DNA of 58,392 bases from Patescibacteria group bacterium (GTDB lineage Bacteria > Patescibacteriota > Minisyncoccia > UBA6257 > UBA9933), in NCBI GenBank assembly GCA_038065035.1, contig JBBTRV010000006.1, forward strand, positions 1-58,392. The letters run 5' to 3'. Numbering within the stretch: position 1 is the first letter of the stretch; each line of letters starts with the position of its first letter. Below are positions 1 to 58,392 of this stretch, piece by piece. The notes under the pieces were generated by a model. That model did no database searches. It worked only from the letters and a program-made list of their open reading frames with translations, and had not been told where the DNA came from. The position numbers were made by a program, and so were the translations under genes.

Positions 1-1137
1 GTATTGCTTGTTAAGGATGCAGTATTGCTTGTTGCGGAGGCCGATGCAGGCGAAGAGGTTGGAGGAAGAATGACAAGAATCAGAATATTCAATACTAGAA
101 ACATTAGTAACTACATTTGTTATAAATTTTAAATTATAGCCGCCAAATCCAACATTATTTCCTTCATATACAATTTCCGAATGTACTAGATTATTAGCAT
201 CGTATACATCTTTTAAGTGATGCCCTCTTAAACAATTTTTTGAATCTTCGGAATCAAAAACATAAAAACTATTCTTTATATTTCTTGAATTGGAAATTGC
301 ATCGCCTGTACAATTATTCGCTTTAATAATATTAGCGTATTTATGCAAAGATTTTTTTGCAATTTCAACAAATTGATTTTTTAATTTTGAAAATAAGGCC
401 TCGCTACCAATATCAAATTTCTTAATTTCTTGTTGATATATTTCTTTAGTATATTGCTTATTTTTTATAATATATTCTTTATTTCTTAAATTGCTGGACA
501 TAAAACAATTCGTACAATTAGCGGAATCAAATAAAAACTGAGAATCAATACAATTGCGCGATTCTATTAATTCTGTTGATTTATAACCTTTATCAACATC
601 TATACATTCATAACAAAGCTCACTATTTGTAAGATGTAAACAGTCAATGCAATTTATTGATTTATCAACTGCTCTTGAATACATAATATCTTCCGAGTCC
701 AATGCGGAAATGGAAAGATATATATTTTTAGAATTCCAACTATTATTTGCATAGTCAGAATTTTGATTATTTGTGCCATAAAAATTAATCCTAGGAATTT
801 TCCTTTGTAATTCAAAAAATTGTTGAAAAAACGGCTTTGAAAAATTATAATCAACCCCGTAATTTATGGCGTCCCAACCATCAGAATACCAGCATTTCTG
901 ACAATAAGAAATAAATCCACTATCTGGTGCGCACATACTCACCACAGATAAACCGCATAAACCGCATTTATTTTTATACAATGCCCTTTCGTTTCTATTG
1001 GCAAATCTCCTTTGAAGACGGCAATCAAAACACCAAGTCGGCGGAGGAACTTTTATTTTGTCATAAAAAGTAAAATCTTCAGGTTCTATTTGAAAATTCT
1101 GATGGCAATTTTGGCAATTGTAAATTTTGGAATGCAT
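1..1137 (-). CDS. Cys-rich zinc-ribbon repeat protein, paralog A (3' end runs off window)
   Basis: Absent from ORF track because there is no stop in the window. ATG at 1137..1135, open in frame to base 1 (379 codons). Translates MHSKIYNCQNCHQNFQIEPEDFTFYDKIKVPPPTWCFDCR... and ends ...NLFACIGLRNKQYCILNKQY. Shares the N-terminal motif and GLRNKQY block with the ORFs at 1693, 54804 and 57262. Confidence 0.8.
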   Translation of the reverse strand, partial: MHSKIYNCQNCHQNFQIEPEDFTFYDKIKVPPPTWCFDCRLQRRFANRNERALYKNKCGLCGLSVVSMCAPDSGFISYCQKCWYSDGWDAINYGVDYNFSKPFFQQFFELQRKIPRINFYGTNNQNSDYANNSWNSKNIYLSISALDSEDIMYSRAVDKSINCIDCLHLTNSELCYECIDVDKGYKSTELIESRNCIDSQFLFDSANCTNCFMSSNLRNKEYIIKNKQYTKEIYQQEIKKFDIGSEALFSKLKNQFVEIAKKSLHKYANIIKANNCTGDAISNSRNIKNSFYVFDSEDSKNCLRGHHLKDVYDANNLVHSEIVYEGNNVGFGGYNLKFITNVVTNVSSIEYSDSCHSSSNLFACIGLRNKQYCILNKQY

Positions 1138-1141
1138 ATTT

Positions 1142-1426
1142 TTACTTGAATAATCTTTTTAATTTAAGATAAAAATTTTCTCTAATTTGTATTAAGTGGA
1201 CTATAATTATTTTATTTTTGTTATCAAAAGTATAAGCCAAACGATAATCTTTGCCGCCAACTTTAAAATGAAAAGAATAGAGAAAATTCAACGAACCAGA
1301 GAGTTTTTCTCCTAGATAGGGATTAGATTTTAATTTTTGGACTGATTCCACTGAAGCAATTCTTACATTCTTCGGCAATTTTTTAGCTTCTTTCTTAGCA
1401 GACGGAGTAATTAAAATCCGATACAT
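1142..1426 (-). CDS. RelE/ParE-family type II toxin
   Basis: 94 aa, basic. Shows the typical RelE/ParE pattern (MYRILITPSAKKEAKKLPKN ... YRLAYTFD...IIIVHLIQIRENFY). Sits 20 nt downstream of a small ORF. Confidence 0.75.
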   Translation of the reverse strand: MYRILITPSAKKEAKKLPKNVRIASVESVQKLKSNPYLGEKLSGSLNFLYSFHFKVGGKDYRLAYTFDNKNKIIIVHLIQIRENFYLKLKRLFK

Positions 1427-1446
1427 TAAATATTAATTGAAAAAAA

Positions 1447-1659
1447 TCAGATAATTTTTTCAATTGGCTCAAATTTTTTACTATCAGCCTCTTTAAAGCT
1501 TTTTGCAAGAAGGTTAATTGTTTTTTTGTCTAAAAAAATTTCTAAGGTTTCTAAGTCGGCGGGAGACAATAATCGGCTTAATGTTTCTAATTTAATAACG
1601 GCGTTTCTCGCCTCTTCAAATGCTTTAATATTTGTTTTTGTTACCATGGCTGTATTCAT
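1447..1659 (-). CDS. putative antitoxin of the RelE-like toxin
   Basis: 70-aa ORF immediately upstream of the toxin on the same strand. Assigned by position only; family not recognised. Confidence 0.5.
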   Translation of the reverse strand: MNTAMVTKTNIKAFEEARNAVIKLETLSRLLSPADLETLEIFLDKKTINLLAKSFKEADSKKFEPIEKII

Positions 1660-1692
1660 ATCATTTTAATTATAATTACAAAAATAAAAAAA

Positions 1693-3498
1693 TCAAATAA
1701 TTTCAGCCTGATAACACTTTTCGCAGTAGACTATCTCTGGACGTTCTGGCGAATAGGTAGTCTCAAATTCATTGGGACAATGGTCTTGGTTATGAAAATG
1801 ATTAATAGTGTTTTGGTAGATGTTTGTATTGTTTGGGTTTTTGCCTTCTATTCCCTGGCATTGGCATTGCCTTTTCCATAGTTTAAGAGGATTGCGCTGT
1901 TTTAGTCGTTGATAGTGGCGGCAGTTGGGGCATAGCCTGGGAAGAGGAAGGTTCATTTTTCTGTAGAAATCCAGTTCTGGTTGGATGATTTTGAAAGCTT
2001 GAGTGCATTGTTCGTTGCATCCGCCTGCTGGCGGATGGCTATTATGCTGGCATTCTATTGTTTCGTTAGTTATTGAATCATTGACGTCTTTGATGTGGTC
2101 AGGGAGATCTTCTGATTTGAGGGTTATTTGAATGTTGCGTTCTTCTGAGTCTTTCCAGACGTAGCCTTTGTTTATGGCTTGTTCTTTGGTTAAGAGAAAA
2201 GATTCCTCCGCCATAGTTTCATTGTAGCAAAAAGATGATAATTCTAATGGGAAAAATTCTCCATACTTATAAATACTGCCTTGTTTATCTGTATAGGGCA
2301 TATTATTCATATGCTGAATTATCATTGGCACTAGTTTTTCATATTCTTCTTTGGTGTATTGCTTGTTGAAGATGCAGTATTGCTTGTTGCGGAGGCCGAA
2401 ACAACCAAATAAATCAGAAGAGTTTTTGCAGTCAAAAGAATATTGGACATTTCTTCCTTCAACGATATTTTTAGAAAATAAAATCTTATATCCAATCACT
2501 ATACACGATTCATAGCAAAGCTGAGATTCTTCTCCGGTATCTATCATATCATAGCTATCCTTAGTAGCGGTTGCGATAATAATATTTTTGCAATTTTCAA
2601 TTGTTGATTTTAAAGAATCTATTTCAAAACAATTATGGCAGTTTTTAGCATTAGTAATATTATTGCCGGTAGTATTGATTGCATTATAAATAACTGCATA
2701 GCGTCTGGGAAAATCCATTTTAAATTGTTGAAATTTTTGAAATATCTCTTGAACCGTTTTAAAACTGCCCAAAAAATATTCTTCTGTTTTTTTCTTGTAT
2801 TCTTCTTTGGAATACGGCTTATTAAAAATATAATATTGCTTATTTCTCAAACCAACGCATCCGAAACAATTGCTGCAATTTTTGCAGTCATAAAGAAAAG
2901 ATGAATCTATGCATTCCACTGCGTATTGAGAAAATTTTACATTATAGCAATGGCTGCAATTTATGCATTCATAGCAAAACTCTGAATCAATAAGAAAAAA
3001 ATAATCAACGGCATCCTTGACGTTTCTGGTATAATGGCCGTACATGCAATTTTCTGCGTTAAAGCCAGTTGTATAATAACAATTTCTAGACCACGCCACT
3101 AAAGGACAATATAAACAATTTACCGACTCAATATTATGCAAATTAGATTTTGGAAAAACATCCGAAATTTCTTTTAATTGCTGAAAAAATGACTTTGAAA
3201 AATCGTATTCTCTGCCATATGTCATTGGATCCCATTTATCAGACCACCAGATTTTATAATCATACACAGGAAAAGAAGTTTCCGGCGGAAAAAGAGCGAT
3301 AATATCATCCCCGCTCCAACTGTCTTTTCTTTTATAAAGCTTTCTTTCATTAATAAATATCATCTTTCTTATAAATCTGCACCCTGGGCACCAAGTCGGT
3401 GCCGGAACTTTTGTTTTAGCGTAAAATTCAAAGTCTTCAGGTTTTATCTTAAAATTTTGTTTACAATTTTGACAAACGATTATTTCAATATTATTCAT
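1693..3498 (-). CDS. Cys-rich zinc-ribbon repeat protein, paralog B (full length, 601 aa)
   Basis: N-terminal CQNCKQNFKIKPEDFEFYAKTKVPAPTWCPGCR. Two Cys-rich blocks, each ending in GLRNKQY(Y/C)IFNK.Y.KEEY. C-terminal FKIIQPELDFYRKMNLPLPRLCPNCR repeats the N-terminal motif. About 60 Cys and no signal peptide. Confidence 0.85.
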   Translation of the reverse strand: MNNIEIIVCQNCKQNFKIKPEDFEFYAKTKVPAPTWCPGCRFIRKMIFINERKLYKRKDSWSGDDIIALFPPETSFPVYDYKIWWSDKWDPMTYGREYDFSKSFFQQLKEISDVFPKSNLHNIESVNCLYCPLVAWSRNCYYTTGFNAENCMYGHYTRNVKDAVDYFFLIDSEFCYECINCSHCYNVKFSQYAVECIDSSFLYDCKNCSNCFGCVGLRNKQYYIFNKPYSKEEYKKKTEEYFLGSFKTVQEIFQKFQQFKMDFPRRYAVIYNAINTTGNNITNAKNCHNCFEIDSLKSTIENCKNIIIATATKDSYDMIDTGEESQLCYESCIVIGYKILFSKNIVEGRNVQYSFDCKNSSDLFGCFGLRNKQYCIFNKQYTKEEYEKLVPMIIQHMNNMPYTDKQGSIYKYGEFFPLELSSFCYNETMAEESFLLTKEQAINKGYVWKDSEERNIQITLKSEDLPDHIKDVNDSITNETIECQHNSHPPAGGCNEQCTQAFKIIQPELDFYRKMNLPLPRLCPNCRHYQRLKQRNPLKLWKRQCQCQGIEGKNPNNTNIYQNTINHFHNQDHCPNEFETTYSPERPEIVYCEKCYQAEII

Positions 3499-3526
3499 AA
3501 TTTCCCTAAATCACCATTTCTTATAT

Positions 3527-3949
3527 TTATTTTATGGTAATCAATATTGCTCCCGCGGCCATCAGAATCGCTCCCAGTCCGGTTTTCCAGCCGAATGTTT
3601 CTCCCAAAAATAAAGCGGCTAAAATAATAACGAAAACAATACTCAGTCTGTCAATCGCCGCCACCCTTGAAGCCAAACCATATTTCAAAGCGAAAAAATA
3701 AAAAAGCCATGACAAAGCGCCGGCAACGCCGGACAAAACAATTAAAAGCCAGTCCCGGGAGCTGAAAGAATTAATTGAAAATCCCTGAAATTTTTTCAGA
3801 AAAAAACTTACCAAAACCAAGAACCCAGACATAATAAGCGCCCGCACCGTTGTCGCCAAGGTGGAATCAACATCTTTCAATCCCAGCTTGGCAAAAATCG
3901 CCACCAGAGCCGCCGTAATTGCCGATAAAAAAGCGTAAATCAACCACAT
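3527..3949 (-). CDS. EamA-like (DMT superfamily) small membrane transporter
   Basis: 140 aa with 4-5 hydrophobic helices and an EamA-type N-terminus (MWLIYAFLSAITAALVAIFAKLGLK). Confidence 0.7.
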   Translation of the reverse strand: MWLIYAFLSAITAALVAIFAKLGLKDVDSTLATTVRALIMSGFLVLVSFFLKKFQGFSINSFSSRDWLLIVLSGVAGALSWLFYFFALKYGLASRVAAIDRLSIVFVIILAALFLGETFGWKTGLGAILMAAGAILITIK

Positions 3950-4027
3950 AAACTTTATAAAATCATTGTTAATTTCTGCCTCTATTATATAATCAATACT
4001 ATCAAATAAAAAATAATTATCAATTTT

Positions 4028-4912
4028 ATGGAAATTTTGCTTTTAATAGACGCCCATGCTTTAATCCATCGATGCTTTCACGCGCTACCGCCTTTCAAAA
4101 ACAAAGAAGGTAAGCCGACCGGCGCGCTTTATGGTTTGTCCAGCATTTTAATAAAAATCCTCCATCCGGATAAAAAAAACGGCGCCGACGGCATCAACGG
4201 CCAAATTCCGGAATATATTGTTGCATTTTTTGACCGGCCGGAACCGACTTTTAGAAAACAAATTTACGACGGTTATAAAGCGCAAAGGCCGAAAGCCCCC
4301 GACGAACTGGTTTCTCAAATAATCGCCAGCCACCAGCTGTTTGAAGCTTTTAATATAAAAACTTTTGAAATTCCTGGGTTTGAAGGCGATGACTTAATCG
4401 GCACAGCTGTAGAAAAATTCAAAAACTATCCTGAATTGAAAATCATAATCTTAACCGGCGACTTAGATGCCCTGCAATTAATAGAAAACGAAAGAATAAT
4501 GGTTGAAACAATAAAAAAAGGCATCAGCGAAACAATAATTTATAACGAAGAAGAAGTAAAAAACCGCTTCGGAATTTTGCCAAGCCAAATTGCCGATTAC
4601 AAAGGATTAGTTGGTGATGTTTCAGACAACATCAAAGGCGTGCCGGGAATCGGACCGAAAACAGCGGCCGTTATTTTACAAAAATATAAAACTATTGAAA
4701 ACTTTTTTCAAAAAGGCCGAGAAGAAAAAAATTACGAGAAAATCATTGAATTTAAAGACCAATCAACAACTTCAAAATATTTGGCAGAGATAAGGAAAGA
4801 CGCTCCATTAGACATAAATATTCAAGATTTAAAATACGAAGGATTGCCGAAAGAAAAATTAATCAAACACTTTGAAACCTTAGGTTTTCAAAGCTTGATA
4901 AAAAGATTATGA
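4028..4912 (+). CDS. 5'-3' exonuclease / flap endonuclease (stand-alone Pol I N-terminal domain)
   Basis: LLIDAHALIHRCFHALP, GFEGDDLIG, and the H3TH motif GVPGIGPKTA. Confidence 0.85.
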   Translation: MEILLLIDAHALIHRCFHALPPFKNKEGKPTGALYGLSSILIKILHPDKKNGADGINGQIPEYIVAFFDRPEPTFRKQIYDGYKAQRPKAPDELVSQIIASHQLFEAFNIKTFEIPGFEGDDLIGTAVEKFKNYPELKIIILTGDLDALQLIENERIMVETIKKGISETIIYNEEEVKNRFGILPSQIADYKGLVGDVSDNIKGVPGIGPKTAAVILQKYKTIENFFQKGREEKNYEKIIEFKDQSTTSKYLAEIRKDAPLDINIQDLKYEGLPKEKLIKHFETLGFQSLIKRL

Positions 4913-5338
4913 TGCCGGCATTATAATAATATGCCTTTCTCCGCCCTCGCCAGCGCTTTCAGTTTTAATATCTGGGCGAGATGATAATTCCACGTGCACC
5001 AGCCGGCGCTCATAAGCATTCATCGGCGGTAACGCCACTTTTGTTTTTTCCGCCATGGCCTTTCTGGCCGCTGCCCGGCCAAGTTCCACAATTAAATCTT
5101 CCCGTTTTTTGCGGTAATTATTGACATCGACAACCACGGCTTCGACATTATTTTTTTTAGCAATTAATTTTATAACATGATCAAGATTGCTGACTATTGA
5201 TTGCAGCATGTTTTCAGAAATTGAATCATCGTTTATAAAAATGGAAAATCGGGAATTGCCTTCGTCGTAATTTACGGAAAAATCAGCGAAACTAAACAAC
5301 TCAATCAATTTTTTAATTTTTTCCTGTAATTGGCTCAT
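4907..5338 (-). CDS. jag: Jag/KhpB KH-R3H RNA-binding protein
   Basis: C-terminal R3H motif MNAYERRLVHVELS...TESAGEGGERHIII. Lies directly downstream of yidC with a 4-nt overlap. Confidence 0.8.
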   Translation of the reverse strand: MSQLQEKIKKLIELFSFADFSVNYDEGNSRFSIFINDDSISENMLQSIVSNLDHVIKLIAKKNNVEAVVVDVNNYRKKREDLIVELGRAAARKAMAEKTKVALPPMNAYERRLVHVELSSRPDIKTESAGEGGERHIIIMPAS

Positions 5339-6084
5339 ATTTTGTGATGCAGCTTTTTATCTATTTCAATTAATTTTTCATCGCTCACTTGCAACCGCTT
5401 ATTAATGACTACTTGTTGAATAACCGAAAAAACCGAAGTTGTCAACCAATAAAGCCCAAGAGCAGAAGGCAGATAAGACAAAAACAAAACCGTCATTATC
5501 GGACCCATATAAACCATCTGCTTGCCCATCATTTCCATCGGCGTTAAATCTTTTTTAGGCGCAGTGTTTTTCGGCAAAGACAATCTGCCCTGAAAATACT
5601 GCGCGACTGCCGCCAAAGCGACAATAAAAAAATTTCTACTACTTAAATCAACTAATCCCAAAAAAATATGATTAACGGCTTCTGGCGCGACAACAAAAGA
5701 ATATAAAAATTTCAAAGATTCTTCACTAATGCCTTTCCAAAAAACCTGATAAAGGCCGATAATCACCGGCAATTGGATTAATAACAAAAGAAACGGAGAA
5801 AGCGGGTTCACTTTATGCTCGCGGTAAAGACTAAGCATCGCCGCCAGTTTTTTCTGCTGGTCATCTTTATGCTGAGCCTCAATTTCCTTCATCTTCGGCG
5901 CCAGGCACTGAATAATCGCCTGATCTTTAGCGCCTTTATAAAAAATCGGCAATAATACTACCCTGATTAAAACCGTTAATATAATTATAGCAACGCCTAA
6001 ATCCGCGCCCGGCAGATACTCATACAAAAGAACCAGGGCGTTAAAAATCGGACGGTAAAAAATTTCATTAAATAAAGCAACCAT
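5335..6084 (-). CDS. yidC: membrane protein insertase YidC (short form)
   Basis: 249 aa and multi-TM, with a YidC/Oxa1 pattern (LPIFYKGAKDQA...MKEIEAQHKDDQQK...LPVIIGLY). Conserved rnpA-yidC-jag synteny. Confidence 0.85.
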   Translation of the reverse strand: MVALFNEIFYRPIFNALVLLYEYLPGADLGVAIIILTVLIRVVLLPIFYKGAKDQAIIQCLAPKMKEIEAQHKDDQQKKLAAMLSLYREHKVNPLSPFLLLLIQLPVIIGLYQVFWKGISEESLKFLYSFVVAPEAVNHIFLGLVDLSSRNFFIVALAAVAQYFQGRLSLPKNTAPKKDLTPMEMMGKQMVYMGPIMTVLFLSYLPSALGLYWLTTSVFSVIQQVVINKRLQVSDEKLIEIDKKLHHKI

Positions 6085-6094
6085 AATAAAATAA

Positions 6095-6424
6095 TTAGTA
6101 ATTAGTAATTAGTAATTTGGCAAGTTCTTTTTCTATTTCTTTTTCTTTTAATTCAGCGGTTTTTGGCGAAACGATTACTAAAACATCTTTACCTTTAATT
6201 TCGTGCAATTTTCCCAATCTGATAAAATTAAAAATTGTTCTTTTGATTTTATTGCGCTGAACAGCTGATTTGCTCACCTTCTTGCTGATTACAACCCCAA
6301 ACCGGCTAAATGATAAATTATTATCAGATATCTTAATAATAAAAAAATCGCTTTTGCGAGTTGTTATTTTTTTTCTTTGCTTCAGCCAATTTTGAATTGG
6401 AAGCCGAAATTTTTTAGCTAACAT
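6095..6424 (-). CDS. rnpA: RNase P protein component
   Basis: Internal Met of the 171-aa track ORF gives MLAKKFRLPI...RFGVVISKKVSKSAVQRNKIKR. The upstream part of the track ORF is the shadow of rpmH in another frame. Confidence 0.8.
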   Translation of the reverse strand: MLAKKFRLPIQNWLKQRKKITTRKSDFFIIKISDNNLSFSRFGVVISKKVSKSAVQRNKIKRTIFNFIRLGKLHEIKGKDVLVIVSPKTAELKEKEIEKELAKLLITNY

Positions 6425-6441
6425 TAACTCAAAATAACTAA

Positions 6442-6576
6442 TTAAACAGTTATTTTCTTTCTTCCTTTTCTCCTTCTTCTTTGCAAAACGTTTCTGCCTC
6501 CCGGCGTCCGGCTGCGCTTTAAAAATCCGTGACTTCTTTTCCTTTTTCTCTTTTTCGGCTGGTATGTTAACGACAC
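6442..6576 (-). CDS. rpmH: 50S ribosomal protein L34
   Basis: Not in ORF track (44 aa, GTG start). Hand translation: (M)[43 protein letters not shown], a classic L34 signature, upstream of rnpA. Confidence 0.8.
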
Positions 6577-6713
6577 AATAAAAGCATAGCAAATTTATAG
6601 AGAAAAACAAGGATGTTGCGCTTATCCACAGCCTTAGTATTGACTAAAATTATAAAGTATTGTATATTAAGATTAGATATTTAAAATAAATTAAAATGAA
6701 AGGGGTGAACGAA

Positions 6714-7196
6714 ATGAATAAGAAATTACAGATAGTAAGTGGAAAAAAAATAATCATCATATTTATTGTATATGTAATTATTATGATTATTACAGCTCTT
6801 ATTGTTATCAGTTGTGCTCCAGGAGATAGAATAATCTTTCGGCCGGATGTGTATATTAATTATACGCCACATCCTTACTACAGCTATAATCAGCGCTATG
6901 ACTACGGCACCTACTACCTCTATTTTCCAATTGTAGTGCAAAATACTAGCACTACTAACTTTGTAGAGATAGCGTTGAACGGCAAGCAAATTTTGCCACA
7001 ACGCATTCCACCCGGGAAAACAGAAAACGTAAACGTTCGGGTTGAAATCGGAGAAAGACGCGATGTTATTCTAACCGCGAGTTGTTACACTGCTTCTGAA
7101 AAATTAACAGGCACCGCGTATCGCGAACTATATATTTATATAGGGTCGTATGAGCGACCCGCTGACATTTGGCCAGTTTACTGTCCCAACCCCTAA
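6714..7196 (+). CDS. hypothetical membrane-anchored or lipoprotein-like protein, Tyr-rich
   Basis: SD-like aaagggg lies 8 nt before the ATG at 6714. N-terminal TM ends in ...VISCAPGD (lipobox-like). No recognisable family. Confidence 0.55.
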   Translation: MNKKLQIVSGKKIIIIFIVYVIIMIITALIVISCAPGDRIIFRPDVYINYTPHPYYSYNQRYDYGTYYLYFPIVVQNTSTTNFVEIALNGKQILPQRIPPGKTENVNVRVEIGERRDVILTASCYTASEKLTGTAYRELYIYIGSYERPADIWPVYCPNP

Positions 7197-7236
7197 TCAT
7201 TTTTCGCCGGTTGTGCAATCCACACTGGCGAAATCA

Positions 7237-7276
7237 CCCGCGGCAATTGCCACAAACAATTGTCCGCGGGTTTTTT
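7237..7276 (+). terminator. rho-independent terminator after 6714..7196
   Basis: cccgcgg (7237-7243) pairs with ccgcggg (7264-7270), followed by tttttt. It lies inside the track's N-terminal extension of ruvC. Confidence 0.5.
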
Positions 7277-7313
7277 ATTGCTTTTTACTTTTTTATTTTT
7301 TATATTTTATTTA

Positions 7314-7793
7314 ATGATTATTCTCGGCCTTGACCCGGGCAGCGTTGCCATCGGCTACGGCTTGCTCAAAAAAGAAAAAAAGGAATTAAAACTTTTAAAA
7401 AGCGGCTTATTTAAAATTTCAAGCAAAGACAAAAGCGAACGGCTTTTAGAAATTGAAAAATCTTTCTTGCAACTAATAAAAAACAATAAAATTGACATCA
7501 TTGCCATAGAAAAATTATTTTTTATGAAAAACATGAAGACTGCGCTCGAAGTCGCCCAGTCTCGCGGGGTCTTGACATTGGTCGCCGCAAAACACAAAAT
7601 ATCCCTATTGGAATTTTCGCCGTCGGAAGTTAAAAGCGCTGTCACCGGCTACGGCTTGGCGGATAAGAAAGCCGTGGCAAAAATGGTTGCTAAATTTTTG
7701 AAGATTGATACAATAAAAAAATCAGACGATGAAACAGACGCGATAGCGATAGCATTGACAGCGGCAAACAATTCGATAAATATTAAGATTTAA
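7314..7793 (+). CDS. ruvC: crossover junction endodeoxyribonuclease RuvC
   Basis: MIILGLDPGSVAIGYG... and C-terminal DETDAIAIAL. Start moved to the internal Met because the upstream extension overlaps a terminator. Confidence 0.85.
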   Translation: MIILGLDPGSVAIGYGLLKKEKKELKLLKSGLFKISSKDKSERLLEIEKSFLQLIKNNKIDIIAIEKLFFMKNMKTALEVAQSRGVLTLVAAKHKISLLEFSPSEVKSAVTGYGLADKKAVAKMVAKFLKIDTIKKSDDETDAIAIALTAANNSINIKI

Positions 7794-7839
7794 AAATAGT
7801 TGGATTTAATAAAAGGTCGCTTATTATTTTCTTTTAAAA

Positions 7840-8037
7840 ATGATTATTGCTGATTTAAAAAAATCGTCATTATTAAATTACAGCGATGAAGGCGGTGAAG
7901 CAGATATTGACACATCCTGCGAAGATTGCGGAGCCGAACTTGACAATCAACAGCTATGCCCGAATTGCGATTCAGAAATTGACGCTGCAGAAGAATTAGG
8001 AACAGAAGACGATCCTGATAAAAAAGACGAAGAATAA
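7840..8037 (+). CDS. small acidic zinc-ribbon protein (hypothetical)
   Basis: 65 aa with CEDCG...CPNC and a very acidic tail. Followed by a terminator. Confidence 0.5.
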   Translation: MIIADLKKSSLLNYSDEGGEADIDTSCEDCGAELDNQQLCPNCDSEIDAAEELGTEDDPDKKDEE

Positions 8038-8053
8038 GTTGTTATAAAAATAA

Positions 8054-8086
8054 ACATCCCCAGCTCCGAAAAGGGGTGTTTTTTTT
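8054..8086 (+). terminator. rho-independent terminator
   Basis: acatccc / ggggtgt stem followed by a T7 run. Confidence 0.55.
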
Positions 8087-8124
8087 CAACTATTGAATTA
8101 TAATAAAAACATTAAGAATCTAAA

Positions 8125-10281
8125 ATGGCTAGGAAACATAAATTCATCTGGTTGAAAATAATCGGCGCTTTGATTTTAATTTTTTTCAGCGCCTCGCTTT
8201 TTGTTTTAGCGAAAGTCGCCAAAATAGCCAAGGAATTGCCCGACCCGAAACAATTTGTAGCCAGTCACCAAGTAAGCCAATCAAGTAAAATATACGACAG
8301 AACCGGCGAAATTTTGCTATATGAAATTTATTCAGAAGAAAAAAGAACTATTATTCCTTTTAAAAAAATACCTGATTATGTGAAAAAAGCGACCATTGCT
8401 ATTGAAGATAAAAATTTTTATGAACATCCCGCGCTTGATTGGCGTGCCCTAATAAGAGCTTTTTTAACCAACGTTATTGAAGGAAGAGTGGTGCAGGGCG
8501 GCTCAACCATCACCCAACAATTGGCTAAAAATGCCTTTTTAAACTCGGAAAAAACATATGAAAGAAAAATCAAAGAGTTAATCTTGTCTTATTGGATAGA
8601 AAAAAAATATTCTAAAGACGAAATTCTTGAGCTTTACCTTAATCAAATTCCTTACGGCAATAATACTTACGGCATTGAGGCCGCCTCAAAAACTTATTTC
8701 GGAAAATCTGCCGAAGAATTATCACTGGCTGAATCAGCCCTACTAGCCTCCATCCCTAAAGCGCCGACTTATTATTCGCCATACAGCTCTCATAAAGACG
8801 AATTAATCCAAAGAAAAGATTACACATTAGAACAAATGTTGTCGCTTAGCTTTATTGATAATGAAGAATTTAAAAGAACAAAAGATTATCAATATAAATT
8901 CCAACCTCAAAATATCGGCTCAATCAAAGCTCCTCATTTCGTAATGATGGTTAAGGATTATCTGATTGAAAAATACGGCGAAAATTTTTTGGAAAACGGA
9001 GGGTTAAAAATTATTACCACCCTTAATTGGGACCTCCAACAAACCGCTGAATTAGTTGTTAAGGAAGGAGCGGAACGCAATGAAAATCTCTATAAAGGAA
9101 AAAATGCTGCTTTAGTAGCTCAAGACCCGAAAACCGGCCAAATCTTGACGCTTGTCGGCTCAAGAGATTATTTTGACGTAAAAAACGACGGCAATTTCAA
9201 CGTTGCCAGCCAGGGATTAAGACAACCAGGTTCATCTTTTAAACCCTTCGCTTATTTAACAGCTTTTAAAAAAGGATATTCGCTTAAGACAATTGTTTTC
9301 GATTTGCCAACTGAATTTACGGCCAACAATCCAAATTGTCCGTTGGTGGTTAATTTTTCTAACAAATCAAAAGAATGTTATCATCCTGAAAATTTTGACC
9401 GCCAATTCAGGGGGCCGGTAAATTTAAAAAATGCCCTAGCCCAATCTTTAAATATTCCATCCGTTAAGGTTCTTTATTTAGCTGGAATTGAAGACACGAT
9501 AAAAACGGCCAAAGATATGGGAATAACAACATTAAACGACATTTCACGCTATGGCTTATCTCTTGTTTTGGGAGGTGGTGAAGTAAAATTAATCGATTTA
9601 GTCAACGCTTATGCTGTTTTTTCCCAAGAAGGAATAAGACATAACCAAAAAATTGTTTTAAAAATAGAAGATTTTTCCGGTAAAACAATAGAGGACGCCT
9701 CCGACCAAGCCGTTAAGATAGTTGATTCCCAATATATAAGATTAATTACCGATATTCTTTCAGATGACGAAGCAAGAAAGCCGCTTTATCAAAATAGTTT
9801 TAACTTAACAACTTTTGAAGACCGACAAGTTGCCTTGAAAACCGGAACAAGTAATGACTACATAGACGCATGGACTATTGGTTATACCCCCTATTTAGTT
9901 GTCGGTGTTTGGGCTGGAAATAATAACAATACACCAATGCAAAAACAAGCCGGTAGTATTTTAGCCGCCTTGCCGATTTGGAATTCTTTTATGAGTAAAA
10001 CTTTAAATAATTTTCCAGTTGAGTTTTTTAATGACGCGGAAAAAGAAAATGAAGATATTAATAAAACAATGTTAAATGGAAATTATATAAACAATAATAG
10101 TATTCATAATATACTCTATTATATTGATAAAAATAATCCATTAGGTGAAACTCCATTAAATCCAGAAAATGATTTTCAATTTAAGAATTGGGAAACTCCG
10201 GTTCAAAACTGGATAAAATTAAACTCATTACAACAATTATCTCAATCAACAACCACCATAATTAGCCAACCAACTAATTAA
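8125..10281 (+). CDS. class A penicillin-binding protein (transglycosylase + transpeptidase)
   Basis: GT51 motifs EDKNFYEH and GGSTITQQ. Transpeptidase motifs SSFKP and KTGT. N-terminal TM anchor. Confidence 0.85.
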   Translation: MARKHKFIWLKIIGALILIFFSASLFVLAKVAKIAKELPDPKQFVASHQVSQSSKIYDRTGEILLYEIYSEEKRTIIPFKKIPDYVKKATIAIEDKNFYEHPALDWRALIRAFLTNVIEGRVVQGGSTITQQLAKNAFLNSEKTYERKIKELILSYWIEKKYSKDEILELYLNQIPYGNNTYGIEAASKTYFGKSAEELSLAESALLASIPKAPTYYSPYSSHKDELIQRKDYTLEQMLSLSFIDNEEFKRTKDYQYKFQPQNIGSIKAPHFVMMVKDYLIEKYGENFLENGGLKIITTLNWDLQQTAELVVKEGAERNENLYKGKNAALVAQDPKTGQILTLVGSRDYFDVKNDGNFNVASQGLRQPGSSFKPFAYLTAFKKGYSLKTIVFDLPTEFTANNPNCPLVVNFSNKSKECYHPENFDRQFRGPVNLKNALAQSLNIPSVKVLYLAGIEDTIKTAKDMGITTLNDISRYGLSLVLGGGEVKLIDLVNAYAVFSQEGIRHNQKIVLKIEDFSGKTIEDASDQAVKIVDSQYIRLITDILSDDEARKPLYQNSFNLTTFEDRQVALKTGTSNDYIDAWTIGYTPYLVVGVWAGNNNNTPMQKQAGSILAALPIWNSFMSKTLNNFPVEFFNDAEKENEDINKTMLNGNYINNNSIHNILYYIDKNNPLGETPLNPENDFQFKNWETPVQNWIKLNSLQQLSQSTTTIISQPTN

Positions 10282-10283
10282 TA

Positions 10284-11396
10284 TCAACTTTTTATTGGCA
10301 TTAAAATATAAAAATAAGAAGTGTCTTCTGGTGATTTTATAATTGCCGGCTTATTTGAATTACTAAAACCAAAGAAAATATTTTCAGAAGTTATATTTTT
10401 AATTCCATCTAATAAAAAGCGCCAATTAAAAATAACTTCTATTGGCTCTCCTTTTATTTTTGCGGAGATTAAATACTTATTCACCCCAAAAACATTATTA
10501 CAAGAAGATATTTCTATGTTTTTAAGATTTTCTTTTATGGTTATTTTTATTTCATTAAGCCGGTCTGTGAAGATTCCAACAAGTTTAACGGCGTTGATTA
10601 ATTCATCTTTATTTAAAACAACTTCTGTTTCGTGTGTTTTTGGAATAATTTGCTGATATTCCGGAAATTCACCATTAATTAATCTTGATATTATTTCTGT
10701 ATTTTCGTTTTTAAAAACAATTTGGGTTTGGTCAAAAAATATATTGATTTTTCCACTTTCATTTAATTGTGTTTCTTTAATAACCTCATTAATTGTTTTT
10801 AATGGAATAATAATCTTAAAAGCGTTATCAATATTTGATTTAAAATAATTATTCAAAATAGTCTCTTCAGAAAGCCTGAATGTATCAGTTGAAACAAATT
10901 TTATTACTGAATTTTGATAATCAAATAAAACCCCACTAAGTTCAGGTTTACTATCTTTAGTTGTTGAACTAATAATATTAATAAAAATATCTTTTAATAT
11001 TGAGTTTTGTATTTCAATATAATAATTATTGTTTTTTATTTTTGGAATAATTGGAAAATCTTCTTTTTTAATTCCATTTATTTCAGCTTCATAATTATCA
11101 GTTTTTAATAATATTTTATTATTATTTATTTCAATATTAATCCTTTCATTTTGTAAATTATTAATAATTGAATTAAAAATTCCAAAAGGAATAGTTATTC
11201 CTCCGTTTTCTATTATTTTTCCAGAAATAAAACTAATTACCGCTAATTCAAGATTTGTCGCTGAAAGTTTTATTCTATTATCAAATGATTCAATTAAAAA
11301 ATTTTTTAAAATTGGTAAATCGGTATCATCTTTTGTTATTTGCTCAATAACTCTAAGCCCATCTTTTAAATTTTTTTTTAAAACAACTAATTTCAT
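10284..11396 (-). CDS. dnaN: DNA polymerase III beta sliding clamp
   Basis: 370 aa directly downstream of dnaA, with a three-domain clamp-like pattern (MKLVVLKKNLKDGL...). Confidence 0.85.
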   Translation of the reverse strand: MKLVVLKKNLKDGLRVIEQITKDDTDLPILKNFLIESFDNRIKLSATNLELAVISFISGKIIENGGITIPFGIFNSIINNLQNERINIEINNNKILLKTDNYEAEINGIKKEDFPIIPKIKNNNYYIEIQNSILKDIFINIISSTTKDSKPELSGVLFDYQNSVIKFVSTDTFRLSEETILNNYFKSNIDNAFKIIIPLKTINEVIKETQLNESGKINIFFDQTQIVFKNENTEIISRLINGEFPEYQQIIPKTHETEVVLNKDELINAVKLVGIFTDRLNEIKITIKENLKNIEISSCNNVFGVNKYLISAKIKGEPIEVIFNWRFLLDGIKNITSENIFFGFSNSNKPAIIKSPEDTSYFYILMPIKS

Positions 11397-11530
11397 AATA
11401 TTAATATATATTATTTGTTATTGTAGTAGTGGTTGTGAATATGTTTATTATTTAAAAATAAACAATAAACATATGTATTTATTTTTAAATAACCTGTGGA
11501 AATATAGTTAATTATTATAGGATATTTTTT

Positions 11531-12898
11531 TTAAGCATTTTCATTGATTATTTCTTTTATTAATATTATTTTTTGGTTTAAGTTATTATTTTTATTAATT
11601 TCATTAGCTATTTTTTCATATGAATGGATTGCTGTTGTGTGATCTCTTTTTCCTATTTTATCCCCAATATCCGGGTAAGACATCCCCAATATTTCCCTAA
11701 GTAAAAATATTGTTATTTGTCTTGGTTCAATTAATCTTTTTCTTCTTGAATGGCTTATAATATCATCTGGTATCATTTCAAAAAAATCAGCCACTGTTTT
11801 TATTAATTGACCAGGGGTTATTTTTTTATCAACCTGGTTTATTGTGTTGCTTATTATTTCTTCAATTATTTTCGGCTGAAGATTAATATTCTTCGTTTCT
11901 TTATAAAAAACAATTTTATTTAAAATTCCTTCAATTTCTCTAATATTTCTTTGCACTTTTAAAGCTATAACTTGGCAGATATTATCTGGTAAATCAGCGC
12001 GCATTTGAACCAACTTCGTTTTTATAATAGCTAAGCGAGTTTCAAAATCTGGATAAGTAATATCTGCCGCCATTCCCCCCTCAAAGCGCGAGCGTAATCT
12101 TTCATGAAGTGTTGGAATAGCCGCCGGTGGCCTGTCGGAAGATATTATTATTTGTTTACTATTTTCATGTAGGGCATTAAATGTATGGAAAAATTCCATT
12201 TCACTTGCCTCTTTTCCCCCAATAAATTGAATATCGTCAATAATTAAAACATCTATATTGCGATATTTGTTTTTCATATCTTCCATTCTTTTGTTTCGGA
12301 TTCCGGCAACTACTTCATGAACGAATTTTTCACAATGAACATATTTTACCTTAATTTTATCTTTATAATTATTTTTTATTTCATTGCCAATTGCTTGGAT
12401 AAGGTGTGTTTTTCCAAGCCCCGTTCCGCCATAAATAAAAAATGGATTATATTTAACGCCAACATTTTTTATTACAGCAAGACTAGCGGCGTAAGCCAAT
12501 TCATTTGAAGAGCCGACGATAAAAGAATTAAGGGTGTAGCGCGGATGAAGTCCGGTTTCTTGGTCTATTTTAAATTCTGGAAATGTTAATTGCCTTTCCG
12601 CGGGTTGAGATTGTTGAGAAATATTATTTTGGTTTGCGGCTATTATTTTTGGGCCAACAACTATGTATTCAATTTTTTTTATTGAATTATCGTTATTTTT
12701 AAGAATTTCAAAAATAATTTTATGATATTTATTTTCCACCCATTCTTTGGCAAAATTGTTCGATAAACCGATTATTACTTCACCGGTATCTTTTTTCTCG
12801 CAAAGTTGGCTGTTTTTTAACCAGGTAAGAAAATTTGGGCGGGAAATTTGCAGTTCTATTTCCGATAAAACTGTTTGCCAAAGCTGGTTGGTGTTCAT
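11531..12898 (-). CDS. dnaA: chromosomal replication initiator DnaA
   Basis: Walker A GGTGLGKTHL, box VII RSRF, and a C-terminal HTH (DHTTAIHSYEKI). Confidence 0.95.
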   Translation of the reverse strand: MNTNQLWQTVLSEIELQISRPNFLTWLKNSQLCEKKDTGEVIIGLSNNFAKEWVENKYHKIIFEILKNNDNSIKKIEYIVVGPKIIAANQNNISQQSQPAERQLTFPEFKIDQETGLHPRYTLNSFIVGSSNELAYAASLAVIKNVGVKYNPFFIYGGTGLGKTHLIQAIGNEIKNNYKDKIKVKYVHCEKFVHEVVAGIRNKRMEDMKNKYRNIDVLIIDDIQFIGGKEASEMEFFHTFNALHENSKQIIISSDRPPAAIPTLHERLRSRFEGGMAADITYPDFETRLAIIKTKLVQMRADLPDNICQVIALKVQRNIREIEGILNKIVFYKETKNINLQPKIIEEIISNTINQVDKKITPGQLIKTVADFFEMIPDDIISHSRRKRLIEPRQITIFLLREILGMSYPDIGDKIGKRDHTTAIHSYEKIANEINKNNNLNQKIILIKEIINENA

Positions 12899-13190
12899 GG
12901 GTTAATAAAAAAATAAAATTTAGAAAACAAAAAAATAAAAATATTATACTTACTAAAATTTAAAATTATTTTATGTTTTATTTTCCACTTTTTAATTCTA
13001 ATTATAATCGTATTTTAATTTTAATTTTAGTCAAATAGGGAAATGTTCTAAATATGTGGATTAGTTGTGGAAAAATATTTTTATCCACTAGAATCCATTA
13101 AAATTCATTGCATAAAAAACTTTTTAATAATATAATTCTAATGATTATTCCACAATCTAAACAAAAAAACAAATAAGCTTATAAAAATTA
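12899..13190. promoter_or_regulatory. probable oriC / dnaA upstream region with a DnaA-box cluster
   Basis: DnaA-box-like 9-mers at 12981 (ttttccact), 13055 (tgtggatta), 13066 (tgtggaaaa = TTTTCCACA rc), 13081 (ttatccact) and 13146 (tattccaca) in very AT-rich DNA. Gene orientation is mostly minus from 1 to 12898 and entirely plus from 13191 to 22030. Confidence 0.6.
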
Positions 13191-14918
13191 ATGAAAATCA
13201 TTGATATTAAGGGAAAATTGGAAAAAATAAAGAGGGAAGCAGAAGAAAGAGACGCCCAAAGAAGGGCTAAAAAGAATAATTTCTCTTATCTTAACCTTAT
13301 TACCGCGCCAATTAATGTTGAGGCCATTGGTTTAATACCGGAAAAAGAAGCTAGGGCGCTTAAAACGGCCGCGATAGAAGTAAAAAATAAAGAATTAGGC
13401 GTTGCTGTTCACGACCCTACATTGCCGGAATTTAAAAGATTAACAGAAAATTTGAAAGAAAAAGGTTATAAGGTTATGATTTTCGTCGTTTCTTTGAGTA
13501 GTCTTGAACATGCTTATAATTTTTATAATTTTGTTTCTTTGGAAAAAAATAAAATTACTGGTTCGGTCGGCGTTGCCGGAGATACTAATCAAAAAATAGG
13601 CGAATTTAATTCAATTAAAAAAGTTGAAATCGTTTTAGAAACATTAAAACAAGCGCCAGCGGATGTTGCCGGTTTTTTGGAAATGATTTTGATTGGCGCC
13701 AGCCAAAACAGGGCTTCAGATATTCATTTTGAAGCAATGAAAGATTTTATAAAGTTGAGATTTAGAATTGACGGAGTTCTACACGATGTTTATAACAGAA
13801 TCAATAAAAATTTCTATTCTTATTTGATTTCCAGAATAAAGCTTCTTTCGGGCTTAAAAATAAACATCCGTGATGAAGTTCAAGATGGGCGGTTTACTGT
13901 TAATTTTCAGCAAAAAAACATTGAAATCAGGGTGGCTATTACTCCGTCTGAGTTTGGCGAAGTGATTGTGATGAGAATTCTTGACCCGGAAGCTATTAAT
14001 CTTTCTCTTTTAGGCCTTGGCATAAGGGAAGACGATTTAGAAATCATAAAAAATGAGCTTAAAAGGCCGAACGGCCTGATTTTAAATACTGGACCAACCG
14101 GTTCTGGAAAAACAACCACCCTTTATACTTTTTTAAAATATAAAAAAACTCCTGATATTAAAATAATAACCATTGAAGATCCGATTGAATATCATTTAGA
14201 AGGAATTGAGCAGACGCAGGTTGATGAGGATGCTGGTTATACGTTCACAAACGGCTTGCGATCTTTGATGAGGCAGGATCCGGATATGATTTTAGTAGGC
14301 GAAATCAGGGATAAAGAAACCGCGGAAATAGGCATCCAGGCAGCTCTAACCGGTCATTTAGTGCTTTCTACGGTTCATGCTAATTCAGCTGCCGGCGCCA
14401 TTCCCCGGCTTCTTGATTTAGGGGCAAAGCCATCAAGCATAGGACCGGCGTTAAATCTTGTAATAGCGCAGAGGTTGGTTCGCCGCCTTTGCAAGGATTG
14501 CAGAAAAAAAGTAGAAACAACCCAAGAAATAAAAGAAAAAATAGAAATCTTTATCAATAATCTTTCAAAAAGGGTTAATAAAATAAATTATAAAGAAATA
14601 GAAATTTTCGAGCCGCTGGCCGGCGGGTGCGAAAAGTGCAATAATTCCGGATATAAGGGCAGGGTCGGAATTTATGAATTGCTTTTAAACGACCCAGAAT
14701 ACGAAAAATTTTTAATCGATCAAACCCACACAAATCTTTCCTCCCACAAAGAGCTTGAAGAATTGATTCTTGGTTCGGCTTCTGAGGGCCAGATAAAAAA
14801 ATTCGCCTCAGAACAAGGGGTGACAACAATGCAACAAGACGGAATTTTAAAAGTGATTCGCGGAATTACCACCTTTGAAGAGGTGGAAGCGGTTACCGGT
14901 ACGATATCGTGGAAATAA
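13191..14918 (+). CDS. pilB: type IV pilus / type II secretion ATPase (PilB/GspE family)
   Basis: Walker A GPTGSGKTTT, Asp box, His box, and the C-terminal tetra-Cys CKDC...CEKC. Confidence 0.8.
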   Translation: MKIIDIKGKLEKIKREAEERDAQRRAKKNNFSYLNLITAPINVEAIGLIPEKEARALKTAAIEVKNKELGVAVHDPTLPEFKRLTENLKEKGYKVMIFVVSLSSLEHAYNFYNFVSLEKNKITGSVGVAGDTNQKIGEFNSIKKVEIVLETLKQAPADVAGFLEMILIGASQNRASDIHFEAMKDFIKLRFRIDGVLHDVYNRINKNFYSYLISRIKLLSGLKINIRDEVQDGRFTVNFQQKNIEIRVAITPSEFGEVIVMRILDPEAINLSLLGLGIREDDLEIIKNELKRPNGLILNTGPTGSGKTTTLYTFLKYKKTPDIKIITIEDPIEYHLEGIEQTQVDEDAGYTFTNGLRSLMRQDPDMILVGEIRDKETAEIGIQAALTGHLVLSTVHANSAAGAIPRLLDLGAKPSSIGPALNLVIAQRLVRRLCKDCRKKVETTQEIKEKIEIFINNLSKRVNKINYKEIEIFEPLAGGCEKCNNSGYKGRVGIYELLLNDPEYEKFLIDQTHTNLSSHKELEELILGSASEGQIKKFASEQGVTTMQQDGILKVIRGITTFEEVEAVTGTISWK

Positions 14919-14926
14919 ACAACAAA

Positions 14927-15062
14927 CTATTTAGCTCTGTGGGCGATAAATATTCCTCTTAGCGCAAGAGATTAAGGAAGATTTCGAGGATAGGCCCAGT
15001 CGGAACCAAGCCGTCCAAATATCTAAAAACAATCCCGGTCTATAGCCCACAGGGCTAAATAG
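14927..15062 (+). repeat. 136-nt long-stem hairpin element (MITE-like or structured 3' UTR)
   Basis: The 18-nt arms ctatttagctctgtgggc (14927-14944) and gcccacagggctaaatag (15045-15062) pair with one G-U on the plus strand and enclose 100 nt. Confidence 0.5.
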
Positions 15063-15177
15063 TCTGAAAATTAATGGTTTTTATCTGATTCAAGCCATTT
15101 TTGGCCGGAAACAATAAAAATAATATAAAAATAAAAAAAGTCAATATCAGTGTTTTCTTATAATAAAATAGCATAAT

Positions 15178-16179
15178 ATGAAAAAAAAGTCAATACAACA
15201 AGAAGATAAATTTCTTGATTCCCTATTAAGGCCGGAAAGCTGGGATAATTATATTGGCCAGGAAAAAATAAAAAAAAGCCTTAAAATTATTTTAGGCGCG
15301 GCGAGAAAAAGAAAAGAACCAAGCGATCATTTGTTGTTTTATGGTCAGCCCGGGCTCGGTAAAACAACCTTGGCGGCATTGGTTGCGAAAGAAATGAGAG
15401 TTGATTTAAAAACAATCTCCGGCCCAACCTTGACCAAGTCCGGCGACCTGGCCGCTATTTTAACAAACTTAGAAAAAAACGAAATTCTTTTTATCGACGA
15501 AGCGCATCGGATAAGCCGGCCGATTGAAGAATTGTTTTATTCGGCGATTGATTGCGGAAAAATCAATTTAACCGTTGGTAAAGGGCCTTCGGCTAGGATA
15601 ATTTCCTTAGATTTGCCGCCTTTTACTTTAATCGCCGCCACAACCAGGGTTAATTTAATTTCCAGCCCACTAAGGAGCCGTTTTGGCGCAATTTTTAGAT
15701 TTGATTATTATGAACCGGAAGATATTGAAGAAATAATAAAACGCTCAGCCGCTCTTTTAGAAGTTAATATTTCTAAAGAAGCGATATTGATAATCGCTAA
15801 AGCTTCGCGTTGTGTGCCGCGGCTGGCAAACCGGCTTTTAAAAAGAGCTAGGGATGTGGCTCAAATGAGTTCTCCGCTTACGCGTAAGGGGGAGGTGGAT
15901 AATTTAATCTTTATCGATGGAAATATTGTCAAAGAAACATTTGGCATGCTGGAAATTGACGAGTTAGGGCTTGAAACGTACGACAGGCGGCTGTTGGAGA
16001 TAATTATAAAAAAATTCAATAACCGGCCGGTTGGCATTAACACTCTCGTCGCCTCTCTAGGGGAGGAAAAAGAGGCAATTGAAGAAATCTACGAGCCGTA
16101 TTTGCTTAAAATCGGCTTTTTGCAGAGAACGCCAAGGGGAAGAATCGCCACTCCTGAAGCGCGCGAATGGCTTGGATAA
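15178..16179 (+). CDS. ruvB: Holliday junction branch migration helicase RuvB
   Basis: GQPGLGKTTLA, FIDEAHR, and typical RuvB length of 333 aa. Confidence 0.9.
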   Translation: MKKKSIQQEDKFLDSLLRPESWDNYIGQEKIKKSLKIILGAARKRKEPSDHLLFYGQPGLGKTTLAALVAKEMRVDLKTISGPTLTKSGDLAAILTNLEKNEILFIDEAHRISRPIEELFYSAIDCGKINLTVGKGPSARIISLDLPPFTLIAATTRVNLISSPLRSRFGAIFRFDYYEPEDIEEIIKRSAALLEVNISKEAILIIAKASRCVPRLANRLLKRARDVAQMSSPLTRKGEVDNLIFIDGNIVKETFGMLEIDELGLETYDRRLLEIIIKKFNNRPVGINTLVASLGEEKEAIEEIYEPYLLKIGFLQRTPRGRIATPEAREWLG

Positions 16180-16191
16180 ATATTGAAAAAT

Positions 16192-16283
16192 AGTAAACAC
16201 AAAGTTGTTTCGGAAACCTAAGCGGAAGCGCAGCCCCGCTTTGCGGGGCATGAGCGGGTTAGAGAAACAATTTTGTGTTTACT
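16192..16283 (+). repeat. 92-nt hairpin repeat element, copy E1
   Basis: 20-bp arms (agtaaacacaaagttgtttc / gaaacaattttgtgtttact, one G-U). Core gaaacctaagcggaagcgcagccccgctttgcggggcatgagcgggtt recurs inverted at 19986-20032. Confidence 0.6.
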
Positions 16284-16295
16284 GTTTGGTAAATT

Positions 16296-16784
16296 ATGGA
16301 CACAATAGATTTTAAAACCAATTCTTCAAAACAAACAAGATTAATTGCCAAATCATTGGCGCAAGAAATTTTACAAAAAAAAATTAAAATAAAATCCGCC
16401 CTAGTTTTGACCTTAAGTGGAAACTTGGGCGGCGGTAAAACAACTTTTGTTCAAGGGTTTATGAAGGGCGCGGGCGTAAAAAAGAAAATCACCAGCCCAA
16501 CATTTGTATTAATTAAGTCCTATGAGACCAATAAGACTTATTGGTCTCATAGGAGTATTTATCATATTGATTGTTATCGTTTTCGCAAAGCGAAAGAGCT
16601 GTTGGATTTAGGATTAAAAGAGATTTTTAAAAATCCGAAAAATATCGTTTTAATCGAATGGCCGGAAAAAATAAAAAAACATTTGCCTAAAAATCATATT
16701 CTGATAAAATTTAGGCATAGCAAGAAAGAGAATGAGAGAATAATAAGTATCAAATATCAAGCATCAAGTATCAAGAGACAATAA
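16296..16784 (+). CDS. tsaE: tRNA t6A37 biosynthesis ATPase TsaE
   Basis: P-loop GNLGGGKTTFVQG, SPTF, and HIDCYR motifs. Confidence 0.8.
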   Translation: MDTIDFKTNSSKQTRLIAKSLAQEILQKKIKIKSALVLTLSGNLGGGKTTFVQGFMKGAGVKKKITSPTFVLIKSYETNKTYWSHRSIYHIDCYRFRKAKELLDLGLKEIFKNPKNIVLIEWPEKIKKHLPKNHILIKFRHSKKENERIISIKYQASSIKRQ

Positions 16785-16835
16785 AAAACTATGTAATTTA
16801 TACTTGACACGTGATACCTGACACCTTACTCTAAT

Positions 16836-18209
16836 TTGAAATTAACATTCTGCGGAGGAGTTCAGTCAGTAACTGGCGCTAATTATCTTTTGGAGGTGGG
16901 GGAAAATTTAAAAATTTTAGTTGACTGCGGCATGTTCCAAGGCACTCATTTTTGCGACAAACGCAATTTTGAGCCGTTTCCTTATAATCCAAAAGAAATT
17001 GATGCTATTTTGATTACTCATAGCCATATAGACCATATCGGCCGGCTGCCTTTGATTTTTAAGGCTGGTTTTCGAGGGAAAATTTTTTCAACTTCAGCGA
17101 CAAAAGATTCCAGCGAATATCTTTTAATTGACTCCGAGCATATTCTTAACAAAGAGGCCGAAGAAAGAAAGCAGCCGCCGCTTTACACAATTGAAGACGT
17201 TAATAGTATGATGGAATTATGGCAGACTGTAAAATATCGCCAAAAGTTTAAAATCGGCCCACCATCAGATGAATTTGAGATTGAATTTTTTGACGCTGGT
17301 CATATTTTGGGATCGAGCTTTATTTTAATTTCCGATAAAACAGGCAAAAAAATAGTTTTTTCCGGAGACTTGGGCAATATTAGCACGCCGATAGTGAAAG
17401 ATACGGAAATTATTCCGGCGGCTGATTACGCGGTGATTGAATCAACTTATGGCGATCGCCTTCACGAAGATACCGGCAAAAGAAAAGATATTTTGGAAGA
17501 TATTATTGAAGAAACAATCAGCGCTAAAGGAGTGCTTTTAATCCCCGCTTTTGCAATGGAAAGAACGCAGGAGCTTTTATACGAGTTGAATGAATTGACG
17601 GAAAATAAAAGAATTCCCCGAGTGCCGATTTTTATTGACAGCCCATTGGCAATCCGGCTGACGTCGGTTTACAAAAAATATTCTCAAAGCCCGGATTATT
17701 TTGACAAAGAATCTATTGATTTAATGAAAAAAGGAGATTTTATTTTTGAGTTTCCCGGCCTTAAATTCGCACTAAACACCGAACAATCAAAGGAAATAAA
17801 TAACATTCCGGTGCCGAAAATCATCATTGCTGGTTCGGGCATGTCGCAGGGCGGAAGAATTTTGCATCATGAATTAAGATATTTATCCGACCCTAAAAAC
17901 ACGATTTTGTTTGTTGGCTACCAGGGAGCGGGGTCTCTTGGCCGGCAGATTTTAGATGGCGCCAAAAGCGTTAAGATTATGGGGACTGATGTCGCGGTTA
18001 ATTGCCGTGTGGCAAGCATTAGCGGTTATTCAGCGCATGCCGACAGCTTGGGTTTGATTAATTGGATAAAACCGGCGCATCAGACTTTAAAAAAAGTGTT
18101 TGTTGTCCAGGGCGAAGAAAAAGCTTCTTTAGCTTTGGTTGAAAAATTAGAAGATGAGCTGGCGGTGGAAGCAATAATGCCTTCAATGGGAGATTCAATT
18201 ATGTTATAG
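16836..18209 (+). CDS. MBL-fold beta-CASP RNA-metabolising hydrolase
   Basis: HSHIDHIG (HxHxDH) and a beta-CASP-like middle region. The C-terminal SGYSAHAD motif is typical of the CPSF/RNase J-like family. TTG start. Confidence 0.8.
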   Translation: MKLTFCGGVQSVTGANYLLEVGENLKILVDCGMFQGTHFCDKRNFEPFPYNPKEIDAILITHSHIDHIGRLPLIFKAGFRGKIFSTSATKDSSEYLLIDSEHILNKEAEERKQPPLYTIEDVNSMMELWQTVKYRQKFKIGPPSDEFEIEFFDAGHILGSSFILISDKTGKKIVFSGDLGNISTPIVKDTEIIPAADYAVIESTYGDRLHEDTGKRKDILEDIIEETISAKGVLLIPAFAMERTQELLYELNELTENKRIPRVPIFIDSPLAIRLTSVYKKYSQSPDYFDKESIDLMKKGDFIFEFPGLKFALNTEQSKEINNIPVPKIIIAGSGMSQGGRILHHELRYLSDPKNTILFVGYQGAGSLGRQILDGAKSVKIMGTDVAVNCRVASISGYSAHADSLGLINWIKPAHQTLKKVFVVQGEEKASLALVEKLEDELAVEAIMPSMGDSIML

Positions 18210-18216
18210 TAAGTAT

Positions 18217-18801
18217 ATGGATAATAATATTTGCCACACTACTTATAAGTATAAAATTTGTGTTTCCGGAGCGGCGGAAACCGGCCATTGCGGGCCGGAC
18301 GCTTTTGAAACAGCGGAAGAATTGGGGAAAGAAATTATCAGACATGACGCAGTTCTGATAACCGGCGCCACAACCGGTTTTCCTTATTGGTCGGCCAAAG
18401 GCGCCAAAAGTGAAGGCGGTATTGTTTTGGGTGTTTCGCCGGCGGTAACGGAAAAAGAACATATCAATGTTTTTAAATTGCCGATTGATTATCATGATTT
18501 GATAATTTATACCGGCTTTAATTATTCCGGCCGCAATTTGTTTTTAGTTAGAGCAGTTGATGCCGTTATTTTCGGTTGCGGCCGGATGGGAACCTTAAAC
18601 GAATTTACCATTACCTTTGAAGATAAAAAACCGATTGGCATTTTACAAGGCGCTTGGGAGACGGATGAAATTTTCAAAACTTTAATTGAAAAATCCAACC
18701 GTGCCAAAGAAATGGAGGGAAAAATTGTTTTTGATTCAGACCCGAAAAAACTTTTGGACAAACTTGTGGAACTAATAAAAAAAGAAAAAAGCGATAATTA
18801 G
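18217..18801 (+). CDS. TIGR00725/LOG-like Rossmann-fold protein
   Basis: ICVSGAA..., ITGATTG..., GCGRMGTLNEFT pattern of the LOG/SLOG-type family. Confidence 0.65.
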   Translation: MDNNICHTTYKYKICVSGAAETGHCGPDAFETAEELGKEIIRHDAVLITGATTGFPYWSAKGAKSEGGIVLGVSPAVTEKEHINVFKLPIDYHDLIIYTGFNYSGRNLFLVRAVDAVIFGCGRMGTLNEFTITFEDKKPIGILQGAWETDEIFKTLIEKSNRAKEMEGKIVFDSDPKKLLDKLVELIKKEKSDN

Positions 18802-18806
18802 TTTTT

Positions 18807-19934
18807 ATGTATAAAAAACTTATTTTACCGGCGAGCATAATGGCTGAAACGATTATCGGCGCCGGAATGTTTGCCCTACCCCATGTTTTTACTCTAAGCG
18901 GGATTGGTTTGGGATTGGTTTATTTGCTTTTTTTAGGAGGAGTTTTGACTTTGATTCATTTAATGTACGCTGATATTATTTTGCGCACTCCGGAAAACCA
19001 CCGCTTGATGGGCTACGCGCGATTTTATTTCGGCAAAAGCGGATTTTGGAGCAGTTTGATTATTACTGTGCTCGGCGGCTTGTTTATTCTGACGGCTTAT
19101 CTGATTTTATCAATCAGCTTTATTGATGTTTTAGCTCCATATCTTCCTGATATTTATAAAATGCTGATTTTTTGGGCGCTGGCGTCCTTGCCGGTGTTTT
19201 TGGGAATTAATAAACTGGCCAAATCAGAACTCTTTGTTCTTCTTGGCACGATTTCTATTGTTTTAATACTTTTCGGCTTTAGTTTCAGCGGTCTTCCTAA
19301 ATTAGTAAACATTTATCCGTTTTTTAACGCTGATTATTTATTTTTTCCATTCGGAATAATACTTTTTTCAATGTTTGGTCGTTCGGCAATTCCGGCGGTT
19401 TTGGGATATTTCAGGAATAATAATGAATCGCCGGCAAGCGCCAAATGGCCGATTATTTTAGGGACAGTTGCCCCTATTATTATTTATGTTTTATTTGTTT
19501 TCGCTATTTTGGGATTGTCTGATATTGTAAGCGAAGACGCGGTTTTAGGGTTGGTCGGCCAATTGCCGTTTTTTGTTTTGGCGATGCTGGCGTTGTTGGC
19601 TATAATAGAGTTATGGAGCACTTATGTTGTAATTGCCCGGGACGTTAAAAAAAGCTTGGAGCATGATTTGAATTTCGCGCCGATTATTTCCGGGACAATA
19701 ATTGTCGGCTTGCCTTTAATTTTGTATTTTTTGGGATTTCAGAATTTTATAAAGTTGGTTAATTATGTCGGCAGTATTTTTATCAGTTTGGAGGGGATTT
19801 TGATAATTTTAATCTGGCAAAAAATTTCTAAAGTTGAGGTTGAACATAAAATTTTCAACAGAATTAATCCGTTATTAATTTATTTACTATTGCTTGTTTT
19901 TGCCGGCGGGATATTGTATAAATTGGTATATTAA
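18807..19934 (+). CDS. amino-acid permease-like membrane transporter
   Basis: 375 aa with about 11 TM helices. N-terminus IIGAGMFALPHVF resembles aromatic amino-acid/Trp-Tyr permeases. Confidence 0.55.
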   Translation: MYKKLILPASIMAETIIGAGMFALPHVFTLSGIGLGLVYLLFLGGVLTLIHLMYADIILRTPENHRLMGYARFYFGKSGFWSSLIITVLGGLFILTAYLILSISFIDVLAPYLPDIYKMLIFWALASLPVFLGINKLAKSELFVLLGTISIVLILFGFSFSGLPKLVNIYPFFNADYLFFPFGIILFSMFGRSAIPAVLGYFRNNNESPASAKWPIILGTVAPIIIYVLFVFAILGLSDIVSEDAVLGLVGQLPFFVLAMLALLAIIELWSTYVVIARDVKKSLEHDLNFAPIISGTIIVGLPLILYFLGFQNFIKLVNYVGSIFISLEGILIILIWQKISKVEVEHKIFNRINPLLIYLLLLVFAGGILYKLVY

Positions 19935-19956
19935 GTTTTAATTACGATATTGGAAA

Positions 19957-20057
19957 ATAAACAGCAAATGAAAAATTTTTCTTCAATCCGCTTACGTCCC
20001 GCTTTACGGGGCTGCGCTTCCGTTTAGGTTTCAGAAAAAATTTCATTTGCTGTTTAT
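19957..20057 (-). repeat. 101-nt hairpin repeat element, copy E2 (inverted relative to E1)
   Basis: Perfect 17-bp arms (ataaacagcaaatgaaa / tttcatttgctgtttat). The core is the reverse complement of the E1 core at about 80% identity by eye. Confidence 0.6.
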
Positions 20058-20095
20058 GGCATATAATTTAATTTCATAATTAAAAGAAGTTTTGT

Positions 20096-20596
20096 ATGTT
20101 AAAAAGAAAACAATACGACAATAGAATAATGCATCCCCATACAGAAGAGCATGAAATTCCAAAGGGCTATAAGGGTTTGGTTTTGTGCAAAAACTGCAAC
20201 GCCGCTTGTTTTAAAAAATCGTGGCATCATAATCTGCGCAATTACAAAGACGAGCGCCGCGACCAGCAAATAAAATTTGTTATTTGTCCGGCTTGCAAGA
20301 TGATTAAAAATAAGCAATTTGAAGGAGAGGTCACGGTTTGCAATGCGCCGGTAAAAAATCAGGAAAGCTTGATTAATTTAGCGGAAGCGTTTTGCCACCG
20401 AGCTTACAAAAGGGATTCTCAGCATCGTCTAATCGCGATTAAAAAATCAAAAAATGACATTACTATTACCACCACGGAAAATCAATTGGTCCAGCAATTA
20501 GCTCGGAAAATTCAATCCACCTTCAAAGGTGTAAAAAAGCAGATTTCTTACTCTCCCAAGCCGAGCGATGTGGTGTATATCAAATTGACTTTTTAA
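20096..20596 (+). CDS. conserved hypothetical zinc-ribbon protein (possibly NMD3-like)
   Basis: 166 aa with CKNCNAAC ... CPACK motifs. Family assignment is uncertain. Confidence 0.5.
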   Translation: MLKRKQYDNRIMHPHTEEHEIPKGYKGLVLCKNCNAACFKKSWHHNLRNYKDERRDQQIKFVICPACKMIKNKQFEGEVTVCNAPVKNQESLINLAEAFCHRAYKRDSQHRLIAIKKSKNDITITTTENQLVQQLARKIQSTFKGVKKQISYSPKPSDVVYIKLTF

Positions 20597-20607
20597 CCAA
20601 CAATATT

Positions 20608-20679
20608 GCCCTTGTCGTTCAATGGATAGGACGCAAGATTCCGGATCTTGTAATAGGGGTTCGAATCCTCTCGAGGGCA
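20608..20679 (+). tRNA. tRNA-Arg (anticodon CCG)
   Basis: Cloverleaf folded by hand: acceptor gcccttg/cgagggc, anticodon stem caaga/tcttg, loop ttCCGga, T-loop ggttcgaatcc. Confidence 0.85.
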
Positions 20680-20686
20680 TAAAATT

Positions 20687-22030
20687 ATGCAATTCATTGC
20701 CGATCTCCATATCCACTCCAAATATTCCCGGGCAACGAGCAAGGAAATGAATCTGGAAAGACTTGATTCCTGGGCTGACGACAAGGGCGTTTTAGTGATG
20801 GGTACCGGCGATTTTACTCATCCGCTTTGGTTTAAGGAAATAAAAGAAAAACTTGAGCCCGCGGAGCCCGGACTTTTCAAATTAAAACAGCAATTTAAGG
20901 GAAAAACTCTAAAAGGCACTTTTAGCCAGACCAGATTTTTGTTAAGCGTGGAAATTTCCGGCATTTATTCCCGAGCCGGCAAAACCCGGCGCGTCCATAA
21001 CATAGTTTTCGCGTCCAGCGTTGAAACCGCGGAAAAAATAAATAATCAGCTTGGATTAATCGGCAACTTAAAATCTGACGGCCGGCCGATTTTGGGATTG
21101 GACAGCGAAAAACTGGCGGAAATTGTTTTTAATATTGATTTAAACGCGGTAATTATTCCGGCGCATGCTTGGACACCATGGTTTTCCGTTTTTGGCTCAA
21201 TGAGCGGTTTTGATTCTATTGAAGAGTGTTTCGGAAAATACGCGAAAAACATTTTTGCCATTGAAACCGGGTTAAGCAGCGACCCGGCGATGAACTGGCG
21301 GCTCTCTAAGCTTAATAATATCGCCTTAATTTCCAATTCTGATTCGCATTCTCTGGAGCGCATCGGCCGGGAAGCCAATATTTTTGACACAGAATTATCT
21401 TACAAAGGCATTGTTGAAGCAATAAAAAACAGTTCTCCTCTTCAGCGTAATTCTGCGTCTGTTCCGCGAAGTTCTGCAATGGTAGCAACCATAGAGTTTT
21501 TTCCCGAAGAAGGAAAATATCATTATGACGGCCATCGCAATTGCGGCGTTGTTTTCGAGCCGGAAGAAACAAAAAAACATAAAAACATCTGCCCGAAGTG
21601 CGGCCGGCCGCTGACTATCGGCGTAATGAACAGGGTGGAAAAACTGGCTGACCGGCCTGAGCCAAAAACAAAAATTGAAAAATTTGAAGAGGTCTCTTTA
21701 ATCGCCGGCGATAATAATGTCCCTTATGTCAATTTAATTACTTTGGATGAAATTATCGCCGAAGCGTTTGGCGTTGGCTCAAAATCAAAAAAAGTGAAAG
21801 CCGAATACGAAAAACTAATAAAAAACTTTGACAGCGAATTAAAAATTTTAATGAAAATGAAAATTAGCGACCTCGCTGGGGTTGCTGACAGCCGCGTTGC
21901 CGAAGGCGTAAAGCGAATGAGGGAAAGAAAAATTAAAATAAGCCCCGGCTATGACGGCGAATACGGCAAAATTTCAATTTTTAATAATGAGGAAAGGGAA
22001 GAATTAAAAAATCAGACAACTCTTTTTTAG
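20687..22030 (+). CDS. endonuclease Q (PHP-domain, TIGR00375-type)
   Basis: ADLHIHSKYSRATS, GTGDFTHP, PAHAWTPW, SNSDSHS, zinc finger CPKCGRPLTIGV, and C-terminal PGYDGEYGKI match archaeal/Bacillus EndoQ block by block. Confidence 0.8.
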   Translation: MQFIADLHIHSKYSRATSKEMNLERLDSWADDKGVLVMGTGDFTHPLWFKEIKEKLEPAEPGLFKLKQQFKGKTLKGTFSQTRFLLSVEISGIYSRAGKTRRVHNIVFASSVETAEKINNQLGLIGNLKSDGRPILGLDSEKLAEIVFNIDLNAVIIPAHAWTPWFSVFGSMSGFDSIEECFGKYAKNIFAIETGLSSDPAMNWRLSKLNNIALISNSDSHSLERIGREANIFDTELSYKGIVEAIKNSSPLQRNSASVPRSSAMVATIEFFPEEGKYHYDGHRNCGVVFEPEETKKHKNICPKCGRPLTIGVMNRVEKLADRPEPKTKIEKFEEVSLIAGDNNVPYVNLITLDEIIAEAFGVGSKSKKVKAEYEKLIKNFDSELKILMKMKISDLAGVADSRVAEGVKRMRERKIKISPGYDGEYGKISIFNNEEREELKNQTTLF

Positions 22031-23748
22031 ACTTCAATAACCACCGGCAGAACCATGGGCCGGCGCTTGGTTTTTTTATAGAGAAATTGTCCCACTTGGT
22101 CTCTAATTAATGATTTGATGTAATCGGCGTCCGGTTCCTGGCTGAAAGGAATACGGGAAATCAAGTGCCTTATTTTTTTTCTTGTTTCTTCAACAAGCTC
22201 TTTATTCTCTTTTAGATAAATAAAGCCGCGGGAGATAATGTCGGGATTTTTCAAAAATCTGCCGGTGTGGCGGTCTAATGTAACTATAATAACAACCATG
22301 CCTTCCTGCGCCAAAACTCGGCGGTCTCTTAAAACCACTTCGCCGACATCGCCTACTCCTAAGCCGTCAACCATCACGTAAAAAGCCGGCACTGATTCAT
22401 CGGTATTCCTGATGGAATCTTTAGTTATAAGAACTATTTGGCCATTATCAGTGATAACCGTTTCTTCAGGATTTAAGCTTATTGCTTCTTGCGCCAATTG
22501 AGCGTTGCGCCAGCGCATAAAATAATAGCCGTGAATAGGAATAAAAAATTTTGGCTTCACCATTTTCATCACGGTTTTTAATTCTTCCTGAGGAGCATGG
22601 CCGCTGGAATGAACATCAACCATTTTGTAGTGGTAAACAATGGCGCCTTGCCGCGCCAAGTCGTCGCGCAACACCTGAACACTTCTTTCGTTTCCGGGAA
22701 TAACCGAGGAAGATAAAATAACTGTGTCGCCTCTTTTAGTTTTAATATGAGGATGTTCGCCGGAAGCGATTTTCATCATACTGGCCTGGGGTTCGCCCTG
22801 GGCGCCAGTGCATAAAATCAAGATTTTATCGTCGCGGTATTTATTAATGTCTTCAAGTGGCAAAATAACATCTTTTTCAATTTTCATAAATCCTAAATTT
22901 CTCGCGATTTGAACGTTGGTTTTCATCGATGAGCCGCTGATAAAAACTTTTCTTTTGAGCTTTTCGGCGATTTTAATAATTTCCGCGATGCGGTCCAAAA
23001 GCGAGGCGAAAGTGCTGACAATTATTCTGCCTTCGGCAACCTTGAAAATTTTTTCTAATTCCGCTTCTACCACTCTTTCCGACATTGACCAGCCGGGTTC
23101 TTCAGCGCCGGTGGAGTCAAGTAGAAGAGTATGGATTTTTTGCTCACCAACCAATTTCCATGTGTCTAAGCCGCGCGGATTGCCTTCAACGTCGTAGTCA
23201 AATTTGAATTCGCCCGGATGGACGATTTTGCCGACAGGCGTTTCTAGAATTATGCCGATGCCTTCGGGAATATTGTGCACAACGCCGAAAAAGCGCGCTT
23301 TGAAATTTTTTGAAAGCTGGCGGTCTTCGCCGGCTTTTACAATTTCAAAATCAAGCTTAGGAACATTGGGAAACTCTTCCTGGCGTTTGTTGATGATTTC
23401 TTTGCTTAAGGAAGTCGTATAAATTGGCGGGTTGCCGATTTTTTCCATAATATAAGGAATAGCTCCGATATGGTCATAATGGCCGTGAGTGATAATCAGC
23501 GCTTTAACGTTTTTCTTTTTTGTTTCGAGATAAGCAACGTTAGGGATAATAAAATCGATTCCTGGCGTTGTTTCTTCGGGGAATTGCAAACCGGCGTCAA
23601 TGATGACAATTTCGTCTTCGTATTCAAAAAACATCATATTCCTGCCGATTTCTTCCAATCCGCCGAGAGCCACGAATTTAACGGTCGGTTCTTCTTTCGC
23701 GGCTGTTCTTTTGATAACTCTTGATTTTGTAATTTTTTCTTTAGTCAT
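22027..23748 (-). CDS. rnj: ribonuclease J
   Basis: HGHYDHIG, beta-CASP, SGHA; 573 aa. Confidence 0.9.
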   Translation of the reverse strand: MTKEKITKSRVIKRTAAKEEPTVKFVALGGLEEIGRNMMFFEYEDEIVIIDAGLQFPEETTPGIDFIIPNVAYLETKKKNVKALIITHGHYDHIGAIPYIMEKIGNPPIYTTSLSKEIINKRQEEFPNVPKLDFEIVKAGEDRQLSKNFKARFFGVVHNIPEGIGIILETPVGKIVHPGEFKFDYDVEGNPRGLDTWKLVGEQKIHTLLLDSTGAEEPGWSMSERVVEAELEKIFKVAEGRIIVSTFASLLDRIAEIIKIAEKLKRKVFISGSSMKTNVQIARNLGFMKIEKDVILPLEDINKYRDDKILILCTGAQGEPQASMMKIASGEHPHIKTKRGDTVILSSSVIPGNERSVQVLRDDLARQGAIVYHYKMVDVHSSGHAPQEELKTVMKMVKPKFFIPIHGYYFMRWRNAQLAQEAISLNPEETVITDNGQIVLITKDSIRNTDESVPAFYVMVDGLGVGDVGEVVLRDRRVLAQEGMVVIIVTLDRHTGRFLKNPDIISRGFIYLKENKELVEETRKKIRHLISRIPFSQEPDADYIKSLIRDQVGQFLYKKTKRRPMVLPVVIEV

Positions 23749-23755
23749 TTTGTTT

Positions 23756-23840
23756 TGGTGGGCAGAGAGGGATTTGAACCCTCAAACCTTTCGGCATAGA
23801 CTTCTGAAGCCTACGTGTTTGCCAATTTCACCATCTGCCC
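23756..23840 (-). tRNA. tRNA-Leu (anticodon CAG), long variable arm, CCA encoded
   Basis: Reverse complement is gggcagatggtgaaattggcaaacacgtaggcttCAGaagtctatgccgaaaggtttgagggttcaaatccctctctgcccacca. Confidence 0.85.
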
Positions 23841-23846
23841 CCTAAT

Positions 23847-25502
23847 CTATTTAAAAGATTTGGCGGTTTTAACGTGCCAGTTTTCTATGTTTTTAAAGCG
23901 GTCACTTAAGAAAGAAATTTCGGCTGAATCAAACCCGCCGAGATTTTTTCTCGCAACGTATAAATAATTCGGCGAATAAAGGAAAATTGCCGGCGAATCG
24001 GAAGTAATCAGGGAATTAAGGGATAAAAGATCGCTTTGCCGTTTTTCATCGTTAAAATCTTTCCTGATGGTTTCCAAAAGACTATCAGCTGTTTTGCTTT
24101 CATAAAGCGATAAATTAAGGCCCGGATAAAATCTTTCAGAAGAATGCCAAAATGAAAAAATATCAGGATTTCTCCCTAAAATATTCCCAAAAAGAATCAT
24201 CTGGTAATCCCTATTTTTAATAGCATTATTATTAATTTCTGACAAAGGCAGAACAAGCAGATTTAATTTAATTCCTATTTTTTCCCAATCGCTTTTGATT
24301 AATTCAGCGGTTTCAACAAGAAAGGGAATTTCGGGAACCGTAAGGATAAATTCAAGAGCCACATTTTCTTTATCAATATCCTTTTCTCTAATTTCGTTAT
24401 CTTTTATTTTCCAGCCAGTGCTTTCAAGAATTTGAGCCGCTTTTTCAAGAGAAAATTCTGGCTTAGTTGAATTATTTTTCGTTTCGTTAATGGTATTAAT
24501 AAGCGGATCGGAAACTTCTGTCGCTTGGCCGGAAAATATTTTTTTTATAATGCCGTTTTTATTTGTTGCCGTTAATAGCGCCAGCCGAACATTTTTGTCT
24601 TTAAGCGCTTGATGGCTGTAAGGATTAAAGAAAACAGCGTAATATTTCAGCATGCGGAGGGAAAAAGTATTATTTGAGAAATTAACCTTTTCTATACTTT
24701 TTTTTTCAGCAATGCCGAGGCCGTCAATCAATCCTGAGTTAAAGGCATTTATTAATTCATCTTCTTTATTATAAAAAGTTATGTTTAATTTATCAATATA
24801 CGGTTTTTTGTTATAATAATTTTCATTTTTTTCAAGTTCGTAATTTTTAATGTAACCGTCGGCGCGTTTATTGAAATATCTAAAAACAAAAGGTCCGCTG
24901 CCGATTGGTTCAAGGTTATAATTTGATAATCTTATATTGGCCGGCGGAATTGAGGCGAAAATATGTTTTGGAATTGGTTTCAAATCTTCAATATTGCTTT
25001 TGAAAAAAACATAGGGACTGGAAATTTTGAATTCTACTTCCCGTTCGCTTATTCTTGAAACTTTTACGCCGTTCCAGCTTGAAAATAGCGGAGAATAGCT
25101 GTCCGGATTTTGGATTAATTCAATGGTAAAAATTATATCGTCGCTAGTGACTCTTTGGCCGTCATGCCAGTAAACTTCGTCTTTAATCCGATAGCGCCAA
25201 ACTTCGCCATTTTCATTAGTTTTATAAGACTCCGCCATGTTAAAAAGATTGTCAAAAAGCAATTCCGTTAAATCGCGGTCCGCATCAGAAACAGCTAAGA
25301 TTGGATTGATAAAAACCGGTTGGCCAAGAATGCCTTCGGTATATTTTCCGCCGTCAACCGGAACAATCGTCGTATTTTCATTAATATACGCCAAAGCTAA
25401 AAGAAATGACGATAGCGAAAATATTATTCCAGACGCTATAAATACGGCCAATTCGCGCCGCTCAAAAGACTGAAACAATTTTTTAAAAAAACTTAATATC
25501 AA
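23847..25502 (-). CDS. ABC transporter substrate-binding protein, family 5 (peptide/nickel type), orphan
   Basis: 551 aa with an N-terminal TM anchor and an SBP_bac_5-like pattern. No permease or ATPase genes adjacent. TTG start. Confidence 0.7.
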   Translation of the reverse strand: MILSFFKKLFQSFERRELAVFIASGIIFSLSSFLLALAYINENTTIVPVDGGKYTEGILGQPVFINPILAVSDADRDLTELLFDNLFNMAESYKTNENGEVWRYRIKDEVYWHDGQRVTSDDIIFTIELIQNPDSYSPLFSSWNGVKVSRISEREVEFKISSPYVFFKSNIEDLKPIPKHIFASIPPANIRLSNYNLEPIGSGPFVFRYFNKRADGYIKNYELEKNENYYNKKPYIDKLNITFYNKEDELINAFNSGLIDGLGIAEKKSIEKVNFSNNTFSLRMLKYYAVFFNPYSHQALKDKNVRLALLTATNKNGIIKKIFSGQATEVSDPLINTINETKNNSTKPEFSLEKAAQILESTGWKIKDNEIREKDIDKENVALEFILTVPEIPFLVETAELIKSDWEKIGIKLNLLVLPLSEINNNAIKNRDYQMILFGNILGRNPDIFSFWHSSERFYPGLNLSLYESKTADSLLETIRKDFNDEKRQSDLLSLNSLITSDSPAIFLYSPNYLYVARKNLGGFDSAEISFLSDRFKNIENWHVKTAKSFK

Positions 25503-25521
25503 AATAAGAAAAAGAGAGAAA

Positions 25522-25734
25522 TTATATAAATAGGTCTAGAATCGATAGCCCGGCCAAAATGACGATAAAAACAATGGTTGCGCCAAAAATTATTCTTTCC
25601 AATCCGCGGCGAACCGAATAAAAACTAGCTTCATTTCCTCCAAAAATTCCGGAAAGCCCAGAAGAGTGCTCTTGCAACAATATTAGAGCGATTAAAATAA
25701 TTGAAATAATAATTTGAGCGATTGCAATTGCCAT
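25522..25734 (-). CDS. secG: preprotein translocase subunit SecG
   Basis: 70 aa with two TM helices and LLQ...SGLSGIFGG. Confidence 0.75.
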   Translation of the reverse strand: MAIAIAQIIISIILIALILLQEHSSGLSGIFGGNEASFYSVRRGLERIIFGATIVFIVILAGLSILDLFI

Positions 25735-25738
25735 AAAG

Positions 25739-26098
25739 TTAAGATTTCTTGGTTAAAACAGTTATTATTATATTAACTCCGCTTATAATAAGCGTAGCAT
25801 AGAAAAGCGATCCTATCCCAGTAATCATAACGCTATCTGACAAAAAATCAAGAGTTTGAAGAATAACGGCGTTGACCAGCAATATTCCAAGTCCGAGTGT
25901 GATGATAATGATCGGGCTTAAAATAATTTTAAGAAGCGGCTTTATAAAAATATTTAAAGCCGTAAAGATGGCCGTTGTCGCGATAATTTGTTCCGGATTT
26001 TTCATTATTTCAAAGCCATTAATGAAATAATCAGCGGCTAAAAGGGCTATTAAATTGGAAAGAAATAAGATTATTATTCTTTTGAGCAGTTTAAACAT
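25739..26098 (-). CDS. DUF360 / holin superfamily IV-like membrane protein
   Basis: 4 TM helices. Internal ATG (MFKLLKR) preferred over the GTG at 26122. Confidence 0.6.
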   Translation of the reverse strand: MFKLLKRIIILFLSNLIALLAADYFINGFEIMKNPEQIIATTAIFTALNIFIKPLLKIILSPIIIITLGLGILLVNAVILQTLDFLSDSVMITGIGSLFYATLIISGVNIIITVLTKKS

Positions 26099-26282
26099 AG
26101 GCGCGTTCTTTAAGTTATCCACACAAAGTACTTGGCTCTTTATGATTTTTAGGTTATTATTTTTAATAAATAAACAATAAATTAAAGGTCGATTTAATTA
26201 TAGCACGTTAATCGTGATTATAAAATCGCTTTTTCAAAACAGTAATACTGGAGTTGAATAGCGTAAAAAATTATAAAAATAT

Positions 26283-26960
26283 ATGATAATTCAAAATTTA
26301 ACGGATGTTACAATGAAATCTCTTCTTAACGTCTGGAGCGGAGTTGTAAGCTTCATCCCGTCGTTAATAGGAGCGTTAATCGTCTTGATTATCGGTTTGA
26401 TAGTCGCCGCCGGGATTAGCTCTATTGTGGAAAGAGTCATCGCCGCTATTAAATTAGACGTTTTTCTTCATAGATTGGGATTGGAAGAATATTTTAGCCG
26501 CGCCGGCCTTAAAATCAATGCCAAAAAGTTTTTTGGCGCTTTAGTCTATTGGTTTTTCATAATAGTTTTTGTTTTAGCAGCGGCTGATGCTATCGGTTTA
26601 ACAGGACTTTCCCAGTTTTTGAGAGATGTTGTCGCTTATATTCCGCAAATTGTGGTAGCTGTTCTGATTCTTTTGGTATCCGTAGTTATTGCTAACGCAT
26701 TAAGAGCGACCGTTAAGGCTTCGGTTGTCGGCGCTAAATTGCACGCGGCTAATTTTTTAAGCAATATCACTTGGTGGTCGGCGGTTATTTTCGGATTTAT
26801 TACCGCCTTAATCCAATTGGGTATTGCGCCGATGCTTCTTAATACTATTATTACCGGTTTAGTGGCGATGATTGCCTTAGCCGGCGGAATTGCTTTTGGA
26901 TTAGGAGGGAAGGATTATGCGATGCATTTAATCGCTAGATTTAGGGAAAGAGTTGAATAA
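26283..26960 (+). CDS. TM-helix-repeat membrane protein (mechanosensitive-channel-related?)
   Basis: 225 aa of repeated hydrophobic helices. Weak family call. Confidence 0.45.
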   Translation: MIIQNLTDVTMKSLLNVWSGVVSFIPSLIGALIVLIIGLIVAAGISSIVERVIAAIKLDVFLHRLGLEEYFSRAGLKINAKKFFGALVYWFFIIVFVLAAADAIGLTGLSQFLRDVVAYIPQIVVAVLILLVSVVIANALRATVKASVVGAKLHAANFLSNITWWSAVIFGFITALIQLGIAPMLLNTIITGLVAMIALAGGIAFGLGGKDYAMHLIARFRERVE

Positions 26961-26983
26961 TTTGCAGTCTTAGATAAATTAAT

Positions 26984-27012
26984 AAAAAACCCCCGCTTTG
27001 CGGGGGTTTTTT
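26984..27012. terminator. bidirectional rho-independent terminator
   Basis: aaaaaa cccccg ctttg cggggg tttttt between convergent genes. Confidence 0.6.
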
Positions 27013-27346
27013 ATATTCCTCTTCCTTCGTATTTTTCGAAAATCGCCCAAAAACTTAGGTTTTTCTCTCCTTTGTTATGAACTTTATGAAAATTGCCGCT
27101 TGGCACAAGTATAAGGTCGCCGGCTTTCACCTGGAAGGTCTTGTCGCCAATCTCCATTGTTCCAATACCATCAATAAAAACATAAACTTCGTCGCTGTTT
27201 TCATGGGAATGGCCGCTAGTTGATTTTTCCGGATAAAGTTCGGTTAAAGAAACGGTGAGATGTTTTAAAGAAGCAAGGTCAAAAACTTTGTAAATTTCGG
27301 TATCTCTTATAATATTAGCCAGTTTTTTATATTCTGTTATGTCCAT
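27011..27346 (-). CDS. cupin-domain protein
   Basis: GHSHENSDEVYVF...G and GDLILVPSGNFHKVHN (the two cupin motifs). Confidence 0.7.
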   Translation of the reverse strand: MDITEYKKLANIIRDTEIYKVFDLASLKHLTVSLTELYPEKSTSGHSHENSDEVYVFIDGIGTMEIGDKTFQVKAGDLILVPSGNFHKVHNKGEKNLSFWAIFEKYEGRGI

Positions 27347-27617
27347 TCGAATATTATAGCTTATATCTATTTGTTTTAGTAGGGATTTGACCCCGCATTT
27401 TTGAAAGACTTATTCGCAATCATTAAAAGGTGTGAGATTGACCAAAATTATAAAAAGATTGATAATAAAATCAGAATTAGCGCGATAATTTATTTTGAAA
27501 AATTAATAGGAAGGGGGTGGTTAATATGTTGAGAAAAGAAGGAGATGCTATTGTTGTACTTTGATTTTTGGGGTTGTTAGCTTTTATTGGATTGTTAATT
27601 TTCTTTGAAAGGGGGTA

Positions 27618-27821
27618 ATGCAAATGAATTTTGTCAAAGAAAAATACAAAGCAAAAGCGAAAAAGGTCAATGAGGAGCCGGCTGAAGCAAAAAAGGAAGT
27701 CGTGGAGAAGGGCAAGGAAATTAAGGAAAATATTGATGAGTTGATTGACAAGATTGACGACATTCTCGAAGAGAATGCCGAGGAATTTGTTAACGGGTAT
27801 GTGCAAAAAGGAGGTGAATAA
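27618..27821 (+). CDS. pup: prokaryotic ubiquitin-like protein Pup (GGE C-terminus)
   Basis: The C-terminal half IDELIDKIDDILEENAEEFVNGYVQKGGE aligns residue-for-residue with mycobacterial Pup DDLLDEIDDVLEENAEDFVRAYVQKGGQ. SD aaaggggg upstream and its own terminator. Confidence 0.85.
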   Translation: MQMNFVKEKYKAKAKKVNEEPAEAKKEVVEKGKEIKENIDELIDKIDDILEENAEEFVNGYVQKGGE

Positions 27822-27851
27822 GTAGTATGTTCAGCAGTATTAGTTTTTTAT

Positions 27852-27889
27852 AACTCCCTAATCGCTTTATTGGGTTGGGGAGTTTTTTA
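27852..27889 (+). terminator. terminator after pup
   Basis: aactccc ... gggagtt stem followed by a T-run. Confidence 0.55.
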
Positions 27890-27898
27890 TTTGGCGTG

Positions 27899-27981
27899 TG
27901 CCGAGGGCGAGATTTGAACTCGCACGTCCTTGCGGACACCAGCTTCTAAAGCTGGCGTGTCTGCCATTTCACCACCTCGGC
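27899..27981 (-). tRNA. tRNA-Leu (anticodon TAG), long variable arm
   Basis: Reverse complement is gccgaggtggtgaaatggcagacacgccagctttTAGaagctggtgtccgcaaggacgtgcgagttcaaatctcgccctcggca. Confidence 0.85.
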
Positions 27982-28041
27982 GTTGTTTCCTGCTTATTTT
28001 ATATAAAGTAAGGGAAAAAGCAAAATTAATATATGAGCTAT

Positions 28042-28117
28042 ACCCAGTAGTGAAACTCGATTAATTAAAGAAAGGTTTCGATATAATCGGAACCATATCG
28101 AGTTTCTGCTACTGGGT
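28042..28117. repeat. 76-nt nested inverted repeat
   Basis: Arms acccagtagtgaaactcgat and atcgagtttctgctactgggt enclose a second hairpin, ggtttcgat-ataa-tcggaacc. Confidence 0.5.
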
Positions 28118-28251
28118 TGACTTTTTGGTAGTTTTATGCTATAAATTAATACAATCGTAGTTCTTTGAGAATTGAAAATGGACGTTACTCTCCTATAGGA
28201 GAGTAACAAAAAAATATAAACAATTAACTAAAAATAAAGGAGGGTAAGAAA

Positions 28252-29166
28252 ATGATAGTAATATTTGTAGGAATTTTTATTTTTTTAACAGGAGCTTTCT
28301 TTTTGCAGGGGTTAAGGCGAATTCCTGCGGACCCGCCGTCGCGCGCAGTAGTAACTCGTTTTGGAAGGCGGACTGGCTATGTTAAAAATGAAGGTTGGAG
28401 ATTTTTTCCAATCTATCCTTGGTGGGGTGGCTATATTCTTGTGGATATGACCAAAAAAAATCAGGACTTAACTCCTAGGGAAGTTAGAACTGCTCAAGAT
28501 ATGGCCGAGATTGAAGTAACGGTTTCTTTGACGTGGCGACCGGACTGCGATTTTAATCCTATAACAAGTCAATCTTATCTTATTGAATATCTGAATTCCG
28601 GCGGAGAATCTGGAATAAAAGATATTCTTGAAGATATTGTTGAAGAAGCAGTAAGAGAGTTTGCTGCGGATCCCAATAGAGAACCAAATACATGGGAAGA
28701 TGCCGTGAAGATGAAACGTGAATTTCTTGCGGAAATTGTAGCGGCTATTTTAGGCAGAGTCCCAACCCAAACTCCTATAGATGAATTAAATACAATCGTA
28801 ATCCAATTAAGGAGGGGCAATGGTACTCTTAAATTGGAAACACTGGGGATTGTTCTTAATCGTGTTAATGTGACTAGTATACGACCCAAGGGCAAGCTCG
28901 CAGAGGCAGCGGAAAAACAGGCTATTGAAAAACGGGAAAGACTGGCTGAAGTTATAGAACTTAATCACGTTGGAGAGCGAATCAACGCCTTAAAGCAACT
29001 TGGTTTTTCTAATGAACAAGCTCTTGAGATAATTCAAACCGAGCGCGGGAAAGTAAAAAAAGAGATTTCCGAATCAAAATGGAATGTGTCGCAGGAAACT
29101 CGGGCGATGATTGAGAAAATCGGCCCAGAAATTGTTGCGAAAATTTTAGGAAGGGGGCGAGAATAA
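28252..29166 (+). CDS. SPFH/Band-7 domain membrane protein
   Basis: N-terminal TM followed by RRIPADPPSRAVVTRFGRRTG... and a coiled-coil C-terminus. Strong SD aaggaggg. Confidence 0.75.
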   Translation: MIVIFVGIFIFLTGAFFLQGLRRIPADPPSRAVVTRFGRRTGYVKNEGWRFFPIYPWWGGYILVDMTKKNQDLTPREVRTAQDMAEIEVTVSLTWRPDCDFNPITSQSYLIEYLNSGGESGIKDILEDIVEEAVREFAADPNREPNTWEDAVKMKREFLAEIVAAILGRVPTQTPIDELNTIVIQLRRGNGTLKLETLGIVLNRVNVTSIRPKGKLAEAAEKQAIEKRERLAEVIELNHVGERINALKQLGFSNEQALEIIQTERGKVKKEISESKWNVSQETRAMIEKIGPEIVAKILGRGRE

Positions 29167-29618
29167 TGCCAGAAGAAACAGAAAAGAAAGTTGAAAAAAA
29201 GAAAGAAGAAAAAGCGCCAGCATGGGCATGGTGGTTGCTTGGTATAATTTCTTCTGCAATAATCGTAATTTCTATTATTATGATTATTGCAGGGAAAAAA
29301 GAAAAAGAAGTTGTTTATTTGTCGTCGGTAATAATGCCCCTTTGCGCTGGCAAAAAATACGACTTTTCAGAGTCAGTCATTCCGGCTGATCTGAAGGTTG
29401 ATTTCCGGTCGGATTGCGTGACAGCTGTCACGCTTCCGCCGAGGGTTGTTTTTCGGACAGACCCGTCAAGCGATGTAAAAATCGTTTTTGTTGACGGGTC
29501 AACTTATCTTGATGGCCCTGGCCGTCAGGTATGGTATGGGTTGAAAAAAGGGGTTTTCAAGATGCATGGGATTAGTGATTCCGGCATCTTAAAAATCGCC
29601 TTAGAGAAAAAAACTTAA
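29166..29618 (+). CDS. hypothetical single-pass membrane protein coupled to the SPFH gene
   Basis: Start overlaps the SPFH stop (TAATG). Lys/Glu-rich N-terminus, one TM helix and a beta-rich C-terminus. Confidence 0.55.
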   Translation: MPEETEKKVEKKKEEKAPAWAWWLLGIISSAIIVISIIMIIAGKKEKEVVYLSSVIMPLCAGKKYDFSESVIPADLKVDFRSDCVTAVTLPPRVVFRTDPSSDVKIVFVDGSTYLDGPGRQVWYGLKKGVFKMHGISDSGILKIALEKKT

Positions 29619-29650
29619 AATTGTTTATATTTCAGAAAGGAGGTGATAAA

Positions 29651-29704
29651 AGCCCGCTAAGAAGTTTTTACTTTTAAGCGGGCTGTTTTATTTTAAAAAT
29701 AAAT
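29651..29704 (+). terminator. terminator of the SPFH operon
   Basis: agcccgct ... agcgggct stem followed by gttttatttt. Confidence 0.5.
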
Positions 29705-30110
29705 TGCTAATCGCCTGCATAAAATCTTCGAAGTCGCTTAAATCATTTTTTGCGTATTCCAATATATTTTTGTCGTTGATTTCCCAATAGCGATGTATTA
29801 GTTTATTTCTGAATTTTACCATATTTCTTAATTTCAGCGATAAATCTGGTTGCAAAGCTTTTTCATTTTCCAATACTTCAAAACATTCACCAAAAGCGGA
29901 AACCGCTTTATGAAATTTTTTTGCGGCTAAATGAACGTAAACGCCGCCTACTGCCTCAATTGCTTGCAGGAGATTATATTTTAAAGCGGCTAAATCTATT
30001 TTATCTGACAAAATTTTTTCATCTCCAAAAGATATTATTTTTTTTATTTCTTCCAATGCCGCGTCAATTTCCGCGAACCTTTGTTGAATTTTTTTCTTGT
30101 CTATATTCAT
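29688..30110 (-). CDS. hepT: HepT (DUF86, HEPN) toxin
   Basis: R-x4-H motif RNKLIHRYWEI. 140 aa, downstream of a nucleotidyltransferase. Confidence 0.8.
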   Translation of the reverse strand: MNIDKKKIQQRFAEIDAALEEIKKIISFGDEKILSDKIDLAALKYNLLQAIEAVGGVYVHLAAKKFHKAVSAFGECFEVLENEKALQPDLSLKLRNMVKFRNKLIHRYWEINDKNILEYAKNDLSDFEDFMQAISNLFLK

Positions 30111-30118
30111 AATATTTT

Positions 30119-30559
30119 TTAGCGAGTAATAAGTTCCTTGAATGATTGATAAGATATATATTCATTAGCTAAAGCGTCAAGTGAAGAATATTCAATAATA
30201 GGGTCAAGAATGTTGTCATCTTTAACAAACAATAATTTGCCTCGGGAAAATACATTATTTTGAAACGATACTGGCGCGAAATTTAAAACTTTAATGTCTA
30301 TTTTATCAAACGAAAAATTTATAAATTTGCCCAATTCCACTGAAAGATTAGTCTCATAGTTGAAAACTTTTTCTTTTTCAATAGCTGGCTTAACTAAAAA
30401 AACCGCCACGTCGATATCGCGAAAAGAGATGTTTTCCGGCTCAAGAAAAGAGCCGAAAATATAGGAAAAGGAAATCTCTTCGCGTTTTTCCAGAAATTGG
30501 CGGATTTTAGTCGTTGTTTCTTCTTTTTCTTGTTTTGTCATCTGATAGAATTCTTTCAT
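30119..30559 (-). CDS. mntA: MntA minimal nucleotidyltransferase antitoxin
   Basis: IFGSFLEPE...RDIDVAVF (GS...DxD). Start is uncertain (Met codons at 30595, 30559 and 30541). Confidence 0.75.
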   Translation of the reverse strand: MKEFYQMTKQEKEETTTKIRQFLEKREEISFSYIFGSFLEPENISFRDIDVAVFLVKPAIEKEKVFNYETNLSVELGKFINFSFDKIDIKVLNFAPVSFQNNVFSRGKLLFVKDDNILDPIIEYSSLDALANEYISYQSFKELITR

Positions 30560-30730
30560 TCTGGTTATTATATTGAAAATTTGATAAAAAAGCAATTAAA
30601 AACAAAAATCCCGCAGTAGAGCTTTCGTTCACTGCGGGACTTCTCCCCGACTTCTTATTTTAAGAATGTCGGGATTTTTTATTTGGTATTTCCTATTATT
30701 AATTATATTTTATATATTATTTGGTTATAA

Positions 30731-31090
30731 TTAAAAAACACTTTTTACAATTGCCGGTATACTTAACGCGATTAAAGCCACAACGATTGCTACTATTGCA
30801 TATATTATTTGACTTTTTGCTTTTCCAACTTTTTCAGGATCACCTTGAGCTGTTAAATAGGTAAAAGCGGCCGCAAGAATAAATATGCCAGCAAGAATAA
30901 AGAATATGGTATAAATCCATTTTATAACCCCTGTTATTTTATTTAAGAGTTCAGTCATAGTGCCTACTTGTACTTCTCCTTTAAAATCAACATCGCTTGA
31001 GCCCTGTGAAATTGCTGAAACCATAACGGGCAACAATAATAATGAAACAAGATTTATAATTACAAACGTTTTTATTTTTAGTGAAGCCAT
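30731..31090 (-). CDS. T4SS-pilin-like (TrbC/VirB2-like) small membrane protein, paralog 1
   Basis: Signal peptide, then two TM helices around the loop LTAQGDPEKVGKAKSQI. Confidence 0.6.
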   Translation of the reverse strand: MASLKIKTFVIINLVSLLLLPVMVSAISQGSSDVDFKGEVQVGTMTELLNKITGVIKWIYTIFFILAGIFILAAAFTYLTAQGDPEKVGKAKSQIIYAIVAIVVALIALSIPAIVKSVF

Positions 31091-31167
31091 ATTTTATGTA
31101 TATTTTTATTAAAATATATTCGACCTTTTATTTTATTAATTTTATATTAAAAAAATAAAAATTCAAT

Positions 31168-31533
31168 TCATTCTCCACTTAGAACACTTTTTATAATAGT
31201 AGTAAAGCTGAATGCTAAAAGGGCAATTACGATAGCAATAATAGCATAGAAGATTTGTTTATTAATTTTTTGAATTGTTTCTGGATTACCTTGAGCGGTA
31301 AGATAACTATAAGCTACTATAAGTATAATTAAACCTGCTATTATAAAAAATATTGTATACATCCATTTTGCAATATTATTTAAAATTTTTAATACATCGG
31401 CAATGCTGCATATCGCCGTTTGCGAACGGTCGCAATCTGCGGCAAAAGCCAATGGCGTTGCTAAGGCAGTAAGTAGCAAGTAGAAAGCAATAAATAGAAC
31501 AAAAATATCCTTTTTATTTAAAAATTTAATCAT
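31168..31533 (-). CDS. T4SS-pilin-like small membrane protein, paralog 2
   Basis: Start moved to the internal Met MIKFLNKK (ATGA overlap with the upstream gene). Loop LTAQGNPETIQKINKQI. Confidence 0.6.
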   Translation of the reverse strand: MIKFLNKKDIFVLFIAFYLLLTALATPLAFAADCDRSQTAICSIADVLKILNNIAKWMYTIFFIIAGLIILIVAYSYLTAQGNPETIQKINKQIFYAIIAIVIALLAFSFTTIIKSVLSGE

Positions 31534-31865
31534 TTTACCAGATTTGTTCCCAACACTTCTCCAATTATATAAATAATCCCCCAAGAGCACAAGATAATGG
31601 CGTAGCCGACCGCGGCCCATTGGATGGTTTTTCTTCCGCCTTGCACTTTTTCCGGGCTGTCGCCGGCGGTTAAAATCAAAAATCCGCCGTATAATACCAT
31701 AATAACGACAATCGGCGCGCCGATAGTAATAAAATAGCCGATGATTCTTTTTAAAAGTTCAAAAATACTTGTGGGGCCGAGCGGGTTTGTAAAACCGCCG
31801 CCGATTGTTTCGCCAACGCCCGCCGCTAAAGCTTTATTTAAAATTTTTAAAAAAAGATTTTGCAT
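31530..31865 (-). CDS. T4SS-pilin-like small membrane protein, paralog 3
   Basis: NPLGPTSIFELL... and LTAGDSPEKVQGGRKTI. Confidence 0.6.
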   Translation of the reverse strand: MQNLFLKILNKALAAGVGETIGGGFTNPLGPTSIFELLKRIIGYFITIGAPIVVIMVLYGGFLILTAGDSPEKVQGGRKTIQWAAVGYAIILCSWGIIYIIGEVLGTNLVK

Positions 31866-31887
31866 TTACTGTAAAATTAAAAATAAA

Positions 31888-32301
31888 TTATTGGCAATTA
31901 ATTTTCACAGCTGGATTCCACCAATTTCCAGTTAGATTATTTCCGGCTATTACTTGCAATATTGTATCAATTAAAAGCCACGCCAGCAAGGCGATTAAAA
32001 GCCCGATGACGGCCGAAGTGATGATTTTTCTGCCGTCGCTTACTCTTTCCGGCTTGTCGCCGGCGGTTAAAATCACAAACCCGCCGTAAATAATGAAAAT
32101 TACCACCAACGGTACGGCAATGTAGTAAAGAGCAAAATCAAGCACTTTTTCAGCAAGCGTTAACAGGTCGCAGAATTCGCAACTTGCTTTGCTGGTACCT
32201 GGTCCGCAAGGAACAAGTGCGGCATAAGTGATTGAAGTAGTAAGTAGTAAGCAGAAAGTAAAAAGTATGATAATTTTTAATTTTGAATTGTAATTTTGCA
32301 T
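31888..32301 (-). CDS. T4SS-pilin-like small membrane protein, paralog 4
   Basis: Signal peptide, Cys pairs, and LTAGDKPERVSDGRKII. Confidence 0.6.
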   Translation of the reverse strand: MQNYNSKLKIIILFTFCLLLTTSITYAALVPCGPGTSKASCEFCDLLTLAEKVLDFALYYIAVPLVVIFIIYGGFVILTAGDKPERVSDGRKIITSAVIGLLIALLAWLLIDTILQVIAGNNLTGNWWNPAVKINCQ

Positions 32302-32342
32302 TTTAAAATTTACTGGTGGCTAGTGAATAAACTCTTATTGGC

Positions 32343-33620
32343 TTATAAATTATTAATTTCACTTTCTGCTGTTTCCAGCGCTTTTTTGGGGGATAATTTG
32401 CCATTTAAAGCCGACTCTATTGCTTTGGAAAAAATTCCAGCTGTTGCCGGGCCATCTGGCTGGCTCCACGAGCGGGCAGTTAATGCTTGTTTTGCGAAAA
32501 CTCCCAAATCCGGGTCATCGCTGTATTTATCTATTAATTCCCTTAAGGCTGGCGGCTGGCCGGACGTTAAAGTATATTGTTCCATAATTTGCGAATTAGT
32601 TAAGGCAGAAACAATAAAATTCCAGGCGCCGGCGATTTTGCTGGAATCAATTTGTCGGCTTACAGCCAAACCAGAATAATCAGCATAATTAACTGACTCA
32701 CTTTTATTAAATTGAAGCATCGGGCTGACGCCAAAATCCAAATAAGGATTTTTCGATTTAATAATTGGCAATGCCGAAGCGTAATTAAAAATTATTGCAG
32801 TGTTTTTTTGATTAAAACTATCAATTGAATTTTGAAGATTGTCGTTCCATGTGTAGGATTGATTTTGAGGATTGGAAAACTGAAGATAAAAATTAAAAGC
32901 TTGCAGTCCTTCATTTTTGGAAAAATTCGCCCGGCCATTATCGTCTATCATTTTAGTTCCGAATTGGAGCATTATTAAATTAAGCAAATCGTCAGCGCGG
33001 CTTACGCTTTTTTCCGAGCCGCCGATAGCGGCCGCTGTTTTATTCAGCCGGCCTAATAAATCAATTTCGTTTAAGCGGGGAATAATTTTTTGGAATTCTT
33101 CCCATGTTTGGGGTTTAACCGCGATGCCTTTGGCGTCAAAAATATCTTTATTGTAAATCATTGCTAATGTGTCTATGTGAAGCGGCATGGCGTAAATATC
33201 GGTGCTTATCGGCGATTTTATCGAAAAATCTTGTTCAATAACCTGCGGAAATAATTTTCTTAATTGGCTTAAAGAAATTTGCGCTTGGCTAGCCGGAGAA
33301 ATTTTATCATAGTGTTTTAAGAGCCAGTTATTTTTGAGCATAAAAATATCCGGGCCTTGGCCACTGGCTAATGCGTTTAAAAGCGTTTTTTCGTAATTAA
33401 CTTCATTAATTTGAGTGTAAATTATGCTGGTGTTGGGATTGATTTGCGAATAAGCGTCAATTATTTTTTTAAACGCGATTTCATTTTCAAACCCCCATAT
33501 CGCCAGCTTTATTTCTTGATTAGTTAGTTCGGTGTTTGACTTTAGGCCGAATATAAAAACCGCGGCGATAATTGCCACAACGCCAACTATGCCGAAAAGG
33601 ATAAAATCTTTTTTGTTCAT
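32343..33620 (-). CDS. ABC transporter substrate-binding protein, family 1 (sugar type), orphan
   Basis: 425 aa with an N-terminal TM anchor and an SBP_bac_1-like pattern. No cognate permease nearby. Confidence 0.65.
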
Positions 33621-36061
33621 AAAATAACTATTCCCACTATTTTATCATTTTCTTTTAATTTCATAATTCTGACGCCGGAAGTGGCGCGGCCGGCTGTTCT
33701 TACGCTTTTAATAGCGGTTTTGATAATTTGGCCTTTTGAAGATAGCGCCAAAAGCTCTTCTTCATCAGTAATTATTTGTGCCGCTATCATTTTCCCGGTT
33801 TTGGCGTTGATTTTCGCTGTTTTAATGCCGCTTCCTCCCCTACTTTGCGTTTTGTATTCCTTGAGCGGAGTCTGCTTGGCAAAACCGTTTTCCGTCACCA
33901 CTAATAATTTGTCATTAGTCATTTGTCTTTTGTCATCAGTCAATTTTATTATATCAATTCCGGCAATAAAATCACTACTTTTCAATTTTATCGCTTTGAC
34001 GCCGGCTGCGGTTCTGCCTATTGGCCGCAATTGTTTTTCTTTAAACCTGATTGCCTGGCCATTAGCAGTGGCTAAAATTATTTCATCGTTGCCTGAGGAG
34101 AGCCGTACCCAATTAAGAGAGTCGCCTTTCGTAAGATTAATAGCGATGATGCCGGTGCGGCGGATGTTGGTAAAATCTTCTAAAACTGTTTTTTTGATAA
34201 TGCCATTTTTAGTCAGCATCACTAAGTAGTTATCAATCGTCAGTTGTTTATTATTAGTCGCGTAAGAAATGATGGCGCTTACGGTTTCTTCGGCCGGAAT
34301 ATCAAGGAAGTTTTGGATTAATTTTCCCTTGGCCGTGCGGCTGCCGACCGGAATTTCATAAACTTTTGTCTGAAAAACCCTGCCTTTGTCCGTAAAAAAT
34401 AAAATATTATCGTGAGTATCGGCGGAAATAAAATGACTGACAAAATCTTCTTCTCCGATCTCTTGGCCGATAAGCCCTTTGCCGCCGCGGCGCTGGGTTT
34501 TGAAATTTGACGGCGGCAATCTTTTAATGTAGCCGCTTGAAGTAAGGGTAATCACCACTTCTTCCTGGGGGACTAAATCTTCTTCGGTAAATTCTTGAAG
34601 TCCGCCAGCCACTAATTTTGTCCGTCTTTCGCTGGTATATTTATTTTTTAATTCCGCGAGTTCGTCTTTGATGACTTTAAGAATTTTTTGGGGACTTTTG
34701 AGAATTATTTCCAATTCAGAGATTAATTTTTTCTTTTCTTTAAGTTCATCTTCCAGTTTTTGGCGTTCTAATGCCGCCAATGTTCGGAGCTTCATTTCTA
34801 AAATGGCGGTTGCTTGAATGTCGGTGAGTTTGAAATTTTTTACCAGTTTTTGGTGGGCTTCTTCAGCATCTTTTGATTTTTTGATTGTTTCAATTATTTT
34901 ATCAATCGCGGAAAGCGCTTTGAGCAGACCCTCTAATATGTGTGCCCTTTCTTTGGCTTTTTTAAGGTCAAATTCCGTCCGTCGCCGCACTACCTCCTTT
35001 CGGTGGTCGATATAAGCGCTAAGAATGTCTTTTAGCGTCATTAACTGCGGCTGGAGCCCGCCAATTAGGGCAATCATATTAAGATTGAAATTTTTCTGCA
35101 GGTCGGTGTGCTTGAAAAGCTGGTTCAAAATTTTCTGCGATGAAGCGTCGCTTTTGAGCTCAATAACGATTCTCATTCCTTCCCGGTCGCTTTCATCTCT
35201 AATGTCGCGAATACCTTCAATTTTTTTATCCTGCGCCAGTTCGGCGATTTTTATTATCAGCTCTGATTTATTGACCTGATAAGGGATTTCGCTGACAATG
35301 ATATTAAGTTGGTTTTTCGCTCTTTCTTGGATTTCTGTTTTGGCTCTAATGGTAATCGCTCCGCGGCCGGTGCTGTAAGCGTCAATAATTGATTTTTTAT
35401 TATAAATAAGCCCGCCAGTTGGAAAATCCGGGCCGTCAATAAATTCCATTAAATCTTTATTTGTGGCTTTGGAGTTATCTATTAAATAGTTGGTCGCGTT
35501 GATGATTTCATCGAGATTATGCGGCGGAATATTTGTCGCCATTCCGACCGCGATACCGGAAACGCCGTTAAGTAGTAAGCTTGGAAGCTTGGCCGGCAAA
35601 ACTTTCGGTTCGTCTTTGCTGGCGTCGTAGTTCAATCCCCAATTAACAGTTTCTTTTTCAATGTCAAAAAGCAGTTCTTCGGAAATTTTTGACAGCCGGC
35701 ATTCCGTGTAACGCATTGCCGCTTGATTATCCCCGTCAACCGAACCCCAATTTCCCTGGCCGTCGATTAAGGGATAGCGTAAAGAAAAATCTTGCGCCAT
35801 TCTGGCCATGGCGTCATAAACGGCAATATCGCCGTGAGGATGATATGATTTCAAAACTTCACCGACCACTGCCGCTGATTTTCGGAATTTTACGCCGGCT
35901 TTCAGTCCGGTTTCCCACATTGCCCATAAAATCCGACGCTGCACCGGTTTTAGGCCGTCGCGCACGTCCGGCAAGGCGCGCGAAACTATTACCGACATCG
36001 CATAATCAAGATAAGATTCTTTTAATTCAGTTGTAATTTCCCGTTTTTCTATTTTTTCCAT
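33617..36061 (-). CDS. gyrA: DNA gyrase subunit A
   Basis: AAMRYTE active-site Tyr, HPHGD, and a C-terminal beta-pinwheel; 814 aa. Confidence 0.95.
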
Positions 36062-36062
36062 C

Positions 36063-36353
36063 TTATTTTATTATAATAGTTTTTTCCCCTATTATTTTGT
36101 AAATTAAATCAGCTGATTTTTCCTTAATTGAATTTCCGGCAATTTGCAAGCCGGTTTTGAAGACTTGCCAGAAAGTTGTTTCTGATTGTCCGGATGAATT
36201 TTCTCCATGTCTTTGCATTAAATTATTCAAAAAAACAAGCCAAATAGCTATAACTATAATCATTGATAAGCCGCTCATAATGACCAACCAGCGTTTTTTG
36301 ACGGCATCGTCTGAATTTTGCAGTTTTTCTATGAAATTTCTGATTGAGCTCAT
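36063..36353 (-). CDS. small single-pass membrane protein (hypothetical)
   Basis: 96 aa with one TM helix, packed between the MBL gene and gyrA. Confidence 0.5.
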
Positions 36354-36991
36354 ATTTTAAGCGCCACTATTTCAGTTTTTTTTATTTCATCTAGATCTTT
36401 TTTCTTGACGGTTAATTTTTCTTGTGATTTTTCCTGCGGTTCTTTTTTTTGGCCATTGGCTTCTTCAAGAAAAATTTTCAAATCAGCGGCTTGTCTTTTT
36501 AATCCCGGGACTTTAAAAAATGATGGAATGACTATTTTCGGTTCTATTTGTTTTATGAGCTTAGCCGCGATTTTCTGCTCTAGAAATGGTTTTCCGCCGG
36601 CCGGAATAAATAAAATATCTATTTCTTCAAGCTGTTCAAGGATATCCGGCTCCGGCATTTGGGTAATGTGTCCCAAGAAACAAAGTTTAATCGACTCCGC
36701 TTCAATAAGATAAATTGTTTTAAAAAACTCTTTCGAGGATTCTTCGGATAGTTCTATGCCGGAAATTTTAATGCTGGCAATGTCATATTCGCCCGGCCCG
36801 TATATTAGCTGATTAATTGATTGGTTAATTAGTTGTTCGGCTACGGGAAACGAAGCTATGGTTTTAAGAATAATATCCGCCTTAAAACGCGGCATTGTTA
36901 AGCCGCTTGAAGCCGCTGGCGGGTCGGTCAAAATACTTTTTTCTCCGCTTTGAATTTTAAAACAGTCTTCGCCGTAATACGAAATTATCAT
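36350..36991 (-). CDS. MBL-fold metal-dependent hydrolase (UPF0173-like)
   Basis: MIISYYGEDCFKIQ... pattern; 213 aa. Confidence 0.7.
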   Translation of the reverse strand: MIISYYGEDCFKIQSGEKSILTDPPAASSGLTMPRFKADIILKTIASFPVAEQLINQSINQLIYGPGEYDIASIKISGIELSEESSKEFFKTIYLIEAESIKLCFLGHITQMPEPDILEQLEEIDILFIPAGGKPFLEQKIAAKLIKQIEPKIVIPSFFKVPGLKRQAADLKIFLEEANGQKKEPQEKSQEKLTVKKKDLDEIKKTEIVALKI

Positions 36992-37063
36992 ACGAAATTA
37001 CGAAAATATACAAAATATACGAAATTTATTTTTCGTACTTTCGCATAATTTCGTATTTTCGTA
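36978..37063. repeat. TACGAAA heptamer dyad (4 direct + 4 inverted copies)
   Basis: tacgaaa at 36978, 36991, 36999 and 37018. tttcgta at 37031, 37049 and 37057, with a degenerate tttcgca at 37039. Dyad centre is near 37028, in the divergent MBL/rpsA intergenic region. Confidence 0.6.
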
Positions 37064-37137
37064 AGTTTATCATATATCCTATTGCTTTTCAATTGTTTTT
37101 AGTTTAGTATTTTTTAATTAGAATAATCGTTAATAGT

Positions 37138-38250
37138 ATGACTACTGCGAATATAACTACGCAAAATACCGAAGAAAAAAAGATGTCGCTTTTGTCTTAT
37201 ATTATTAAAACCGAGCCGGAATCGGTTTCTTTTGTAAGGGAAGGAGATTTGATTGAGGCCGCTTTATTGTTAAAAAAGCCTAAAATAGTTTACTTTGATT
37301 TGGATAAATTCGGCACGGGTATTGTTTATGGGCTTGAATATCAAAACGCGAAAGATATTTTAAAAAGCATTGAACCCGGAGAAAAAGTGAGCACTAAGGT
37401 TGTTGCCGTAGACAACGAAGAAGGATTTATTGAATTGTCTTTGGCCGGCGCCCATAAGCAAAAAGAGTGGCAAGGGCTTAAAGAAGTAATGGAAAATGAA
37501 GAAGTTTTAACCGTTAAAATTATTGGCGCCAATAGTGGTGGCTTGCTTGCCAATATTAATAATATTAAGGCGTTTTTGCCGGTGTCGCATTTAAGCAATA
37601 AGAATTATCCGAAAATTGAAAACAGCGATAAAAATGAGATTGTCAAAGAATTGAGAAAATTAGTGAATGCTGAATTGAAAGTTAAGATAATTGACCTTAA
37701 TCCGCGCACCGCTAAATTAATTATTTCTGAAAAAGAAGCGGCCGAGGAGGACATAAAAAAATTTCTGGAGAATTATAAATCTGGCGATGTTGTTGAAGGA
37801 GTTATTTCCGGAGTGACTAATTTCGGCGCTTTCGTGCGTTTTGTCGATAATCCGGCGATTGAAGGTTTGATGCATATTTCGGAAATCGGCTACCGCTTGA
37901 TTGAACATCCGAAAGAAGTCGTCAAGCTTGACGAAGCGGTAAAAGTGAAAATTGTCGATATAAAAGACAATCAGGTTTTTCTTTCATTAAAGGCCTTGCT
38001 TCCCGACCCGTGGCTCAATATTGAAGAGAAATTTAAAGAAGGCCAAGAAATAGAGGGTTCGGTTTATAAATTCAATCCTATCGGCGCTTTGGTTAATCTT
38101 GAGCATGATTTGCAGGGCTTGATCCATGTTTCCGAATTTGGCAGCGTTGAAGAGATGAAAAAGCAGTTGGAGGCTGGCAAACAATATAAATTTACCATTC
38201 ACTCCATTAAGCCGGAAGAAAGAAGAATTTTTCTTAAGTTGACAAAATAA
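37138..38250 (+). CDS. rpsA: 30S ribosomal protein S1 (four S1 domains)
   Basis: Repeated S1 motifs (GDVVEGVISGVTNFGAFVRF, GQEIEGSVYKFNPIGALVNL). Confidence 0.8.
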   Translation: MTTANITTQNTEEKKMSLLSYIIKTEPESVSFVREGDLIEAALLLKKPKIVYFDLDKFGTGIVYGLEYQNAKDILKSIEPGEKVSTKVVAVDNEEGFIELSLAGAHKQKEWQGLKEVMENEEVLTVKIIGANSGGLLANINNIKAFLPVSHLSNKNYPKIENSDKNEIVKELRKLVNAELKVKIIDLNPRTAKLIISEKEAAEEDIKKFLENYKSGDVVEGVISGVTNFGAFVRFVDNPAIEGLMHISEIGYRLIEHPKEVVKLDEAVKVKIVDIKDNQVFLSLKALLPDPWLNIEEKFKEGQEIEGSVYKFNPIGALVNLEHDLQGLIHVSEFGSVEEMKKQLEAGKQYKFTIHSIKPEERRIFLKLTK

Positions 38251-38524
38251 AATTTATTTGTTAATATTATATATTCTGATTAGTTGGGTACTTGCGGCTC
38301 TTCTCGATTAGCGGGACGCCTTAAATTAATTACGCAGGATGTGTTTTTTTTATGGCGCAGGAGCCGCAAGCAATTTTTGAACATTAATTTTTTAATAAGA
38401 AAGGATGTGGTTGTATGGTTGATTAGTTTGTTAGTTGTTAGTTGGTCAGTTTTTTAAATTCATCCTCTTCATCTTCGTGTGAAACTTCTTTGAATCAGAG
38501 GATTTAAGGAAGGGGGTGAGTAAA

Positions 38525-38698
38525 ATGAATGAGTTTTCAAAATTTTTGATTAGTAGTGGAACTTTTCTTGCAGCCGCAATAATCTCATCTTCTAGTTCAT
38601 CAAAATTTGGTTTATGCGGAAAAGATTGTGGGCAGTGTGAAATTGATCTTGTTTGTTTAGAGAATGGCGGCGACTGCCCATCTGAATTGGTAGTTTAG
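38525..38698 (+). CDS. small Cys-rich peptide with a hydrophobic N-terminus (hypothetical)
   Basis: SD aaggaaggggg lies 9 nt before the ATG at 38525. MNEFSKFLISSGTFLAAAIISSSSSSKFGLCGKDCGQCEIDLVCLENGGDCPSELVV. Structured flanks. Confidence 0.45.
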   Translation: MNEFSKFLISSGTFLAAAIISSSSSSKFGLCGKDCGQCEIDLVCLENGGDCPSELVV

Positions 38699-38816
38699 TT
38701 TGGCGGGTGGCTAACCCTCTGTAATAGTTTTAGTGTTTCTCGAGAGACTATTGCGGAGCTCGAGAGCCCCCCAAAGTGAGAAGGGACTCATCCTCCTCTT
38801 CTCATCTTATCCTCCT

Positions 38817-38854
38817 GGCCGTGGTAGTACATTGGTACGCCACGGCCTTTTTTT
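38817..38854 (+). terminator. rho-independent terminator
   Basis: ggccgtgg ... ccacggcc followed by ttttttt. Confidence 0.6.
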
Positions 38855-38945
38855 ATTGACATCAAAATGAACATTCGCTAAAATGTATTCATACAAATTT
38901 CTTTAAATTCGTACTATGCGTAATTAATTCGTATTTCGTAAATTT

Positions 38946-40808
38946 ATGAAAAAACTTCCAGTAAATAATCTTTCGAAAAATATCTTATGGGCTATTGCCA
39001 CATTTTTAATAATCGCGATTATTTTTTCTTTTTTTTATTCCCAGCAAAATCAGGAGGCGGTTTTAAATTTAGACCAGCTGGCGCAGAAAATTAACGCCGA
39101 GGAAGTTTTAAAAATAATCGTCAGCGGCGATAGTCTGAAAATTGAGCTGAAAAACGGCGAAAAATTCACTTCCAAAAAAGAAGTTGAAGCCGGACTTACT
39201 GAAACCTTGAGAAATTACGGTGTTGACCCAGCTAAATTGCAGAAAACAAGTTTTATCGTTAAAGAAGAGTCAGGATTGAATTTCTGGCTGAGTATTTTAA
39301 TCCCGTCGCTTTTGCCGCTTATTATCATAGGCGTTTTTTTCTGGTTAATGTTTAGGCAGGCGAAAACCGGCATGAGCCAGGCATTCACTTTTGGCAAGGC
39401 CAACATCAAGCTTTTTTCCCAATTCAAAGACCGGATTACTTTTAAAGATGTCGCGGGTTTAAAAGAAGCCAAGGAAGAATTGATGGAAGTGGTTGATTTT
39501 CTCAAAAACCCCAAAAAATATCTGGAAATCGGCGCGAAAATTCCAAGGGGAGTTTTATTATTTGGCAGTCCGGGAACGGGAAAAACTCTTTTGGCACGCG
39601 CGGTCGCGGGCGAGGCCAATGTTCCTTTTTTCCATATATCAGGCTCAGAATTCGTGGAAATGTTTGTCGGCGTTGGAGCGTCTAGGGTAAGGGATTTGTT
39701 TGATACCGCTAAAAAAGCCGGCCGGTCAATTATTTTTATTGATGAAATTGACGCGGTTGGCCGGGAGCGCGGCGCGGGGTTGGGCGGCGGCCATGACGAA
39801 AGAGAACAAACTTTGAATCAAATTTTAGTTGAAATGGACGGCTTTGACAGGGATGACCAGCGGATTGTTATTGCGGCCACTAATCGTCCCGATGTTCTTG
39901 ATCCGGCGCTTTTGCGGCCGGGCCGGTTTGACCGCCGGGTTATTTTAGATTTGCCGGATATTGCCGACCGCGAAGAGATTTTAAAAATTCATTCCAGGGG
40001 CAAAGTTTTGGCAAAAGACATTAATTTGCGAAGAGTGGCAGAGCGCACTCCGGGGTTTGCCGGCGCTGATTTGGCGAATTTAATGAACGAAGCCGCTCTT
40101 TTTGCAGCCAAGAAAAACCAGCTTTTTATTTCCCAGCAGGATGTTTTTGATTCAATTGAAAAAGTTTTGCTTGGCCCGGAGCGCCGCAGTAGGGTGCTTT
40201 CCCAAAAAGAAAAAGAAATTACCGCTTATCACGAAGCCGGCCACGCTTTGGTTACCGCTTCTTTAAAAAACGCTGACCCGGTGCACAAAGTTTCTATTGT
40301 CGCTAGGGGCAGGGCCGGCGGTTATACTTTGAAATTACCGATTGAAGAAACTCACTTGCGCACCAAATCGCAGTTTTTGGCTGATTTGGCAGTTATGCTC
40401 GGAGGATTTATTTCCGAAGATATTGTTTTTGGCGATGTTTCCACCGGCGCTTCCAATGATTTGCAGAATGCTTCCGGCTTAGCGAGAAAATTAGTCACTA
40501 AATTTGGTATGAGCAAGAAACTCGGGCCGATAACTTTCGGAAAAATCGAAGAAATGATTTTTCTCGGACGGGAAATCGCTCATGAAAAAAATTATTCGGA
40601 AAGCGTGGCTAAGGAAATCGACGACGAAGTAAAAGGCTTTATCGGAAAAGCTTATGAAGCGGCAAAAAAAATTATTAATTCCCGGAGAAAAGTTTTGGAA
40701 AAAATAGCCAAAACTTTGATGGAAAAAGAAACTTTGGAACAGGAAGAATTCGCCAATATTATAAAAAGTTTTAATTTAAAGCTGGTGGCGATAAATGACA
40801 AAAATTAA
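38946..40808 (+). CDS. ftsH: ATP-dependent zinc metalloprotease FtsH
   Basis: [11 protein letters not shown], second region of homology, HEAGHA. Confidence 0.95.
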
Positions 40809-40848
40809 ACTTTTGGACAAGGAATAAAACGAAGATGTCAATTTAGTA

Positions 40849-43188
40849 TTGAAAATGGATAAGATGAAAAAATATTGTATCTATCTTTTTTTATTAATAT
40901 TATATTTATATTTTAATTTTTTTAGGCTTGAAATTCCGAATGCTTATGGAGCTGATACTATACCTCCTTCACCGCCAACGGGATTGATTGTTCAATCTTC
41001 GGCAAATAATCAGCCTCCTGTGCTTTATGGTATCGGCGATAGAGTAAATCCTGAAGGGCGGTGGTTAATTTTCGACGTGGAGGCCACTGACCCTGATGGA
41101 GAATTTTTAAATTTCTCTGTCTCTAATCTTCCTTCTAGCGCAACTTTTAATTCTGTGAGCGGTGTTTTTCGATTTCGATGGAGGCCTGATTATAATTCCG
41201 CGGGCAAGTACTTAGTTACATTCACTGTTTCTGATGGAAAGAGTTCAGATAGCGAGATAATCACCATTACTGTGATTGATGCATATATAATAGATAATAA
41301 TACTTCGCAGTTTTCTTCTACGGGCGCATGGACACCGGCTACTGTCAATCGTGGTACATGGGGCACGGATTACCTTGAAGCAGAGGCTGGCTCGGGCGCA
41401 ATAGCTACATGGCGATTTCCTGGTTCAGCGCCAGCCGGTCTGTATGATGTGTTTGTGTATTGGACTTCGGGGGTTACTAATGTGGCCGACGTACAGATGA
41501 CCGTGCAGGCAAATTATCAAATTACGCATAATTCTGGCGTTTCGAACTGGTTTCATTCACAGCAATGGCTTACGGGCGTGTGGGTATATGCCGGCACTTA
41601 TTCATTTACTCCTAATGCTGGACAGAAAGTGATGTTGTCAGCTAGCGCCGATGGCAAGGTTACGGCAGATTCTGTTAGATTTGAGAAGAGTCTTTATCCG
41701 GCTACGCCAAACATGCATGGCAAAATTAGGGTTGCTTCGAATGGTAGAACATTTGAGTTTTCGGATGGAACGGCATTCCGTATGAATGGCATTAACTACG
41801 ATGTGGCAGGCGAGCCGGATGATGATGTGTCGGGAGTGGAAGATCCATCACGCCTTGAAGCAGTGATTGTTGAAATGAAGACTAATGGCATCAATCTTGT
41901 GCGCACATTTAGCTTTGGTACTCAAATTCAGGGAGGCCATATTTCAGATCCTGCGCTTCCGCCGGGAGCTTTTGATATGACTGTTGCCCAGATGTTGCAC
42001 GATATCGTGGGAAGATTCATCAAGCACGGCGTATTATTGCAGCCACAGTCAGGATTTGGCCATTCAAAGATTAAATTTTTTACTTCTGCCCATCCCTATC
42101 ATCCTAATAACGGCGGTCCGGCTATAGTATATGAAGATATGGGCGAATGGCCCCCAACTAATCAGGAGTTGGTGAAGTGGGTTGAGCGATTCTTTGGATT
42201 TATGATGGAGGAATTCGGGAAGAACGATGTAGTTTTTGCTTGGAGTTTAGGCAATGACTTCCATTTATCGACTAACCCGACAACCGAGTCTAAGCATGCC
42301 ACCTTTGTCAATAGCGCCACGAATATTATTAAAAGTTTATTGCCAGAGATGCCGGTTTATCTGCAGTATGGTGGTTTTCATAACTGGGAAACTGAGACGA
42401 AATTTTCCGCGCAAATTGCGGCGCCGCTCGATTTAGTTTCTACGCGTGTATATGGCCTTGGTACGCGACAAGACGGTACATCATGCACCAAGCCGCCTGA
42501 TTGCGATGTTGCAAATCCAGGACACGATGGCGAAGTATTTGTTCAGCTCGCCCGCGACCGGATTCTAAACCAGCTTGGCAAGCCGTATCTCGCCGGTAAG
42601 CCGACCATCATCGGCGAGGGCGGTTATGGGCCCCAATACAAGCCAACGACGGCCGAAGCCAAACAAAAGGTAATGGCGTATCTGCATTGGGCCACGCTAG
42701 CCAGCGGCGCCGCTGGACCAGCGTGGACATGGACGTTCCGCCACACGCTCATAGTGGACGATCCTACTTATTGGCCGGCAGTACTTAATGCTTATAAAGC
42801 TATCGGGCGCGCGTTGAATTATTTGCCAACCATCGCGCCAGCGCAGGTAATGACGGCGACAATCACTTCCAGCAATCCAGACGTGGATGCAATTGGTACA
42901 TGGTACGGAACTACCTTATTTACCTGGCTTATGCATAAGGACAATGTTTTGGATAGCCAGAAGGTGATTCTTGGAAAGTCAGTTTGGGACAACACAAATG
43001 TTTCGCCGCAACTGACCATCTCGGCTAATCTTCCGCCTGGTCAATACAAACTGCTTTTTCTTGATCCTCTCACAGGTTTTGAAGTCGGTTCTTCAAAGGT
43101 GTTGAATATCTCTAGTTCGGGACCAATCGTGGTGGATATTCCTTCGTTTCAGAATTCGCTTGGACTCGTATTGAATCCAGCTTGGTAA
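40849..43188 (+). CDS. secreted multidomain protein: Ig/cadherin-like + golvesin-C-like binding domain + TIM-barrel glycoside-hydrolase-like domain
   Basis: Signal/TM region, then a DVEATDPDGE...FTVSDG Ig-like domain. IIDNNTSQFSSTGAWT...ADSVRFEK follows, then NGINLVRTF...WSLGNDF. Visibly more G+C-rich than its neighbours. Start is uncertain (TTG 40849, ATG 40855 or 40864). Confidence 0.6.
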   Translation: MKMDKMKKYCIYLFLLILYLYFNFFRLEIPNAYGADTIPPSPPTGLIVQSSANNQPPVLYGIGDRVNPEGRWLIFDVEATDPDGEFLNFSVSNLPSSATFNSVSGVFRFRWRPDYNSAGKYLVTFTVSDGKSSDSEIITITVIDAYIIDNNTSQFSSTGAWTPATVNRGTWGTDYLEAEAGSGAIATWRFPGSAPAGLYDVFVYWTSGVTNVADVQMTVQANYQITHNSGVSNWFHSQQWLTGVWVYAGTYSFTPNAGQKVMLSASADGKVTADSVRFEKSLYPATPNMHGKIRVASNGRTFEFSDGTAFRMNGINYDVAGEPDDDVSGVEDPSRLEAVIVEMKTNGINLVRTFSFGTQIQGGHISDPALPPGAFDMTVAQMLHDIVGRFIKHGVLLQPQSGFGHSKIKFFTSAHPYHPNNGGPAIVYEDMGEWPPTNQELVKWVERFFGFMMEEFGKNDVVFAWSLGNDFHLSTNPTTESKHATFVNSATNIIKSLLPEMPVYLQYGGFHNWETETKFSAQIAAPLDLVSTRVYGLGTRQDGTSCTKPPDCDVANPGHDGEVFVQLARDRILNQLGKPYLAGKPTIIGEGGYGPQYKPTTAEAKQKVMAYLHWATLASGAAGPAWTWTFRHTLIVDDPTYWPAVLNAYKAIGRALNYLPTIAPAQVMTATITSSNPDVDAIGTWYGTTLFTWLMHKDNVLDSQKVILGKSVWDNTNVSPQLTISANLPPGQYKLLFLDPLTGFEVGSSKVLNISSSGPIVVDIPSFQNSLGLVLNPAW

Positions 43189-43211
43189 TACATTTTTAAA
43201 TTTAATTTTGA

Positions 43212-43796
43212 AATAAGGAAAAGTTTACTAATATTGTCAAGGGATTTCATTTATCACCAGAAAAGATAAAAGAATTTCAATCTAATGAGAGGAAAATTGA
43301 GAATTATCGGGAAACTTGCAGGAAAAGACGCAAAAAAATTTTCAGTGAAATCTATAAAAAAGAAAAAGCAATTATTTTTCCCTTATCTAAACGAGATTTA
43401 TTTATTGCAGGATTTTTTCTTTATATGGGAGAAGGTGGAAAAACTAAAGAAAATGAACTTGTTATTTCAAATACAAATCCGGCGATAATAAAAATTTTTA
43501 TTTATTGGCTTAAAAATTGTTTTGGAGTCAATAAAGAAAAAATAAAAATCAAATTGCATCTTTATAAAGATATGAATATTAAAAAAGAAATTAATTTTTG
43601 GATAAAAGAATTAAATATTGAAAAATCGCAATTTATTAAACCATATATTAAAAATTCAAATAAAAGTTCTTTAACTTATAAAAATGGCTTTGGACATGGC
43701 ACTTGCAATGCAGCGATTTATAATGGCATTTTAGGAAAAAAAGTATTAATGGGGCTAAAAGCGATTGAAGATTATTTTAATTTACGGTATAAATAA
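43212..43796 (+). pseudogene. LAGLIDADG-type homing-endonuclease-like ORF, 5'-truncated or non-ATG start
   Basis: The frame is open from 43212, but the first ATG is at 43425, inside the motif RDLFIAGFFLYMGEGGK. The track splits it into two overlapping ORFs. A possible ATT start at 43233 follows aaggaaaag. Confidence 0.4.
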
Positions 43797-43812
43797 TTAT
43801 ATTTATATTCAT

Positions 43813-43886
43813 GCGTCCATAGCTCAGCTGGTTAGAGCACGGCTCTTATAAAGCCGGGGTCGATGGTTCGAATCCATCTGGACGCA
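43813..43886 (+). tRNA. tRNA-Ile (anticodon TAT)
   Basis: gcgtcca ta gctcagctggttagagc a cggct ctTATaa agccg gggtc gatggttcgaatccatc tggacgc a. Confidence 0.8.
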
Positions 43887-43900
43887 CATTTCTATTTTCC

Positions 43901-43975
43901 GCGCGCTTAGCTCAGTGGTAGAGCGACTCGTTTACACCGAGTAGGCCGGGGGTTCGATACCCTCAGCGCGCACCA
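43901..43975 (+). tRNA. tRNA-Val (anticodon TAC), CCA encoded
   Basis: gcgcgct ta gctcagtggtagagc g actcg ttTACac cgagt ... agcgcgc a cca. Confidence 0.85.
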
Positions 43976-43978
43976 ATA

Positions 43979-45205
43979 ATGTTTAAATTATTTAAAGATT
44001 ATTTTATTAATCCTCCCTTTTGCGACGACTGCGGGCCTTTGCCGGTAATTCATTGGCAGAATTATTTTAATTCCCTACTGGAAAATATTTTGCCTGATAT
44101 ATGCTTACCTAACTCTTTTAATTATTTTATTGAAAAATCATTTATTGATTTATTTTGCCTATTAAGATTAGTTAAAATTGAAGAAAATTCTAATCACTCA
44201 AAAATTTCTTCAAGAATTTCTTTGCGGACAACGGTTTTTATGTGCGAAGCGGAAAAGCGAGGGATTAAATTTTCCGCTTTAAAAGGCCCGGTTGGCTATT
44301 TAAATTATTTTTACATGGCCATTAACGGCAAAAAATATTTTTTTGAGGGCTTACCAAGGGCTGAATGGTTGAGTAAGAAATCGATTCATCGGATTGACGA
44401 TAAAATATTTATTAAAAATGAATTAAAGAAAATCAATGCGCCGATAGCCGAAGGAGAATCTTTTAATCATTTAAATTGGAGGACGGCCTTGAAATACGGC
44501 AGGCAATTGGGATTTCCATTAATGGTAAAGCCGCGCAACGGCTCGATCAGCCATCATATTACAGCTGATATAAAAAATGAAAATGAATTAGAAACGGCAA
44601 TTCGCAAAGCTTTGCGATACTCCCCCTTTTTTATTGTTGAAAAATATCTGGATAATATAAATGTTTATCGGGCAACGGTTGTTGATGAAAAACATATTGC
44701 CTGTGTTAAGCGCGTGGCGGCGCATATTATTGCCGACGGCAAGCATTCAATTGAGGAATTGATTGAAATTAAAAATAAAGACGCGCGGAGAGGGTTGCCT
44801 AGGCAAAAAAACACCACTTTATATAAATTGGTAATTGATAAAACGAGCGAATTATTATTGGCTGAGCAGGAATATGATTTTGACTCTGTGCCGAAAAAAG
44901 GAGAAATAATTTATTTTCAGGAAAAAGTGATTCTTGATTTAGGGGCGGACTTATTTGAGGTTTCATCAAAAATGCATTTTGATAACATTGAATTATTTAA
45001 AAACATCGCCTCTTTATTTAGCGTTAAATTGGCTGGCATTGATTTTATTGCGGAAGATATCGGCAAGTCATGGAAAGAACAGCAATGCGCGGTGATTGAA
45101 TTAAACAGCTTGCCGTATATTGATATGCATCATTTTCCCACTTACGGCGAACCAGTAGAAATATCCAAACATCTTTGCGATATGGTTTTGAGGTATTACT
45201 CTTGA
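43979..45205 (+). CDS. stand-alone ATP-grasp ligase resembling the N + ATP-grasp domains of cyanophycin synthetase
   Basis: GFPLMVKP..., VAAHIIADGKHSIEELIEIKNKDARRG, AGIDFIAEDI and VIELNSLPYIDMHHFP run parallel to the CphA G-domain blocks. No Mur-ligase-like M domain. Confidence 0.75.
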   Translation: MFKLFKDYFINPPFCDDCGPLPVIHWQNYFNSLLENILPDICLPNSFNYFIEKSFIDLFCLLRLVKIEENSNHSKISSRISLRTTVFMCEAEKRGIKFSALKGPVGYLNYFYMAINGKKYFFEGLPRAEWLSKKSIHRIDDKIFIKNELKKINAPIAEGESFNHLNWRTALKYGRQLGFPLMVKPRNGSISHHITADIKNENELETAIRKALRYSPFFIVEKYLDNINVYRATVVDEKHIACVKRVAAHIIADGKHSIEELIEIKNKDARRGLPRQKNTTLYKLVIDKTSELLLAEQEYDFDSVPKKGEIIYFQEKVILDLGADLFEVSSKMHFDNIELFKNIASLFSVKLAGIDFIAEDIGKSWKEQQCAVIELNSLPYIDMHHFPTYGEPVEISKHLCDMVLRYYS

Positions 45206-45282
45206 CAGATTTAATAAAAATCTGTATTATTTGCTTCAGTAAATAAATTTTTTAAAATTTAAAAAGAAAGGAGGTGATTGAA

Positions 45283-45672
45283 ATGAAAAATATCATCTTA
45301 GGTTTATTTTTGGTATTGATTTTTGCCACTGTCGCGGTGGCGGAAATTACAGGACCAATGCCTTGTCCCGGACAAGAACAACATGCAGTAAAAGTTGTTC
45401 GTGGACCTGCGGGACCGCGCGGATCGCAGGGCGCGCGAGGGCCAATCGGGCCGGCCGGACCACAAGGAGAAATTCCTTGGTGGCCACTGGCATTGGTGGC
45501 TATTGGCGGAGGTTTGCTAGGGGGAGTAATTGTCGCGGCTTTGAATAGGCCACAACAACCACCTCCGGCACAGCCAGTTCCTCAACCAGTTCAGCCGGTA
45601 AACATTTTTAATAATGTTTTACCGCCGGTAGCTGGACAACAGCCACCCCAACAGTCAAATCAGCCACAGTAA
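45283..45672 (+). CDS. small collagen-like-repeat membrane protein
   Basis: SD aaggagg upstream. Signal peptide, then 7 G-X-Y triplets (GPAGPRGSQGARGPIGPAGPQGE), a Gly-rich TM helix and a Pro/Gln-rich tail. Confidence 0.6.
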   Translation: MKNIILGLFLVLIFATVAVAEITGPMPCPGQEQHAVKVVRGPAGPRGSQGARGPIGPAGPQGEIPWWPLALVAIGGGLLGGVIVAALNRPQQPPPAQPVPQPVQPVNIFNNVLPPVAGQQPPQQSNQPQ

Positions 45673-45694
45673 TGTGGTTGATGACTTATTTTTT

Positions 45695-45736
45695 AAGGAG
45701 AGTGTTTGTCATTAGACAACCTCTCCTTTTCTTTTT
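45695..45736 (+). terminator. terminator of the collagen-like gene
   Basis: aaggagag ... ctctcctt followed by ttcttttt. Confidence 0.55.
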
Positions 45737-45769
45737 GGCAAACATTTTTTATTTAACACTTATTGACAA

Positions 45770-46520
45770 AAGCGTGAAACATTGTGAAACATTTTTAACA
45801 TTGAAAATATGAGACAAAACGTTTCACGTCAAACACTTTGTCTCATATTTTCGATGTCATATTTTAAAAAAGTCTTTTTAAAATGTTTCACATTTTTTTG
45901 GCAAACATTTTGCGAACATTTTTATATCTGTCACTAGTCTGATTAAACAATGTTTCACGTTTTACACTGTATATTATCTTATTAACCAATGTTTGCCGTT
46001 TTACATCAATTATAGAAAATGTGTACGATGTTTCACGTTTTACACTTGTTTTTTTAAAATCATAGTGTTTCACGTTTTACATAGGTATTTTGTTCTTTTT
46101 ATAAAATCAGCTATAAATATAAAAATTCTATTTTTTGAAATTCAAAAACAGTATTATAAGCTATATTAATTTATTATATTGAAAATTATCCTTGTACCAA
46201 TGTTTCACGTTTTACACTATGTATTATCTTATTAACCAATGTTTGCCGTTTTACATAAATTATGGAAAATGTGTACGATGTTTCACGTTTTACATCGGAT
46301 TAATTTTTAGATATGATGTTTCACGATTTACACTAGTTATCTCTTATAAAAATGTTTCACACTAATACGTGAAACATTTTTATAGAAACTACATCAAAAA
46401 TATGAGACAAAGTGTTCGACGTGAAACACTTTATCTCATATTTTGAGCATTAAATTTAATAATTGATTATTGTGGATATGTTGCTATCTTTTATATGTGT
46501 ACGATGTTTCACGTTTTACA
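45770..46520 (+). repeat. iteron array: about 9 direct copies of ATGTTTCACGTTTTACA plus inverted half-sites and hairpins
   Basis: Copies start at 45950, 45989, 46028, 46065, 46200, 46239, 46278, 46316 and 46504. A 97-bp unit (45948-46044) is duplicated at 46198-46294. No credible ORF. Confidence 0.8.
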
Positions 46521-46683
46521 TTGGATACGCTAAATATCCTGTTAAAAAATGTTTTCCACATGTTCTTCACATCGGCTTTATTTTACGTATTAAAACTTCC
46601 TCATTAAATAAGGATTTTTATGGCTTAATTTTTAAATTATAAAATATGGATTTATTTATGATTTTTTAGTTATAATAATAACA

Positions 46684-47076
46684 ATGACTAATAAGCAGGA
46701 CTTAGGACAACTTGGTGAAAATATCGCCTGTAGATATCTTGTGGAAAAGAGATATAAAATAGTAGAAAGAAACTTCAGGAAACAGTGGGGAGAGATAGAT
46801 ATTATTGCCAAAGCGCCGGATAAGACATTAGTGTTTGTTGAAGTAAAAACTATTAGGCAATATAATAATGATTTTGTCAATAATGATAACGTCATTTCGG
46901 CAGAAGACCAATTAACCAAGGCAAAATTGCAAAAATTGCAGAGAACCGCTTCTTTGTATGTCGGCTATTATCCGAATCTGGTAGACGATACCAAAGGCTG
47001 GCAAATTGATTTACTTGCCTTGACAATAAAAGAAAATAATTATGTAATTAAACATTATAAGAATATTATATTATGA
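46684..47076 (+). CDS. yraN: YraN-family (UPF0102) endonuclease
   Basis: GENIACRYLVEKRYKIVERNFR...GEIDIIA...LVFVEVKT. Confidence 0.75.
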   Translation: MTNKQDLGQLGENIACRYLVEKRYKIVERNFRKQWGEIDIIAKAPDKTLVFVEVKTIRQYNNDFVNNDNVISAEDQLTKAKLQKLQRTASLYVGYYPNLVDDTKGWQIDLLALTIKENNYVIKHYKNIIL

Positions 47077-47897
47077 TTATTGACGGCAAAAAAATTGCGC
47101 AGGTAATTATTGAGAAATTAAAATCACAACCAAAGCCGGAAAAAATTTTTGCGGCTATTTTGGTTGGCGAAAATCCGCAATCGGAAAGTTTTTTGAAGCA
47201 AAAAGAAAAAGTCGCCAAAGAATTAGGAATTGATTTTCGGATTTATAAATTTTCTGAAGAATTGAAAAATGATGATTTGCGCGAAGAAGTAAGAAAAATC
47301 GCCTTATTAAAAAAAGTTGGCGGAGTGATTGTGCAGTTGCCGTTGCCGGAACATATAAATAAGCACTATATTTTAAATGTCATTCCTCGCGAAAAAGATG
47401 TTGATGTTTTGGGCGAGCGGGCGTTAGGAGCGTTTTATACCGGCCGTAATCCAATATTACCGCCAGCAGTCGGAGTCGTAGATGAAATACTACAAACTAC
47501 AAACTACAAACTACAAACTACTGCAGTCGCGGTAGTTGGCAGAGGATTTTTAGTTGGCAGACCAATCGCTGTTTGGCTGATGGATAAAGTTAAAGAACTT
47601 GGCGTTTTCGGCAGAGAAGGAAATTTATCAGAATTGAAAAATTATGATTTAGTGATTACCGGCGTTGGCAAAGCTGGCTTAATAAAACCGGAAATGTTAA
47701 AGTCCGGAGCGGGCGTTATTGATTTCGGCTATTCAATAGATGAAAACGGCAAAATTCACGGAGATTTTGAAACTAATTTACCAATTAACCAATTAACTAA
47801 TCAACTAAATTTTTACACTCCCACCCCCGCTGGCACTGGTCCGATATTGGTTGCGAAGTTGTTTGAAAACTTTTTTAAATTAATTTCTTTCTTGTAA
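47073..47897 (+). CDS. folD: bifunctional methylene-THF dehydrogenase/cyclohydrolase FolD
   Basis: ILVGENPQSESFLKQK, VQLPLP, VVGRGFLVGRP, PTPAGTGP. Confidence 0.9.
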   Translation: MIIDGKKIAQVIIEKLKSQPKPEKIFAAILVGENPQSESFLKQKEKVAKELGIDFRIYKFSEELKNDDLREEVRKIALLKKVGGVIVQLPLPEHINKHYILNVIPREKDVDVLGERALGAFYTGRNPILPPAVGVVDEILQTTNYKLQTTAVAVVGRGFLVGRPIAVWLMDKVKELGVFGREGNLSELKNYDLVITGVGKAGLIKPEMLKSGAGVIDFGYSIDENGKIHGDFETNLPINQLTNQLNFYTPTPAGTGPILVAKLFENFFKLISFL

Positions 47898-48054
47898 TTT
47901 GCCAAACCCCAAGCACATAAAAAATTATGTGCTCGGCCGAGCATATAAATTTATGAATTTATATGCTCTGGTTTTTGAGAATTTTTATAAATTAAACACT
48001 GGCTAATTTTATTATTAAGTGGCAAATTAAAATAAAATTTGTTAATATTAAGAT

Positions 48055-48282
48055 ATGGAAAAAATTAAAAAACTTCAAAGAATTCCGGAAAAGGGATGGA
48101 TTGCCGGAATCTGCGTCGGATTCGCTTATTATTTTGCAGAGCCGGTTTGGGTGATTAGATTAATCTGGACGGCGGCGGTATTCTTAGGAATGGGTTCTGG
48201 ATTGTTTCTTTATATTTTATTGTGGATATTTATGCCAAAAATAAAAGCAACTCCCGAAGATTATAATGAAAAAGTCGCTTAA
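48055..48282 (+). CDS. PspC-domain membrane protein
   Basis: LQRIPEKGWIAGICVGFAYYF...VIRLIW. Confidence 0.7.
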   Translation: MEKIKKLQRIPEKGWIAGICVGFAYYFAEPVWVIRLIWTAAVFLGMGSGLFLYILLWIFMPKIKATPEDYNEKVA

Positions 48283-48284
48283 TA

Positions 48285-48440
48285 ATGGTTGTCGCTTCGA
48301 TAATAAAAGCCGCTTTCGCAACCTCAATAATCTCCGTTGTATTTCTTATGCGGCAGTTAGACAGGCTGAAGTTATTTGAAGGAATGATTGGCGAAAGCTC
48401 AGCACAGGATGTTTTAGATATTATTGCGGGCAAAAAATGA
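48285..48440 (+). CDS. 51-aa hydrophobic small protein (hypothetical)
   Basis: Below the track cutoff. ATG lies 2 nt after the PspC stop, and its stop overlaps the next ATG (ATGA). MVVASIIKAAFATSIISVVFLMRQLDRLKLFEGMIGESSAQDVLDIIAGKK. Confidence 0.4.
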   Translation: MVVASIIKAAFATSIISVVFLMRQLDRLKLFEGMIGESSAQDVLDIIAGKK

Positions 48441-49087
48441 TTATGAAAGTTATTCCGGACAAAACGTTAATTAAAATACCAGTTAAAGACAATGGCGAAA
48501 AATTAACTGATATAAAATCAATTTGCTCCAATATATCAATCAACATCGACCCTAAGAGCCAAAGGGTGGAAAAATTACCATTTGATACATGTTATCTTCG
48601 CATTGGCGTAACAAAAAGATTATGCAGGGCTCAAAAATTATTGCCTAATGGTTTCCGCATTATGATTTGGAGCGGCCATCGGGCTATGAAAATCCAAAAA
48701 AAGTTATATTTTGACCAATTTCGAAAGTTTAAAAAACAATATCCAAATTGGCCGAAAGAAAAAATAAAACAAGAAACAGATAAATTTGTGGCCCCGATAG
48801 AAATAATGCCGCCGCACACCACTGGCGGAGCAGTTGATTGCACTATTATTGATATTCATGGCAGGCAATTAAATATGGGGACTGCCATAGACAATTTTAC
48901 AAAGCGATCATACACAAATTCAAAAGTAATTTCAAAAGAAGCAAAAAAGAATAGATTATTATTAATTAATATAATGACAAAAGCAGGATTTGTGAATTAT
49001 CCTCCGGAATGGTGGCATTGGTCGTATGGCGACAGATACTGGGCCGCTGTTTTAAATAAAAAATTTTCAATTTATAAAGGAATATAA
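48437..49087 (+). CDS. M15-family D-Ala-D-Ala dipeptidase (VanX/DdpX-like)
   Basis: SGHR, HTTGGAVD, EWWHWSYGD zinc/catalytic motifs. Confidence 0.75.
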   Translation: MIMKVIPDKTLIKIPVKDNGEKLTDIKSICSNISINIDPKSQRVEKLPFDTCYLRIGVTKRLCRAQKLLPNGFRIMIWSGHRAMKIQKKLYFDQFRKFKKQYPNWPKEKIKQETDKFVAPIEIMPPHTTGGAVDCTIIDIHGRQLNMGTAIDNFTKRSYTNSKVISKEAKKNRLLLINIMTKAGFVNYPPEWWHWSYGDRYWAAVLNKKFSIYKGI

Positions 49088-49099
49088 ATATTTATTTTA

Positions 49100-49423
49100 A
49101 TGCCTACTAAATACATATTTTTATCATTAATGTCGCTGGCGGTCGCTTTAGAAATTGTGGCGGATGTGTTATTTAAAAAATGGTCGCTTGGAAATAAGAA
49201 TTATTTATTGATTGCAGGGCTGGCAATTTATATGATAGGCACTTTTTTCTGGGCGTATTCACTAAAATTTGAACATCTTTCAAAAGCTATTTCTGTTTTC
49301 GCGGTTTTAAATCTGATCATTCTCGTACTCGTCGGAGTTTTTATTTTTAAAGAAAATCTTTCTCTGGTGAATAAGATTGGCATTATTCTTGGAATTATAG
49401 GAATTATATTGATTGAAATGTAA
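49100..49423 (+). CDS. SMR/EamA-like 4-TM small transporter
   Basis: 107 aa with 4 TM helices and a membrane-embedded Glu (AVALEIVADV). Confidence 0.65.
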   Translation: MPTKYIFLSLMSLAVALEIVADVLFKKWSLGNKNYLLIAGLAIYMIGTFFWAYSLKFEHLSKAISVFAVLNLIILVLVGVFIFKENLSLVNKIGIILGIIGIILIEM

Positions 49424-49451
49424 TGCGTTGCGGTATTATTAATCTAGAATT

Positions 49452-50375
49452 TTACAGATTAAGCAAGGAGTAAATTTTATTAATTAAATTATCAATAATT
49501 TCTTTTTTTGTCGATTCAATATTCAATCTTATTGCCGGCTCGGTGTTTGATGGACGTAAATTAAACCACCATTCATTAGATTCAATTGTTAATCCATCAA
49601 GGTAAAAAATTTTTAATTGGTTAGAAAATTGATTTTTAAAAATTTCTTCGATTTCTTTTAAGATATTTTTCATTTCGCGATTTTCAGCTGGCAATTCAAT
49701 ATTAATTTCTCCACTCCGATAATATTGCGGCAGTAAATCATTAAAGTTAGCTATTGAATAAGGCAGTTTTGAAATAGCGTTAATAACTTCAATTGCGGTT
49801 AAAATTCCGGAATCAATATAAGAAATTTCTTTTTTATCGCTGATTGGAAAATAATAATGGCCGGATTTTTCCGCTCCAAAATCAGCTTTAATTTCTTGCA
49901 TTAGTTTTTTAATAAAATAATGGCCGGCCCTAGAAGTCGTAAGTCTTAAGTCTTTAGTCGCTAGTCTTTTAACAAGCCAGCCAGTTCTTGAGTCAATTAC
50001 GATTTTTTTTGGCTTTAGATGCCAGATTAATAATTTACTAATAACATCGGGATCAATAAAGCGGCCAAGATTATCAATAAAAAATACCCGATCGCCGTCA
50101 GCGTCAAAAATAACTCCTAAATCAACTTTTTGTTTTTTTACTTCTTGTTGAAGTTGGTTTAAAGCGTTTGAAGCCAATGGATTCGGCCTATGAGCCGGAA
50201 AATCACCATTGGGCGTCTGATTAATTAGTTGATAGTCAATTAGTGAATTGGTTTTAAATAATTCTTTTAAAATCAATCCGGTCGTACCGTTAGAACAATC
50301 AAAAACAATTTTTAATTTTTTGTCAGAATGCAATCTTTTTTTAAGAAAGTCCACATAAATTTTTATATAATTCAT
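49452..50375 (-). CDS. phosphomannomutase/phosphoglucomutase, C-terminal fragment (domains II-IV)
   Basis: Metal loop FDADGDR, sugar loop GAEKSGHYYF, and C-terminal RPSNTEP. Separated from the domain-I fragment by stops in all three frames. Confidence 0.7.
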   Translation of the reverse strand: MNYIKIYVDFLKKRLHSDKKLKIVFDCSNGTTGLILKELFKTNSLIDYQLINQTPNGDFPAHRPNPLASNALNQLQQEVKKQKVDLGVIFDADGDRVFFIDNLGRFIDPDVISKLLIWHLKPKKIVIDSRTGWLVKRLATKDLRLTTSRAGHYFIKKLMQEIKADFGAEKSGHYYFPISDKKEISYIDSGILTAIEVINAISKLPYSIANFNDLLPQYYRSGEINIELPAENREMKNILKEIEEIFKNQFSNQLKIFYLDGLTIESNEWWFNLRPSNTEPAIRLNIESTKKEIIDNLINKIYSLLNL

Positions 50376-50403
50376 AAAATTTAAAACCAAATTAACTAAT
50401 TAA

Positions 50404-50826
50404 CTAATTTACCAACTTACTAACTTCTTCTCCACTTATTGGCATAGCATTTTTGCCGACGATTTTTAAACCATTATATTCTTTTGGGTTGTGGCTGGCC
50501 GTAATCATTATTCCTAAATCAGCATTAAAATAATTAGCTAAAAAATAAAACATCGGCGTAGTTGATAATCCTATTTTAATAATTGCTAATTGCTGATTGC
50601 TAATTGTTAATTGTTCAATTATTGCGTGATAAAGAGTAGGCGAGCTTAGCCGGGTGTCATGAGCAACTGCAATTTTTAATTTTTCATTTTTAATTTTGAA
50701 TTTTGAAATAAACAAAGAAATAATTACACAAACTATTTCTTCGTTTATTTCAGCGGGGTATTTGCCGCGGATGTCGTAAGCGCGAAAAATTTTATGATTT
50801 ATATTTATTTTATTTGTAGTTTCCAT
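50404..50826 (-). CDS. phosphomannomutase/phosphoglucomutase, N-terminal fragment (domain I)
   Basis: FRAYDIRG and the phosphoserine loop TASHNP. Ends ...GEEVSKLVN* inside a taattag-type micro-repeat. Confidence 0.75.
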   Translation of the reverse strand: METTNKININHKIFRAYDIRGKYPAEINEEIVCVIISLFISKFKIKNEKLKIAVAHDTRLSSPTLYHAIIEQLTISNQQLAIIKIGLSTTPMFYFLANYFNADLGIMITASHNPKEYNGLKIVGKNAMPISGEEVSKLVN

Positions 50827-50870
50827 TACATTGATTTTATCAGCAATTGGAGTTAAATTAAATAGATATA

Positions 50871-53003
50871 ATGTCCCGCAAAAATAAAAAAAATAAAAAA
50901 GAAGATTCGTCTCAGTTTTTTGACGATTTTCGCCTTCATCCGGAAACGAAAAAAAGCGTTTGGGCGGTAATTTTTATCGGCGTTGCCATAATTTTATTTT
51001 TGGCGAGCTTTAAAAGCGCCGGACCTTTCGGCAATTTCGCTTACGCAATTTTTGAAAAACTTTTCGGCTGGGGCTATTATCTTTTACCTTTGATTTTTTT
51101 GATAATGGCCGGCGTTTTTCTAGCTTCCGAGCGCCGCCGGATTTATGTGATTACTTTTTTAGGCGCGGTGATGTTTGTTTTAGCCGGTCTTGGTCTTATT
51201 GATATTGTTTTTCCGGAAAGTGGAGGCTTAACAGGCAAAGCAGTTGGTTTATTAGAAGTCTTTTTTGGTTATTGGGCTTCTATTATAGTTTCTTTGATTA
51301 TTTTGGCCGCATCGCTATTGATTGTTTTTAATCTTAGGATAAAAATTCCCCAAAGATTAAAAGCGTTAAAAGCAGACGAAAAAACAGAAACTTTGAAAAA
51401 GACTGAGGTTGAAAAAGTGGAAGAAGCGATTTTTGCCGCAGGCGATGAGAATGAAAATGAAGAAGTTAAAGCAGAAAAAGAAGTGGAACAGATAGCGATT
51501 AAAGATAAGATAACTCAAGTTATGGGATTAAAACAAAAAAGGAGCGCGCTTATTGGAAATTCGAACGTCAATTATGTTGCTCCACCGTTGGATTTATTGA
51601 GGTCTTCGGTTGAAAAGCCGACAGTCGGCGACTTGCGGGCAAGCGCCAATATTATTAAAAGAACATTGGAGGGCTTTGGCATTTCCGTAGAAATGGGAGA
51701 AATTAATATTGGGCCGAAAGTAACGCGCTATACCTTAAAGCCGGCTGAAGGCGTGAAGCTTTCCCGTATTACCGCTTTGAATTCTGATTTGGCTTTGGCA
51801 TTAGCGGCGCATCCGATAAGAATTGAAGCGCCGATTCCCGGGAAGTCTTTAGTCGGCATTGAAGTGCCGAATAAGGTCGCGGCTATTGTCCGGCTTGGCA
51901 GTCTGCTTAATTATCAAGATTTTTACGCTTCCGGACCATTAGGCTTTGTGCTGGGAAGAGACGTTAATGGCGACCCGATTTTTTCCGATATTGAGAAGAT
52001 GCCGCATATTTTAATTGCCGGCTCGACCGGTTCCGGCAAATCAATCTCTATTCACTCTCTCATAATTTCGCTTTTGTATAAAAATTCTCCGCAGACTTTA
52101 AGAATGATTTTAATCGACCCGAAAAGAGTGGAACTTTCGGTCTATGACGGCTTGCCTCATCTGATTTCTCCTGTTATCACCCAGCCGAAGAAAACGATTA
52201 ATGTTTTTCGTTGGCTGATTGATGAAATGGACAGGCGTTATGAAACTTTGCTTCAGGCCGGTTCGCGCGATATCCAAAGCTATAATAAAAAGAATGATAA
52301 TCCGCTTCCTTATGTTTTGGTGGTAATTGATGAATTAGCTGATTTGATGGCTAGTTACGGACGGGAAATAGAAGGCGCTATTGTGCGATTGGCGCAAATG
52401 GCGCGCGCTACCGGCATTCATTTGGTTGTTTCTACTCAAAGGCCGTCGGTGGAAGTGATTACCGGATTGATAAAAGCCAATATTACTTCAAGAATTGCTT
52501 TGCAGGTGGCTTCGCAGGTTGATTCGCGGACTATTCTTGATTGCGCCGGCGCGGAAAAGCTTCTTGGAGGAGGCGATATGCTTTTTATTTCTTCTGAATT
52601 ATCAAAGCCGAAAAGAATTCAGGGCGCTTATATTTCCGAAGAAGAAATTAATAAAGTTTCCAAGTTTATAAAGGAAAATAATAAGAATTATGTTTTAAAA
52701 GAAGGAGAAAGCGGAGAATCTATTTTTGAAAATGGCGAACAGGCGGAAGGCGGAATAAATAACGACAAGGAAGATATGTTTGATAAATATTCCAATGACG
52801 ATGATGACGAGCTTCTTGATGAAGCGGTGGAGACGGTGAAAGCGGCCCAAAAAGCTTCAGCTTCATTGTTGCAACGGAGATTAAAAGTCGGCTATGCCCG
52901 CGCCGCCAGGCTGCTTGATATTATGGAGGCTAAGGGCATAATTGGTCCAGGAGACGGAGCTAAGCCAAGGGAGGTGTATATTGATAAGATGACTAATGAC
53001 TAA
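50871..53003 (+). CDS. ftsK: DNA translocase FtsK/SpoIIIE
   Basis: N-terminal TM helices, GSTGSGKS, and a C-terminal gamma winged helix (LLQRRLKVGYARAARLLDIME). Confidence 0.9.
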   Translation: MSRKNKKNKKEDSSQFFDDFRLHPETKKSVWAVIFIGVAIILFLASFKSAGPFGNFAYAIFEKLFGWGYYLLPLIFLIMAGVFLASERRRIYVITFLGAVMFVLAGLGLIDIVFPESGGLTGKAVGLLEVFFGYWASIIVSLIILAASLLIVFNLRIKIPQRLKALKADEKTETLKKTEVEKVEEAIFAAGDENENEEVKAEKEVEQIAIKDKITQVMGLKQKRSALIGNSNVNYVAPPLDLLRSSVEKPTVGDLRASANIIKRTLEGFGISVEMGEINIGPKVTRYTLKPAEGVKLSRITALNSDLALALAAHPIRIEAPIPGKSLVGIEVPNKVAAIVRLGSLLNYQDFYASGPLGFVLGRDVNGDPIFSDIEKMPHILIAGSTGSGKSISIHSLIISLLYKNSPQTLRMILIDPKRVELSVYDGLPHLISPVITQPKKTINVFRWLIDEMDRRYETLLQAGSRDIQSYNKKNDNPLPYVLVVIDELADLMASYGREIEGAIVRLAQMARATGIHLVVSTQRPSVEVITGLIKANITSRIALQVASQVDSRTILDCAGAEKLLGGGDMLFISSELSKPKRIQGAYISEEEINKVSKFIKENNKNYVLKEGESGESIFENGEQAEGGINNDKEDMFDKYSNDDDDELLDEAVETVKAAQKASASLLQRRLKVGYARAARLLDIMEAKGIIGPGDGAKPREVYIDKMTND

Positions 53004-53016
53004 TAATTTATAGCAT

Positions 53017-53649
53017 ATGGATAATCAAAAAAATTTCCACGAATTTTTCAGTGAGATAGTTAAAAATAGCGGTTCAAGTATTGAAAAGCTGGCTGAATTG
53101 ACAAGCATTTCTCCGCGTTATTTAAAGGCTTTTTGCGATGGCGATTTTAAAAAATTGCCGTCTTTGCCGTATGTGCGCGGATATTTAATGAAAATCTCCA
53201 ATATTTTAGGGATTGATGGCCAAGAATTATGGTCGGCTTATAAAGAAGAATTAAAAGCAAAAATTGTCATTGATGATACGTTGCCGTTAAATCGTTTTGC
53301 TCTAAAGCCAAGAAGTTTTAAAAATTTGGCAATTGGAATTGTTATAATTTTTGCTATAATATTCTTAGTCTGGAGATTGGATGATCTGCTCGGCATTCCT
53401 AAGATTGAAATTGCCAATCCGGCAAATGATTTAATTATCAATGAAGATATTATCAATATAAAAGGAACTATCAATAATTACAGGGATAAATTATTGATTA
53501 ATAATGAAGAAGTTTTTATCGCTAAAGACGGAAAATTCGAAAAAGAATATCGCCTTGCTCCGGGAGTTAATAACATAGAATTTCGCTTAAAAAGATTTTT
53601 AGGCAAAGAAACAAGCGAAGTCAGGCGGGTAATATACCAGTCGCAATAA
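53017..53649 (+). CDS. RodZ-like HTH membrane protein
   Basis: N-terminal HTH ([17 protein letters not shown]...YVRGYL), one TM helix and a beta-rich C-terminus. Confidence 0.6.
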
Positions 53650-53663
53650 AAAATATTAAATTT

Positions 53664-54671
53664 ATGATTAAACAAAAAAACACAGAAGAAAAAAATGATT
53701 TAGAAAAATTTTTGGAATCATTGCAGGATAAATTCGGCGAAGGGGCGATTATGAAGCTTGGCGATGTAAAAAAGGTCAATGTTGATATTGTGCCGACAGG
53801 TTCTTTTTCATTGGATTTAGCTTTAGGAGTGGGCGGTTTTCCAAGGGGAAGAATAATCGAAGTTTTTGGTCCGGAAAGTTCCGGGAAAACCACTTTGGCT
53901 CTTCATGCCGTTGCTGAGGCGCAAAAGAATGGCGGCAAAGCGGCTTTTATTGACGCTGAGCATGCGATGGATCCGGAATACGCTAAAAAAATAGGCGTAA
54001 AAATAAATGATTTGATTATTTCTCAGCCGGACAGCGGCGAAGAAGCTTTGAATATTTTGGAAAGCTTGGTGCGTTCGCAGATGTTTGATGTTATTGTTAT
54101 TGATTCAGTGGCGGCCTTGACTCCGAAAGCGGAAATCGAAGGCGAAATGGGGGCGCAGTTTATCGGTCTTCAAGCCCGCATGATGTCGCAAGCGCTTAGA
54201 AAATTAACCGCTATTTCCGCCAAATCAAATACTTTGATAATTTTTATCAATCAGCTTCGGGAAAAAATCGGCATGATGGGCTATGGCGAGCCGACAACCA
54301 CTCCTGGCGGACGGGCGTTGAAATTTTACGCTTCAGTGAGAATTGATATTCGGCGCATCGCTCAAATTAAGAAAGGAGAAGAAGTTGTCGGCAACCGCGT
54401 TAGGGCCAAGGTAGCAAAAAATAAAGTGGCGCCACCGTTTAAAATCGCGGAGTTTGACATTATGTACGGCGAAGGTATTTCTTATAGCGGCGATATTTTA
54501 AATACGGCTATTAAATATGGCGTTGTTGCTAAATCCGGCAATACTTACAGCTTTGAAAGCGAAAAGCTTGGCGTTGGCATTGAGGCGTCGCGGGAAAAGC
54601 TCAAAGAAGACAAAGTTTTATTGAATAAAATTAAAAAATCTGTTCAATCGGCAATAGCCGTGAAAGTTTGA
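53664..54671 (+). CDS. recA: recombinase RecA
   Basis: [21 protein letters not shown], and L2 loop region. Confidence 0.95.
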
Positions 54672-54803
54672 TTTTGTTTTTAAAATAGAGTATTATTTTC
54701 CATCCAACAAATAAAAGAGAAATACCATTTGGTGCTTTTAGATTAATTTTAAGGCAAGCCAGGTTAGAAGAAAAAGATTTTGAAAAATAAGTTGTTTACA
54801 ACT

Positions 54804-56603
54804 ATGAATCAAGAAATTAAAACTTGCCAAAACTGCAAACAAAATTTTACCATAGAATCAGAAGATTTCGCTTTTTACGACAAAATAAAAGTTCCGCCGC
54901 CGACTTGGTGTTCGGAGTGCCGAATGATTCGCCGCATGAATTGGCGCAATGAAAGAACATTATACAAAAGAAAATGCGATGCACCCGGACATAATGAAGA
55001 AATAATCTCCATTTATCATAAAGATTCGCCGTTTAAGGTTTATGACTATAAATATTGGTGGAGTGATGAATGGGATTCTTTGATATATGGCAAGGATTAT
55101 GATTTTTCACAGCCGTTTTTTGAGCAGTTTAAGGAGTTATTAAGAGAAGTTCCTCATAATAATTTAGTATCGGGGAATAATGTAAATAGCGAATATGTAA
55201 ATTTTCAAGCTAATAGTAAGGATTGCTATTTAGCAACGGGGGGTCAATTTAATGAACAGGTTATATATAGCAACCATGTTGTAAATTCAAAAGACTCCAC
55301 CGATCTTTATTTTGTTTTTAAGATAGAACTTGGTTATGACGATGTAATTTGCCAAAATTCATATCGTTTATTTTATAGTCAGAATTGCGATAATTGTATT
55401 GATTCTTATTTTTTATATGATTGCCGAAATTGTCAGAATTGCTTTAGTTGTGTTGGATTAAGAAATAAGCAATATTACATATTTAATAAACCTTATTCAA
55501 AAGAAGAATATGAAAAGAAATTAAGAGAGTTTAATTTAGGTAATTTTAATCAAATTAAAAAACAAAAAGAATTATTTAATGAATTTAAATTAAGATATCC
55601 TTATAAATTTATAAATTCTGTTAGGGGAGAAAATATTTCTGGGGATAATATAAGCGACGCTAAAAATTGTAAATACGCATTTGATATACTTCCGGGAGGC
55701 AGTGAAAATTGTAAATTTCTTTGGTGGAGCGGTAATGTTATAAAAGATGTTTATGATGGAAATGTTGGCATGAATGTTGAATCATCATATGAAAATATAT
55801 CTGTTATAAATAACGTTTCAAGAGTATTGTTTTCAGTTTCTATTTGGACTGGTTATGATATCCAATATTCTGAGAATTGCCATAATTCCTCCAATCTCTT
55901 CGCCTGCGTCGGCCTCCGCAACAAGCAATACTGCATCCTCAACAAGCAATACACCAAAGAAGAATACGAAAAACTAGTGCCCCAAATCATAGAGTATATG
56001 AATAATATGCCCTATACAGATAAACAAGGCAGAATCTACAAATACGGAGAATTCTTCCCGCCAGAACTGTCTCCCTTCAGCTATAACGAAACAATCGCCC
56101 AAGAATACTTCCCCTTAACCAAACAACAAGCCATAGAACAAGGTTACAGCTGGAAAGACCCGGAACAAAGAAATATCAATATAACCCTCAAATCAGAAGA
56201 CCTTCCTGACAATATCAAAGACGTCAAAGATGATATAATCAACCAAATCATAGAATGCCAGCATCAGAACAATCCGCCAGCAGGCGGATGCAATGAACAA
56301 TGCACCGAAGCCTTCAAAATCATCCAACCAGAACTGGATTTCTACAAAAAAATGAATCTTCCTTTGCCCAGACTATGCCCTAACTGCAGGCATTACCAGA
56401 GACTAAAACAACGCAATCCACTTAAACTATGGAAAAGGCAATGCCAATGCGCTGGCAATAAGTCAGAAAACGAAGTTTATCAAAACACTATTGCTCATAC
56501 GCATGGAGAAAAGCATTGTGAAAATACCTTTGAAACTACTTATGCTCCTGAACGTCCGGAAATTGTCTATTGTGAAAAGTGTTACCAGCAGGAAGTGATG
56601 TAG
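54804..56603 (+). CDS. Cys-rich zinc-ribbon repeat protein, paralog C (full length)
   Basis: ATG at 54804 (MNQEIKTCQNCKQNFTIESEDFAFYDKIKVPPPTWCSECR) preferred over the TTG at 54780. The C-terminal about 235 aa are highly similar to paralog B. Confidence 0.85.
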   Translation: MNQEIKTCQNCKQNFTIESEDFAFYDKIKVPPPTWCSECRMIRRMNWRNERTLYKRKCDAPGHNEEIISIYHKDSPFKVYDYKYWWSDEWDSLIYGKDYDFSQPFFEQFKELLREVPHNNLVSGNNVNSEYVNFQANSKDCYLATGGQFNEQVIYSNHVVNSKDSTDLYFVFKIELGYDDVICQNSYRLFYSQNCDNCIDSYFLYDCRNCQNCFSCVGLRNKQYYIFNKPYSKEEYEKKLREFNLGNFNQIKKQKELFNEFKLRYPYKFINSVRGENISGDNISDAKNCKYAFDILPGGSENCKFLWWSGNVIKDVYDGNVGMNVESSYENISVINNVSRVLFSVSIWTGYDIQYSENCHNSSNLFACVGLRNKQYCILNKQYTKEEYEKLVPQIIEYMNNMPYTDKQGRIYKYGEFFPPELSPFSYNETIAQEYFPLTKQQAIEQGYSWKDPEQRNINITLKSEDLPDNIKDVKDDIINQIIECQHQNNPPAGGCNEQCTEAFKIIQPELDFYKKMNLPLPRLCPNCRHYQRLKQRNPLKLWKRQCQCAGNKSENEVYQNTIAHTHGEKHCENTFETTYAPERPEIVYCEKCYQQEVM

Positions 56604-56644
56604 TTTGACTTTGAAATTGAAAATATAGTAATATTCTATATATT

Positions 56645-56824
56645 ATGACAACAACAGCCTTAAAAGAAAAAGTGTTTCAATTACAAGCTGAATTAGAATT
56701 TATTAAAAAAGCTTTTGAAAAAGAGCCTGATTTCGATATCGACGAAAAAAACTGGAAAAAAATTAAAGCAGATTCAAAAAAAACAAGAGCGAAATTATAT
56801 CAAATTCGCTATGGCAAAAAATAG
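56645..56824 (+). CDS. putative antitoxin of the PIN toxin (59 aa)
   Basis: Below the track cutoff. MTTTALKEKVFQLQAELEFIKKAFEKEPDFDIDEKNWKKIKADSKKTRAKLYQIRYGKK. Overlaps the PIN start by 14 nt. Confidence 0.5.
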   Translation: MTTTALKEKVFQLQAELEFIKKAFEKEPDFDIDEKNWKKIKADSKKTRAKLYQIRYGKK

Positions 56825-57254
56825 GGTCTTTTTAGACAGCAGCACTTTAATAGCCGCTATCCTTTCTCAATCAGGCGGCTCTTTTTATATTTTGAACAGA
56901 TTTAGGAATGATTTTGAATTTCAGATTAATAATTATATTTTTGATGAATTAATGGCAATCGCGGATAAAAAGTTTTCAATAGATAAGGATTTCAAAAATA
57001 AATTATTTCTTCTTATCGGCATGGTTCCTATAAAAATTTTAAATGATTCATCAAAATCTAAAACTGATATTGCAGCAAAGTTTATTAACAAAAATGACGC
57101 GCCGATTTTAGCTTCGGCTTTAATACATAGTAATTATCTTTTGACTTTAGATAATGATTTTTTAAAAGAATCGGCAATAGAATTCGCTCAAAAGAAAAAT
57201 TTGATTATTTTAAAACCGAAAGATTTTATTGAAAAATTTAGAAATAAAATTTAA
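56811..57254 (+). CDS. PIN-domain toxin (VapC-like)
   Basis: MAKNRVFLDSSTLIAA...NDAPILASAL...LTLDNDF (acidic PIN residues). Start moved to the internal Met in frame with the track ORF. Confidence 0.75.
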   Translation: MAKNRVFLDSSTLIAAILSQSGGSFYILNRFRNDFEFQINNYIFDELMAIADKKFSIDKDFKNKLFLLIGMVPIKILNDSSKSKTDIAAKFINKNDAPILASALIHSNYLLTLDNDFLKESAIEFAQKKNLIILKPKDFIEKFRNKI

Positions 57255-57261
57255 TGCTTTC

Positions 57262-58392
57262 ATGATTTCCGAAACAAAAACCTGCCAAAACTGCAAACAA
57301 AATTTTACCATAGAACCCGAAGATCTCGCTTTTTACGACAAAATCAAAGTACCGCCGCCGACTTGGTGTCCGGAGTGTAGGATGGTAAGAAGATTTATAT
57401 GGCGAAACGAAAGAGCGCTTTATAAAAGACAAAGTGATTTTTCTAAAAAAGATATAATATCTTTATATTCAAAAATTTCACCTTTCAAGGTATATGACCA
57501 TAAAGAATGGTGGTCAGATGAATGGGATTCAATGAGTTATAGCAGAGAATATGATTTTTCTAAGCCATTTTTTATCCAATTTCAAGAGCTTCAAAAAAAA
57601 GTGCCTAGAATTTCTATTTTTAATCAACAGTGCGTAAATTCTGAATACACAAATCAATCTTATGAAAATAAGAATTGTTATTTGTGTTCCAGTATCGCTA
57701 ATTCCGAAGATAGCGCCTATTGCGCTAATGTAAATGAAATTAAGCAAGCACTAGATTCTTTTTTTGTCAATAAATCAGAGCTTGGCTATGAATTAATAGA
57801 TTCTGAACGTTGTTATAATTCTGCATTTATAATTAATTCAGATAATTGCATTGATTCAATGTTTCTTTATGATTGTAAAAATTGCCAAAATTGCATCGGG
57901 GCGGTTGGATTGAGAAATGGGCAATATGTATTTTTCGGTGAGCAGCTTTCCAAAGATAAGTTTAACAAGAAGAGACAGGAATTTATTTTAGGAGGGTATG
58001 AAATATTAGAAAATGTAAAAAAGAAATTTTTAGAATTAATTATTAAATTTCCGAGAAAATCTGATCGCCTTAAAAAGTGTGTAAATTGTACGGGCGATTT
58101 TTTGACTAATTCTAAAAATGTAAAGCAGGGATTTGGAGCGTTTGACCTGGAAGATTGTGGTTATATTACGCGGATGTATGCCTGCAAGGATGTTTATGAT
58201 AGTTATGGATTAGGAGAAAGCCAATTAATTTACGAAACAATAAGTAATCAAACAGTTTATAGTGTTAAATTTTCTAATGTAACTAGTGATTCTAGAAATT
58301 GTGATTATTGTGATTTATGTTTCAATTGTGAGAATTGCTTCGCCTGCATCGGCCTCCGCAACAAGCAATACTGCATCCTTAACAAGCAATAC
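57262..58392 (+). CDS. Cys-rich zinc-ribbon repeat protein, paralog D (3' end runs off window)
   Basis: Not in track because there is no stop. MISETKTCQNCKQNFTIEPEDLAFYDKIKVPPPTWCPECR ... CFACIGLRNKQYCILNKQY. 377 codons, open to the last base. Confidence 0.8.
   Translation, partial: MISETKTCQNCKQNFTIEPEDLAFYDKIKVPPPTWCPECRMVRRFIWRNERALYKRQSDFSKKDIISLYSKISPFKVYDHKEWWSDEWDSMSYSREYDFSKPFFIQFQELQKKVPRISIFNQQCVNSEYTNQSYENKNCYLCSSIANSEDSAYCANVNEIKQALDSFFVNKSELGYELIDSERCYNSAFIINSDNCIDSMFLYDCKNCQNCIGAVGLRNGQYVFFGEQLSKDKFNKKRQEFILGGYEILENVKKKFLELIIKFPRKSDRLKKCVNCTGDFLTNSKNVKQGFGAFDLEDCGYITRMYACKDVYDSYGLGESQLIYETISNQTVYSVKFSNVTSDSRNCDYCDLCFNCENCFACIGLRNKQYCILNKQY

Follow-up and report, generated by a model that had tools for sequence, protein, structure and literature searches.

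Predicted type II toxin-antitoxin operons in the junctions of two-gene arrays from an uncharacterised cysteine-rich protein family of Parcubacteria

The window analysed here, a 58,392-nt stretch from a Patescibacteria group bacterium (JBBTRV010000006.1), carries at each of its ends an array of two genes from an uncharacterised cysteine-rich family with a predicted type II toxin-antitoxin (TA) operon in the junction between them (Table 1). We hold with moderate confidence that these operons are autonomous and not dedicated to the family; arrays of the family normally have no TA pair, and the TA pairs therefore resemble selfish lodgers of a slot prone to recombination, the mechanism of which we infer, rather than dedicated partners of the flanking genes. 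A prior reading of the same DNA, made from the sequence only, had treated the TA pairs and their flanking paralogs as one functional unit and had raised the possibility of a TA-coupled defence module with a zinc-binding sensor. Its description of the left cassette (coordinates, strands and gaps) was reproduced by our ORF check, while its functional proposals fared less well, as discussed below.

Table 1. Positions of the features in the two arrays and of the shared tracts within the window
Feature	Position	Strand	Remarks
Terminal 55-mer	1..55	n/a	100% inverted match to 58338-58392; start of the 360-nt A/D repeat
Paralog A, N-terminal 379 codons	1137..1	minus	Cut by contig end; N-terminus identical to L084 gene
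94-aa ORF, ParE/RelE-superfamily toxin	1426..1142	minus	PF15781, PF05016 and phrog_1213 matches
70-aa ORF, cognate antitoxin	1659..1447	minus	78% identity to L080 counterpart; no family match
Promoter-like site TTGATT-16-TATAAT	1669..1696	minus	Just 5' of the 70-aa antitoxin; weak evidence
200-nt A-identical tract in B (gene-conversion tract)	1837..2036	minus	A nt 1457-1656 = B nt 1463-1662
Paralog B	3498..1693	minus	601 aa, complete, Cys-rich family
Paralog C	54804..56603	plus	599 aa, complete, Cys-rich family
141-nt D-identical tract, 3' end of C	56463..56603	plus	Exact identity
59-aa ORF, cognate antitoxin of PIN toxin	56645..56824	plus	Homolog in L081; no family match
PIN-domain (VapC-like) toxin	56811..57254	plus	147 aa; PF01850 match
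Paralog D, N-terminal 377 codons	57262..58392	plus	Cut by contig end

The four paralogs share 40-59% pairwise amino acid identity, contain 28-36 cysteines each (4.7-6.0% of residues), and have no TM-like segment or evident signal peptide. The start of C is an ATG backed by independent gene calls, including a gene called at the same start in the 100% identical P0007. Members of the family begin with an N-terminal zinc ribbon followed by two homologous Cys-rich modules whose sequence differs from copy to copy, and end with a conserved C-terminal domain, a second zinc ribbon and a Cys/His tail. The sequence-only reading had been unable to place these proteins of about 600 residues in any characterised family, and the searches bear this out: A to D match no Pfam or NCBIfam family, none of the PADLOC-DB v2 models matched them at E ≤ 0.1, a PHROGs scan gave a sole match of 21.6 bits to a family without assigned function, a sequence-profile search of the PDB with the family returned nothing, and no PDB structure of similar fold came out of a Foldseek search (best E = 1.2). 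A structure search of BFVD matched only the zinc-ribbon domain, and the literature on Parcubacteria cysteine-rich or zinc-ribbon proteins, gene-family expansion and PF13451 held nothing on the family. One annotation as 'putative phage protein' suggested a phage origin, which we rejected as the family has no relatives in IMG/VR. With 3744 clusters at 50% identity (more than 7000 homologs were scored), all of them in Parcubacteria, this is among the largest uncharacterised families that we encountered in this work. Parcubacteria genomes are very small, and the amount of DNA that they devote to this family suggests that it matters to their biology.

The ORFs in both junctions are assigned to TA modules, as the sequence-only reading had claimed. 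In the left array the gaps in the order B, antitoxin, toxin and A are 33, 20 and 4 nt. The 94-aa ORF matches PF15781 (ParE-like_toxin) at 66.9 bits (cut-off 28), PF05016 at 29.5 bits (cut-off 23) and, in PHROGs, phrog_1213 (RelE-like toxin), and its counterpart in L080 is immediately preceded by the homolog of the 70-aa ORF, for which the Pfam scan returned no family. We conclude that the two ORFs are a predicted ParE-like toxin with its conserved cognate antitoxin. In the right array C is separated from the antitoxin by 41 nt, the antitoxin overlaps the toxin by 14 nt and the toxin lies 7 nt ahead of D. The toxin passes the PF01850 cut-off of 23.6 bits marginally, at 26.4 bits, and its match to TIGR00305 is below the cut-off of that model. 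On reading the sequence, the acidic residues D9, E46, D97 and D115/D117 fall within the motifs FLDSS, DE, NDAPIL and LDNDF, all of which are kept in the L081 homolog, where a homologous 59-aa ORF lies 5' of the PIN gene with the identical 14-nt overlap. The 59-aa protein gave no AbrB, MazE, RHH or Phd family match. This pair is thus a predicted VapC-like toxin with its conserved cognate antitoxin.

The window starts and finishes with one 55-mer, inverted at one end relative to the other. The window is one complete contig, and nucleotides 1083-1442 of A are identical to nucleotides 1077-1436 of D, an exact inverted repeat of 360 nt at which the assembly broke, leaving both genes truncated. The two cassettes described by the sequence-only reading are real, but their mirrored truncation is an assembly effect. 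We also considered the 55-nt terminal inverted repeat as the end of a mobile element and rejected it, since its length equals the assembler k-mer, it starts the 360-nt A/D identity and longer assemblies continue past it. Those assemblies of the same genome (L084, 99.99% identical to the window, and L083, 100% identical) supply the missing gene ends: full-length A has 599 residues, with uvrB after it in L084, and full-length D has 593 residues, with RNase H-like genes after it in L083, so each array has exactly two genes of the family. The exact tracts of 360 nt (A/D), 200 nt (A/B) and 141 nt (C/D), set against central regions with only 26-48% amino acid identity, show recent gene conversion.

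This pattern suggests how the slot may work. On either side of the junction would lie the regions in which the family is most conserved and undergoes gene conversion: upstream, the 3' part of one copy, encoding the C-terminal domain, and downstream, the 5' part of the next, encoding the zinc ribbon. Homologous recombination between copies could then add or swap the DNA between them. Once resident, an addictive TA module would make costly any recombinational deletion that fuses two paralogs. Such gain combined with such a cost would account for the presence of unrelated TA families in one and the same slot. Because the toxin genes end only 4-7 nt ahead of the downstream paralog, that paralog is probably transcribed through the TA operon, judging from the spacing.

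Elsewhere the family usually occurs in co-directional tandem arrays, with 221 copies in 79 loci; in 103 of 142 pairs of adjacent copies the distance is 150 nt or less (47 of the 103 overlap), and in the densest case one contig has at least 18 copies in some 37 kb. The arrangement of paralog, TA pair and paralog extends beyond this genome, as the sequence-only reading supposed it might: nine of the 79 other loci have a TA-like pair between family genes or next to one. With the window excluded, such pairs occupy six of 114 junctions between family members and three array edges; these loci contain 475 other junctions, of which at most one holds such a pair. The pairs in other genomes are HicAB, HigB/Gp49-HTH, Phd-MazF and ParE/RelE-like, which brings the toxin families seen at these junctions to at least five (ParE, PIN, HicAB, HigB/Gp49 and MazF). 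TA pairs thus appear enriched at the junctions, with an odds ratio of 7-26 and p of 0.0003-0.07 (Fisher) depending on the strictness of the TA calls, in a count that relies on crude ORF calls and Pfam detection of short proteins in 79 phylogenetically non-independent loci. It is these numbers that bear on chance adjacency, according to which a TA module may insert at any site and the two here fell between paralogs by accident. TA modules are indeed mobile and common (PMC7167474), the strongest TA calls alone give p = 0.07, which is not significant, and the window was chosen for its TA-between-paralogs pattern, which is an ascertainment bias. Against this stand the contrast between the two kinds of junction and the fact that each of the only two arrays seen in this genome has a TA pair, placed alike. 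We regard chance adjacency as improbable. That both arrays hold one is more than the rate of about 5% elsewhere would predict, and this also counts against the view of the TA pairs as lodgers.

The same survey weighs on the proposal of the sequence-only reading, in which the four genes form a dedicated module whose Cys-rich paralogs, as zinc-binding sensors or effectors, control the TA pair or make use of it. The identical architecture of both arrays, its recurrence in other genomes, the tight spacing (4-41 nt, with no terminator-like site found in the gaps) and the orientation of the TA pairs, all 11 of which are co-directional with the family genes and packed tightly against them, speak for it, and a co-regulated functional unit would also be expected to look like this. 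However, only about 4-5% of the junctions between family members hold a TA pair; the other 95% or so do not, and most of these are tight or overlapping. The toxin superfamilies found in the slot are mutually unrelated. The nearest ortholog of B (80% identity) has the same upstream synteny, but uvrB comes directly after it and both a TA pair and paralog A are missing; the nearest homolog of C sits between a VirD4-like ATPase and CutA1, again with no TA pair. The difference from L082, whose single family gene was compared with A and B (nearly identical to each other in the C-terminal tail) as a possible B/A chimera, could be either gain or loss. Conversely, the TA pairs exist without the family: their closest relatives are conserved as pairs and have no family gene within 4 kb. 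The copies that flank TA pairs form no clade, and the nearest relative of such a copy is not itself TA-flanking in 11 of 14 cases. A promoter-like site precedes each TA pair, a weak point against the unit, as promoter and terminator counts are not above those of shuffled controls. A dedicated four-gene module is, on this balance, very improbable, and the suggestion of a TA-coupled defence module with a zinc-binding sensor is left unsupported, with no PADLOC model matching the family.

A broader role in conflict is harder to dismiss. The arrays could be conflict islands, concerned with defence or host interaction, in which the variable family members serve as sensors, binders or effectors together with a VirD4/HerA-like ATPase; TA modules would gather there as defence genes cluster, possibly with a role in abortive infection, and would not be obligate partners of the family. 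The hypervariable central modules between conserved ends, the large size of some arrays and the apparent TA enrichment fit this explanation. So does the ATPase, which is an orphan, occurs with CutA1 as a neighbour of the family in 26 of 79 loci, more often than TA pairs do, and matches PADLOC mad8 at 1e-11 to 1e-16; these matches are generic P-loop similarities, though, and ORF clustering found neither a VirD4-like ATPase nor CutA1 in the window. Genes for RhuM and for a Cas2-like PaaX_M domain are found in array gaps and count in the same direction. On the other side, the family itself matches no defence model and has no viral relative in IMG/VR, and the array neighbours are mainly housekeeping genes (recA, uvrB, tRNA synthetases and SecDF). 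We think conflict islands unlikely as the explanation of the TA pairs, and retain the view that these are lodgers in a recombination-prone slot.

The recurrent ATPase nevertheless leads us to a tentative and rather doubtful proposal, that the family is the variable part of an undescribed Parcubacteria-specific system with orphan VirD4/HerA-like ATPases and CutA1. In Patescibacteria, most VirD4-like T4CP homologs are separated from virB4, and these proteins may have been exapted (PMC12102498). In one version of the proposal, an exapted coupling-protein ATPase would handle arrays of diversified substrates, effectors or sensors drawn from the family; gene conversion would keep the conserved C-terminal domain uniform, and that domain would be the handle they share. 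TA pairs would join the arrays to stabilise them or to take part in abortive infection. The link between family and ATPase gives a testable lead on the thousands of Patescibacteria VirD4-like homologs that lie away from any T4SS.

Among known systems, the left pair resembles ParDE/RelE-superfamily modules in that its toxin scores well above the model cut-off and its antitoxin gene lies a short distance (20 nt) upstream on the same strand; it differs in that the antitoxin has no ParD, Phd or RelB family match and in its location between two paralogs of an unrelated family. The right pair resembles VapBC (PF01850) in its PIN match, its conserved acidic motifs and its overlapping 59-aa partner, an arrangement kept in L081, but the PIN score is barely over the cut-off and the antitoxin matches none of the four families named above. 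The two zinc ribbons of the Cys-rich family, with the pattern CxxC ... F.I...D..FY.K..VP.P..CP.CR, superpose on models of the phage 'putative zinc-ribbon domain' (PF13451, zf_Tbcl) with rmsd 0.5-0.7 Å over 42-44 columns at 27-31% identity, and a precomputed PF13451 match exists for two family members; B and C, in contrast, have no PF13451 match at E ≤ 0.1, and the domain spans less than 10% of the protein. Arrays elsewhere are interleaved with VirD4/TrwB/HerA-like ATPases, and the family, with its variable body and conserved C-terminal domain, recalls the substrates of coupling proteins, whose C-terminal recognition domains are conserved. Unlike VirD4/TrwB coupling proteins, 32 of the 43 ATPases adjacent to the family lack a TM-like segment and their similarity to TrwB is only weak; with these mostly TM-less ATPases elsewhere and no VirD4-like ORF in the window, the arrays do not qualify as a T4SS coupling-protein substrate system.

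A further parallel is the Vibrio superintegron, where TA cassettes are documented as stabilising repeated arrays (PMC7167474). Both have several unrelated TA families scattered in a recombinable repeat array, and the proposed effect, that deletions are penalised, is the same, although for the arrays described here we infer the stabilisation. The repeats are different in kind, being paralogous genes of 1.8 kb with gene-conversion tracts rather than attC-bounded cassettes, and at 4-41 nt the junctions with TA genes in the window are, by their sequence, too short for attC sites. Arrays of this family with TA pairs therefore look like an integron-free counterpart of TA-stabilised cassette arrays, one in which the recombinogenic repeats are the paralogous genes themselves and unrelated TA families converge on one slot.

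Reading of the open reading frames bore out the left cassette as laid out in the sequence-only reading, in positions, strand and spacing (33, 20 and 4 nt between successive genes); in the right cassette, the start of the PIN gene overlaps the 59-aa ORF by 14 nt. The four paralogs (A to D) are 40-59% identical in amino acid sequence, contain 28-36 cysteines per protein and show no hydrophobic TM-like segment. The reading had further proposed that paralog, toxin-antitoxin (TA) pair and paralog form a functional unit, such as a TA-coupled defence or addiction module with a Zn-binding sensor or effector; the analysis confirms the observation and supports the interpretation in part.

Features of the window and their positions
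Feature	Position	Strand	Remarks
Paralog B	3498..1693	minus	601 aa
70-aa ORF (left antitoxin)	1659..1447	minus	
ParE/RelE-superfamily toxin	1426..1142	minus	94 aa; PF15781 66.9 bits, PF05016 29.5 bits, phrog_1213 'RelE-like toxin'
Paralog A	1137..1	minus	379 codons, open at window end
Paralog C	54804..56603	plus	599 aa
59-aa ORF (right antitoxin)	56645..56824	plus	
PIN-domain protein	56811..57254	plus	PF01850 26.4 bits
Paralog D	57262 to window end	plus	
Exact inverted A/D repeat	1-55/58338-58392		360 nt; continues beyond the window in L084:5311-7110 and L083:12459-14240
Third TA-like pair	29688-30595	minus	HepT-like RNase (140 aa), MNT-type nucleotidyltransferase (158 aa)
123-aa ORF	43425-43796	plus	directly upstream of tRNA-Ile and tRNA-Val
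Repeat cluster	45794-46454		intergenic; direct repeats (97 nt at 96% identity; 54 nt), inverted repeats (78-nt arms)
Phosphoglucomutase	49452-50826	minus	two ORFs: domain I (140 aa), domains II-IV (312 aa)

Both window ends mark a break in the assembly, explained by the exact run that A and D share, which begins precisely there. The terminal 55 bases at either end are perfectly complementary, an assembler k-mer size of 55 is common, and the protein database gives the window as the entire contig (58392). Both ends are resolved in two public assemblies of this genome that extend further: L084, 99.99% identical to window 1-12000, has the order EamA, B, antitoxin, ParE-like toxin, A (599 aa), uvrB, a 196-aa gene and uvrA, and L083, 100% identical to window 50001-58392, has ftsK, a RodZ-like gene, recA, C, antitoxin, PIN, D (593 aa) and RNase H-like genes. 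Each array therefore consists of exactly two genes of the family (FAM) with the TA pair in their junction. The inverted A/D repeat flanks a segment of ~56 kb with dnaA and dnaN, which homologous recombination over the repeat could invert.

From their sequences, both TA pairs are predicted to be genuine, autonomous two-gene modules, and both are new members of already known kinds of toxin-antitoxin. Among genomic loci, a Jorgensenbacteria one (L080) contains the nearest relative of the left toxin, and a 75-aa ORF directly upstream of it shares 78% identity with the window's 70-aa ORF; the toxin copy there (L080:844-1026) is apparently truncated (60 aa versus 94 aa) and the antitoxin intact, a pattern suggestive of a TA copy in decay. 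For the PIN protein, the nearest relative, in locus L081 (53% identity), is accompanied by a 59-aa ORF homologous to that of the window and with the identical 14-nt overlap. No FAM gene was found within 4 kb of either relative. A promoter-like site immediately upstream of each antitoxin does not rise above shuffled controls and is only a hint. The third TA-like pair adjoins no FAM gene.

FAM genes usually occur in long tandem arrays that lack a TA pair. Across 79 loci from GTDB species genomes we counted 221 FAM copies, co-directional within every locus; 103 of 142 adjacent pairs are at most 150 nt apart (47 of those 103 overlapping), 30 of the 142 have gaps of more than 300 nt holding other genes, and the first ~37 kb of contig JALLOO010000001 hold at least 18 copies. 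The FAM-TA-FAM arrangement is not confined to this genome; it recurs in six loci outside the window. Between two FAM genes lie HicB-HicA (L011) and Gp49/HigB with HTH_3 (L033), both strong calls, a HicB-like ORF with a small ORF (L020 and L024, moderate) and ParE/RelE-like calls (L028 and L021, weak); at array edges lie HicB-HicA (L010) and Phd-MazF (L054), both strong, and a weak ParE-like call (L074). The other 34 small-ORF pairs of these loci belong, where a family can be recognised, to ribosomal or housekeeping families, with at most one TA-like hit. With the window excluded, TA-like pairs occupy 6 of 114 FAM-FAM junctions, 3 of 174 FAM edges and at most 1 of 475 others. These counts give a Fisher odds ratio of about 7 to 26 (p = 0.0003-0.001 for all calls, 0.006-0.013 for strong and moderate calls, 0.07 for strong calls only), derived from crude gene calls and non-independent loci, and we regard the enrichment as suggestive.

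The evidence speaks against a dedicated four-gene unit. About 95% of FAM junctions are free of TA pairs, the toxins that do occur there come from at least five unrelated families, and the nearest relative of 11 of the 14 TA-flanking FAM copies flanks no TA pair. Around the nearest B ortholog (80% identity) the upstream synteny exonuclease-EamA-B is kept and uvrB-uvrA follow directly, with neither TA pair nor paralog A; the nearest homolog of C is also without a TA pair.

A to D matched no family in Pfam, NCBIfam or PADLOC, and no FAM relative was found among IMG/VR viral contigs. A single homology search brought up more than 7400 homologs, typically with 50-60% identity along their full length and in almost all cases annotated 'hypothetical'; those with source names are nearly all from Patescibacteria or Parcubacteria (Ryan-, Lipton-, Giovannoni-, Jorgensen-, Nomura- and Staskawicz-bacteria, Minisyncoccia). 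An exhaustive representative search gave 3744 clusters (50% identity) at E <= 1e-3 and 1491 at E <= 1e-30. The AlphaFold2 model (pLDDT 78.5, pTM 0.77) is confident in its N- and C-terminal parts and of lower confidence in the centre; BFVD matches involve the Zn-ribbon only, in phage 'putative zinc-ribbon domain' proteins. Homology links the N-terminal ribbon (C9, C12, C37, C40) with a second, near-C-terminal one (~C498, C523, C526; hhalign E = 4e-21) and the two central Cys-rich modules (~120-245 and ~262-392) with each other (E = 4e-38), each module closed by a GLRNK.Y.I.NK.Y.KEEY motif. In 174 full-length copies, the ribbons, module ends and C-terminal domain are conserved and the module bodies variable. 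No enzymatic or structural assignment is supportable. This layout, with variable modules flanked by conserved and homogenised ends, suggests that a constant handle bears a diversified body for binding or recognition; a role in conflict or host interaction seems rather unlikely.

The commonest companion of FAM is c1, a VirD4/HerA-like P-loop ATPase of ~490 aa matching TrwB_AAD_bind, TraG-D_C and DUF87/HerA, with 43 ORFs (32 without a TM-like segment) in 26 of the 79 loci, mostly one or two genes from FAM; CutA1 was found in 12. The order c1, FAM, CutA1, YggT, c1 around the closest C homolog was confirmed by independent gene calls. The ATPases, often two or three per locus, and CutA1 are interleaved with FAM arrays in L008, L009, L014, L018, L026, L065, L086, L087 and 18 more loci, with a recurrent order SecD-SecF-(sigma70_r4+HARE-HTH)-ATPase-173-aa TM protein-ATPase-FAM(n)-ATPase-CutA1, and one ATPase (L007:7827-9461) has a terminal zinc ribbon, CxxC...VPFKP...RPIYCKxC, with a motif like the FAM ribbons. 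A survey of 2918 Patescibacteria genomes counted 5713 VirD4-like T4CP homologs, only 148 of them near virB4, and its authors raised exaptation as a possibility (PMC12102498). The orphan ATPase with CutA1 is the best contextual lead to FAM function, and we consider FAM and its ATPase link the more interesting subject. Both c1 and CutA1 are absent from the window, which is ordinary chromosome with dnaA, dnaN, gyrA, ftsK, recA, yidC, uvrB and uvrA nearby. Elsewhere in it, the repeat cluster is built on a GTTTCACGTTTTACA-like motif and has no match in Rfam, the split of phosphoglucomutase was also called in the independent assembly L083, and the 123-aa ORF looks by eye like a putative homing-endonuclease fragment.

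A to D have a mosaic make-up: their central regions are 26-48% identical and the C-terminal ~230 residues 75-100%, the latter with raised third-codon-position identity and GC3. Exact nucleotide runs (360 nt in A/D, between arrays and inverted; 200 nt in A/B; 141 nt in C/D) indicate recent gene conversion. The upstream copy contributes its conserved 3' end and the downstream copy its conserved 5' ribbon, so that the most conserved DNA of the family lies on both sides of a FAM-FAM junction; from this we infer homology arms and a TA-penalised deletion. Such arms would allow DNA lying between two copies to be gained or swapped; if the flanking direct repeats recombined, the resident TA pair would be lost, and an addictive pair would impose a cost on its own deletion. 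Transcription of the TA operon probably continues into the downstream paralog, since the latter starts only 4-7 nt after the toxin stop. TA pairs inside recombinogenic arrays are a theme already known; it takes a new form here, with TA pairs converging on the slot between paralogs of a giant Parcubacteria family not yet characterised. The logic that we propose for these junctions is the same as that documented for the TA cassettes of the Vibrio superintegron (PMC7167474).

What the first reader, a model, noticed from the sequence alone, without database searches (positions are those of the whole stretch)
27618..27821. Orphan Pup homologue ending in GGE in a CPR-like genome
The 67-aa ORF ends IDELIDKIDDILEENAEEFVNGYVQKGGE. 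This is near-identical in pattern to actinobacterial Pup (DDLLDEIDDVLEENAEDFVRAYVQKGGQ). A terminal Glu means it would be ligation-competent without Dop deamidation (established for GGE-type Pups). It has a strong SD and its own terminator and appears monocistronic. Its neighbours are a cupin gene and a tRNA. No PafA/Dop-like ligase, Mpa/ARC ATPase or 20S proteasome gene is in this 58-kb window. Pupylation is characteristic of Actinobacteria and Nitrospirae, and Pup-like UBact proteins have been reported in some other lineages. The exact YVQKGGE ending points to Pup proper.
Basis: partly seen in the sequence, partly recalled or inferred. Interest (0 to 1): 0.7.

Follow-up and report, generated by a model that had tools for sequence, protein, structure and literature searches.

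The report
Stand-alone Pup gene in Wolfebacteria
A tiny groundwater bacterium (Candidatus Wolfebacteria, CPR) carries a real, strongly conserved gene for Pup, the bacterial counterpart of ubiquitin, with none of the enzymes that attach or read the tag nearby; other CPR lineages and phages show the same lone-gene pattern, so the open question is whose machinery uses it.

Summary
The ORF is a genuine Pup (Pfam PF05639 72 bits vs cut-off 27; TIGR03687 60.6 vs 41.45). It ends in GGE, has a well-placed SD and a conserved intrinsic terminator, and lies between a cupin gene and tRNA-Leu. The true start is probably the second ATG (27624, 65 aa). The window is the end of a 190-kb Hainich-aquifer contig from Candidatus Wolfebacteria (RecA 88-89% to named Wolfebacteria).

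No PafA/Dop, Mpa N-domain or 20S proteasome gene occurs in the window plus 6.3 kb beyond it. None occurs around Pup in about eight other CPR-type contexts (256 kb in total). The last 24 codons are under strong purifying selection (295 synonymous vs 71 non-synonymous codon differences), so the gene is functional.

"Orphan" is only shown locally. Pup is also unlinked from its machinery in about 45 Rokubacteria/NC10 loci, and I could not search whole CPR genomes. GGE endings are common (82/120 hits). Databases already name Pup in Azambacteria and Patescibacteria MAGs.

Unexpectedly, 29 phage contigs carry Pup, while no PafA/Dop was found anywhere in that viral collection. That makes "a parasite's Pup used by a host's ligase" a live alternative.

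Verdict: a new member of a known family, of moderate interest, with one decisive check still open.

The parts
27438..27466 (+). Promoter-like site: TTGACC, 17-nt spacer, GATAAT (10 of 12 matches)
   Evidence: It is a consensus match only; the region had fewer such sites (2) than shuffles (mean 3.9), so this is weak evidence.
27511..27564 (+). SD-like AAGGGGGTG (27511-27519) and a 12-codon mini-ORF MLRKEGDAIVVL* (27526..27564). Past the TGA it continues in frame as a hydrophobic stretch up to the pup SD.
   Evidence: In L001 the homologous ORF is an uninterrupted 28 codons encoding a hydrophobic peptide. Its role is unknown; it may be a leader or a relic.
27610..27616 (+). Shine-Dalgarno core AGGGGGT for pup
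   Evidence: it lies 7 nt before the ATG at 27624 and 1 nt before the ATG at 27618. The equivalent AGGAGGT is conserved in L001.
27624..27821 (+). pup coding sequence, 65 aa plus stop (most likely start).
   Evidence: Pfam 72.2 bits and TIGR03687 60.6 bits. The exact 65-aa product is on record in 5 contigs. SD spacing supports this start.
27747..27818 (+). Last 24 codons (DKIDDILEENAEEFVNGYVQKGGE): the partner-binding helix plus the flexible GGE tail that carries the ligatable Glu
   Evidence: Across 8 CPR-type lineages there are 295 synonymous vs 71 non-synonymous pairwise codon differences here, against 92 vs 266 in the preceding 16 codons. The segment aligns to Pup chains in 3M91/3M9D, 7OY3 and 4BJR. 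AF2 models a helix that is confident only over residues ~31-55, with a low-confidence tail.
27852..27894 (+). Intrinsic terminator: hairpin AACTCCC...GGGGAGTT (27852-27884) followed by TTTTTTATTT
   Evidence: (z = -3.1; 1 of 200 shuffles folds as well). It is nearly identical in L001 although the flanks differ.
27898..27981 (-). tRNA-Leu(TAG), a convergent neighbour that bounds the unit. It is not functionally linked.

Best explanation
This is a functional, free-standing pup gene in a Candidatus Wolfebacteria chromosome, related most closely to Nitrospirota-type Pups.

Its product is a ~65-residue protein with no fold of its own. Residues ~30-60 become helical on a partner, and the free C-terminal Gly-Gly-Glu is ready for ligation without deamidation. 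The most likely mechanism is canonical pupylation. [quoted passage not shown] The tag is then read by an AAA+ unfoldase with or without a proteasome, as in proteasome-less Corynebacterium.

I take the ligase to be encoded elsewhere in the same genome, unlinked to pup, as it evidently must be in free-living Rokubacteria/NC10.

Shown: family membership, the ligation-ready end, expression signals, purifying selection on the partner-binding segment, and absence of machinery within 64.7 kb. Inferred: that ligation happens at all, and where the ligase is encoded.
For: - Family membership passes curated thresholds.
- The last 28 residues are 75% identical to M. tuberculosis Pup in solved Mpa, Dop and PafA complexes.
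- A Glu terminus needs no Dop. Pup folds in the PafA/Dop groove or on the Mpa coiled coil. Pupylation without a proteasome exists (PMC8223512).
- AF2 gives a helix-only, non-globular model.
- Strong purifying selection falls exactly on the partner-binding segment in 8 CPR-type lineages, which implies that a conserved binding partner exists.
- The SD and terminator are conserved in L001.
- Unlinked pup is common in free-living phyla. Fifty-eight Rokubacteria/NC10/Nitrospiraceae loci (874 kb) lack adjacent machinery, yet one NC10 contig has an Mpa N-domain gene beside Pup. Dop/PafA homologues are reported in NC10 (PMC7947786).
- Only about 65 kb of this genome was visible.
Against: - No PafA/Dop, Mpa-N or PrcAB appears in 256 kb of DNA around CPR-type Pups in about 8 different contexts.
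- No gene family other than Pup recurs near it across CPR lineages.
- No ligase that I could retrieve carried a CPR name. These searches were saturated or unnamed, so they are uninformative rather than negative.
- Published surveys of PafA/Dop distribution list several phyla but not CPR (PMC7947786, PMC2588565).
- CPR Pups look like at least two separate acquisitions of pup alone. The Azambacteria Pup is nearer to Nitrospirota Pups than to any other CPR Pup. That is less expected if a resident ligase were required.
- Phages keep Pup with no ligase of their own.
Confidence: 0.45

Rival explanations
1. Trans-acting Pup. The Wolfebacteria genome has no ligase of its own. Its ligation-ready Pup is used by, or interferes with, the pupylation system of another organism, such as a Nitrospirota or actinobacterial host or partner of this presumably episymbiotic cell. 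The outcome would be tagging of host proteins, or competition for the host's PafA or Mpa. This is the same logic as phage-encoded Pup.
For: - Twenty-nine IMG/VR contigs carry Pup homologues that pass the Pfam cut-off at 65-78 bits.
- Four of them were checked and are clearly phage: T4-like head, tail, UvsY and late-sigma genes in L136; terminase, portal and protease in L124; portal and major head in L112; recombination genes in L116. Pup is packed tightly inside the phage gene blocks.
- No PafA/Dop relative exists in the whole 2.9-million-contig viral collection, even when scanned with family-invariant motifs.
- Some phage Pups end in GGQ and so need a host Dop.
- CPR Pups are nearest to Nitrospirota Pups at 56-67% identity, sometimes nearer than to other CPR Pups. 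Their C-terminal 24 residues are almost identical to those of Nitrospirota that have full operons.
- CPR Pup is solitary in every context seen.
Against: - No route is known for delivering a cytoplasmic protein from a Wolfebacteria cell into a host, and Pup has no signal peptide.
- The host of this lineage is unknown.
- A phage acts inside its host's cytoplasm, whereas a CPR cell does not, so the analogy is imperfect.
- Absence of a ligase from the genome has not been shown.
Confidence: 0.25
2. Ligase-independent role. The conserved helix is kept because Pup binds a partner non-covalently, and no isopeptide bond is ever formed. It could be an adaptor, decoy or regulator of an AAA+ machine or chaperone system.
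For: - Conservation is concentrated in the helix that forms on binding partners.
- In Azambacteria, pup sits directly after hrcA-grpE-dnaK-dnaJ.
- FtsH is the only AAA+ protease in the window.
Against: - The terminal GGE is invariant in all CPR-type Pups. It has no known role other than ligation.
- No Mpa-type coiled-coil/OB domain was found in 256 kb of CPR DNA.
- There is no precedent for a binding-only Pup.
Confidence: 0.12
3. Relic. The gene is a leftover of a horizontally acquired Pup operon that lost its enzymes, and it has no present function.
For: - The nearest relatives sit in complete Nitrospirota operons.
- A decayed C-terminal Pup fragment lies about 1 kb from the intact gene in L013, L014 and L107, so Pup copies do decay in these genomes.
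Against: - The amino-acid sequence of the last 24 codons is nearly frozen while synonymous sites have turned over (295 vs 71).
- The reading frame, SD and terminator are intact and conserved.
- The gene is maintained at different loci in about 8 lineages with streamlined genomes.
- No operon remnants flank it.
Confidence: 0.05
4. Artefact: a chance ORF, an antisense shadow of a real gene, an assembly chimera, or a contig mis-binned from an actinobacterium or Nitrospirota.
For: A 109-aa antisense ORF (27477..27806) overlaps it and also recurs across lineages.
Against: - Profile E-value is 6.7e-20.
- The substitution pattern fits the + frame.
- The same gene and neighbours appear in four independent assemblies.
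- Wolfebacteria housekeeping genes flank it on a 190-kb contig.
- GC is 0.38 against 0.36 for the window.
Confidence: 0.01

Closest known systems
Actinobacterial Pup of the Pup-proteasome system (M. tuberculosis Rv2111c; structures 3M9D with Mpa, 4BJR with PafA, 7OY3 with Dop)
   Same: The size, the lack of a globular fold and the C-terminal motif match (21/28 identical, YVQKGG[EQ] end). It matches the same Pfam and TIGRFAM models well above their cut-offs.
   Different: M. tuberculosis Pup ends in Gln, needs Dop, and lies in a locus with mpa, dop, prcBA and pafA. Here the end is Glu and no such gene lies within 64.7 kb. The N-terminal half is Lys/Glu-rich and not alignable.
Nitrospirota Pup operons (called UBact by Lehmann et al. 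2017), e.g. L017, L018 and L006: mpa-dop-pup-prcB-prcA-pafA
   Same: These are the nearest non-CPR relatives, 64-66% identical over the full length. L017 and L018 share the DKIDD signature and the GGE end.
   Different: Those genomes carry the complete machinery adjacent to pup. The Wolfebacteria gene stands alone in unrelated housekeeping context.
Proteasome-less pupylation in Corynebacterium glutamicum (Pup, PafA, Dop and ARC but no PrcAB; ferritin disassembly)
   Same: It shows that Pup can work without a 20S proteasome (PMC8223512). A minimal system is therefore plausible in a reduced genome.
   Different: Corynebacterium still has the ligase, depupylase and ARC in the pup locus. None was seen here.
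Unlinked Pup of Rokubacteria / Methylomirabilota (NC10)
   Same: The pup gene stands alone, with no ligase or proteasome gene within +-10 kb, in about 45 species representatives.
   Different: These are free-living, high-GC, large genomes. Pup there sits in one conserved housekeeping neighbourhood (ThrB-like, CcdA, SelD-like), whereas the CPR contexts all differ. One NC10 contig has an Mpa N-domain gene beside Pup.
Phage-encoded Pup homologues found here in IMG/VR (L111-L139)
   Same: They are solitary pup genes in a genetic entity with no ligase of its own. They have the same conserved C-terminal 20-25 residues, and both GGE and GGQ ends occur.
   Different: They are 49% identical or less over the full length. 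A phage acts inside a host that has the machinery, whereas a CPR cell is a separate compartment. I found no report of phage Pup in the searchable literature and none in cultured-phage GenBank records.

Membership tests
Pup (Pfam PF05639 / NCBIfam TIGR03687) | Profile match above the curated cut-off | tested here: met
   72.2 bits vs 27 and 60.6 bits vs 41.45.
Pup (Pfam PF05639 / NCBIfam TIGR03687) | Small protein of 50-90 residues whose last residues are Gly-Gly-Glu or Gly-Gly-Gln (PMC2588565) | tested here: met
   65 or 67 aa, ending ...YVQKGGE directly before the stop codon.
Pup (Pfam PF05639 / NCBIfam TIGR03687) | Conserved C-terminal helix motif that docks on Mpa, PafA and Dop | tested here: met
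   It aligns without gaps to Pup chains of 3M91/3M9D, 7PX9, 7OY3 and 4BJR, with 21/28 identical. The motif is invariant across CPR-type Pups.
Pup (Pfam PF05639 / NCBIfam TIGR03687) | No globular fold of its own; helix forms on binding | tested here: inconclusive
   AF2 gives one long helix with pTM 0.40. pLDDT is about 90 only for residues ~31-55 and 57-69 at both ends. This is consistent with the feature, but a prediction does not measure disorder.
Pup (Pfam PF05639 / NCBIfam TIGR03687) | Covalent attachment to substrate lysines through the terminal Glu | not testable with these tools
   This needs mass spectrometry or an in-vitro ligation assay.
[quoted passage not shown] | pup lies in a locus with the ligase pafA and the depupylase dop | tested here: not met
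   No PafA/Dop was found by tblastn, Pfam or custom HMM in the window, in 6.3 kb beyond it, or in 19 other CPR loci.
[quoted passage not shown] | An Mpa/ARC unfoldase (coiled coil plus OB domains plus AAA) is present in the locus | tested here: not met
   The only AAA hits are FtsH and RuvB. An HMM of the Mpa N-terminal domain finds nothing.
[quoted passage not shown] | 20S proteasome genes prcB and prcA are present (optional in some Actinobacteria) | tested here: not met
   No hit with PrcA, PrcB or combined HMMs.
Pupylation pathway at the whole-genome level | A PafA-family ligase is encoded somewhere in the same genome | not testable with these tools
   Only 64.7 kb of the 190-kb contig could be read. 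The ligase searches returned only Nitrospirota or unnamed proteins.
UBact (Pup homologues of Gram-negative and candidate phyla, Lehmann et al. 2017) | As I recall it, a Pup homologue outside Actinobacteria found together with Mpa, Dop, PafA and proteasome homologues. No separate profile exists in the libraries used. | not tested
   The paper is not held, so the definition rests on memory. By sequence this protein matches the ordinary Pup models.

The most novel reading that the evidence does not exclude
Solo Pup is a parasite's tool. Wolfebacteria and other CPR episymbionts, like the phages found here, may have repeatedly captured only the tag gene from Nitrospirota- or Actinobacteria-type hosts. 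They would lack any ligase and would feed a ligation-ready Pup into the host's PafA/Mpa-proteasome pathway, or jam that pathway. The effect would be to redirect or block host protein degradation. That would be cross-organism hijacking of a bacterial ubiquitin-like system.
Probability: 0.2. Interest if true: 0.85.

Novelty: new member of a known kind. Interest (0 to 1): 0.45.

Why it matters
Pupylation is treated as a trait of Actinobacteria and Nitrospirota in which tag, ligase, depupylase and unfoldase travel together.

A selectively maintained pup gene with no machinery nearby, in several lineages with some of the smallest bacterial genomes, has two possible meanings. One is that a minimal pupylation system exists unnoticed in CPR bacteria, which would extend regulated protein tagging to organisms thought to lack it. 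The other is that the tag is used with someone else's enzymes.

The second reading gains weight from a by-product of this work. Phage contigs carry Pup genes, yet no viral contig carries a ligase. If either phages or CPR cells exploit a host's pupylation system, that would be the first bacterial parallel to viral ubiquitin genes in eukaryotes.

One HMM search of already public assemblies would decide between the two main readings.

Tried and rejected
1. Conserved unknown neighbours of Pup in the P0017/P0034 lineages (207-, ~120- and 548-aa proteins, and a 541-aa AAA protein) were tested as diverged ligase, unfoldase or proteasome. They have no significant Pfam match and no homologue in the window, so they are lineage-specific context.

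2. A search for any gene family recurring near Pup found only Pup and its antisense shadow ORF across CPR lineages. The Rokubacteria neighbours are housekeeping genes.

3. The genome-collection scan with full-length CPR-type Pups was swamped by the generic ENAEEFV motif and returned only one named CPR genome. The metagenome scan restricted to DKIDDILE gave only 7 loci, all solitary.

4. The search for a CPR ligase did not succeed.
   - The PafA profile search of the 5.8-billion-protein set returned only Nitrospirota in the top 120.
   - The exhaustive search of representatives found 6,874 family members.
   - Names for the 20 representatives I could look up were Moduliflexus, Tectomicrobia, Actinomycetales or absent.
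   These results are uninformative, not negative.

5. A mobile-element origin has no support. No phage or plasmid hallmark lies near pup in the window, and GenBank phages give no Pup hit.

6. Walking along the 190-kb source contig was possible only to 6.3 kb past the window.

7. My census of SD motifs at longest-ORF starts (2 of 54) is unreliable because those starts are not the real ones, so I discarded it.

8. The literature searches found nothing on Pup in CPR/Patescibacteria or in phages. The UBact paper is not held.

Full report
**1. The observation**

- It matches Pfam Pup (PF05639) at 72.2 bits against a gathering cut-off of 27 (E = 6.7e-20).
- It matches NCBIfam TIGR03687 at 60.6 bits against 41.45.
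- Against solved structures, its last 28-39 residues align without gaps to the Pup chains in the Mpa complex (3M91/3M9D, 7PX9), the Dop complex (7OY3/7OXY) and the PafA fusion (4BJR). Identity is 21/28 to the M. tuberculosis sequence.

The neighbours are a Cupin_2 protein (27011..27346, minus) and tRNA-Leu(TAG) (27898..27981, minus).

A hairpin at 27852-27884 followed by TTTTTTATTT is a convincing intrinsic terminator (z = -3.1; coordinates).

The SD core AGGGGGT (27610-27616) lies 1 nt from the first ATG and 7 nt from the second. The likely start is therefore 27624 and the product is 65 aa. That is the product on record in public gene calls, and it matches the start of the closest relative P0001.

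Both the SD and the terminator are conserved in the syntenic relative L001, while the surrounding intergenic DNA is not.

**2. The organism**

Pfam annotation of 30 ORFs shows ordinary chromosome near the replication origin: DnaA, DnaN, GyrA, RecA, FtsK, FtsH, RNase J, PBP1, PilB-type ATPase, a split phosphoglucomutase, and type IV pilin-like genes. GC is 0.36.

RecA is 88-89% identical to RecA of two named Candidatus Wolfebacteria genomes, and the other named hits are Wolfebacteria or the Patescibacteria group.

The window is the terminal 58.4 kb of contig Hain_H51_01um_R2_12_length_190351 (ENA ERZ1292627). This is the 0.1 um filter fraction of Hainich aquifer well H51.

The identical Pup with the same neighbours occurs in four further assemblies from that site. 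Gene GC is 0.38 and GC3 is 0.46, against 0.34 +/- 0.07 for the window's genes. Mis-binning, chimerism and very recent insertion are therefore excluded.

**3. Is the machinery nearby?**

A canonical operon (L006: mpa-dop-pup-prcB-prcA-pafA) supplied probes. tblastn against the window hits only the AAA module of FtsH.

I built HMMs for PafA, Dop, PafA+Dop, PrcA, PrcB, Mpa and the Mpa N-terminal domain from 16-20 full-operon loci. Run with all filters off on every stop-to-stop ORF of 40 aa or more, they found nothing but AAA modules. The search covered the window and 19 other CPR loci (3,061 ORFs, 256 kb).

The 6.3 kb beyond the window's right end also lacks these genes.

**4. Relatives and their contexts**

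All 175 database homologues are PF05639 proteins. Of the 120 listed, 82 end in KGGE, so the GGE end is ordinary.

A subgroup shares the window's DKIDDILEENAEEFV signature. Contexts were obtained for about eight distinct CPR-type lineages:
- the Wolfebacteria group (window, L001, L100-L103);
- the lineage NCBI names 'Pup [Patescibacteria group bacterium]' (MEK7130387.1; L002-L005) and its relative (L009-L012);
- Candidatus Azambacteria (OGD32425.1 and others; L069, L097-L099), where pup follows hrcA-grpE-dnaK-dnaJ on a 941-kb scaffold;
- three further low-GC groundwater lineages whose CPR affiliation I infer from context only (L013-L016, L104-L106, L108).

In every one Pup stands alone. No gene family other than Pup and its antisense shadow recurs near it.

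**5. Local orphanhood is not specific to CPR**

Among the 80 best GTDB loci, complete operons flank Pup in many Nitrospirota, in Actinomycetota and in one deltaproteobacterium. All of the roughly 45 Rokubacteria/Methylomirabilota loci and several Nitrospiraceae loci have no machinery within +-10 kb.

With the HMMs, 58 such loci (874 kb) give a single hit: an Mpa N-domain gene about 500 nt downstream of Pup in one Methylomirabilota contig.

In Rokubacteria the gene sits in a conserved housekeeping neighbourhood. Dop/PafA homologues are reported sporadically in NC10 (PMC7947786).

Because these are free-living organisms, their Pup must work with unlinked genes. The absence of machinery from 65 kb of a Wolfebacteria genome is therefore weak evidence about the whole genome.

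**6. Is the gene functional?**

Across eight CPR-type lineages the last 24 codons show 295 synonymous against 71 non-synonymous pairwise codon differences. The preceding 16 codons show 92 against 266.

The constrained segment is the one that becomes helical in the PafA/Dop groove or on the Mpa coiled coil, plus the ligatable tail (PMC8223512).

AF2 gives a single helix that is confident only over residues ~31-55, with no globular fold (pTM 0.40).

The gene is therefore expressed as protein and constrained by a binding partner of the usual kind. A relic is unlikely. Decay does happen, though: L013, L014 and L107 carry a truncated second Pup fragment.

**7. Origin**

Each CPR Pup has a Nitrospirota Pup as its nearest non-CPR neighbour, at 56-67% identity.
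- For the window, L017 and L018 (66% and 64%; low-GC groundwater 'Nitrospirae' with full operons) are nearer than other CPR lineages at 58% or less.
- The Azambacteria Pup is nearer to Nitrospirota Pups than to any other CPR Pup.

The sequences are too short for a robust tree. The pattern fits at least two transfers of pup alone between Nitrospirota-like and CPR genomes.

**8. An unexpected parallel: phage Pup**

Scanning IMG/VR returned 29 contigs with Pup homologues in several sequence groups, none with machinery within +-5 kb. They pass the Pfam cut-off at 65-78 bits.

Four were checked with PHROGs and are unambiguous phages:
- L136 is T4-like, with scaffold, major head, tail tube, UvsY, gp55-like late sigma and gp46/47-like nuclease genes.
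- L124 has terminase, portal and protease genes.
- L112 has portal and major head genes.
- L116 has recombination genes.

Pup is packed between phage genes on the same strand.

Scans of the whole viral collection with Nitrospirota-specific ligase motifs, and then with family-invariant ones (NTRDEPH, HPEY[SA][TS]PE), found no PafA/Dop relative.

Some phage Pups end in GGQ and would need a host Dop. GenBank phages have no Pup, and I found no paper on phage Pup.

Pup genes can therefore persist in entities that rely on a host's enzymes. That keeps open the reading that CPR Pup acts with a partner organism's machinery.

**9. What could not be done**

The decisive test is whether a PafA-family gene exists anywhere in these CPR genomes, and it was out of reach.
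- The PafA profile search was saturated with Nitrospirota.
- The exhaustive representative search lists 6,874 family members without taxonomy.
- The 20 names I could look up were not CPR.

These outcomes are uninformative, not negative.

**10. Known or new?**

The open literature places pupylation in Actinobacteria and Nitrospirae, with sporadic homologues in NC10, Verrucomicrobia, Planctomycetes, Armatimonadetes, Nitrospinae, Firmicutes and Proteobacteria (PMC7947786, PMC2588565). Nothing searchable discusses CPR.

Public annotation has called these proteins Pup since the 2016 Rifle genomes. From memory, the UBact paper lists Parcubacteria-type candidate phyla, but it is not held.

**11. Verdict**

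This is a bona fide, functional, ligation-ready Pup in a Wolfebacteria genome. It is a new member of a known family in an unusual, solitary arrangement.

My probabilities for how it works:
- 0.45: canonical pupylation by an unlinked ligase in the same genome;
- 0.25: use with, or interference with, another organism's machinery;
- 0.12: a binding-only role;
- 0.05: a relic;
- 0.01: an artefact.

Interest is moderate (0.45). It would rise sharply if complete CPR genomes prove to lack PafA.

Noticed in passing
L111-L139 (IMG/VR contigs), e.g. L136 4884-5060, L124 4878-5060, L112 4905-5102, L116 4938-5162: Twenty-nine viral contigs encode Pup homologues (Pfam 65-78 bits; both GGE and GGQ ends) inside phage gene blocks. 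No PafA/Dop relative was found in the whole 2.9-million-contig collection, and no cultured GenBank phage has Pup. I found no report of phage Pup in the literature.
   Followed up: partly
L020-L090 (about 45 Rokubacteria/Methylomirabilota loci); L083 10634-11056: Pup is unlinked from any ligase or proteasome gene within +-10 kb in all these free-living, high-GC genomes. It sits in a conserved ThrB-like / CcdA / thioredoxin-like / SelD-like / LysR neighbourhood. Only L083 has an Mpa N-domain gene just downstream of Pup.
   Followed up: partly
L107 ~1700-1792 (+); same in L013 and L014: A second, truncated Pup C-terminal fragment (...DIIEKNAEEFVKNYVRKGGE*) with no usable N-terminal half lies about 1 kb downstream of the intact Pup. 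It looks like a decaying duplicate.
   Followed up: partly
P0024 (80 aa, 1,457-nt ENA contig): The first ~27 residues look like the N-terminus of ribosomal protein S3 ([23 protein letters not shown]...), fused to a Pup C-terminal half. It may be an assembly chimera or a real fusion.
   Followed up: no
window 27511-27611: A mini-ORF with its own well-spaced SD (MLRKEGDAIVVL*) sits just upstream of pup. An in-frame TGA interrupts what in L001 is an uninterrupted 28-codon ORF for a hydrophobic peptide. The same GAA(A)GGGGGT motif precedes both the mini-ORF and pup.
   Followed up: partly
window 27.9-49.4 kb vs L001 4.3-4.8 kb: There is a synteny break right after pup and the tRNA. In L001 pup is followed directly by the split phosphoglucomutase and FtsK, which in the window lie 21.5 kb further on (49452..53003). 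The intervening window segment holds essential genes (GyrA, FtsH, S1), so this is a rearrangement and not an island.
   Followed up: partly
window 29688-30595 (-) and 30731-32301 (-): There is a HepT-like / Polbeta (MNT) toxin-antitoxin pair, followed by four tandem T4SS_pilin (PF18895) genes 2-4 kb downstream of pup.
   Followed up: no
window 43979-45205 (+): A 408-aa ATP-grasp-type protein (weak D-Ala-D-Ala ligase C / CPSase matches) follows tRNA-Ile and tRNA-Val. ATP-grasp enzymes use the same acyl-phosphate chemistry as PafA, but nothing links it to pup: it is 16 kb away and absent from the other CPR Pup loci.
   Followed up: no
window 1693-3498 (-), 54780-56603 (+), 20687-22030 (+); L140 13599-15380: Several large ORFs (447-607 aa) have no significant Pfam family. 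None matches the PafA/Dop, Prc or Mpa HMMs.
   Followed up: partly
L004 9825-11450 (-); L002 15054-16088 (-): In the 'Patescibacteria group' lineage a 541-aa AAA protein with an unassigned ~270-aa N-terminal region lies about 5 kb from pup, beyond conserved unknown genes (207, ~120 and 548 aa). It has no Mpa-type N-domain signal and no homologue in the window other than FtsH's AAA module.
   Followed up: partly
L097 3825-9104 and 10001-10234: In Candidatus Azambacteria, pup lies directly downstream of the hrcA-grpE-dnaK-(311 aa)-dnaJ heat-shock operon, on a 941,409-bp scaffold that may be a near-complete genome.
   Followed up: no
window 10001-12000: GC drops to 0.23 and cumulative GC skew reaches its minimum next to dnaN and dnaA (10284..12898). 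This is probably the replication origin.
   Followed up: no

Follow-up and report, generated by a model that had tools for sequence, protein, structure and literature searches.

The window analysed here, that is, the whole stretch of 58,392 nucleotides of Patescibacteria DNA, contains about 1.0 kb of non-coding DNA between the stop codon of an ORF (45274-45672) and the start of yraN at 46684, as a preliminary description of this DNA had noted. The yraN gene (46684-47076, + strand) encodes a UPF0102 protein of the PD-(D/E)xK nuclease type (PF02021, E = 1e-21), whose catalytic residues D39, E53 and K55 are invariant, and its last bases overlap the first ones of folD (47073-47897). We take YraN to be a nuclease that resolves transformation D-loops, that is, to act in natural transformation. 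The neighbours of the non-coding region comprise, besides YraN and FolD, a collagen-like ORF, an ATP-grasp protein, tRNAs, PspC and an M15 peptidase.

Nine copies of the 17-mer ATGTTTCACGTTTTACA and its variants occupy this region, all on the + strand and at the positions previously reported. Five are exact (45950, 46028, 46200, 46278 and 46504), two carry one mismatch (46065 and 46316) and two carry two (45989 and 46239). With up to three mismatches allowed, 10 matches to ATGTTTCACGTTTTACA were obtained, as compared with 0.27 expected from shuffles. The start-to-start distances are, in order, 39, 39, 37, 135, 39, 39, 38 and 188 bp, which agrees with the within-cluster spacing of 37-39 bp given before. 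Cluster A (45950-46081, + strand) holds the copies at 45950, 45989, 46028 and 46065, and cluster B (46200-46332, + strand) those at 46200, 46239, 46278 and 46316. The first three 17-mers of cluster B are a copy of cluster A: the 97-bp unit at 45948-46044 recurs at 46198-46294 with 96% identity, close to the initial estimate of about 95%. Between the clusters lies the AT-rich spacer of 116 bp (46082-46197), with 83.6% AT, that is, in the top 1.1% of 116-bp windows. The ninth 17-mer (46504-46520, + strand) is exact and sits 164 bp 5' of the yraN start. The 8-mer core TGTTTCAC does occur in both orientations, and its copies number exactly 13 (9 on the + strand and 4 on the - strand) instead of about 16. 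All 13 copies of the 58-kb window fall between 45774 and 46512, that is, within 0.75 kb, against 1.19 expected window-wide. Within the window, the motif is hence not scattered as a generic repeat would be, a possibility considered at the outset, and its confinement to 0.75 kb likewise speaks against a DNA-uptake sequence or a REP-type repeat.

Several further elements flank the two clusters. A degenerate heptamer, GTTTGCC (- strand, 45737), was found by repeat search within a repeated TTTGGCAAACATTTTT motif (45734-45749, - strand), of which further copies lie at 45897-45912 and 45908-45923. The inverted half-sites mentioned in the preliminary description exist, one base away from where they had been placed, at 45774 and 45784; a motif scan resolved them as two directly repeated GTGAAAC heptamers with a period of 10 bp (GTGAAACATT twice, 45773-45792, - strand). 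They are followed by a 60-bp palindrome, P1 (45798-45857; hairpin z-score -8.4), whose centre CGTTTCACGTCAAACA (45820-45835) resembles parS, the bacterial chromosome centromere on which the segregation protein ParB acts, with 2 mismatches. A split inverted pair, retrieved by repeat search (45880-45911), consists of TGTTTCAC at 45884-45891, 8 bp, and GGCAAACA at 45900-45907. Downstream of cluster B, the perfect palindrome with an 8-bp gap was recovered with arms at 46345-46360 and 46369-46384; it reads TATAAAAATGTTTCAC-N8-GTGAAACATTTTTATA, that is, gapped inverted heptamers (46345-46384; z-score -9.2). Next to it, palindrome P2 (46391-46450) is an 85% copy of P1, and its centre, TGTTCGACGTGAAACA (46413-46428), again resembles parS. 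Lastly, three DnaA-box-like 9-mers, ATATCCACA (46471-46479, - strand), TTTTCCACA (46552-46560, + strand) and TTCTTCACA (46563-46571, + strand), lie close to the ninth 17-mer. They are not general in CPR yraN upstream regions, and their membership of the array is uncertain.

The possibility that the region was a misassembled tandem repeat could be set aside, as two independent assemblies and the array of a related species agree with the window. Indeed, two independent short-read assemblies (L116 and L117) were 100% identical to the window; they end within the repeats, at 46497 and 46227. A contig from the related species (L118; YraN 85% identical) spans the homologous array and shows the same two-cluster layout. 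P1 is identical in L118, and both the gapped palindrome and the ninth 17-mer are kept. In a comparison of the window with L118, the sites proved invariant, the inter-site spacers have diverged, and whole repeat units have been gained or lost; the AT-rich spacer preserved its length and AT-richness and not its sequence. This pattern supports the notion that selection acts on the sites. At orthologous positions of the two species, GTGAAAC and GTAAAAC replace each other, as in the first heptamer of the 45773 region, which reads GTGAAAC in the window and GTAAAAC in L118, and we thus consider the two forms interchangeable. The P2 position in L118 holds the asymmetric 17-mer in place of the parS-like palindrome, and the 9-mer at 46471-46479 corresponds there to a perfect DnaA box, TTATCCACA.

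The repeat unit of the array is the parS half-site heptamer, GTTTCAC. Neither this relationship nor the conserved link to yraN (see below) had been recognised in the preliminary description. What had been called an iteron consists of two heptamers arranged head to tail, GTTTCAC-GTTTTAC, the second differing from the first at one base, and the flanking palindromes are inverted heptamers, either adjacent (parS-like, P1 and P2) or 8 bp apart. Among the 31 copies of GTTTYAC in the window, 22 are inside the array (about 22 in 0.9 kb), and the density elsewhere in the window is 0.16 per kb. The 17-mer matches parS, TGTTTCACGTGAAACA, at 13 of 16 positions. When the consensus TGTTNCACGTGAAACA was tested, the best parS matches in the window were the centres of P1 and P2, both at 14/16, and no perfect 16-bp parS was found in the window. 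The 17-mer might also be viewed as a parS of which one inverted half is degenerate; this view requires 3 mismatches, and we kept it as a secondary reading only. The direct-repeat reading was favoured because it needs a single mismatch and accounts for longer (GTTTYAC)n runs, which we found in Chloroflexota and Poribacteria. Isolated half-parS heptamers are known to be bound by Pseudomonas aeruginosa ParB (PMC10419367, PMC5961200), and the positions that give the half-site its specificity are guanine 1 and adenine 6 (PMC7383237). GTTTTAC, taken as an inverted half-site, retains both. In the literature we found no demonstration that a ParB dimer binds head-to-tail heptamers; neither of two 14-mers derived from the motif is present in 8.3 million full texts, and no description of the site was found.

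Searching other genomes for the 17-mer, a check suggested in the preliminary description, yielded exact matches in 115 species-representative genomes. We classified these 115 loci by asking whether parA, parB, rsmG, mnmG, mnmE, yidC, rnpA or jag lay within 3 kb. Such a neighbourhood was observed at 40 loci, 19 were Patescibacteria arrays at yraN, and 56 showed neither. The last number is to be compared with a chance expectation of about 69, assuming uniform composition, and these 56 loci are consistent with chance. The 40 par-context loci span at least six phyla (Actinomycetota, Chloroflexota, Deinococcota, Acidobacteriota, Gemmatimonadota and Myxococcota). The association with parAB operons themselves was also apparent, since parA or parB lay within 3 kb at 34 of the 115 loci. 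At the par-operon loci of other phyla, the 17-mer is single or paired, and yraN is not nearby. Meiothermus taiwanensis and M. luteus are among the organisms with the 17-mer at the par operon. Leaving out the copy by which each of the 40 loci was retrieved, GTTTCAC was followed by GTTTTAC 23 times (20 loci) and by GTGAAAC 8 times (3 loci). Hence, second 17-mer copies at par loci mostly have the same asymmetric form.

In the 19 Patescibacteria loci, the exact-17-mer array lies immediately upstream of yraN, which is the sole conserved neighbour of the array across Patescibacteria. Perfect parS sites occur in related CPR arrays (five in L067, two in L115 and one in L095), and two others, L133 and L136, have 8 parS sites each at up to one mismatch. 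We also assembled a set anchored on the protein, that is, 80 metagenomic loci retrieved by YraN alone, using an alignment of 7 YraN sequences as the query. Upstream of yraN in these 80 loci, heptamer density was 4.7 per kb in the interval from -250 to 0 and 1.4-2.3 per kb from there to -1 kb, against a background of about 0.1 per kb. TGTTT-N6-AAACA palindromes, perfect parS among them, reached 1-1.6 per kb upstream of yraN and occurred almost nowhere else. In many relatives, a parS or a heptamer is found 5-40 bp from the yraN start codon, and in several loci it abuts the ATG. Other CPR lineages have different palindromes (GTGTAA-AAA-TTACAC, TGTTTGCCGGCAAACA) in the same position before yraN.

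These observations raised the question of an operator. The array might serve as an operator or decoy array for a protein other than ParB that binds the GTTTCAC heptamer and mainly controls yraN, for instance within a competence regulon, in which case the likeness to parS would be shared or convergent. The constancy of yraN as the only conserved neighbour, the peak of site density in the 250 bp before the start codon, the sites that abut the ATG and the differing palindromes of other CPR lineages, as if regulator and site were co-evolving, all speak for it, as does the failure to find a parB gene near these arrays (see below). Yet in at least six other phyla the identical 17-mer goes with parAB operons and has no yraN nearby, and related arrays contain clusters of up to 8 parS sites at up to one mismatch. 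Besides, we found no regulator gene conserved beside the array across the loci, and the likely -10 element in the window has no heptamer within 100 bp. We thus regard a regulator of this kind, acting instead of ParB, as rather unlikely. An operator role at yraN, as put forward in the preliminary description, is nevertheless compatible with the data and is probably part of the story.

As for the par genes, profile and Pfam searches upheld the earlier remark that neither a rep nor a par gene is adjacent. Pfam scans of the 55 window proteins gave no ParA or ParB. Searches by tblastn, and by HMM at E-value cut-offs of 1 and 0.1, covered the window, the 19 CPR genome loci and 505 kb surrounding metagenomic yraN genes and detected neither parA nor parB; altogether, the 58-kb window and about 0.65 Mb from related CPR loci yielded no ParB. 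A query of a large protein database with ParB from Acidobacteria gave close relatives of that protein and nothing else. The ancestral rnpA-yidC-jag block is present in the window, with no rsmG-parA-parB after it. Because parB appears neither in the window nor near any CPR array, we only infer that ParB is the binding protein.

The array occupies an origin-proximal position. It is 33 kb from dnaA/dnaN, the distance already given for the dnaA-linked DnaA-box cluster, and on the rising arm of the GC skew; in relatives, it adjoins TsaE-RuvB-PilB-RuvC-PBP1, whose counterparts in the window flank dnaA. With two clusters of 17-bp direct repeats around an 84% AT tract, the array has the layout of an iteron-type origin, whether a second origin of the chromosome or what is left of the origin of an integrated plasmid or phage; initiator monomers would bind the repeats and the spacer would unwind. 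The three DnaA-box-like 9-mers nearby, one of them perfect in L118, and inverted repeats that share half of the iteron, reminiscent of the operator/iteron duality of RepE and RepA plasmids, would suit such an origin. However, the 10 kb on each side of the array contain no rep gene, and no helicase-loader or primase gene was found. The cumulative GC skew has a single minimum, at about 12 kb, at dnaA, and rises straight past 46 kb, the skew being positive (0.05-0.13) on both sides. The canonical DnaA boxes of the window sit at dnaA, and the region upstream of CPR yraN shows no enrichment in DnaA boxes. Within yraN itself they seemed enriched, but this turned out to be a coding coincidence (VEK codons). 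Comparison by blastn with 72,556 plasmids and 50,697 phages gave no match, and the 14 viral contigs that carry the 17-mer do so as single copies, with no arrays, which look like chance. Finally, the array is flanked by housekeeping genes in conserved chromosomal synteny, and its 37-39-bp spacing shows no helical phasing. The theta origin of plasmid or phage type offered in the preliminary description was therefore not borne out, and we consider an iteron-type origin of any kind very unlikely.

Transcription of the array into a repeat-derived RNA, either a TIGR/CRISPR-like guide array or another ncRNA, was also considered. TIGR-Tas systems occur in CPR, and their arrays have two alternating repeats of 8-12 nt, unique 9-nt spacers and a Nop-domain Tas effector (PMC12045711). 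In CRISPR arrays, one repeat alternates with unique spacers. The 37-39-bp periodicity is near the 36-nt TIGR unit, and each unit contains a promoter-like TTTACA-N17-TAYGAT match. Against this, the surroundings contain no gene for a Nop/Tas, Cas or other effector, each unit has one 17-bp repeat instead of the alternating TIGR repeats, and the would-be spacers are duplicated (96% identity) and conserved in L118, that is, between species. Rfam gave nothing at gathering thresholds and, at E <= 1, only sub-threshold miRNA hairpin models, which matched because of the array palindromes. The iteron cluster folded no better than shuffled sequence (z-score -1.0), and at par operons elsewhere the 17-mer occurs singly or in pairs. 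The ncRNA suggested earlier thus found no backing, and a guide array or other RNA appears extremely improbable.

Since its unit is the parS half-site, the array is most likely a ParB docking region and not a plasmid-type origin. The partition centromere, one of the options in the preliminary description, is supported by the half-site unit, by the 17-mer at parAB operons and by perfect parS sites in related CPR arrays. As far as can be judged from sequence comparison, we therefore propose, with a probability of roughly 0.6, that the array is an origin-proximal centromere cluster of the ParB/parS type, which probably also controls yraN. The strict linkage to yraN over deep divergence counts against a pure centromere, of which it would not be expected, and fits an operator at least as well. 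Should ParB be the ligand, each heptamer would be bound by one ParB helix-turn-helix domain. The inverted pairs would nucleate CTP-dependent ParB clamps, which would spread and recruit ParA or SMC, and the head-to-tail pairs would bind ParB with no dyad geometry of the kind needed for clamp closure; these pairs might therefore act as high-density static anchors that hold ParB at the locus. ParB on the array may also set yraN expression. The clusters would have arisen by tandem duplication, of a 38-39-bp unit first and then of the 97-bp three-unit block, which would account for the single orientation shared by all nine 17-mers.

A bolder proposal, which we put forward tentatively and hold to be doubtful, is that the head-to-tail half-site dimer ATGTTTCACGTTTTACA forms a distinct and ancient class of segregation site, kept base for base from Actinomycetota to Patescibacteria, with a function unlike that of palindromic parS. 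In Patescibacteria, where the ancestral rsmG-parAB position is empty, it would have expanded into centromere arrays coupled to yraN both physically and in function. If true, this class could be a non-loading ParB anchor or roadblock, or else the target of a novel heptamer-binding protein, and chromosome segregation would be linked to natural competence in obligate symbionts. We found no study of chromosome segregation in Patescibacteria in the searchable literature. The locus is a concrete and testable candidate centromere, recognisable by sequence in many lineages including Saccharibacteria, some of which are cultivable. It also draws attention to a non-palindromic arrangement of parS half-sites conserved base for base beside par operons in several phyla. 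If ParB binds this head-to-tail site, the arrangement bears on how ParB tells loading sites from mere binding sites; if it does not, some other factor, widespread and unknown, is at work at par loci. That the array is constantly linked to yraN hints at a coupling of segregation and competence in organisms that rely strongly on taking up DNA.

Compared with known systems, the array shares with iteron origins (F ori2/RepE, pPS10 RepA) an AT-rich tract accompanied by direct repeats and by inverted ones made from half of the same unit; it differs by having no initiator gene, skew switch or helical phasing and by a motif of the parS family. Plasmid type-Ia centromeres also show similarities. F sopC is made of tandem 43-bp units with one SopB site each, and P1 parS has asymmetric ATTTCAC box A heptamers around a bent AT-rich centre. 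As in these, the array combines tandem units, heptamers near GTTTCAC in mixed orientations and two arms about an AT-rich centre; in contrast to them, it is chromosomal, has no adjacent parAB/sopAB, no identified box B-like motif and no similarity to plasmid sequences. With chromosomal parS/ParB (Spo0J), it has in common the GTTTCAC half-site, the origin-proximal position, the clustering of sites, the occurrence of such sites at par operons elsewhere and the perfect TGTTTCACGTGAAACA of related CPR arrays, though not of the window. It departs from that system in that the window sites are mostly head-to-tail pairs and not dyads, with nine in tandem 38-39-bp units, and in that the array is tied to yraN and not to an adjacent parAB operon. 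Finally, the half-parS sites of P. aeruginosa offer a precedent, as one 7-bp parS arm suffices for ParB, independently of spreading (PMC5961200, PMC10419367). Those half-sites are isolated and genome-wide, whereas the heptamers of the array are paired head to tail in one 0.9-kb locus, and their pair is conserved across phyla as an exact 17-mer.

Flanking the array, which takes up a 1.0-kb gap, are a small collagen-like ORF (with a terminator of its own at 45659-45692) and yraN (46684-47076); the latter encodes a UPF0102 PD-(D/E)xK nuclease with intact catalytic residues and overlaps the start of folD at its 3′ end. A search with the 17-mer ATGTTTCACGTTTTACA returned 10 matches at ≤3 mismatches versus 0.27 expected, confirming the 17-bp repeats that the preliminary description had located. 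They lie on the + strand, exact at 45950, 46028, 46200, 46278 and 46504, with one mismatch at 46065 and 46316 and two at 45989 and 46239. Tandem duplication best accounts for the shared orientation of these nine copies (two-sided binomial p = 0.004). A duplicated three-iteron unit, previously put at about 95% identity, was indeed found, the 97-bp block at 45948-46044 being copied at 46198-46294 with 96% identity. The 116-bp spacer between the two clusters (46082-46197) was as AT-rich as described, at 83.6%, ranking in the top 1.1% among 116-bp windows, and the perfect palindrome with an 8-bp gap was recovered at 46345-46384. In addition, we observed two 60-bp palindromes, P1 (45798-45857) and P2 (46391-46450), and a pair of 10-bp period at 45773-45792. 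The claimed clustering of the 8-mer core TGTTTCAC stood, but not its count of about 16: the 58-kb window holds 13 exact copies (1.2 expected), all between 45774 and 46512. This restriction of the motif to one locus of the window spoke against a generic scattered repeat, and likewise against a dispersed uptake or REP-type repeat. Misassembly was also ruled out, because two independent short-read assemblies, both ending within repeats, are 100% identical to the window, and a related species' contig, L118, crosses a homologous array of the same two-cluster layout. The repeat-rich ncRNA suggested earlier had neither Rfam match nor structure signal, and TIGR or CRISPR arrays were rejected on the same grounds, with no effector gene and with duplicated spacers.

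What, then, is the repeat? The left arm of parS (TGTTTCACGTGAAACA) reads TGTTTCAC, the 8-mer core of the array, and the centres of P1 and P2 are parS-like, with 2 mismatches each. The best reading of the 17-mer is a head-to-tail pair of parS half-site heptamers, GTTTCAC then GTTTTAC, that differ by a single base. Such heptamers (GTTTYAC) occur 22 times within the 0.9-kb array versus 9 times across the remaining 57.5 kb. Between the window and L118, sites were unchanged while spacers diverged and whole 38-bp units were gained or lost, a pattern left by selection acting on protein-binding sites. At one and the same position GTGAAAC and GTAAAAC were exchanged, and the parS-like P2 centre aligned with a 17-mer in L118, which indicates that direct and inverted arrangements are interchangeable.

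The preliminary description had proposed looking for the 17-mer in related genomes. In a 185,579-species genome collection it occurred exactly in 115 stretches, about 69 matches being expected by chance (uniform composition, 596 Gb x 2 / 4^17). Genomic contexts divided in line with this expectation: 56 loci had neither par-type nor yraN context, 19 belonged to Patescibacteria and had the site immediately upstream of yraN, and 40 had parA, parB, rsmG, mnmG, mnmE, yidC, rnpA or jag within 3 kb (parA or parB in 34). Its placement at par loci varied: directly adjoining the rsmG start codon in high-GC Actinomycetota, one copy upstream of rsmG and another within it in Meiothermus, two inverted copies between mnmG and parA in Pyrinomonadaceae, behind parB in several Chloroflexota and, in Limnocylindria, next to parA with a perfect DnaA box on either side. 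Leaving out the copy by which each locus was retrieved, GTTTCAC was followed in the 40 par-context loci by GTTTTAC 23 times (20 loci) and by GTGAAAC 8 times (3 loci). These counts make the asymmetric pair a site class that recurs at par loci rather than an isolated variant. We also noticed tandem GTTTYAC runs of 3-5 with a 7-bp period in seven loci from Chloroflexota, Poribacteria and Verrucomicrobiota, often terminating in a 17-mer, some forming large inverted pairs. In five Pyrinomonadaceae species, the inverted 17-mers together with the 19 bp between them make up a conserved ~53-bp palindrome in the mnmG-parA gap, perfect in some. A conserved methyltransferase-like gene is closely preceded by the 17-mer in seven Chloroflexota loci, in one of which (L020) that gene directly follows parB.

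In Patescibacteria (CPR), yraN was the only gene common to the 19 array loci. In all 19, heptamers were concentrated within about 900 bp upstream of it, often interspersed with parS sites at 0 or 1 mismatch; 17-mer orientation relative to yraN differed among loci. To avoid motif ascertainment, we gathered 80 metagenomic loci via the YraN protein alone. There, heptamer density was 4.7/kb over the last 250 bp ahead of the start codon, 1.4-2.3/kb out to -1 kb and about 0.1/kb in the background. Palindromes of the form TGTTT-N6-AAACA reached 1-1.6/kb upstream of yraN, with essentially none elsewhere, and several loci had a parS or heptamer 5-40 bp from the yraN ATG. Many Patescibacteria carry a LAGLIDADG_1-family gene (about 150-170 aa; twelve loci and others) divergent from yraN, and the site-rich region is therefore the intergenic space of both genes. 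In a different CPR sublineage, another palindrome, GTGTAA-AAA-TTACAC, occurred 1-3 times upstream of yraN (twelve loci), sometimes adjoining a GTGAAAC heptamer.

The window is part of a small CPR-type bacterial chromosome. Its exact YraN protein is recorded only in one MAG and one Logan assembly, and relatives of the locus are all Patescibacteria MAGs or groundwater metagenome contigs. dnaN and dnaA lie at 10284-12898 (- strand); canonical DnaA boxes are found upstream of dnaA, where GC skew also reaches its minimum. In relatives, yraN and the array sit between FtsH and TsaE-RuvB-PilB-RuvC-PBP1, the genes that flank dnaA in the window; the array is therefore origin-proximal across the lineage. 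Three DnaA-box-like 9-mers at its yraN-proximal end (46471-46571) are kept in L118 (about 1300-1400), one there being a perfect TTATCCACA. They may provide DnaA input on yraN or the array, and are not general at CPR yraN loci. Elsewhere, the window carries a tRNA-Ile gene with anticodon UAU (43813-43887), an unusual route to AUA decoding that usually accompanies TilS absence. Phosphoglucomutase is encoded by two adjoining - strand ORFs, domain I (50404-50826) and domains II-IV (49452-50390). It looks like a genuine split gene, not a sequencing error, because an independent assembly has the identical split and many relatives match PGM1 and PGM2 as separate pieces. Also on the - strand are a HepT/MNT-type toxin-antitoxin pair and a ParE-like toxin gene (29688-30595 and 1142-1426), and three tandem paralogues of small T4SS-pilin-like (TrbC/VirB2-like) proteins (30731-32301).

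No rep, par or regulator gene was found near the array among the window proteins, in agreement with the earlier remark that no rep or par gene is adjacent. The ancestral rnpA-yidC-jag(R3H) block (4907-6610, - strand) is followed by a 5'-3' exonuclease gene on the opposite strand, rsmG-parA-parB being absent from that place. More broadly, parA and parB were absent from the window, from the 19 CPR genome loci and from 505 kb around metagenomic yraN genes. An operator for a protein outside the ParB family would fit this absence; yet without ParB, the occurrence of perfect parS sites in clusters is difficult to account for, and we consider the operator less likely. The theta origin of plasmid or phage type put forward earlier, like any replication origin, was discarded: there was no rep gene, GC-skew switch, DnaA-box enrichment or plasmid/phage similarity. 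We favour the other option raised at that time, a partition centromere, given that the heptamer clusters are parS-derived and the same site type occurs at par operons. Since we infer the binding protein, we place the ParB-type reading at a probability of about 0.6 and still allow some weight to the operator.

The data show parS half-site heptamers, paired directly or inverted, densely clustered in a conserved region near the origin; the same type of site is found at par operons elsewhere, and in CPR the link to yraN is kept. Each helix-turn-helix domain of a ParB-family protein would bind one heptamer. Inverted pairs would nucleate CTP-dependent clamps, and head-to-tail pairs, bound without dyad geometry, would act as static anchors concentrating ParB. 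ParB occupancy might also tune yraN. Parts of this scheme have precedents. In P. aeruginosa, ParB recognises isolated half-parS heptamers, and this binding does not depend on spreading (PMC10419367, PMC5961200). Promoters that neighbour parS are repressed by ParB (PMC5521831), and ParB/parS modulates S. pneumoniae competence (PMC4488948). YraN is a natural-transformation D-loop nuclease partnering ComM (bioRxiv 10.1101/2024.02.06.579203), and competence genes are enriched in Patescibacteria (PMC11665869). parS and half-parS are already known. By contrast, three features appear undescribed: the head-to-tail half-site dimer, conserved base for base at the par operons of numerous phyla; the growth of this dimer into tandem arrays; and a parS cluster kept upstream of yraN in Patescibacteria, away from any par genes. 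Searching a full-text library recovered no paper with either 14-mer of the motif, although sequences printed only in figures would escape it. Finally, among the TGTTT-N6-AAACA palindromes the canonical CACGTG was the most frequent centre (47 sites in 11 loci), alongside lineage-specific ones, GCCGGC or ACCGGC for example; this recalls how parS and NBS have diverged within the ParB/Noc family (PMC7383237).

Follow-up and report, generated by a model that had tools for sequence, protein, structure and literature searches.

Two groups of four co-oriented genes were found at the ends of the window, by which we mean the whole stretch of 58,392 nucleotides that was analysed. At the right end, on the plus strand, the first gene is a full-length paralog, C (54804..56603; 599 aa on translation), whose 3′ constant module (55858..56603) is homogenised across the four paralogs of the window. 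A spacer with sigma-70-like hexamers (56605..56646, plus strand), by consensus match a possible promoter of a toxin-antitoxin (TA) module, separates it from a 59-aa ORF (56645..56824, plus strand), a candidate antitoxin of no known domain and the partner of a PIN-domain toxin gene, which encodes a 147-aa VapC-like RNase candidate (56811..57254, plus strand). The ORF and the toxin gene overlap by 14 nt. Paralog D (57262..58392, plus strand) starts 7 nt past the PIN stop and is cut by the window edge after the first 377 of its 593 codons; positions 58338..58392 comprise the first 55 nt of a 360-nt inverted tract common to D and a further paralog, A, and form the break point of both window and contig. 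This gene order had been proposed in an earlier sequence-only reading of the locus, and every coordinate was verified; the 59-aa ORF is also annotated as a gene in another assembly. Enrichment of sigma-70-like sites was not significant in the AT-rich spacer region, promoter and terminator scans gave results similar to those for shuffled sequences, and an Rfam scan detected tRNAs only.

The left end carries the same gene order on the minus strand, as had been stated in that reading. Paralog B (3498..1693, minus strand; full length, 601 aa, listed as P0102) is followed by a 70-aa ORF (1659..1447, minus strand), the candidate antitoxin and partner of a ParE-like protein, by the gene for this 94-aa toxin of the ParE/RelE superfamily (1426..1142, minus strand) and by paralog A (1137..1, minus strand). 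Paralog A begins 4 nt after the ParE-like stop and is represented by the first 379 of its 599 codons, and window positions 1-55 constitute the second arm of the inverted repeat at the termini.

The right-end toxin matched the Pfam PIN family with a score of 26.4 bits (cut-off, 23.6; E = 1.1e-5), and residues D9, E46, D96 and D114 were invariant across 29 homologues. A total of 135 homologues were detected, all in Patescibacteria, and a partner of 57 to 64 aa was conserved upstream of the PIN homologues in five loci (L168, L171, L174, L177 and L179). The left-end toxin matched PF15781 (ParE-like_toxin) with 66.9 bits (cut-off, 28; E = 1.6e-18) and PF05016 (ParE_toxin) with an E value of 1.1e-6; it had 81 homologues in Patescibacteria, and a partner of 70 to 75 aa was conserved upstream of the toxin homologues in L180, L184 and L185. 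PADLOC gave no matches for C, B, both toxins or both partners. Because the D-E-D-D residues of the PIN protein are kept and the partners are conserved beside toxin homologues elsewhere, both pairs look genuine and would constitute credible type II TA modules. The proposal that each small ORF and toxin form a TA pair was, hence, upheld by domain matches, invariant PIN residues and partners conserved as two-gene units elsewhere. The PIN and ParE-like modules are mutually unrelated, and the same two lineages were also found in contexts without a paralog gene of this type. To judge from the toxin families, a labile partner would neutralise the toxin and loss of the module would arrest growth.

The right module resembles VapBC-type (PIN) type II TA systems in its four acidic PIN residues, in the overlap of a small upstream gene with the toxin gene and in being kept as a unit scattered across chromosomal contexts, but differs from these systems in that its lineage is confined to Patescibacteria and that its 59-aa partner has no counterpart among known antitoxin or DNA-binding families (searches of Pfam and NCBIfam gave nothing above noise, with no recognisable AbrB, RHH, PHD-YefM or HTH match). 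The left module resembles the ParDE/RelBE superfamily in the match of its toxin to ParE families and in the conserved upstream partner, but this partner has no Pfam match; a gyrase poison (ParE) and an mRNA cleaver (RelE) are not separable for the left toxin by sequence alone.

Paralogs A, B, C and D belong to a family, here named F, with more than 8,000 homologues, all in Patescibacteria, forming 4,890 clusters at 50% identity. F proteins are ∼600 aa in length, with an N-terminal treble-clef-like zinc ribbon, a Cys-rich beta-solenoid middle and a conserved C-terminal module that carries a second copy of the zinc ribbon, the N- and C-terminal ribbons being homologous (E = 7e-13). No signal peptide was evident by eye in the N-terminal sequence. 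Searches of Pfam, NCBIfam, PADLOC and PDB sequences gave no matches for the paralogs. An AF2 model of paralog C (pLDDT, 73) was compared with the PDB by Foldseek, and the best 50 of 171 matches were almost all to beta-helix proteins, these matches being weak (TM, 0.05 to 0.14; best E = 7.6e-4). Weak matches to zf_Tbcl (PF13451) were obtained for 22 of 50 F members (best E = 4.4e-4), the proteins of the window not being among those that match. A phage-borne gene family was considered and rejected, as 2.9 million viral contigs gave a single partial F match, located at a contig end. F genes usually occur in tandem, co-oriented and closely spaced (median gap of 7 nt, with −4 overlaps frequent), with as many as seven copies per array, and tight coupling to any upstream gene is a general property of F genes; genes for a hibernation factor, TsaE, YqeY and L9 were also found directly upstream. 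In 44 of 155 loci, genes for VirD4/TrwB-like ATPases adjoin F genes; a variant of these ATPases is fused to a treble-clef zinc finger related to that of F. Neither VirD4-like ATPase genes nor CutA1 genes were present within the window. No account of family F or of its TA association was found in the literature. Family F is ancient, present in multiple copies and specific to Patescibacteria.

The 5′ ∼100 nt of C and D had been described as almost identical. A shared segment was indeed present, including an exact 33-mer common to C (54825-54857) and D (57283-57315) where shuffles expect none, but the wording somewhat overstated an identity of 80% over 177 nt and of 87% over the first 30 codons. 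The fraction of identical codons at the 5′ end was 0.74 for C and D, 0.61 to 0.67 for the remaining pairs within the window and 0.47 ± 0.09 between genomes, and the 5′ ∼100 nt of F genes are 80 to 85% identical across genomes. This 5′ similarity exceeds the expectation from protein conservation only mildly and mostly reflects a strongly constrained N-terminal zinc ribbon, together with shared codon usage. The further claim of conserved ends and diverged middles agreed with a nucleotide alignment of all four paralogs, with the effect being far stronger at the 3′ end: sliding identity was 72 to 100% over the last ∼40% of the genes versus 40 to 70% in the middle. The middle regions share 34 to 44% amino acid identity with each other, while that of C was 64% and that of D 69% identical to genes from other genomes. 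As each middle is closer to genes of other genomes than to the neighbouring paralogs, the four paralogs are, on these identities, ancient lineages.

The 3′ module of C was 82% identical to that of B over 593 nt and had a GC3 of 0.44, compared with 0.25 for the 5′ part of the gene. Exact tracts were shared between A and D (360 nt; A 1083-1442 and D 1077-1436), between B and the tail of A (200 and 60 nt) and between C and the tail of D (141 nt); the 3′ parts of A and D were taken from two other assemblies spanning the 360-nt repeat, and their tails could be swapped, but the shared tracts are secure. C-terminal identity was 0.84 within this genome, compared with a value of 0.50 for pairs sharing a locus elsewhere. 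None of the 176 pairs of this kind exceeded its own best cross-locus C-terminal match, and homogenisation as a general property of F was rejected, with the caveat that assemblies break at exact repeats and that F genes contain 30 of the 109 contig ends in these loci. Where paralogs of one locus elsewhere had exact matches of at least 40 nt, these were located at the extreme gene ends, the longest being 80 nt in L149 (F-MazF-F). The 3′/5′ jump in GC3 was likewise rejected as a family property (mean difference of 0.008 across 150 members), and a search for a possible source of the GC-richer 3′ module gave a best cross-genome nucleotide identity of only ∼78%. The 3′ nucleotide conservation is not a property of the family; it was seen in this genome only and is attributed to recent gene conversion. 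On the pattern of exact tracts, the 3′ near-identity is explained by mosaic gene conversion that recently affected the last ∼700 nt of all four copies, including the inverted copies 58 kb apart. Mosaic exact tracts between dispersed and inverted copies are also a feature of concerted evolution in tufA/tufB and in the PE/PPE genes of Mycobacterium tuberculosis, the latter an example of concerted evolution of paralogs by gene conversion (PMC13061034); the locus differs from these in that the constant 3′ module alone is homogenised and the variable middles are unexchanged.

The GC-skew minimum, dnaA (11531..12898, minus strand) and dnaN (10284..11396) place oriC at ∼13 kb, between the two cassettes. 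The mirrored orientation follows from each cassette being co-oriented with replication, on either side of dnaA and oriC. The window ends form a perfect 55-nt inverted repeat (1-55 versus 58338-58392; 100% identity), and a 190-kb contig terminates exactly at window position 1. Other assemblies of the same organism contain complete copies of paralogs A (599 aa) and D (593 aa), with D being present at full length in L001 (12459-14240), a locus identical to the window across 13,589 nt; a further locus, L002, had one mismatch with the window in 11,426 nt. The matching truncation is due to an assembly break 55 nt into the 360-nt exact inverted repeat of A and D, and the symmetric truncation is an assembly artefact.

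A further 155 F-centred loci with 6-kb flanks were sampled using in-house ORF calling. Sixteen to 17 of the 20 to 21 toxin genes detected immediately preceded an F gene in the same orientation; the toxins in this position were HicA (four), RelE/YafQ (four to six), PIN_3 (two) and MazF (five), with gaps between toxin and F gene mostly of −4 to +14 nt (range, −19 to +97 nt). Elsewhere in the same loci, only two credible and two weak toxins were detected, one of which (L143) also lay between two F genes, although the HMMs used for this search were built from the upstream toxins and are biased towards similar sequences, and the Pfam alignment mode misses families that match a single protein. No toxin family with at least two members was found among 284 other small ORFs, and other TA-like gene pairs were ribosomal proteins and similar. 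Enrichment in the slot directly upstream of F genes had a binomial p of ∼7e-12 against a slot share of 13.7%, with loci uncorrected for phylogenetic non-independence. Viewed from the TA side, an F gene directly adjoins the module in two of the eight contexts recorded for PIN or ParE-like homologues. About half of the cases with a TA module upstream of an F gene sit between two paralogs, and the paralog-TA-paralog arrangement recurs, with other toxin families, in ∼8 loci besides the window; the refutation proposed earlier, namely homologous loci lacking the flanking paralogs, does not apply in view of these loci. In the F-centred sample, all eight cases with a non-family upstream gene (X) had the order X-TA-F and none the order F-TA-X, and no F-gene remnants were found upstream of these TA modules, except for an F tail at the start of L086. 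No TA module was present upstream of ∼90% of F genes, and most F arrays are without one. Across Patescibacteria, TA modules from several toxin superfamilies have repeatedly landed, or been retained, in the slot that immediately precedes an F gene. Since the slot recurs, the arrangement is not due to chance, yet it is not a dedicated four-gene system.

The reading that we favour, with a probability of approximately 60%, is that the window contains two tandem pairs of F genes, each with an unrelated TA module in the junction that abuts the downstream paralog, in a recurrent slot and with a possible role as a guard against deletion, and that the 5′ and 3′ similarities, the mirror arrangement and the truncation have separate causes. 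Selfish TA modules would be retained in the slot and may protect the downstream paralog from deletion. RecA-mediated deletion between the direct exact repeats in the paralog tails that bracket each module (141 nt for C and D; 200 and 60 nt for B and A) would take out the module and the downstream paralog together; addiction would penalise such deletions and could, in this way, help to keep the paralog pair. We infer this anti-deletion role, and flanking direct repeats cannot explain the slot preference in general, as approximately half of the TA modules upstream of an F gene have neither a second F gene nor an F remnant on their far side.

Another reading, considered unlikely, is a functional three-gene module, in which the downstream F gene belongs to the TA operon through co-transcription and translational coupling and encodes a protein that acts together with, or is controlled by, the RNase toxin, for example as a stress or abortive-infection effector or as a factor acting on the toxin-targeted RNA or ribosome. 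The short or negative toxin-to-F distances, the absence of a terminator-like site between PIN and D, the X-TA-F order in all eight cases with a non-family upstream gene, the RNase type of most or all slot toxin families (MazF, HicA, RelE/YafQ and PIN) and the presence of the hibernation factor, TsaE, YqeY and L9 genes in the same position are consistent with such a module. However, ∼90% of F genes lack an upstream TA module, at least four unrelated toxin superfamilies would need to be coupled to one partner, the PIN and ParE-like lineages also exist without an F gene, F genes couple tightly to whatever lies upstream and PADLOC gave no matches. We give little credence to a further possibility, that F is a client, substrate or adaptor family of orphan VirD4/TrwB-like coupling ATPases, that the diversified solenoid middles of F serve host or invader interaction, and that the upstream RNase-type TA modules are coupled guardians or regulators rather than passengers. 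Spread, within and between genomes, of TA modules trapped between two F genes by homologous recombination, for example after natural transformation, for which the conserved 3′ terminus of the first F gene and the conserved 5′ terminus of the second would serve as arms, is improbable to a similar degree: the ∼8 F-TA-F loci outside the window, the 80 to 85% identity of F 5′ ends between genomes, the location of same-locus exact matches at extreme gene ends and the retention of competence and recombination genes in Patescibacteria (PMC12455944) all fit, but in half of the cases the upstream neighbour lies outside the family and F remnants are missing, a cross-genome identity of 75 to 85% is low for RecA-dependent exchange and a near-identical TA module in two different F contexts was not found.

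Coincidental insertion, by which two modules that insert anywhere happened to fall between paralogs, draws on the mobility of TA modules and the occurrence of the same lineages in other contexts, but is made very improbable by the positional enrichment across the 155 loci. Least credible is the model implicit in the sequence-only reading, an inverted duplication of a four-gene cassette with later replacement of one TA module. The equal gene order of both cassettes, the 360-nt identity of A and D and the 82% identity of the B and C 3′ halves would be expected from such an event, but the variable regions exhibit no B-C or A-D pairing (all 34 to 44% at the amino acid level), other genomes contain closer relatives of C and D, identity is restricted to a mosaic within the 3′ module and the TA modules are unrelated. 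The mirrored four-gene cassette as a unit was, therefore, abandoned: the paralogs are ancient, the modules unrelated, the orientation follows replication, the truncation is an assembly artefact and most F arrays are TA-free.

The preferred reading of two F pairs with TA modules in their junctions has partial parallels elsewhere. Szekeres et al. 2007 reportedly found that TA cassettes stabilise repeat-rich chromosomal arrays in the Vibrio superintegron. The present modules are likewise addiction modules, embedded in series of co-oriented repeated units and enclosed by direct repeats that could mediate deletion; the repeated units here are, in contrast, conserved genes of 1.8 kb, and a stabilising effect is one that we infer. 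An integron cassette array was rejected, as a repeat scan of the window detected no attC-like imperfect inverted repeats flanking the TA modules or paralogs. Tripartite TA systems (toxin-antitoxin-chaperone; paaR-paaA-parE) are similar in that a third co-oriented gene abuts the TA pair, but the third gene here follows several toxin superfamilies and most F members have no TA neighbour.

Patescibacteria genomes are streamlined, reportedly paralog-poor and, by hypothesis, TA-poor (PMC12455944). Family F breaks this pattern, with thousands of diverged members, arrays of up to seven copies and no annotation. The locus provides a clean natural case of domain-limited concerted evolution and shows that metagenome assemblies are broken up by exact repeats within genes of this kind, which can give the appearance of "mirrored" structures. 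Patescibacteria have orphan T4CP homologues in the thousands (PMC12102498), on whose function the association of F with VirD4-like ATPases may bear. The upstream TA toxins and the neighbouring VirD4-like ATPases are the first testable clues to the role of F.

Four genes lie on the plus strand at the right end of the contig in the order paralog C (54804..56603; 599 aa), a 59-aa ORF encoding a candidate antitoxin (56645..56824), a PIN gene (56811..57254; 147 aa) overlapping this ORF by 14 nt, and paralog D, which starts at 57262, 7 nt past the PIN stop codon, and continues beyond the end of the window. These coordinates, including the overlap and the gap, had been proposed in a sequence-only reading and were confirmed, as was the matching gene order at the left end, where paralog B (3498..1693), a 70-aa ORF (1659..1447), a 94-aa toxin gene (1426..1142) and paralog A (1137 to position 1) are located on the minus strand. 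The toxin-antitoxin (TA) families differ, as that reading had held, the right-hand toxin being above the Pfam PIN threshold and the left-hand toxin matching ParE-like_toxin (E 1.6e-18). All 135 homologues of the PIN toxin detected in a homologue search were from Patescibacteria, and residues D9, E46, D96 and D114 were invariant in the 29 that were compared. No match to the 59-aa partner was obtained in a domain search; in five other loci, however, a conserved counterpart precedes a PIN homologue, indicating that this ORF, missed by the gene track, is a real gene that forms a unit with PIN. The 70-aa partner of the left-hand toxin was also conserved with toxin homologues. The contexts of the two lineages varied (TrmB, a DGR/transposase island, pilin, CorA and RF-1), suggesting that both behave like mobile addiction modules. 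Both are further examples of established module types (VapBC-like and ParE/RelE-like), and toxicity and its neutralisation would be expected from these families. A PIN homologue with 64% identity was located 3 nt upstream of a gene of the paralog family (F) in locus L179. In L174 (958-3571), a PIN homologue and its partner adjoin a diversity-generating-retroelement-like set (bAvd and two RVT_1 fragments), a Transposase_mut gene and a HEPN protein.

In 155 non-redundant loci, the immediate upstream neighbour of every F gene was classified. Sixteen or 17 of these neighbours encoded type II toxins, co-oriented with and close to the F gene (gaps mostly of -4 to +14 nt; range, -19 to +97), and comprised HicA (L011, L069, L119 and L124), RelE/YafQ/HigB-like (L028, L076, L086, L101, L128 and perhaps L111), PIN_3 (L079 and L091) and MazF (L043, L098, L149, L152 and L161) proteins. 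Elsewhere in the same loci, profiles of the four superfamilies detected two credible and two weak toxin matches, one of the credible toxins (L143) also being located between two F genes, while among 284 other small ORFs scanned against Pfam no toxin family was represented more than once. Inspection of ten TA-like gene pairs from other parts of the loci identified them as ribosomal proteins, RuvX and the like. The upstream slot accounts for ∼14% of non-family genes but for 17 of 21 toxins (binomial p ∼7e-12, kinship being ignored, in a sample of F-centred loci with home-made gene calls and profiles trained on the upstream toxins), indicating that this position reflects more than chance. About half of the cases had a paralog-TA-paralog arrangement (L028, L079, L086, L098, L101, L128, L143 and L149), so that flanking paralogs are present in eight other loci; the remainder had an unrelated gene upstream, and no F remnant was found there. 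In two loci (L043 2257-2888 and L055 7746-8462), a DUF5674 protein and an 86- to 99-aa ORF without a Pfam match were located between two paralogs and may be another two-gene module in the same slot.

With paralog C as query, at least 8,000 proteins were retrieved, all of ∼600 aa, from Patescibacteria and annotated as hypothetical; a profile search detected 4,890 clusters at 50% identity. The window paralogs had no matches in Pfam, NCBIfam, PADLOC or PDB sequences, and neither the family nor its association with TA modules was described in the literature that was searched. The zf_Tbcl treble-clef model matched 22 of 50 scanned members weakly, and the N-terminal ribbon (residues ∼7-63) was homologous to the C-terminal ribbon (∼491-548; E 7e-13). 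In an AlphaFold model (pLDDT 73), residues ∼120 to 370 contained stacked strands, and almost all of the 50 Foldseek matches listed, out of 171, were beta-helix proteins, with low TM scores. No signal peptide was evident on inspection of the N-terminal sequence by eye, and viral contigs contained essentially no members of the family. Across 160 genomic and metagenomic loci, F genes were arranged in tandem on the same strand, with as many as seven copies per array, and were packed very tightly (median gap, 7 nt; 4-nt overlaps frequent). Contigs ended inside an F gene in 30 of 109 cases among loci L005-L165, which suggests that the family often fragments metagenome assemblies.

A repeat scan showed that the two window ends form a perfect 55-nt inverted repeat. 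Full-length A and D are present in two further assemblies of this organism. One, a Hainich groundwater contig of 190 kb, is identical to the window over 13,589 compared bases and has D at 593 aa, with RNase H-like and RecO genes after it; the second, a 115-kb MAG contig (one mismatch in 11,426 bases), has A at 599 aa, with uvrB and uvrA next. The window ends fall exactly 55 nt inside a 360-nt exact A/D tract and the 190-kb contig terminates exactly at window position 1; hence, an exact inverted repeat at which assembly broke off accounts for the symmetric truncation. The cumulative GC-skew minimum (10.5-13.5 kb) coincides with dnaN (10284..11396) and dnaA (11531..12898), both on the minus strand, and the cassettes are on opposite replichores, directed away from the origin.

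Other features were observed in the window. A 1-kb stretch without long ORFs (45700-46600), 33 kb away from dnaA and the skew minimum, contains at least 10 ATGTTTCACGTTTTACA-like units, two 250-nt direct repeats, several palindromes and the DnaA-box-like words TGTTTCACA, TTTTCCACA and TGTGGATA; the 115-kb contig stops within it (∼46551). A tRNA-Ile with anticodon UAU (tat), an uncommon bacterial way of reading AUA, is located at 43813-43887 and adjoins tRNA-Val(tac). A 31-nt hairpin is present at 16188-16287, and a 73-nt inverted repeat (16202-16274/19971-20043; 78%) flanks a 3.7-kb block that comprises four ORFs on the plus strand.

Alignment of the four paralogs bore out the claim that both gene ends are conserved while the middles have diverged, and the causes at the two ends differ. 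The middles are 34 to 44% identical to each other, those of C and D have closer relatives in other genomes (64% and 69% identity, respectively), and same-locus paralogs were no closer (0.35) than cross-genome pairs (0.36), indicating that the four copies are old lineages. At the 5′ end, C and D have in common an exact 33-mer, with none expected in shuffles; "almost identical" over ∼100 nt was something of an overstatement, as identity was 80% over the first 177 nt. The zinc-ribbon amino acid sequence is strongly constrained here, and where residues are identical the codon was also shared at 74% of positions in C-D, 61 to 67% in the remaining window pairs and 47 ± 9% in comparisons between genomes, indicating that constraint and common codon usage account for most of the similarity and that any homogenisation is mild. 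In the final ∼40% of the genes, identity is 72 to 100% and forms a mosaic, including exact tracts for A = D (360 nt), A = B (200 and 60 nt) and C = D (the last 141 nt). This mosaic results from recent gene conversion, which has also acted on inverted copies separated by 58 kb. C-terminal identity was 0.84 in this genome versus 0.50 in 176 same-locus pairs elsewhere, none of which exceeded its own best cross-locus match or had an exact match of ≥100 nt; homogenisation thus appears peculiar to this genome, with the caveat that assemblies break at such repeats. GC3 of the converted module was 0.41 to 0.46 versus 0.22 to 0.28 for the rest of the genes (background, 0.36 ± 0.07), with a step near codon 365 in all four paralogs that was absent in 150 members elsewhere. 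No donor was found; foreign origin and GC-biased gene conversion are both possible.

The arrangement had been read as a mirrored four-gene cassette. The opposite orientation stands and is explained by the replichores alone, while inverted duplication of one cassette is contradicted by the comparison of the paralogs and is the least probable explanation. Coincidence is scarcely more credible given the enrichment in the slot. Spread of TA modules by recombination via the conserved ends of F genes is improbable, and functional coupling of the downstream F gene to an RNase toxin, although consistent with toxin stop codons abutting or overlapping F starts and with the strict upstream polarity of the toxins, is also unlikely, if less so. 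We favour, with a probability of roughly 0.6, retention of selfish TA modules in a favoured slot rather than a dedicated four-gene machine, because most F genes have no TA module, toxins from four or more unrelated superfamilies are found in the slot and the same TA lineages occur elsewhere.

For this selfish retention, a possible basis is that each window module is bracketed by direct exact repeats of 141 to 260 nt, located in the tails of its paralogs. Were RecA to mediate deletion between these repeats, the module and the downstream paralog would be lost together, and the module should therefore select against this joint loss; cases without an upstream paralog are left unexplained by this account. 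The setting resembles TA cassettes of Vibrio superintegrons, but no integron machinery is evident in the window, and it resembles the concerted evolution of tuf or PE/PPE paralogs, except that only one domain is homogenised.

The commonest conserved neighbours of the family were VirD4/TrwB-like ATPases (∼480 to 545 aa; TrwB_AAD_bind and TraG-D_C), present in 44 of 155 F loci (L010 7823-9280, L046 7834-9369, L167 1553-3037 and 41 others); no such gene is present in the window. In L168 (6070-8031; also L169 and L170), a 653-aa ATPase of this type, with a zf_Tbcl_2 treble-clef finger as a C-terminal fusion, adjoins a PIN TA module whose toxin comes after an N-terminally short F member. A published survey counted 5,713 such homologues in Patescibacteria, mostly far from virB4 (PMC12102498). 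As 38 of the 63 ATPase genes in the F loci were directly adjacent to an F gene on the same strand, this adjacency provides a further lead on the F family.
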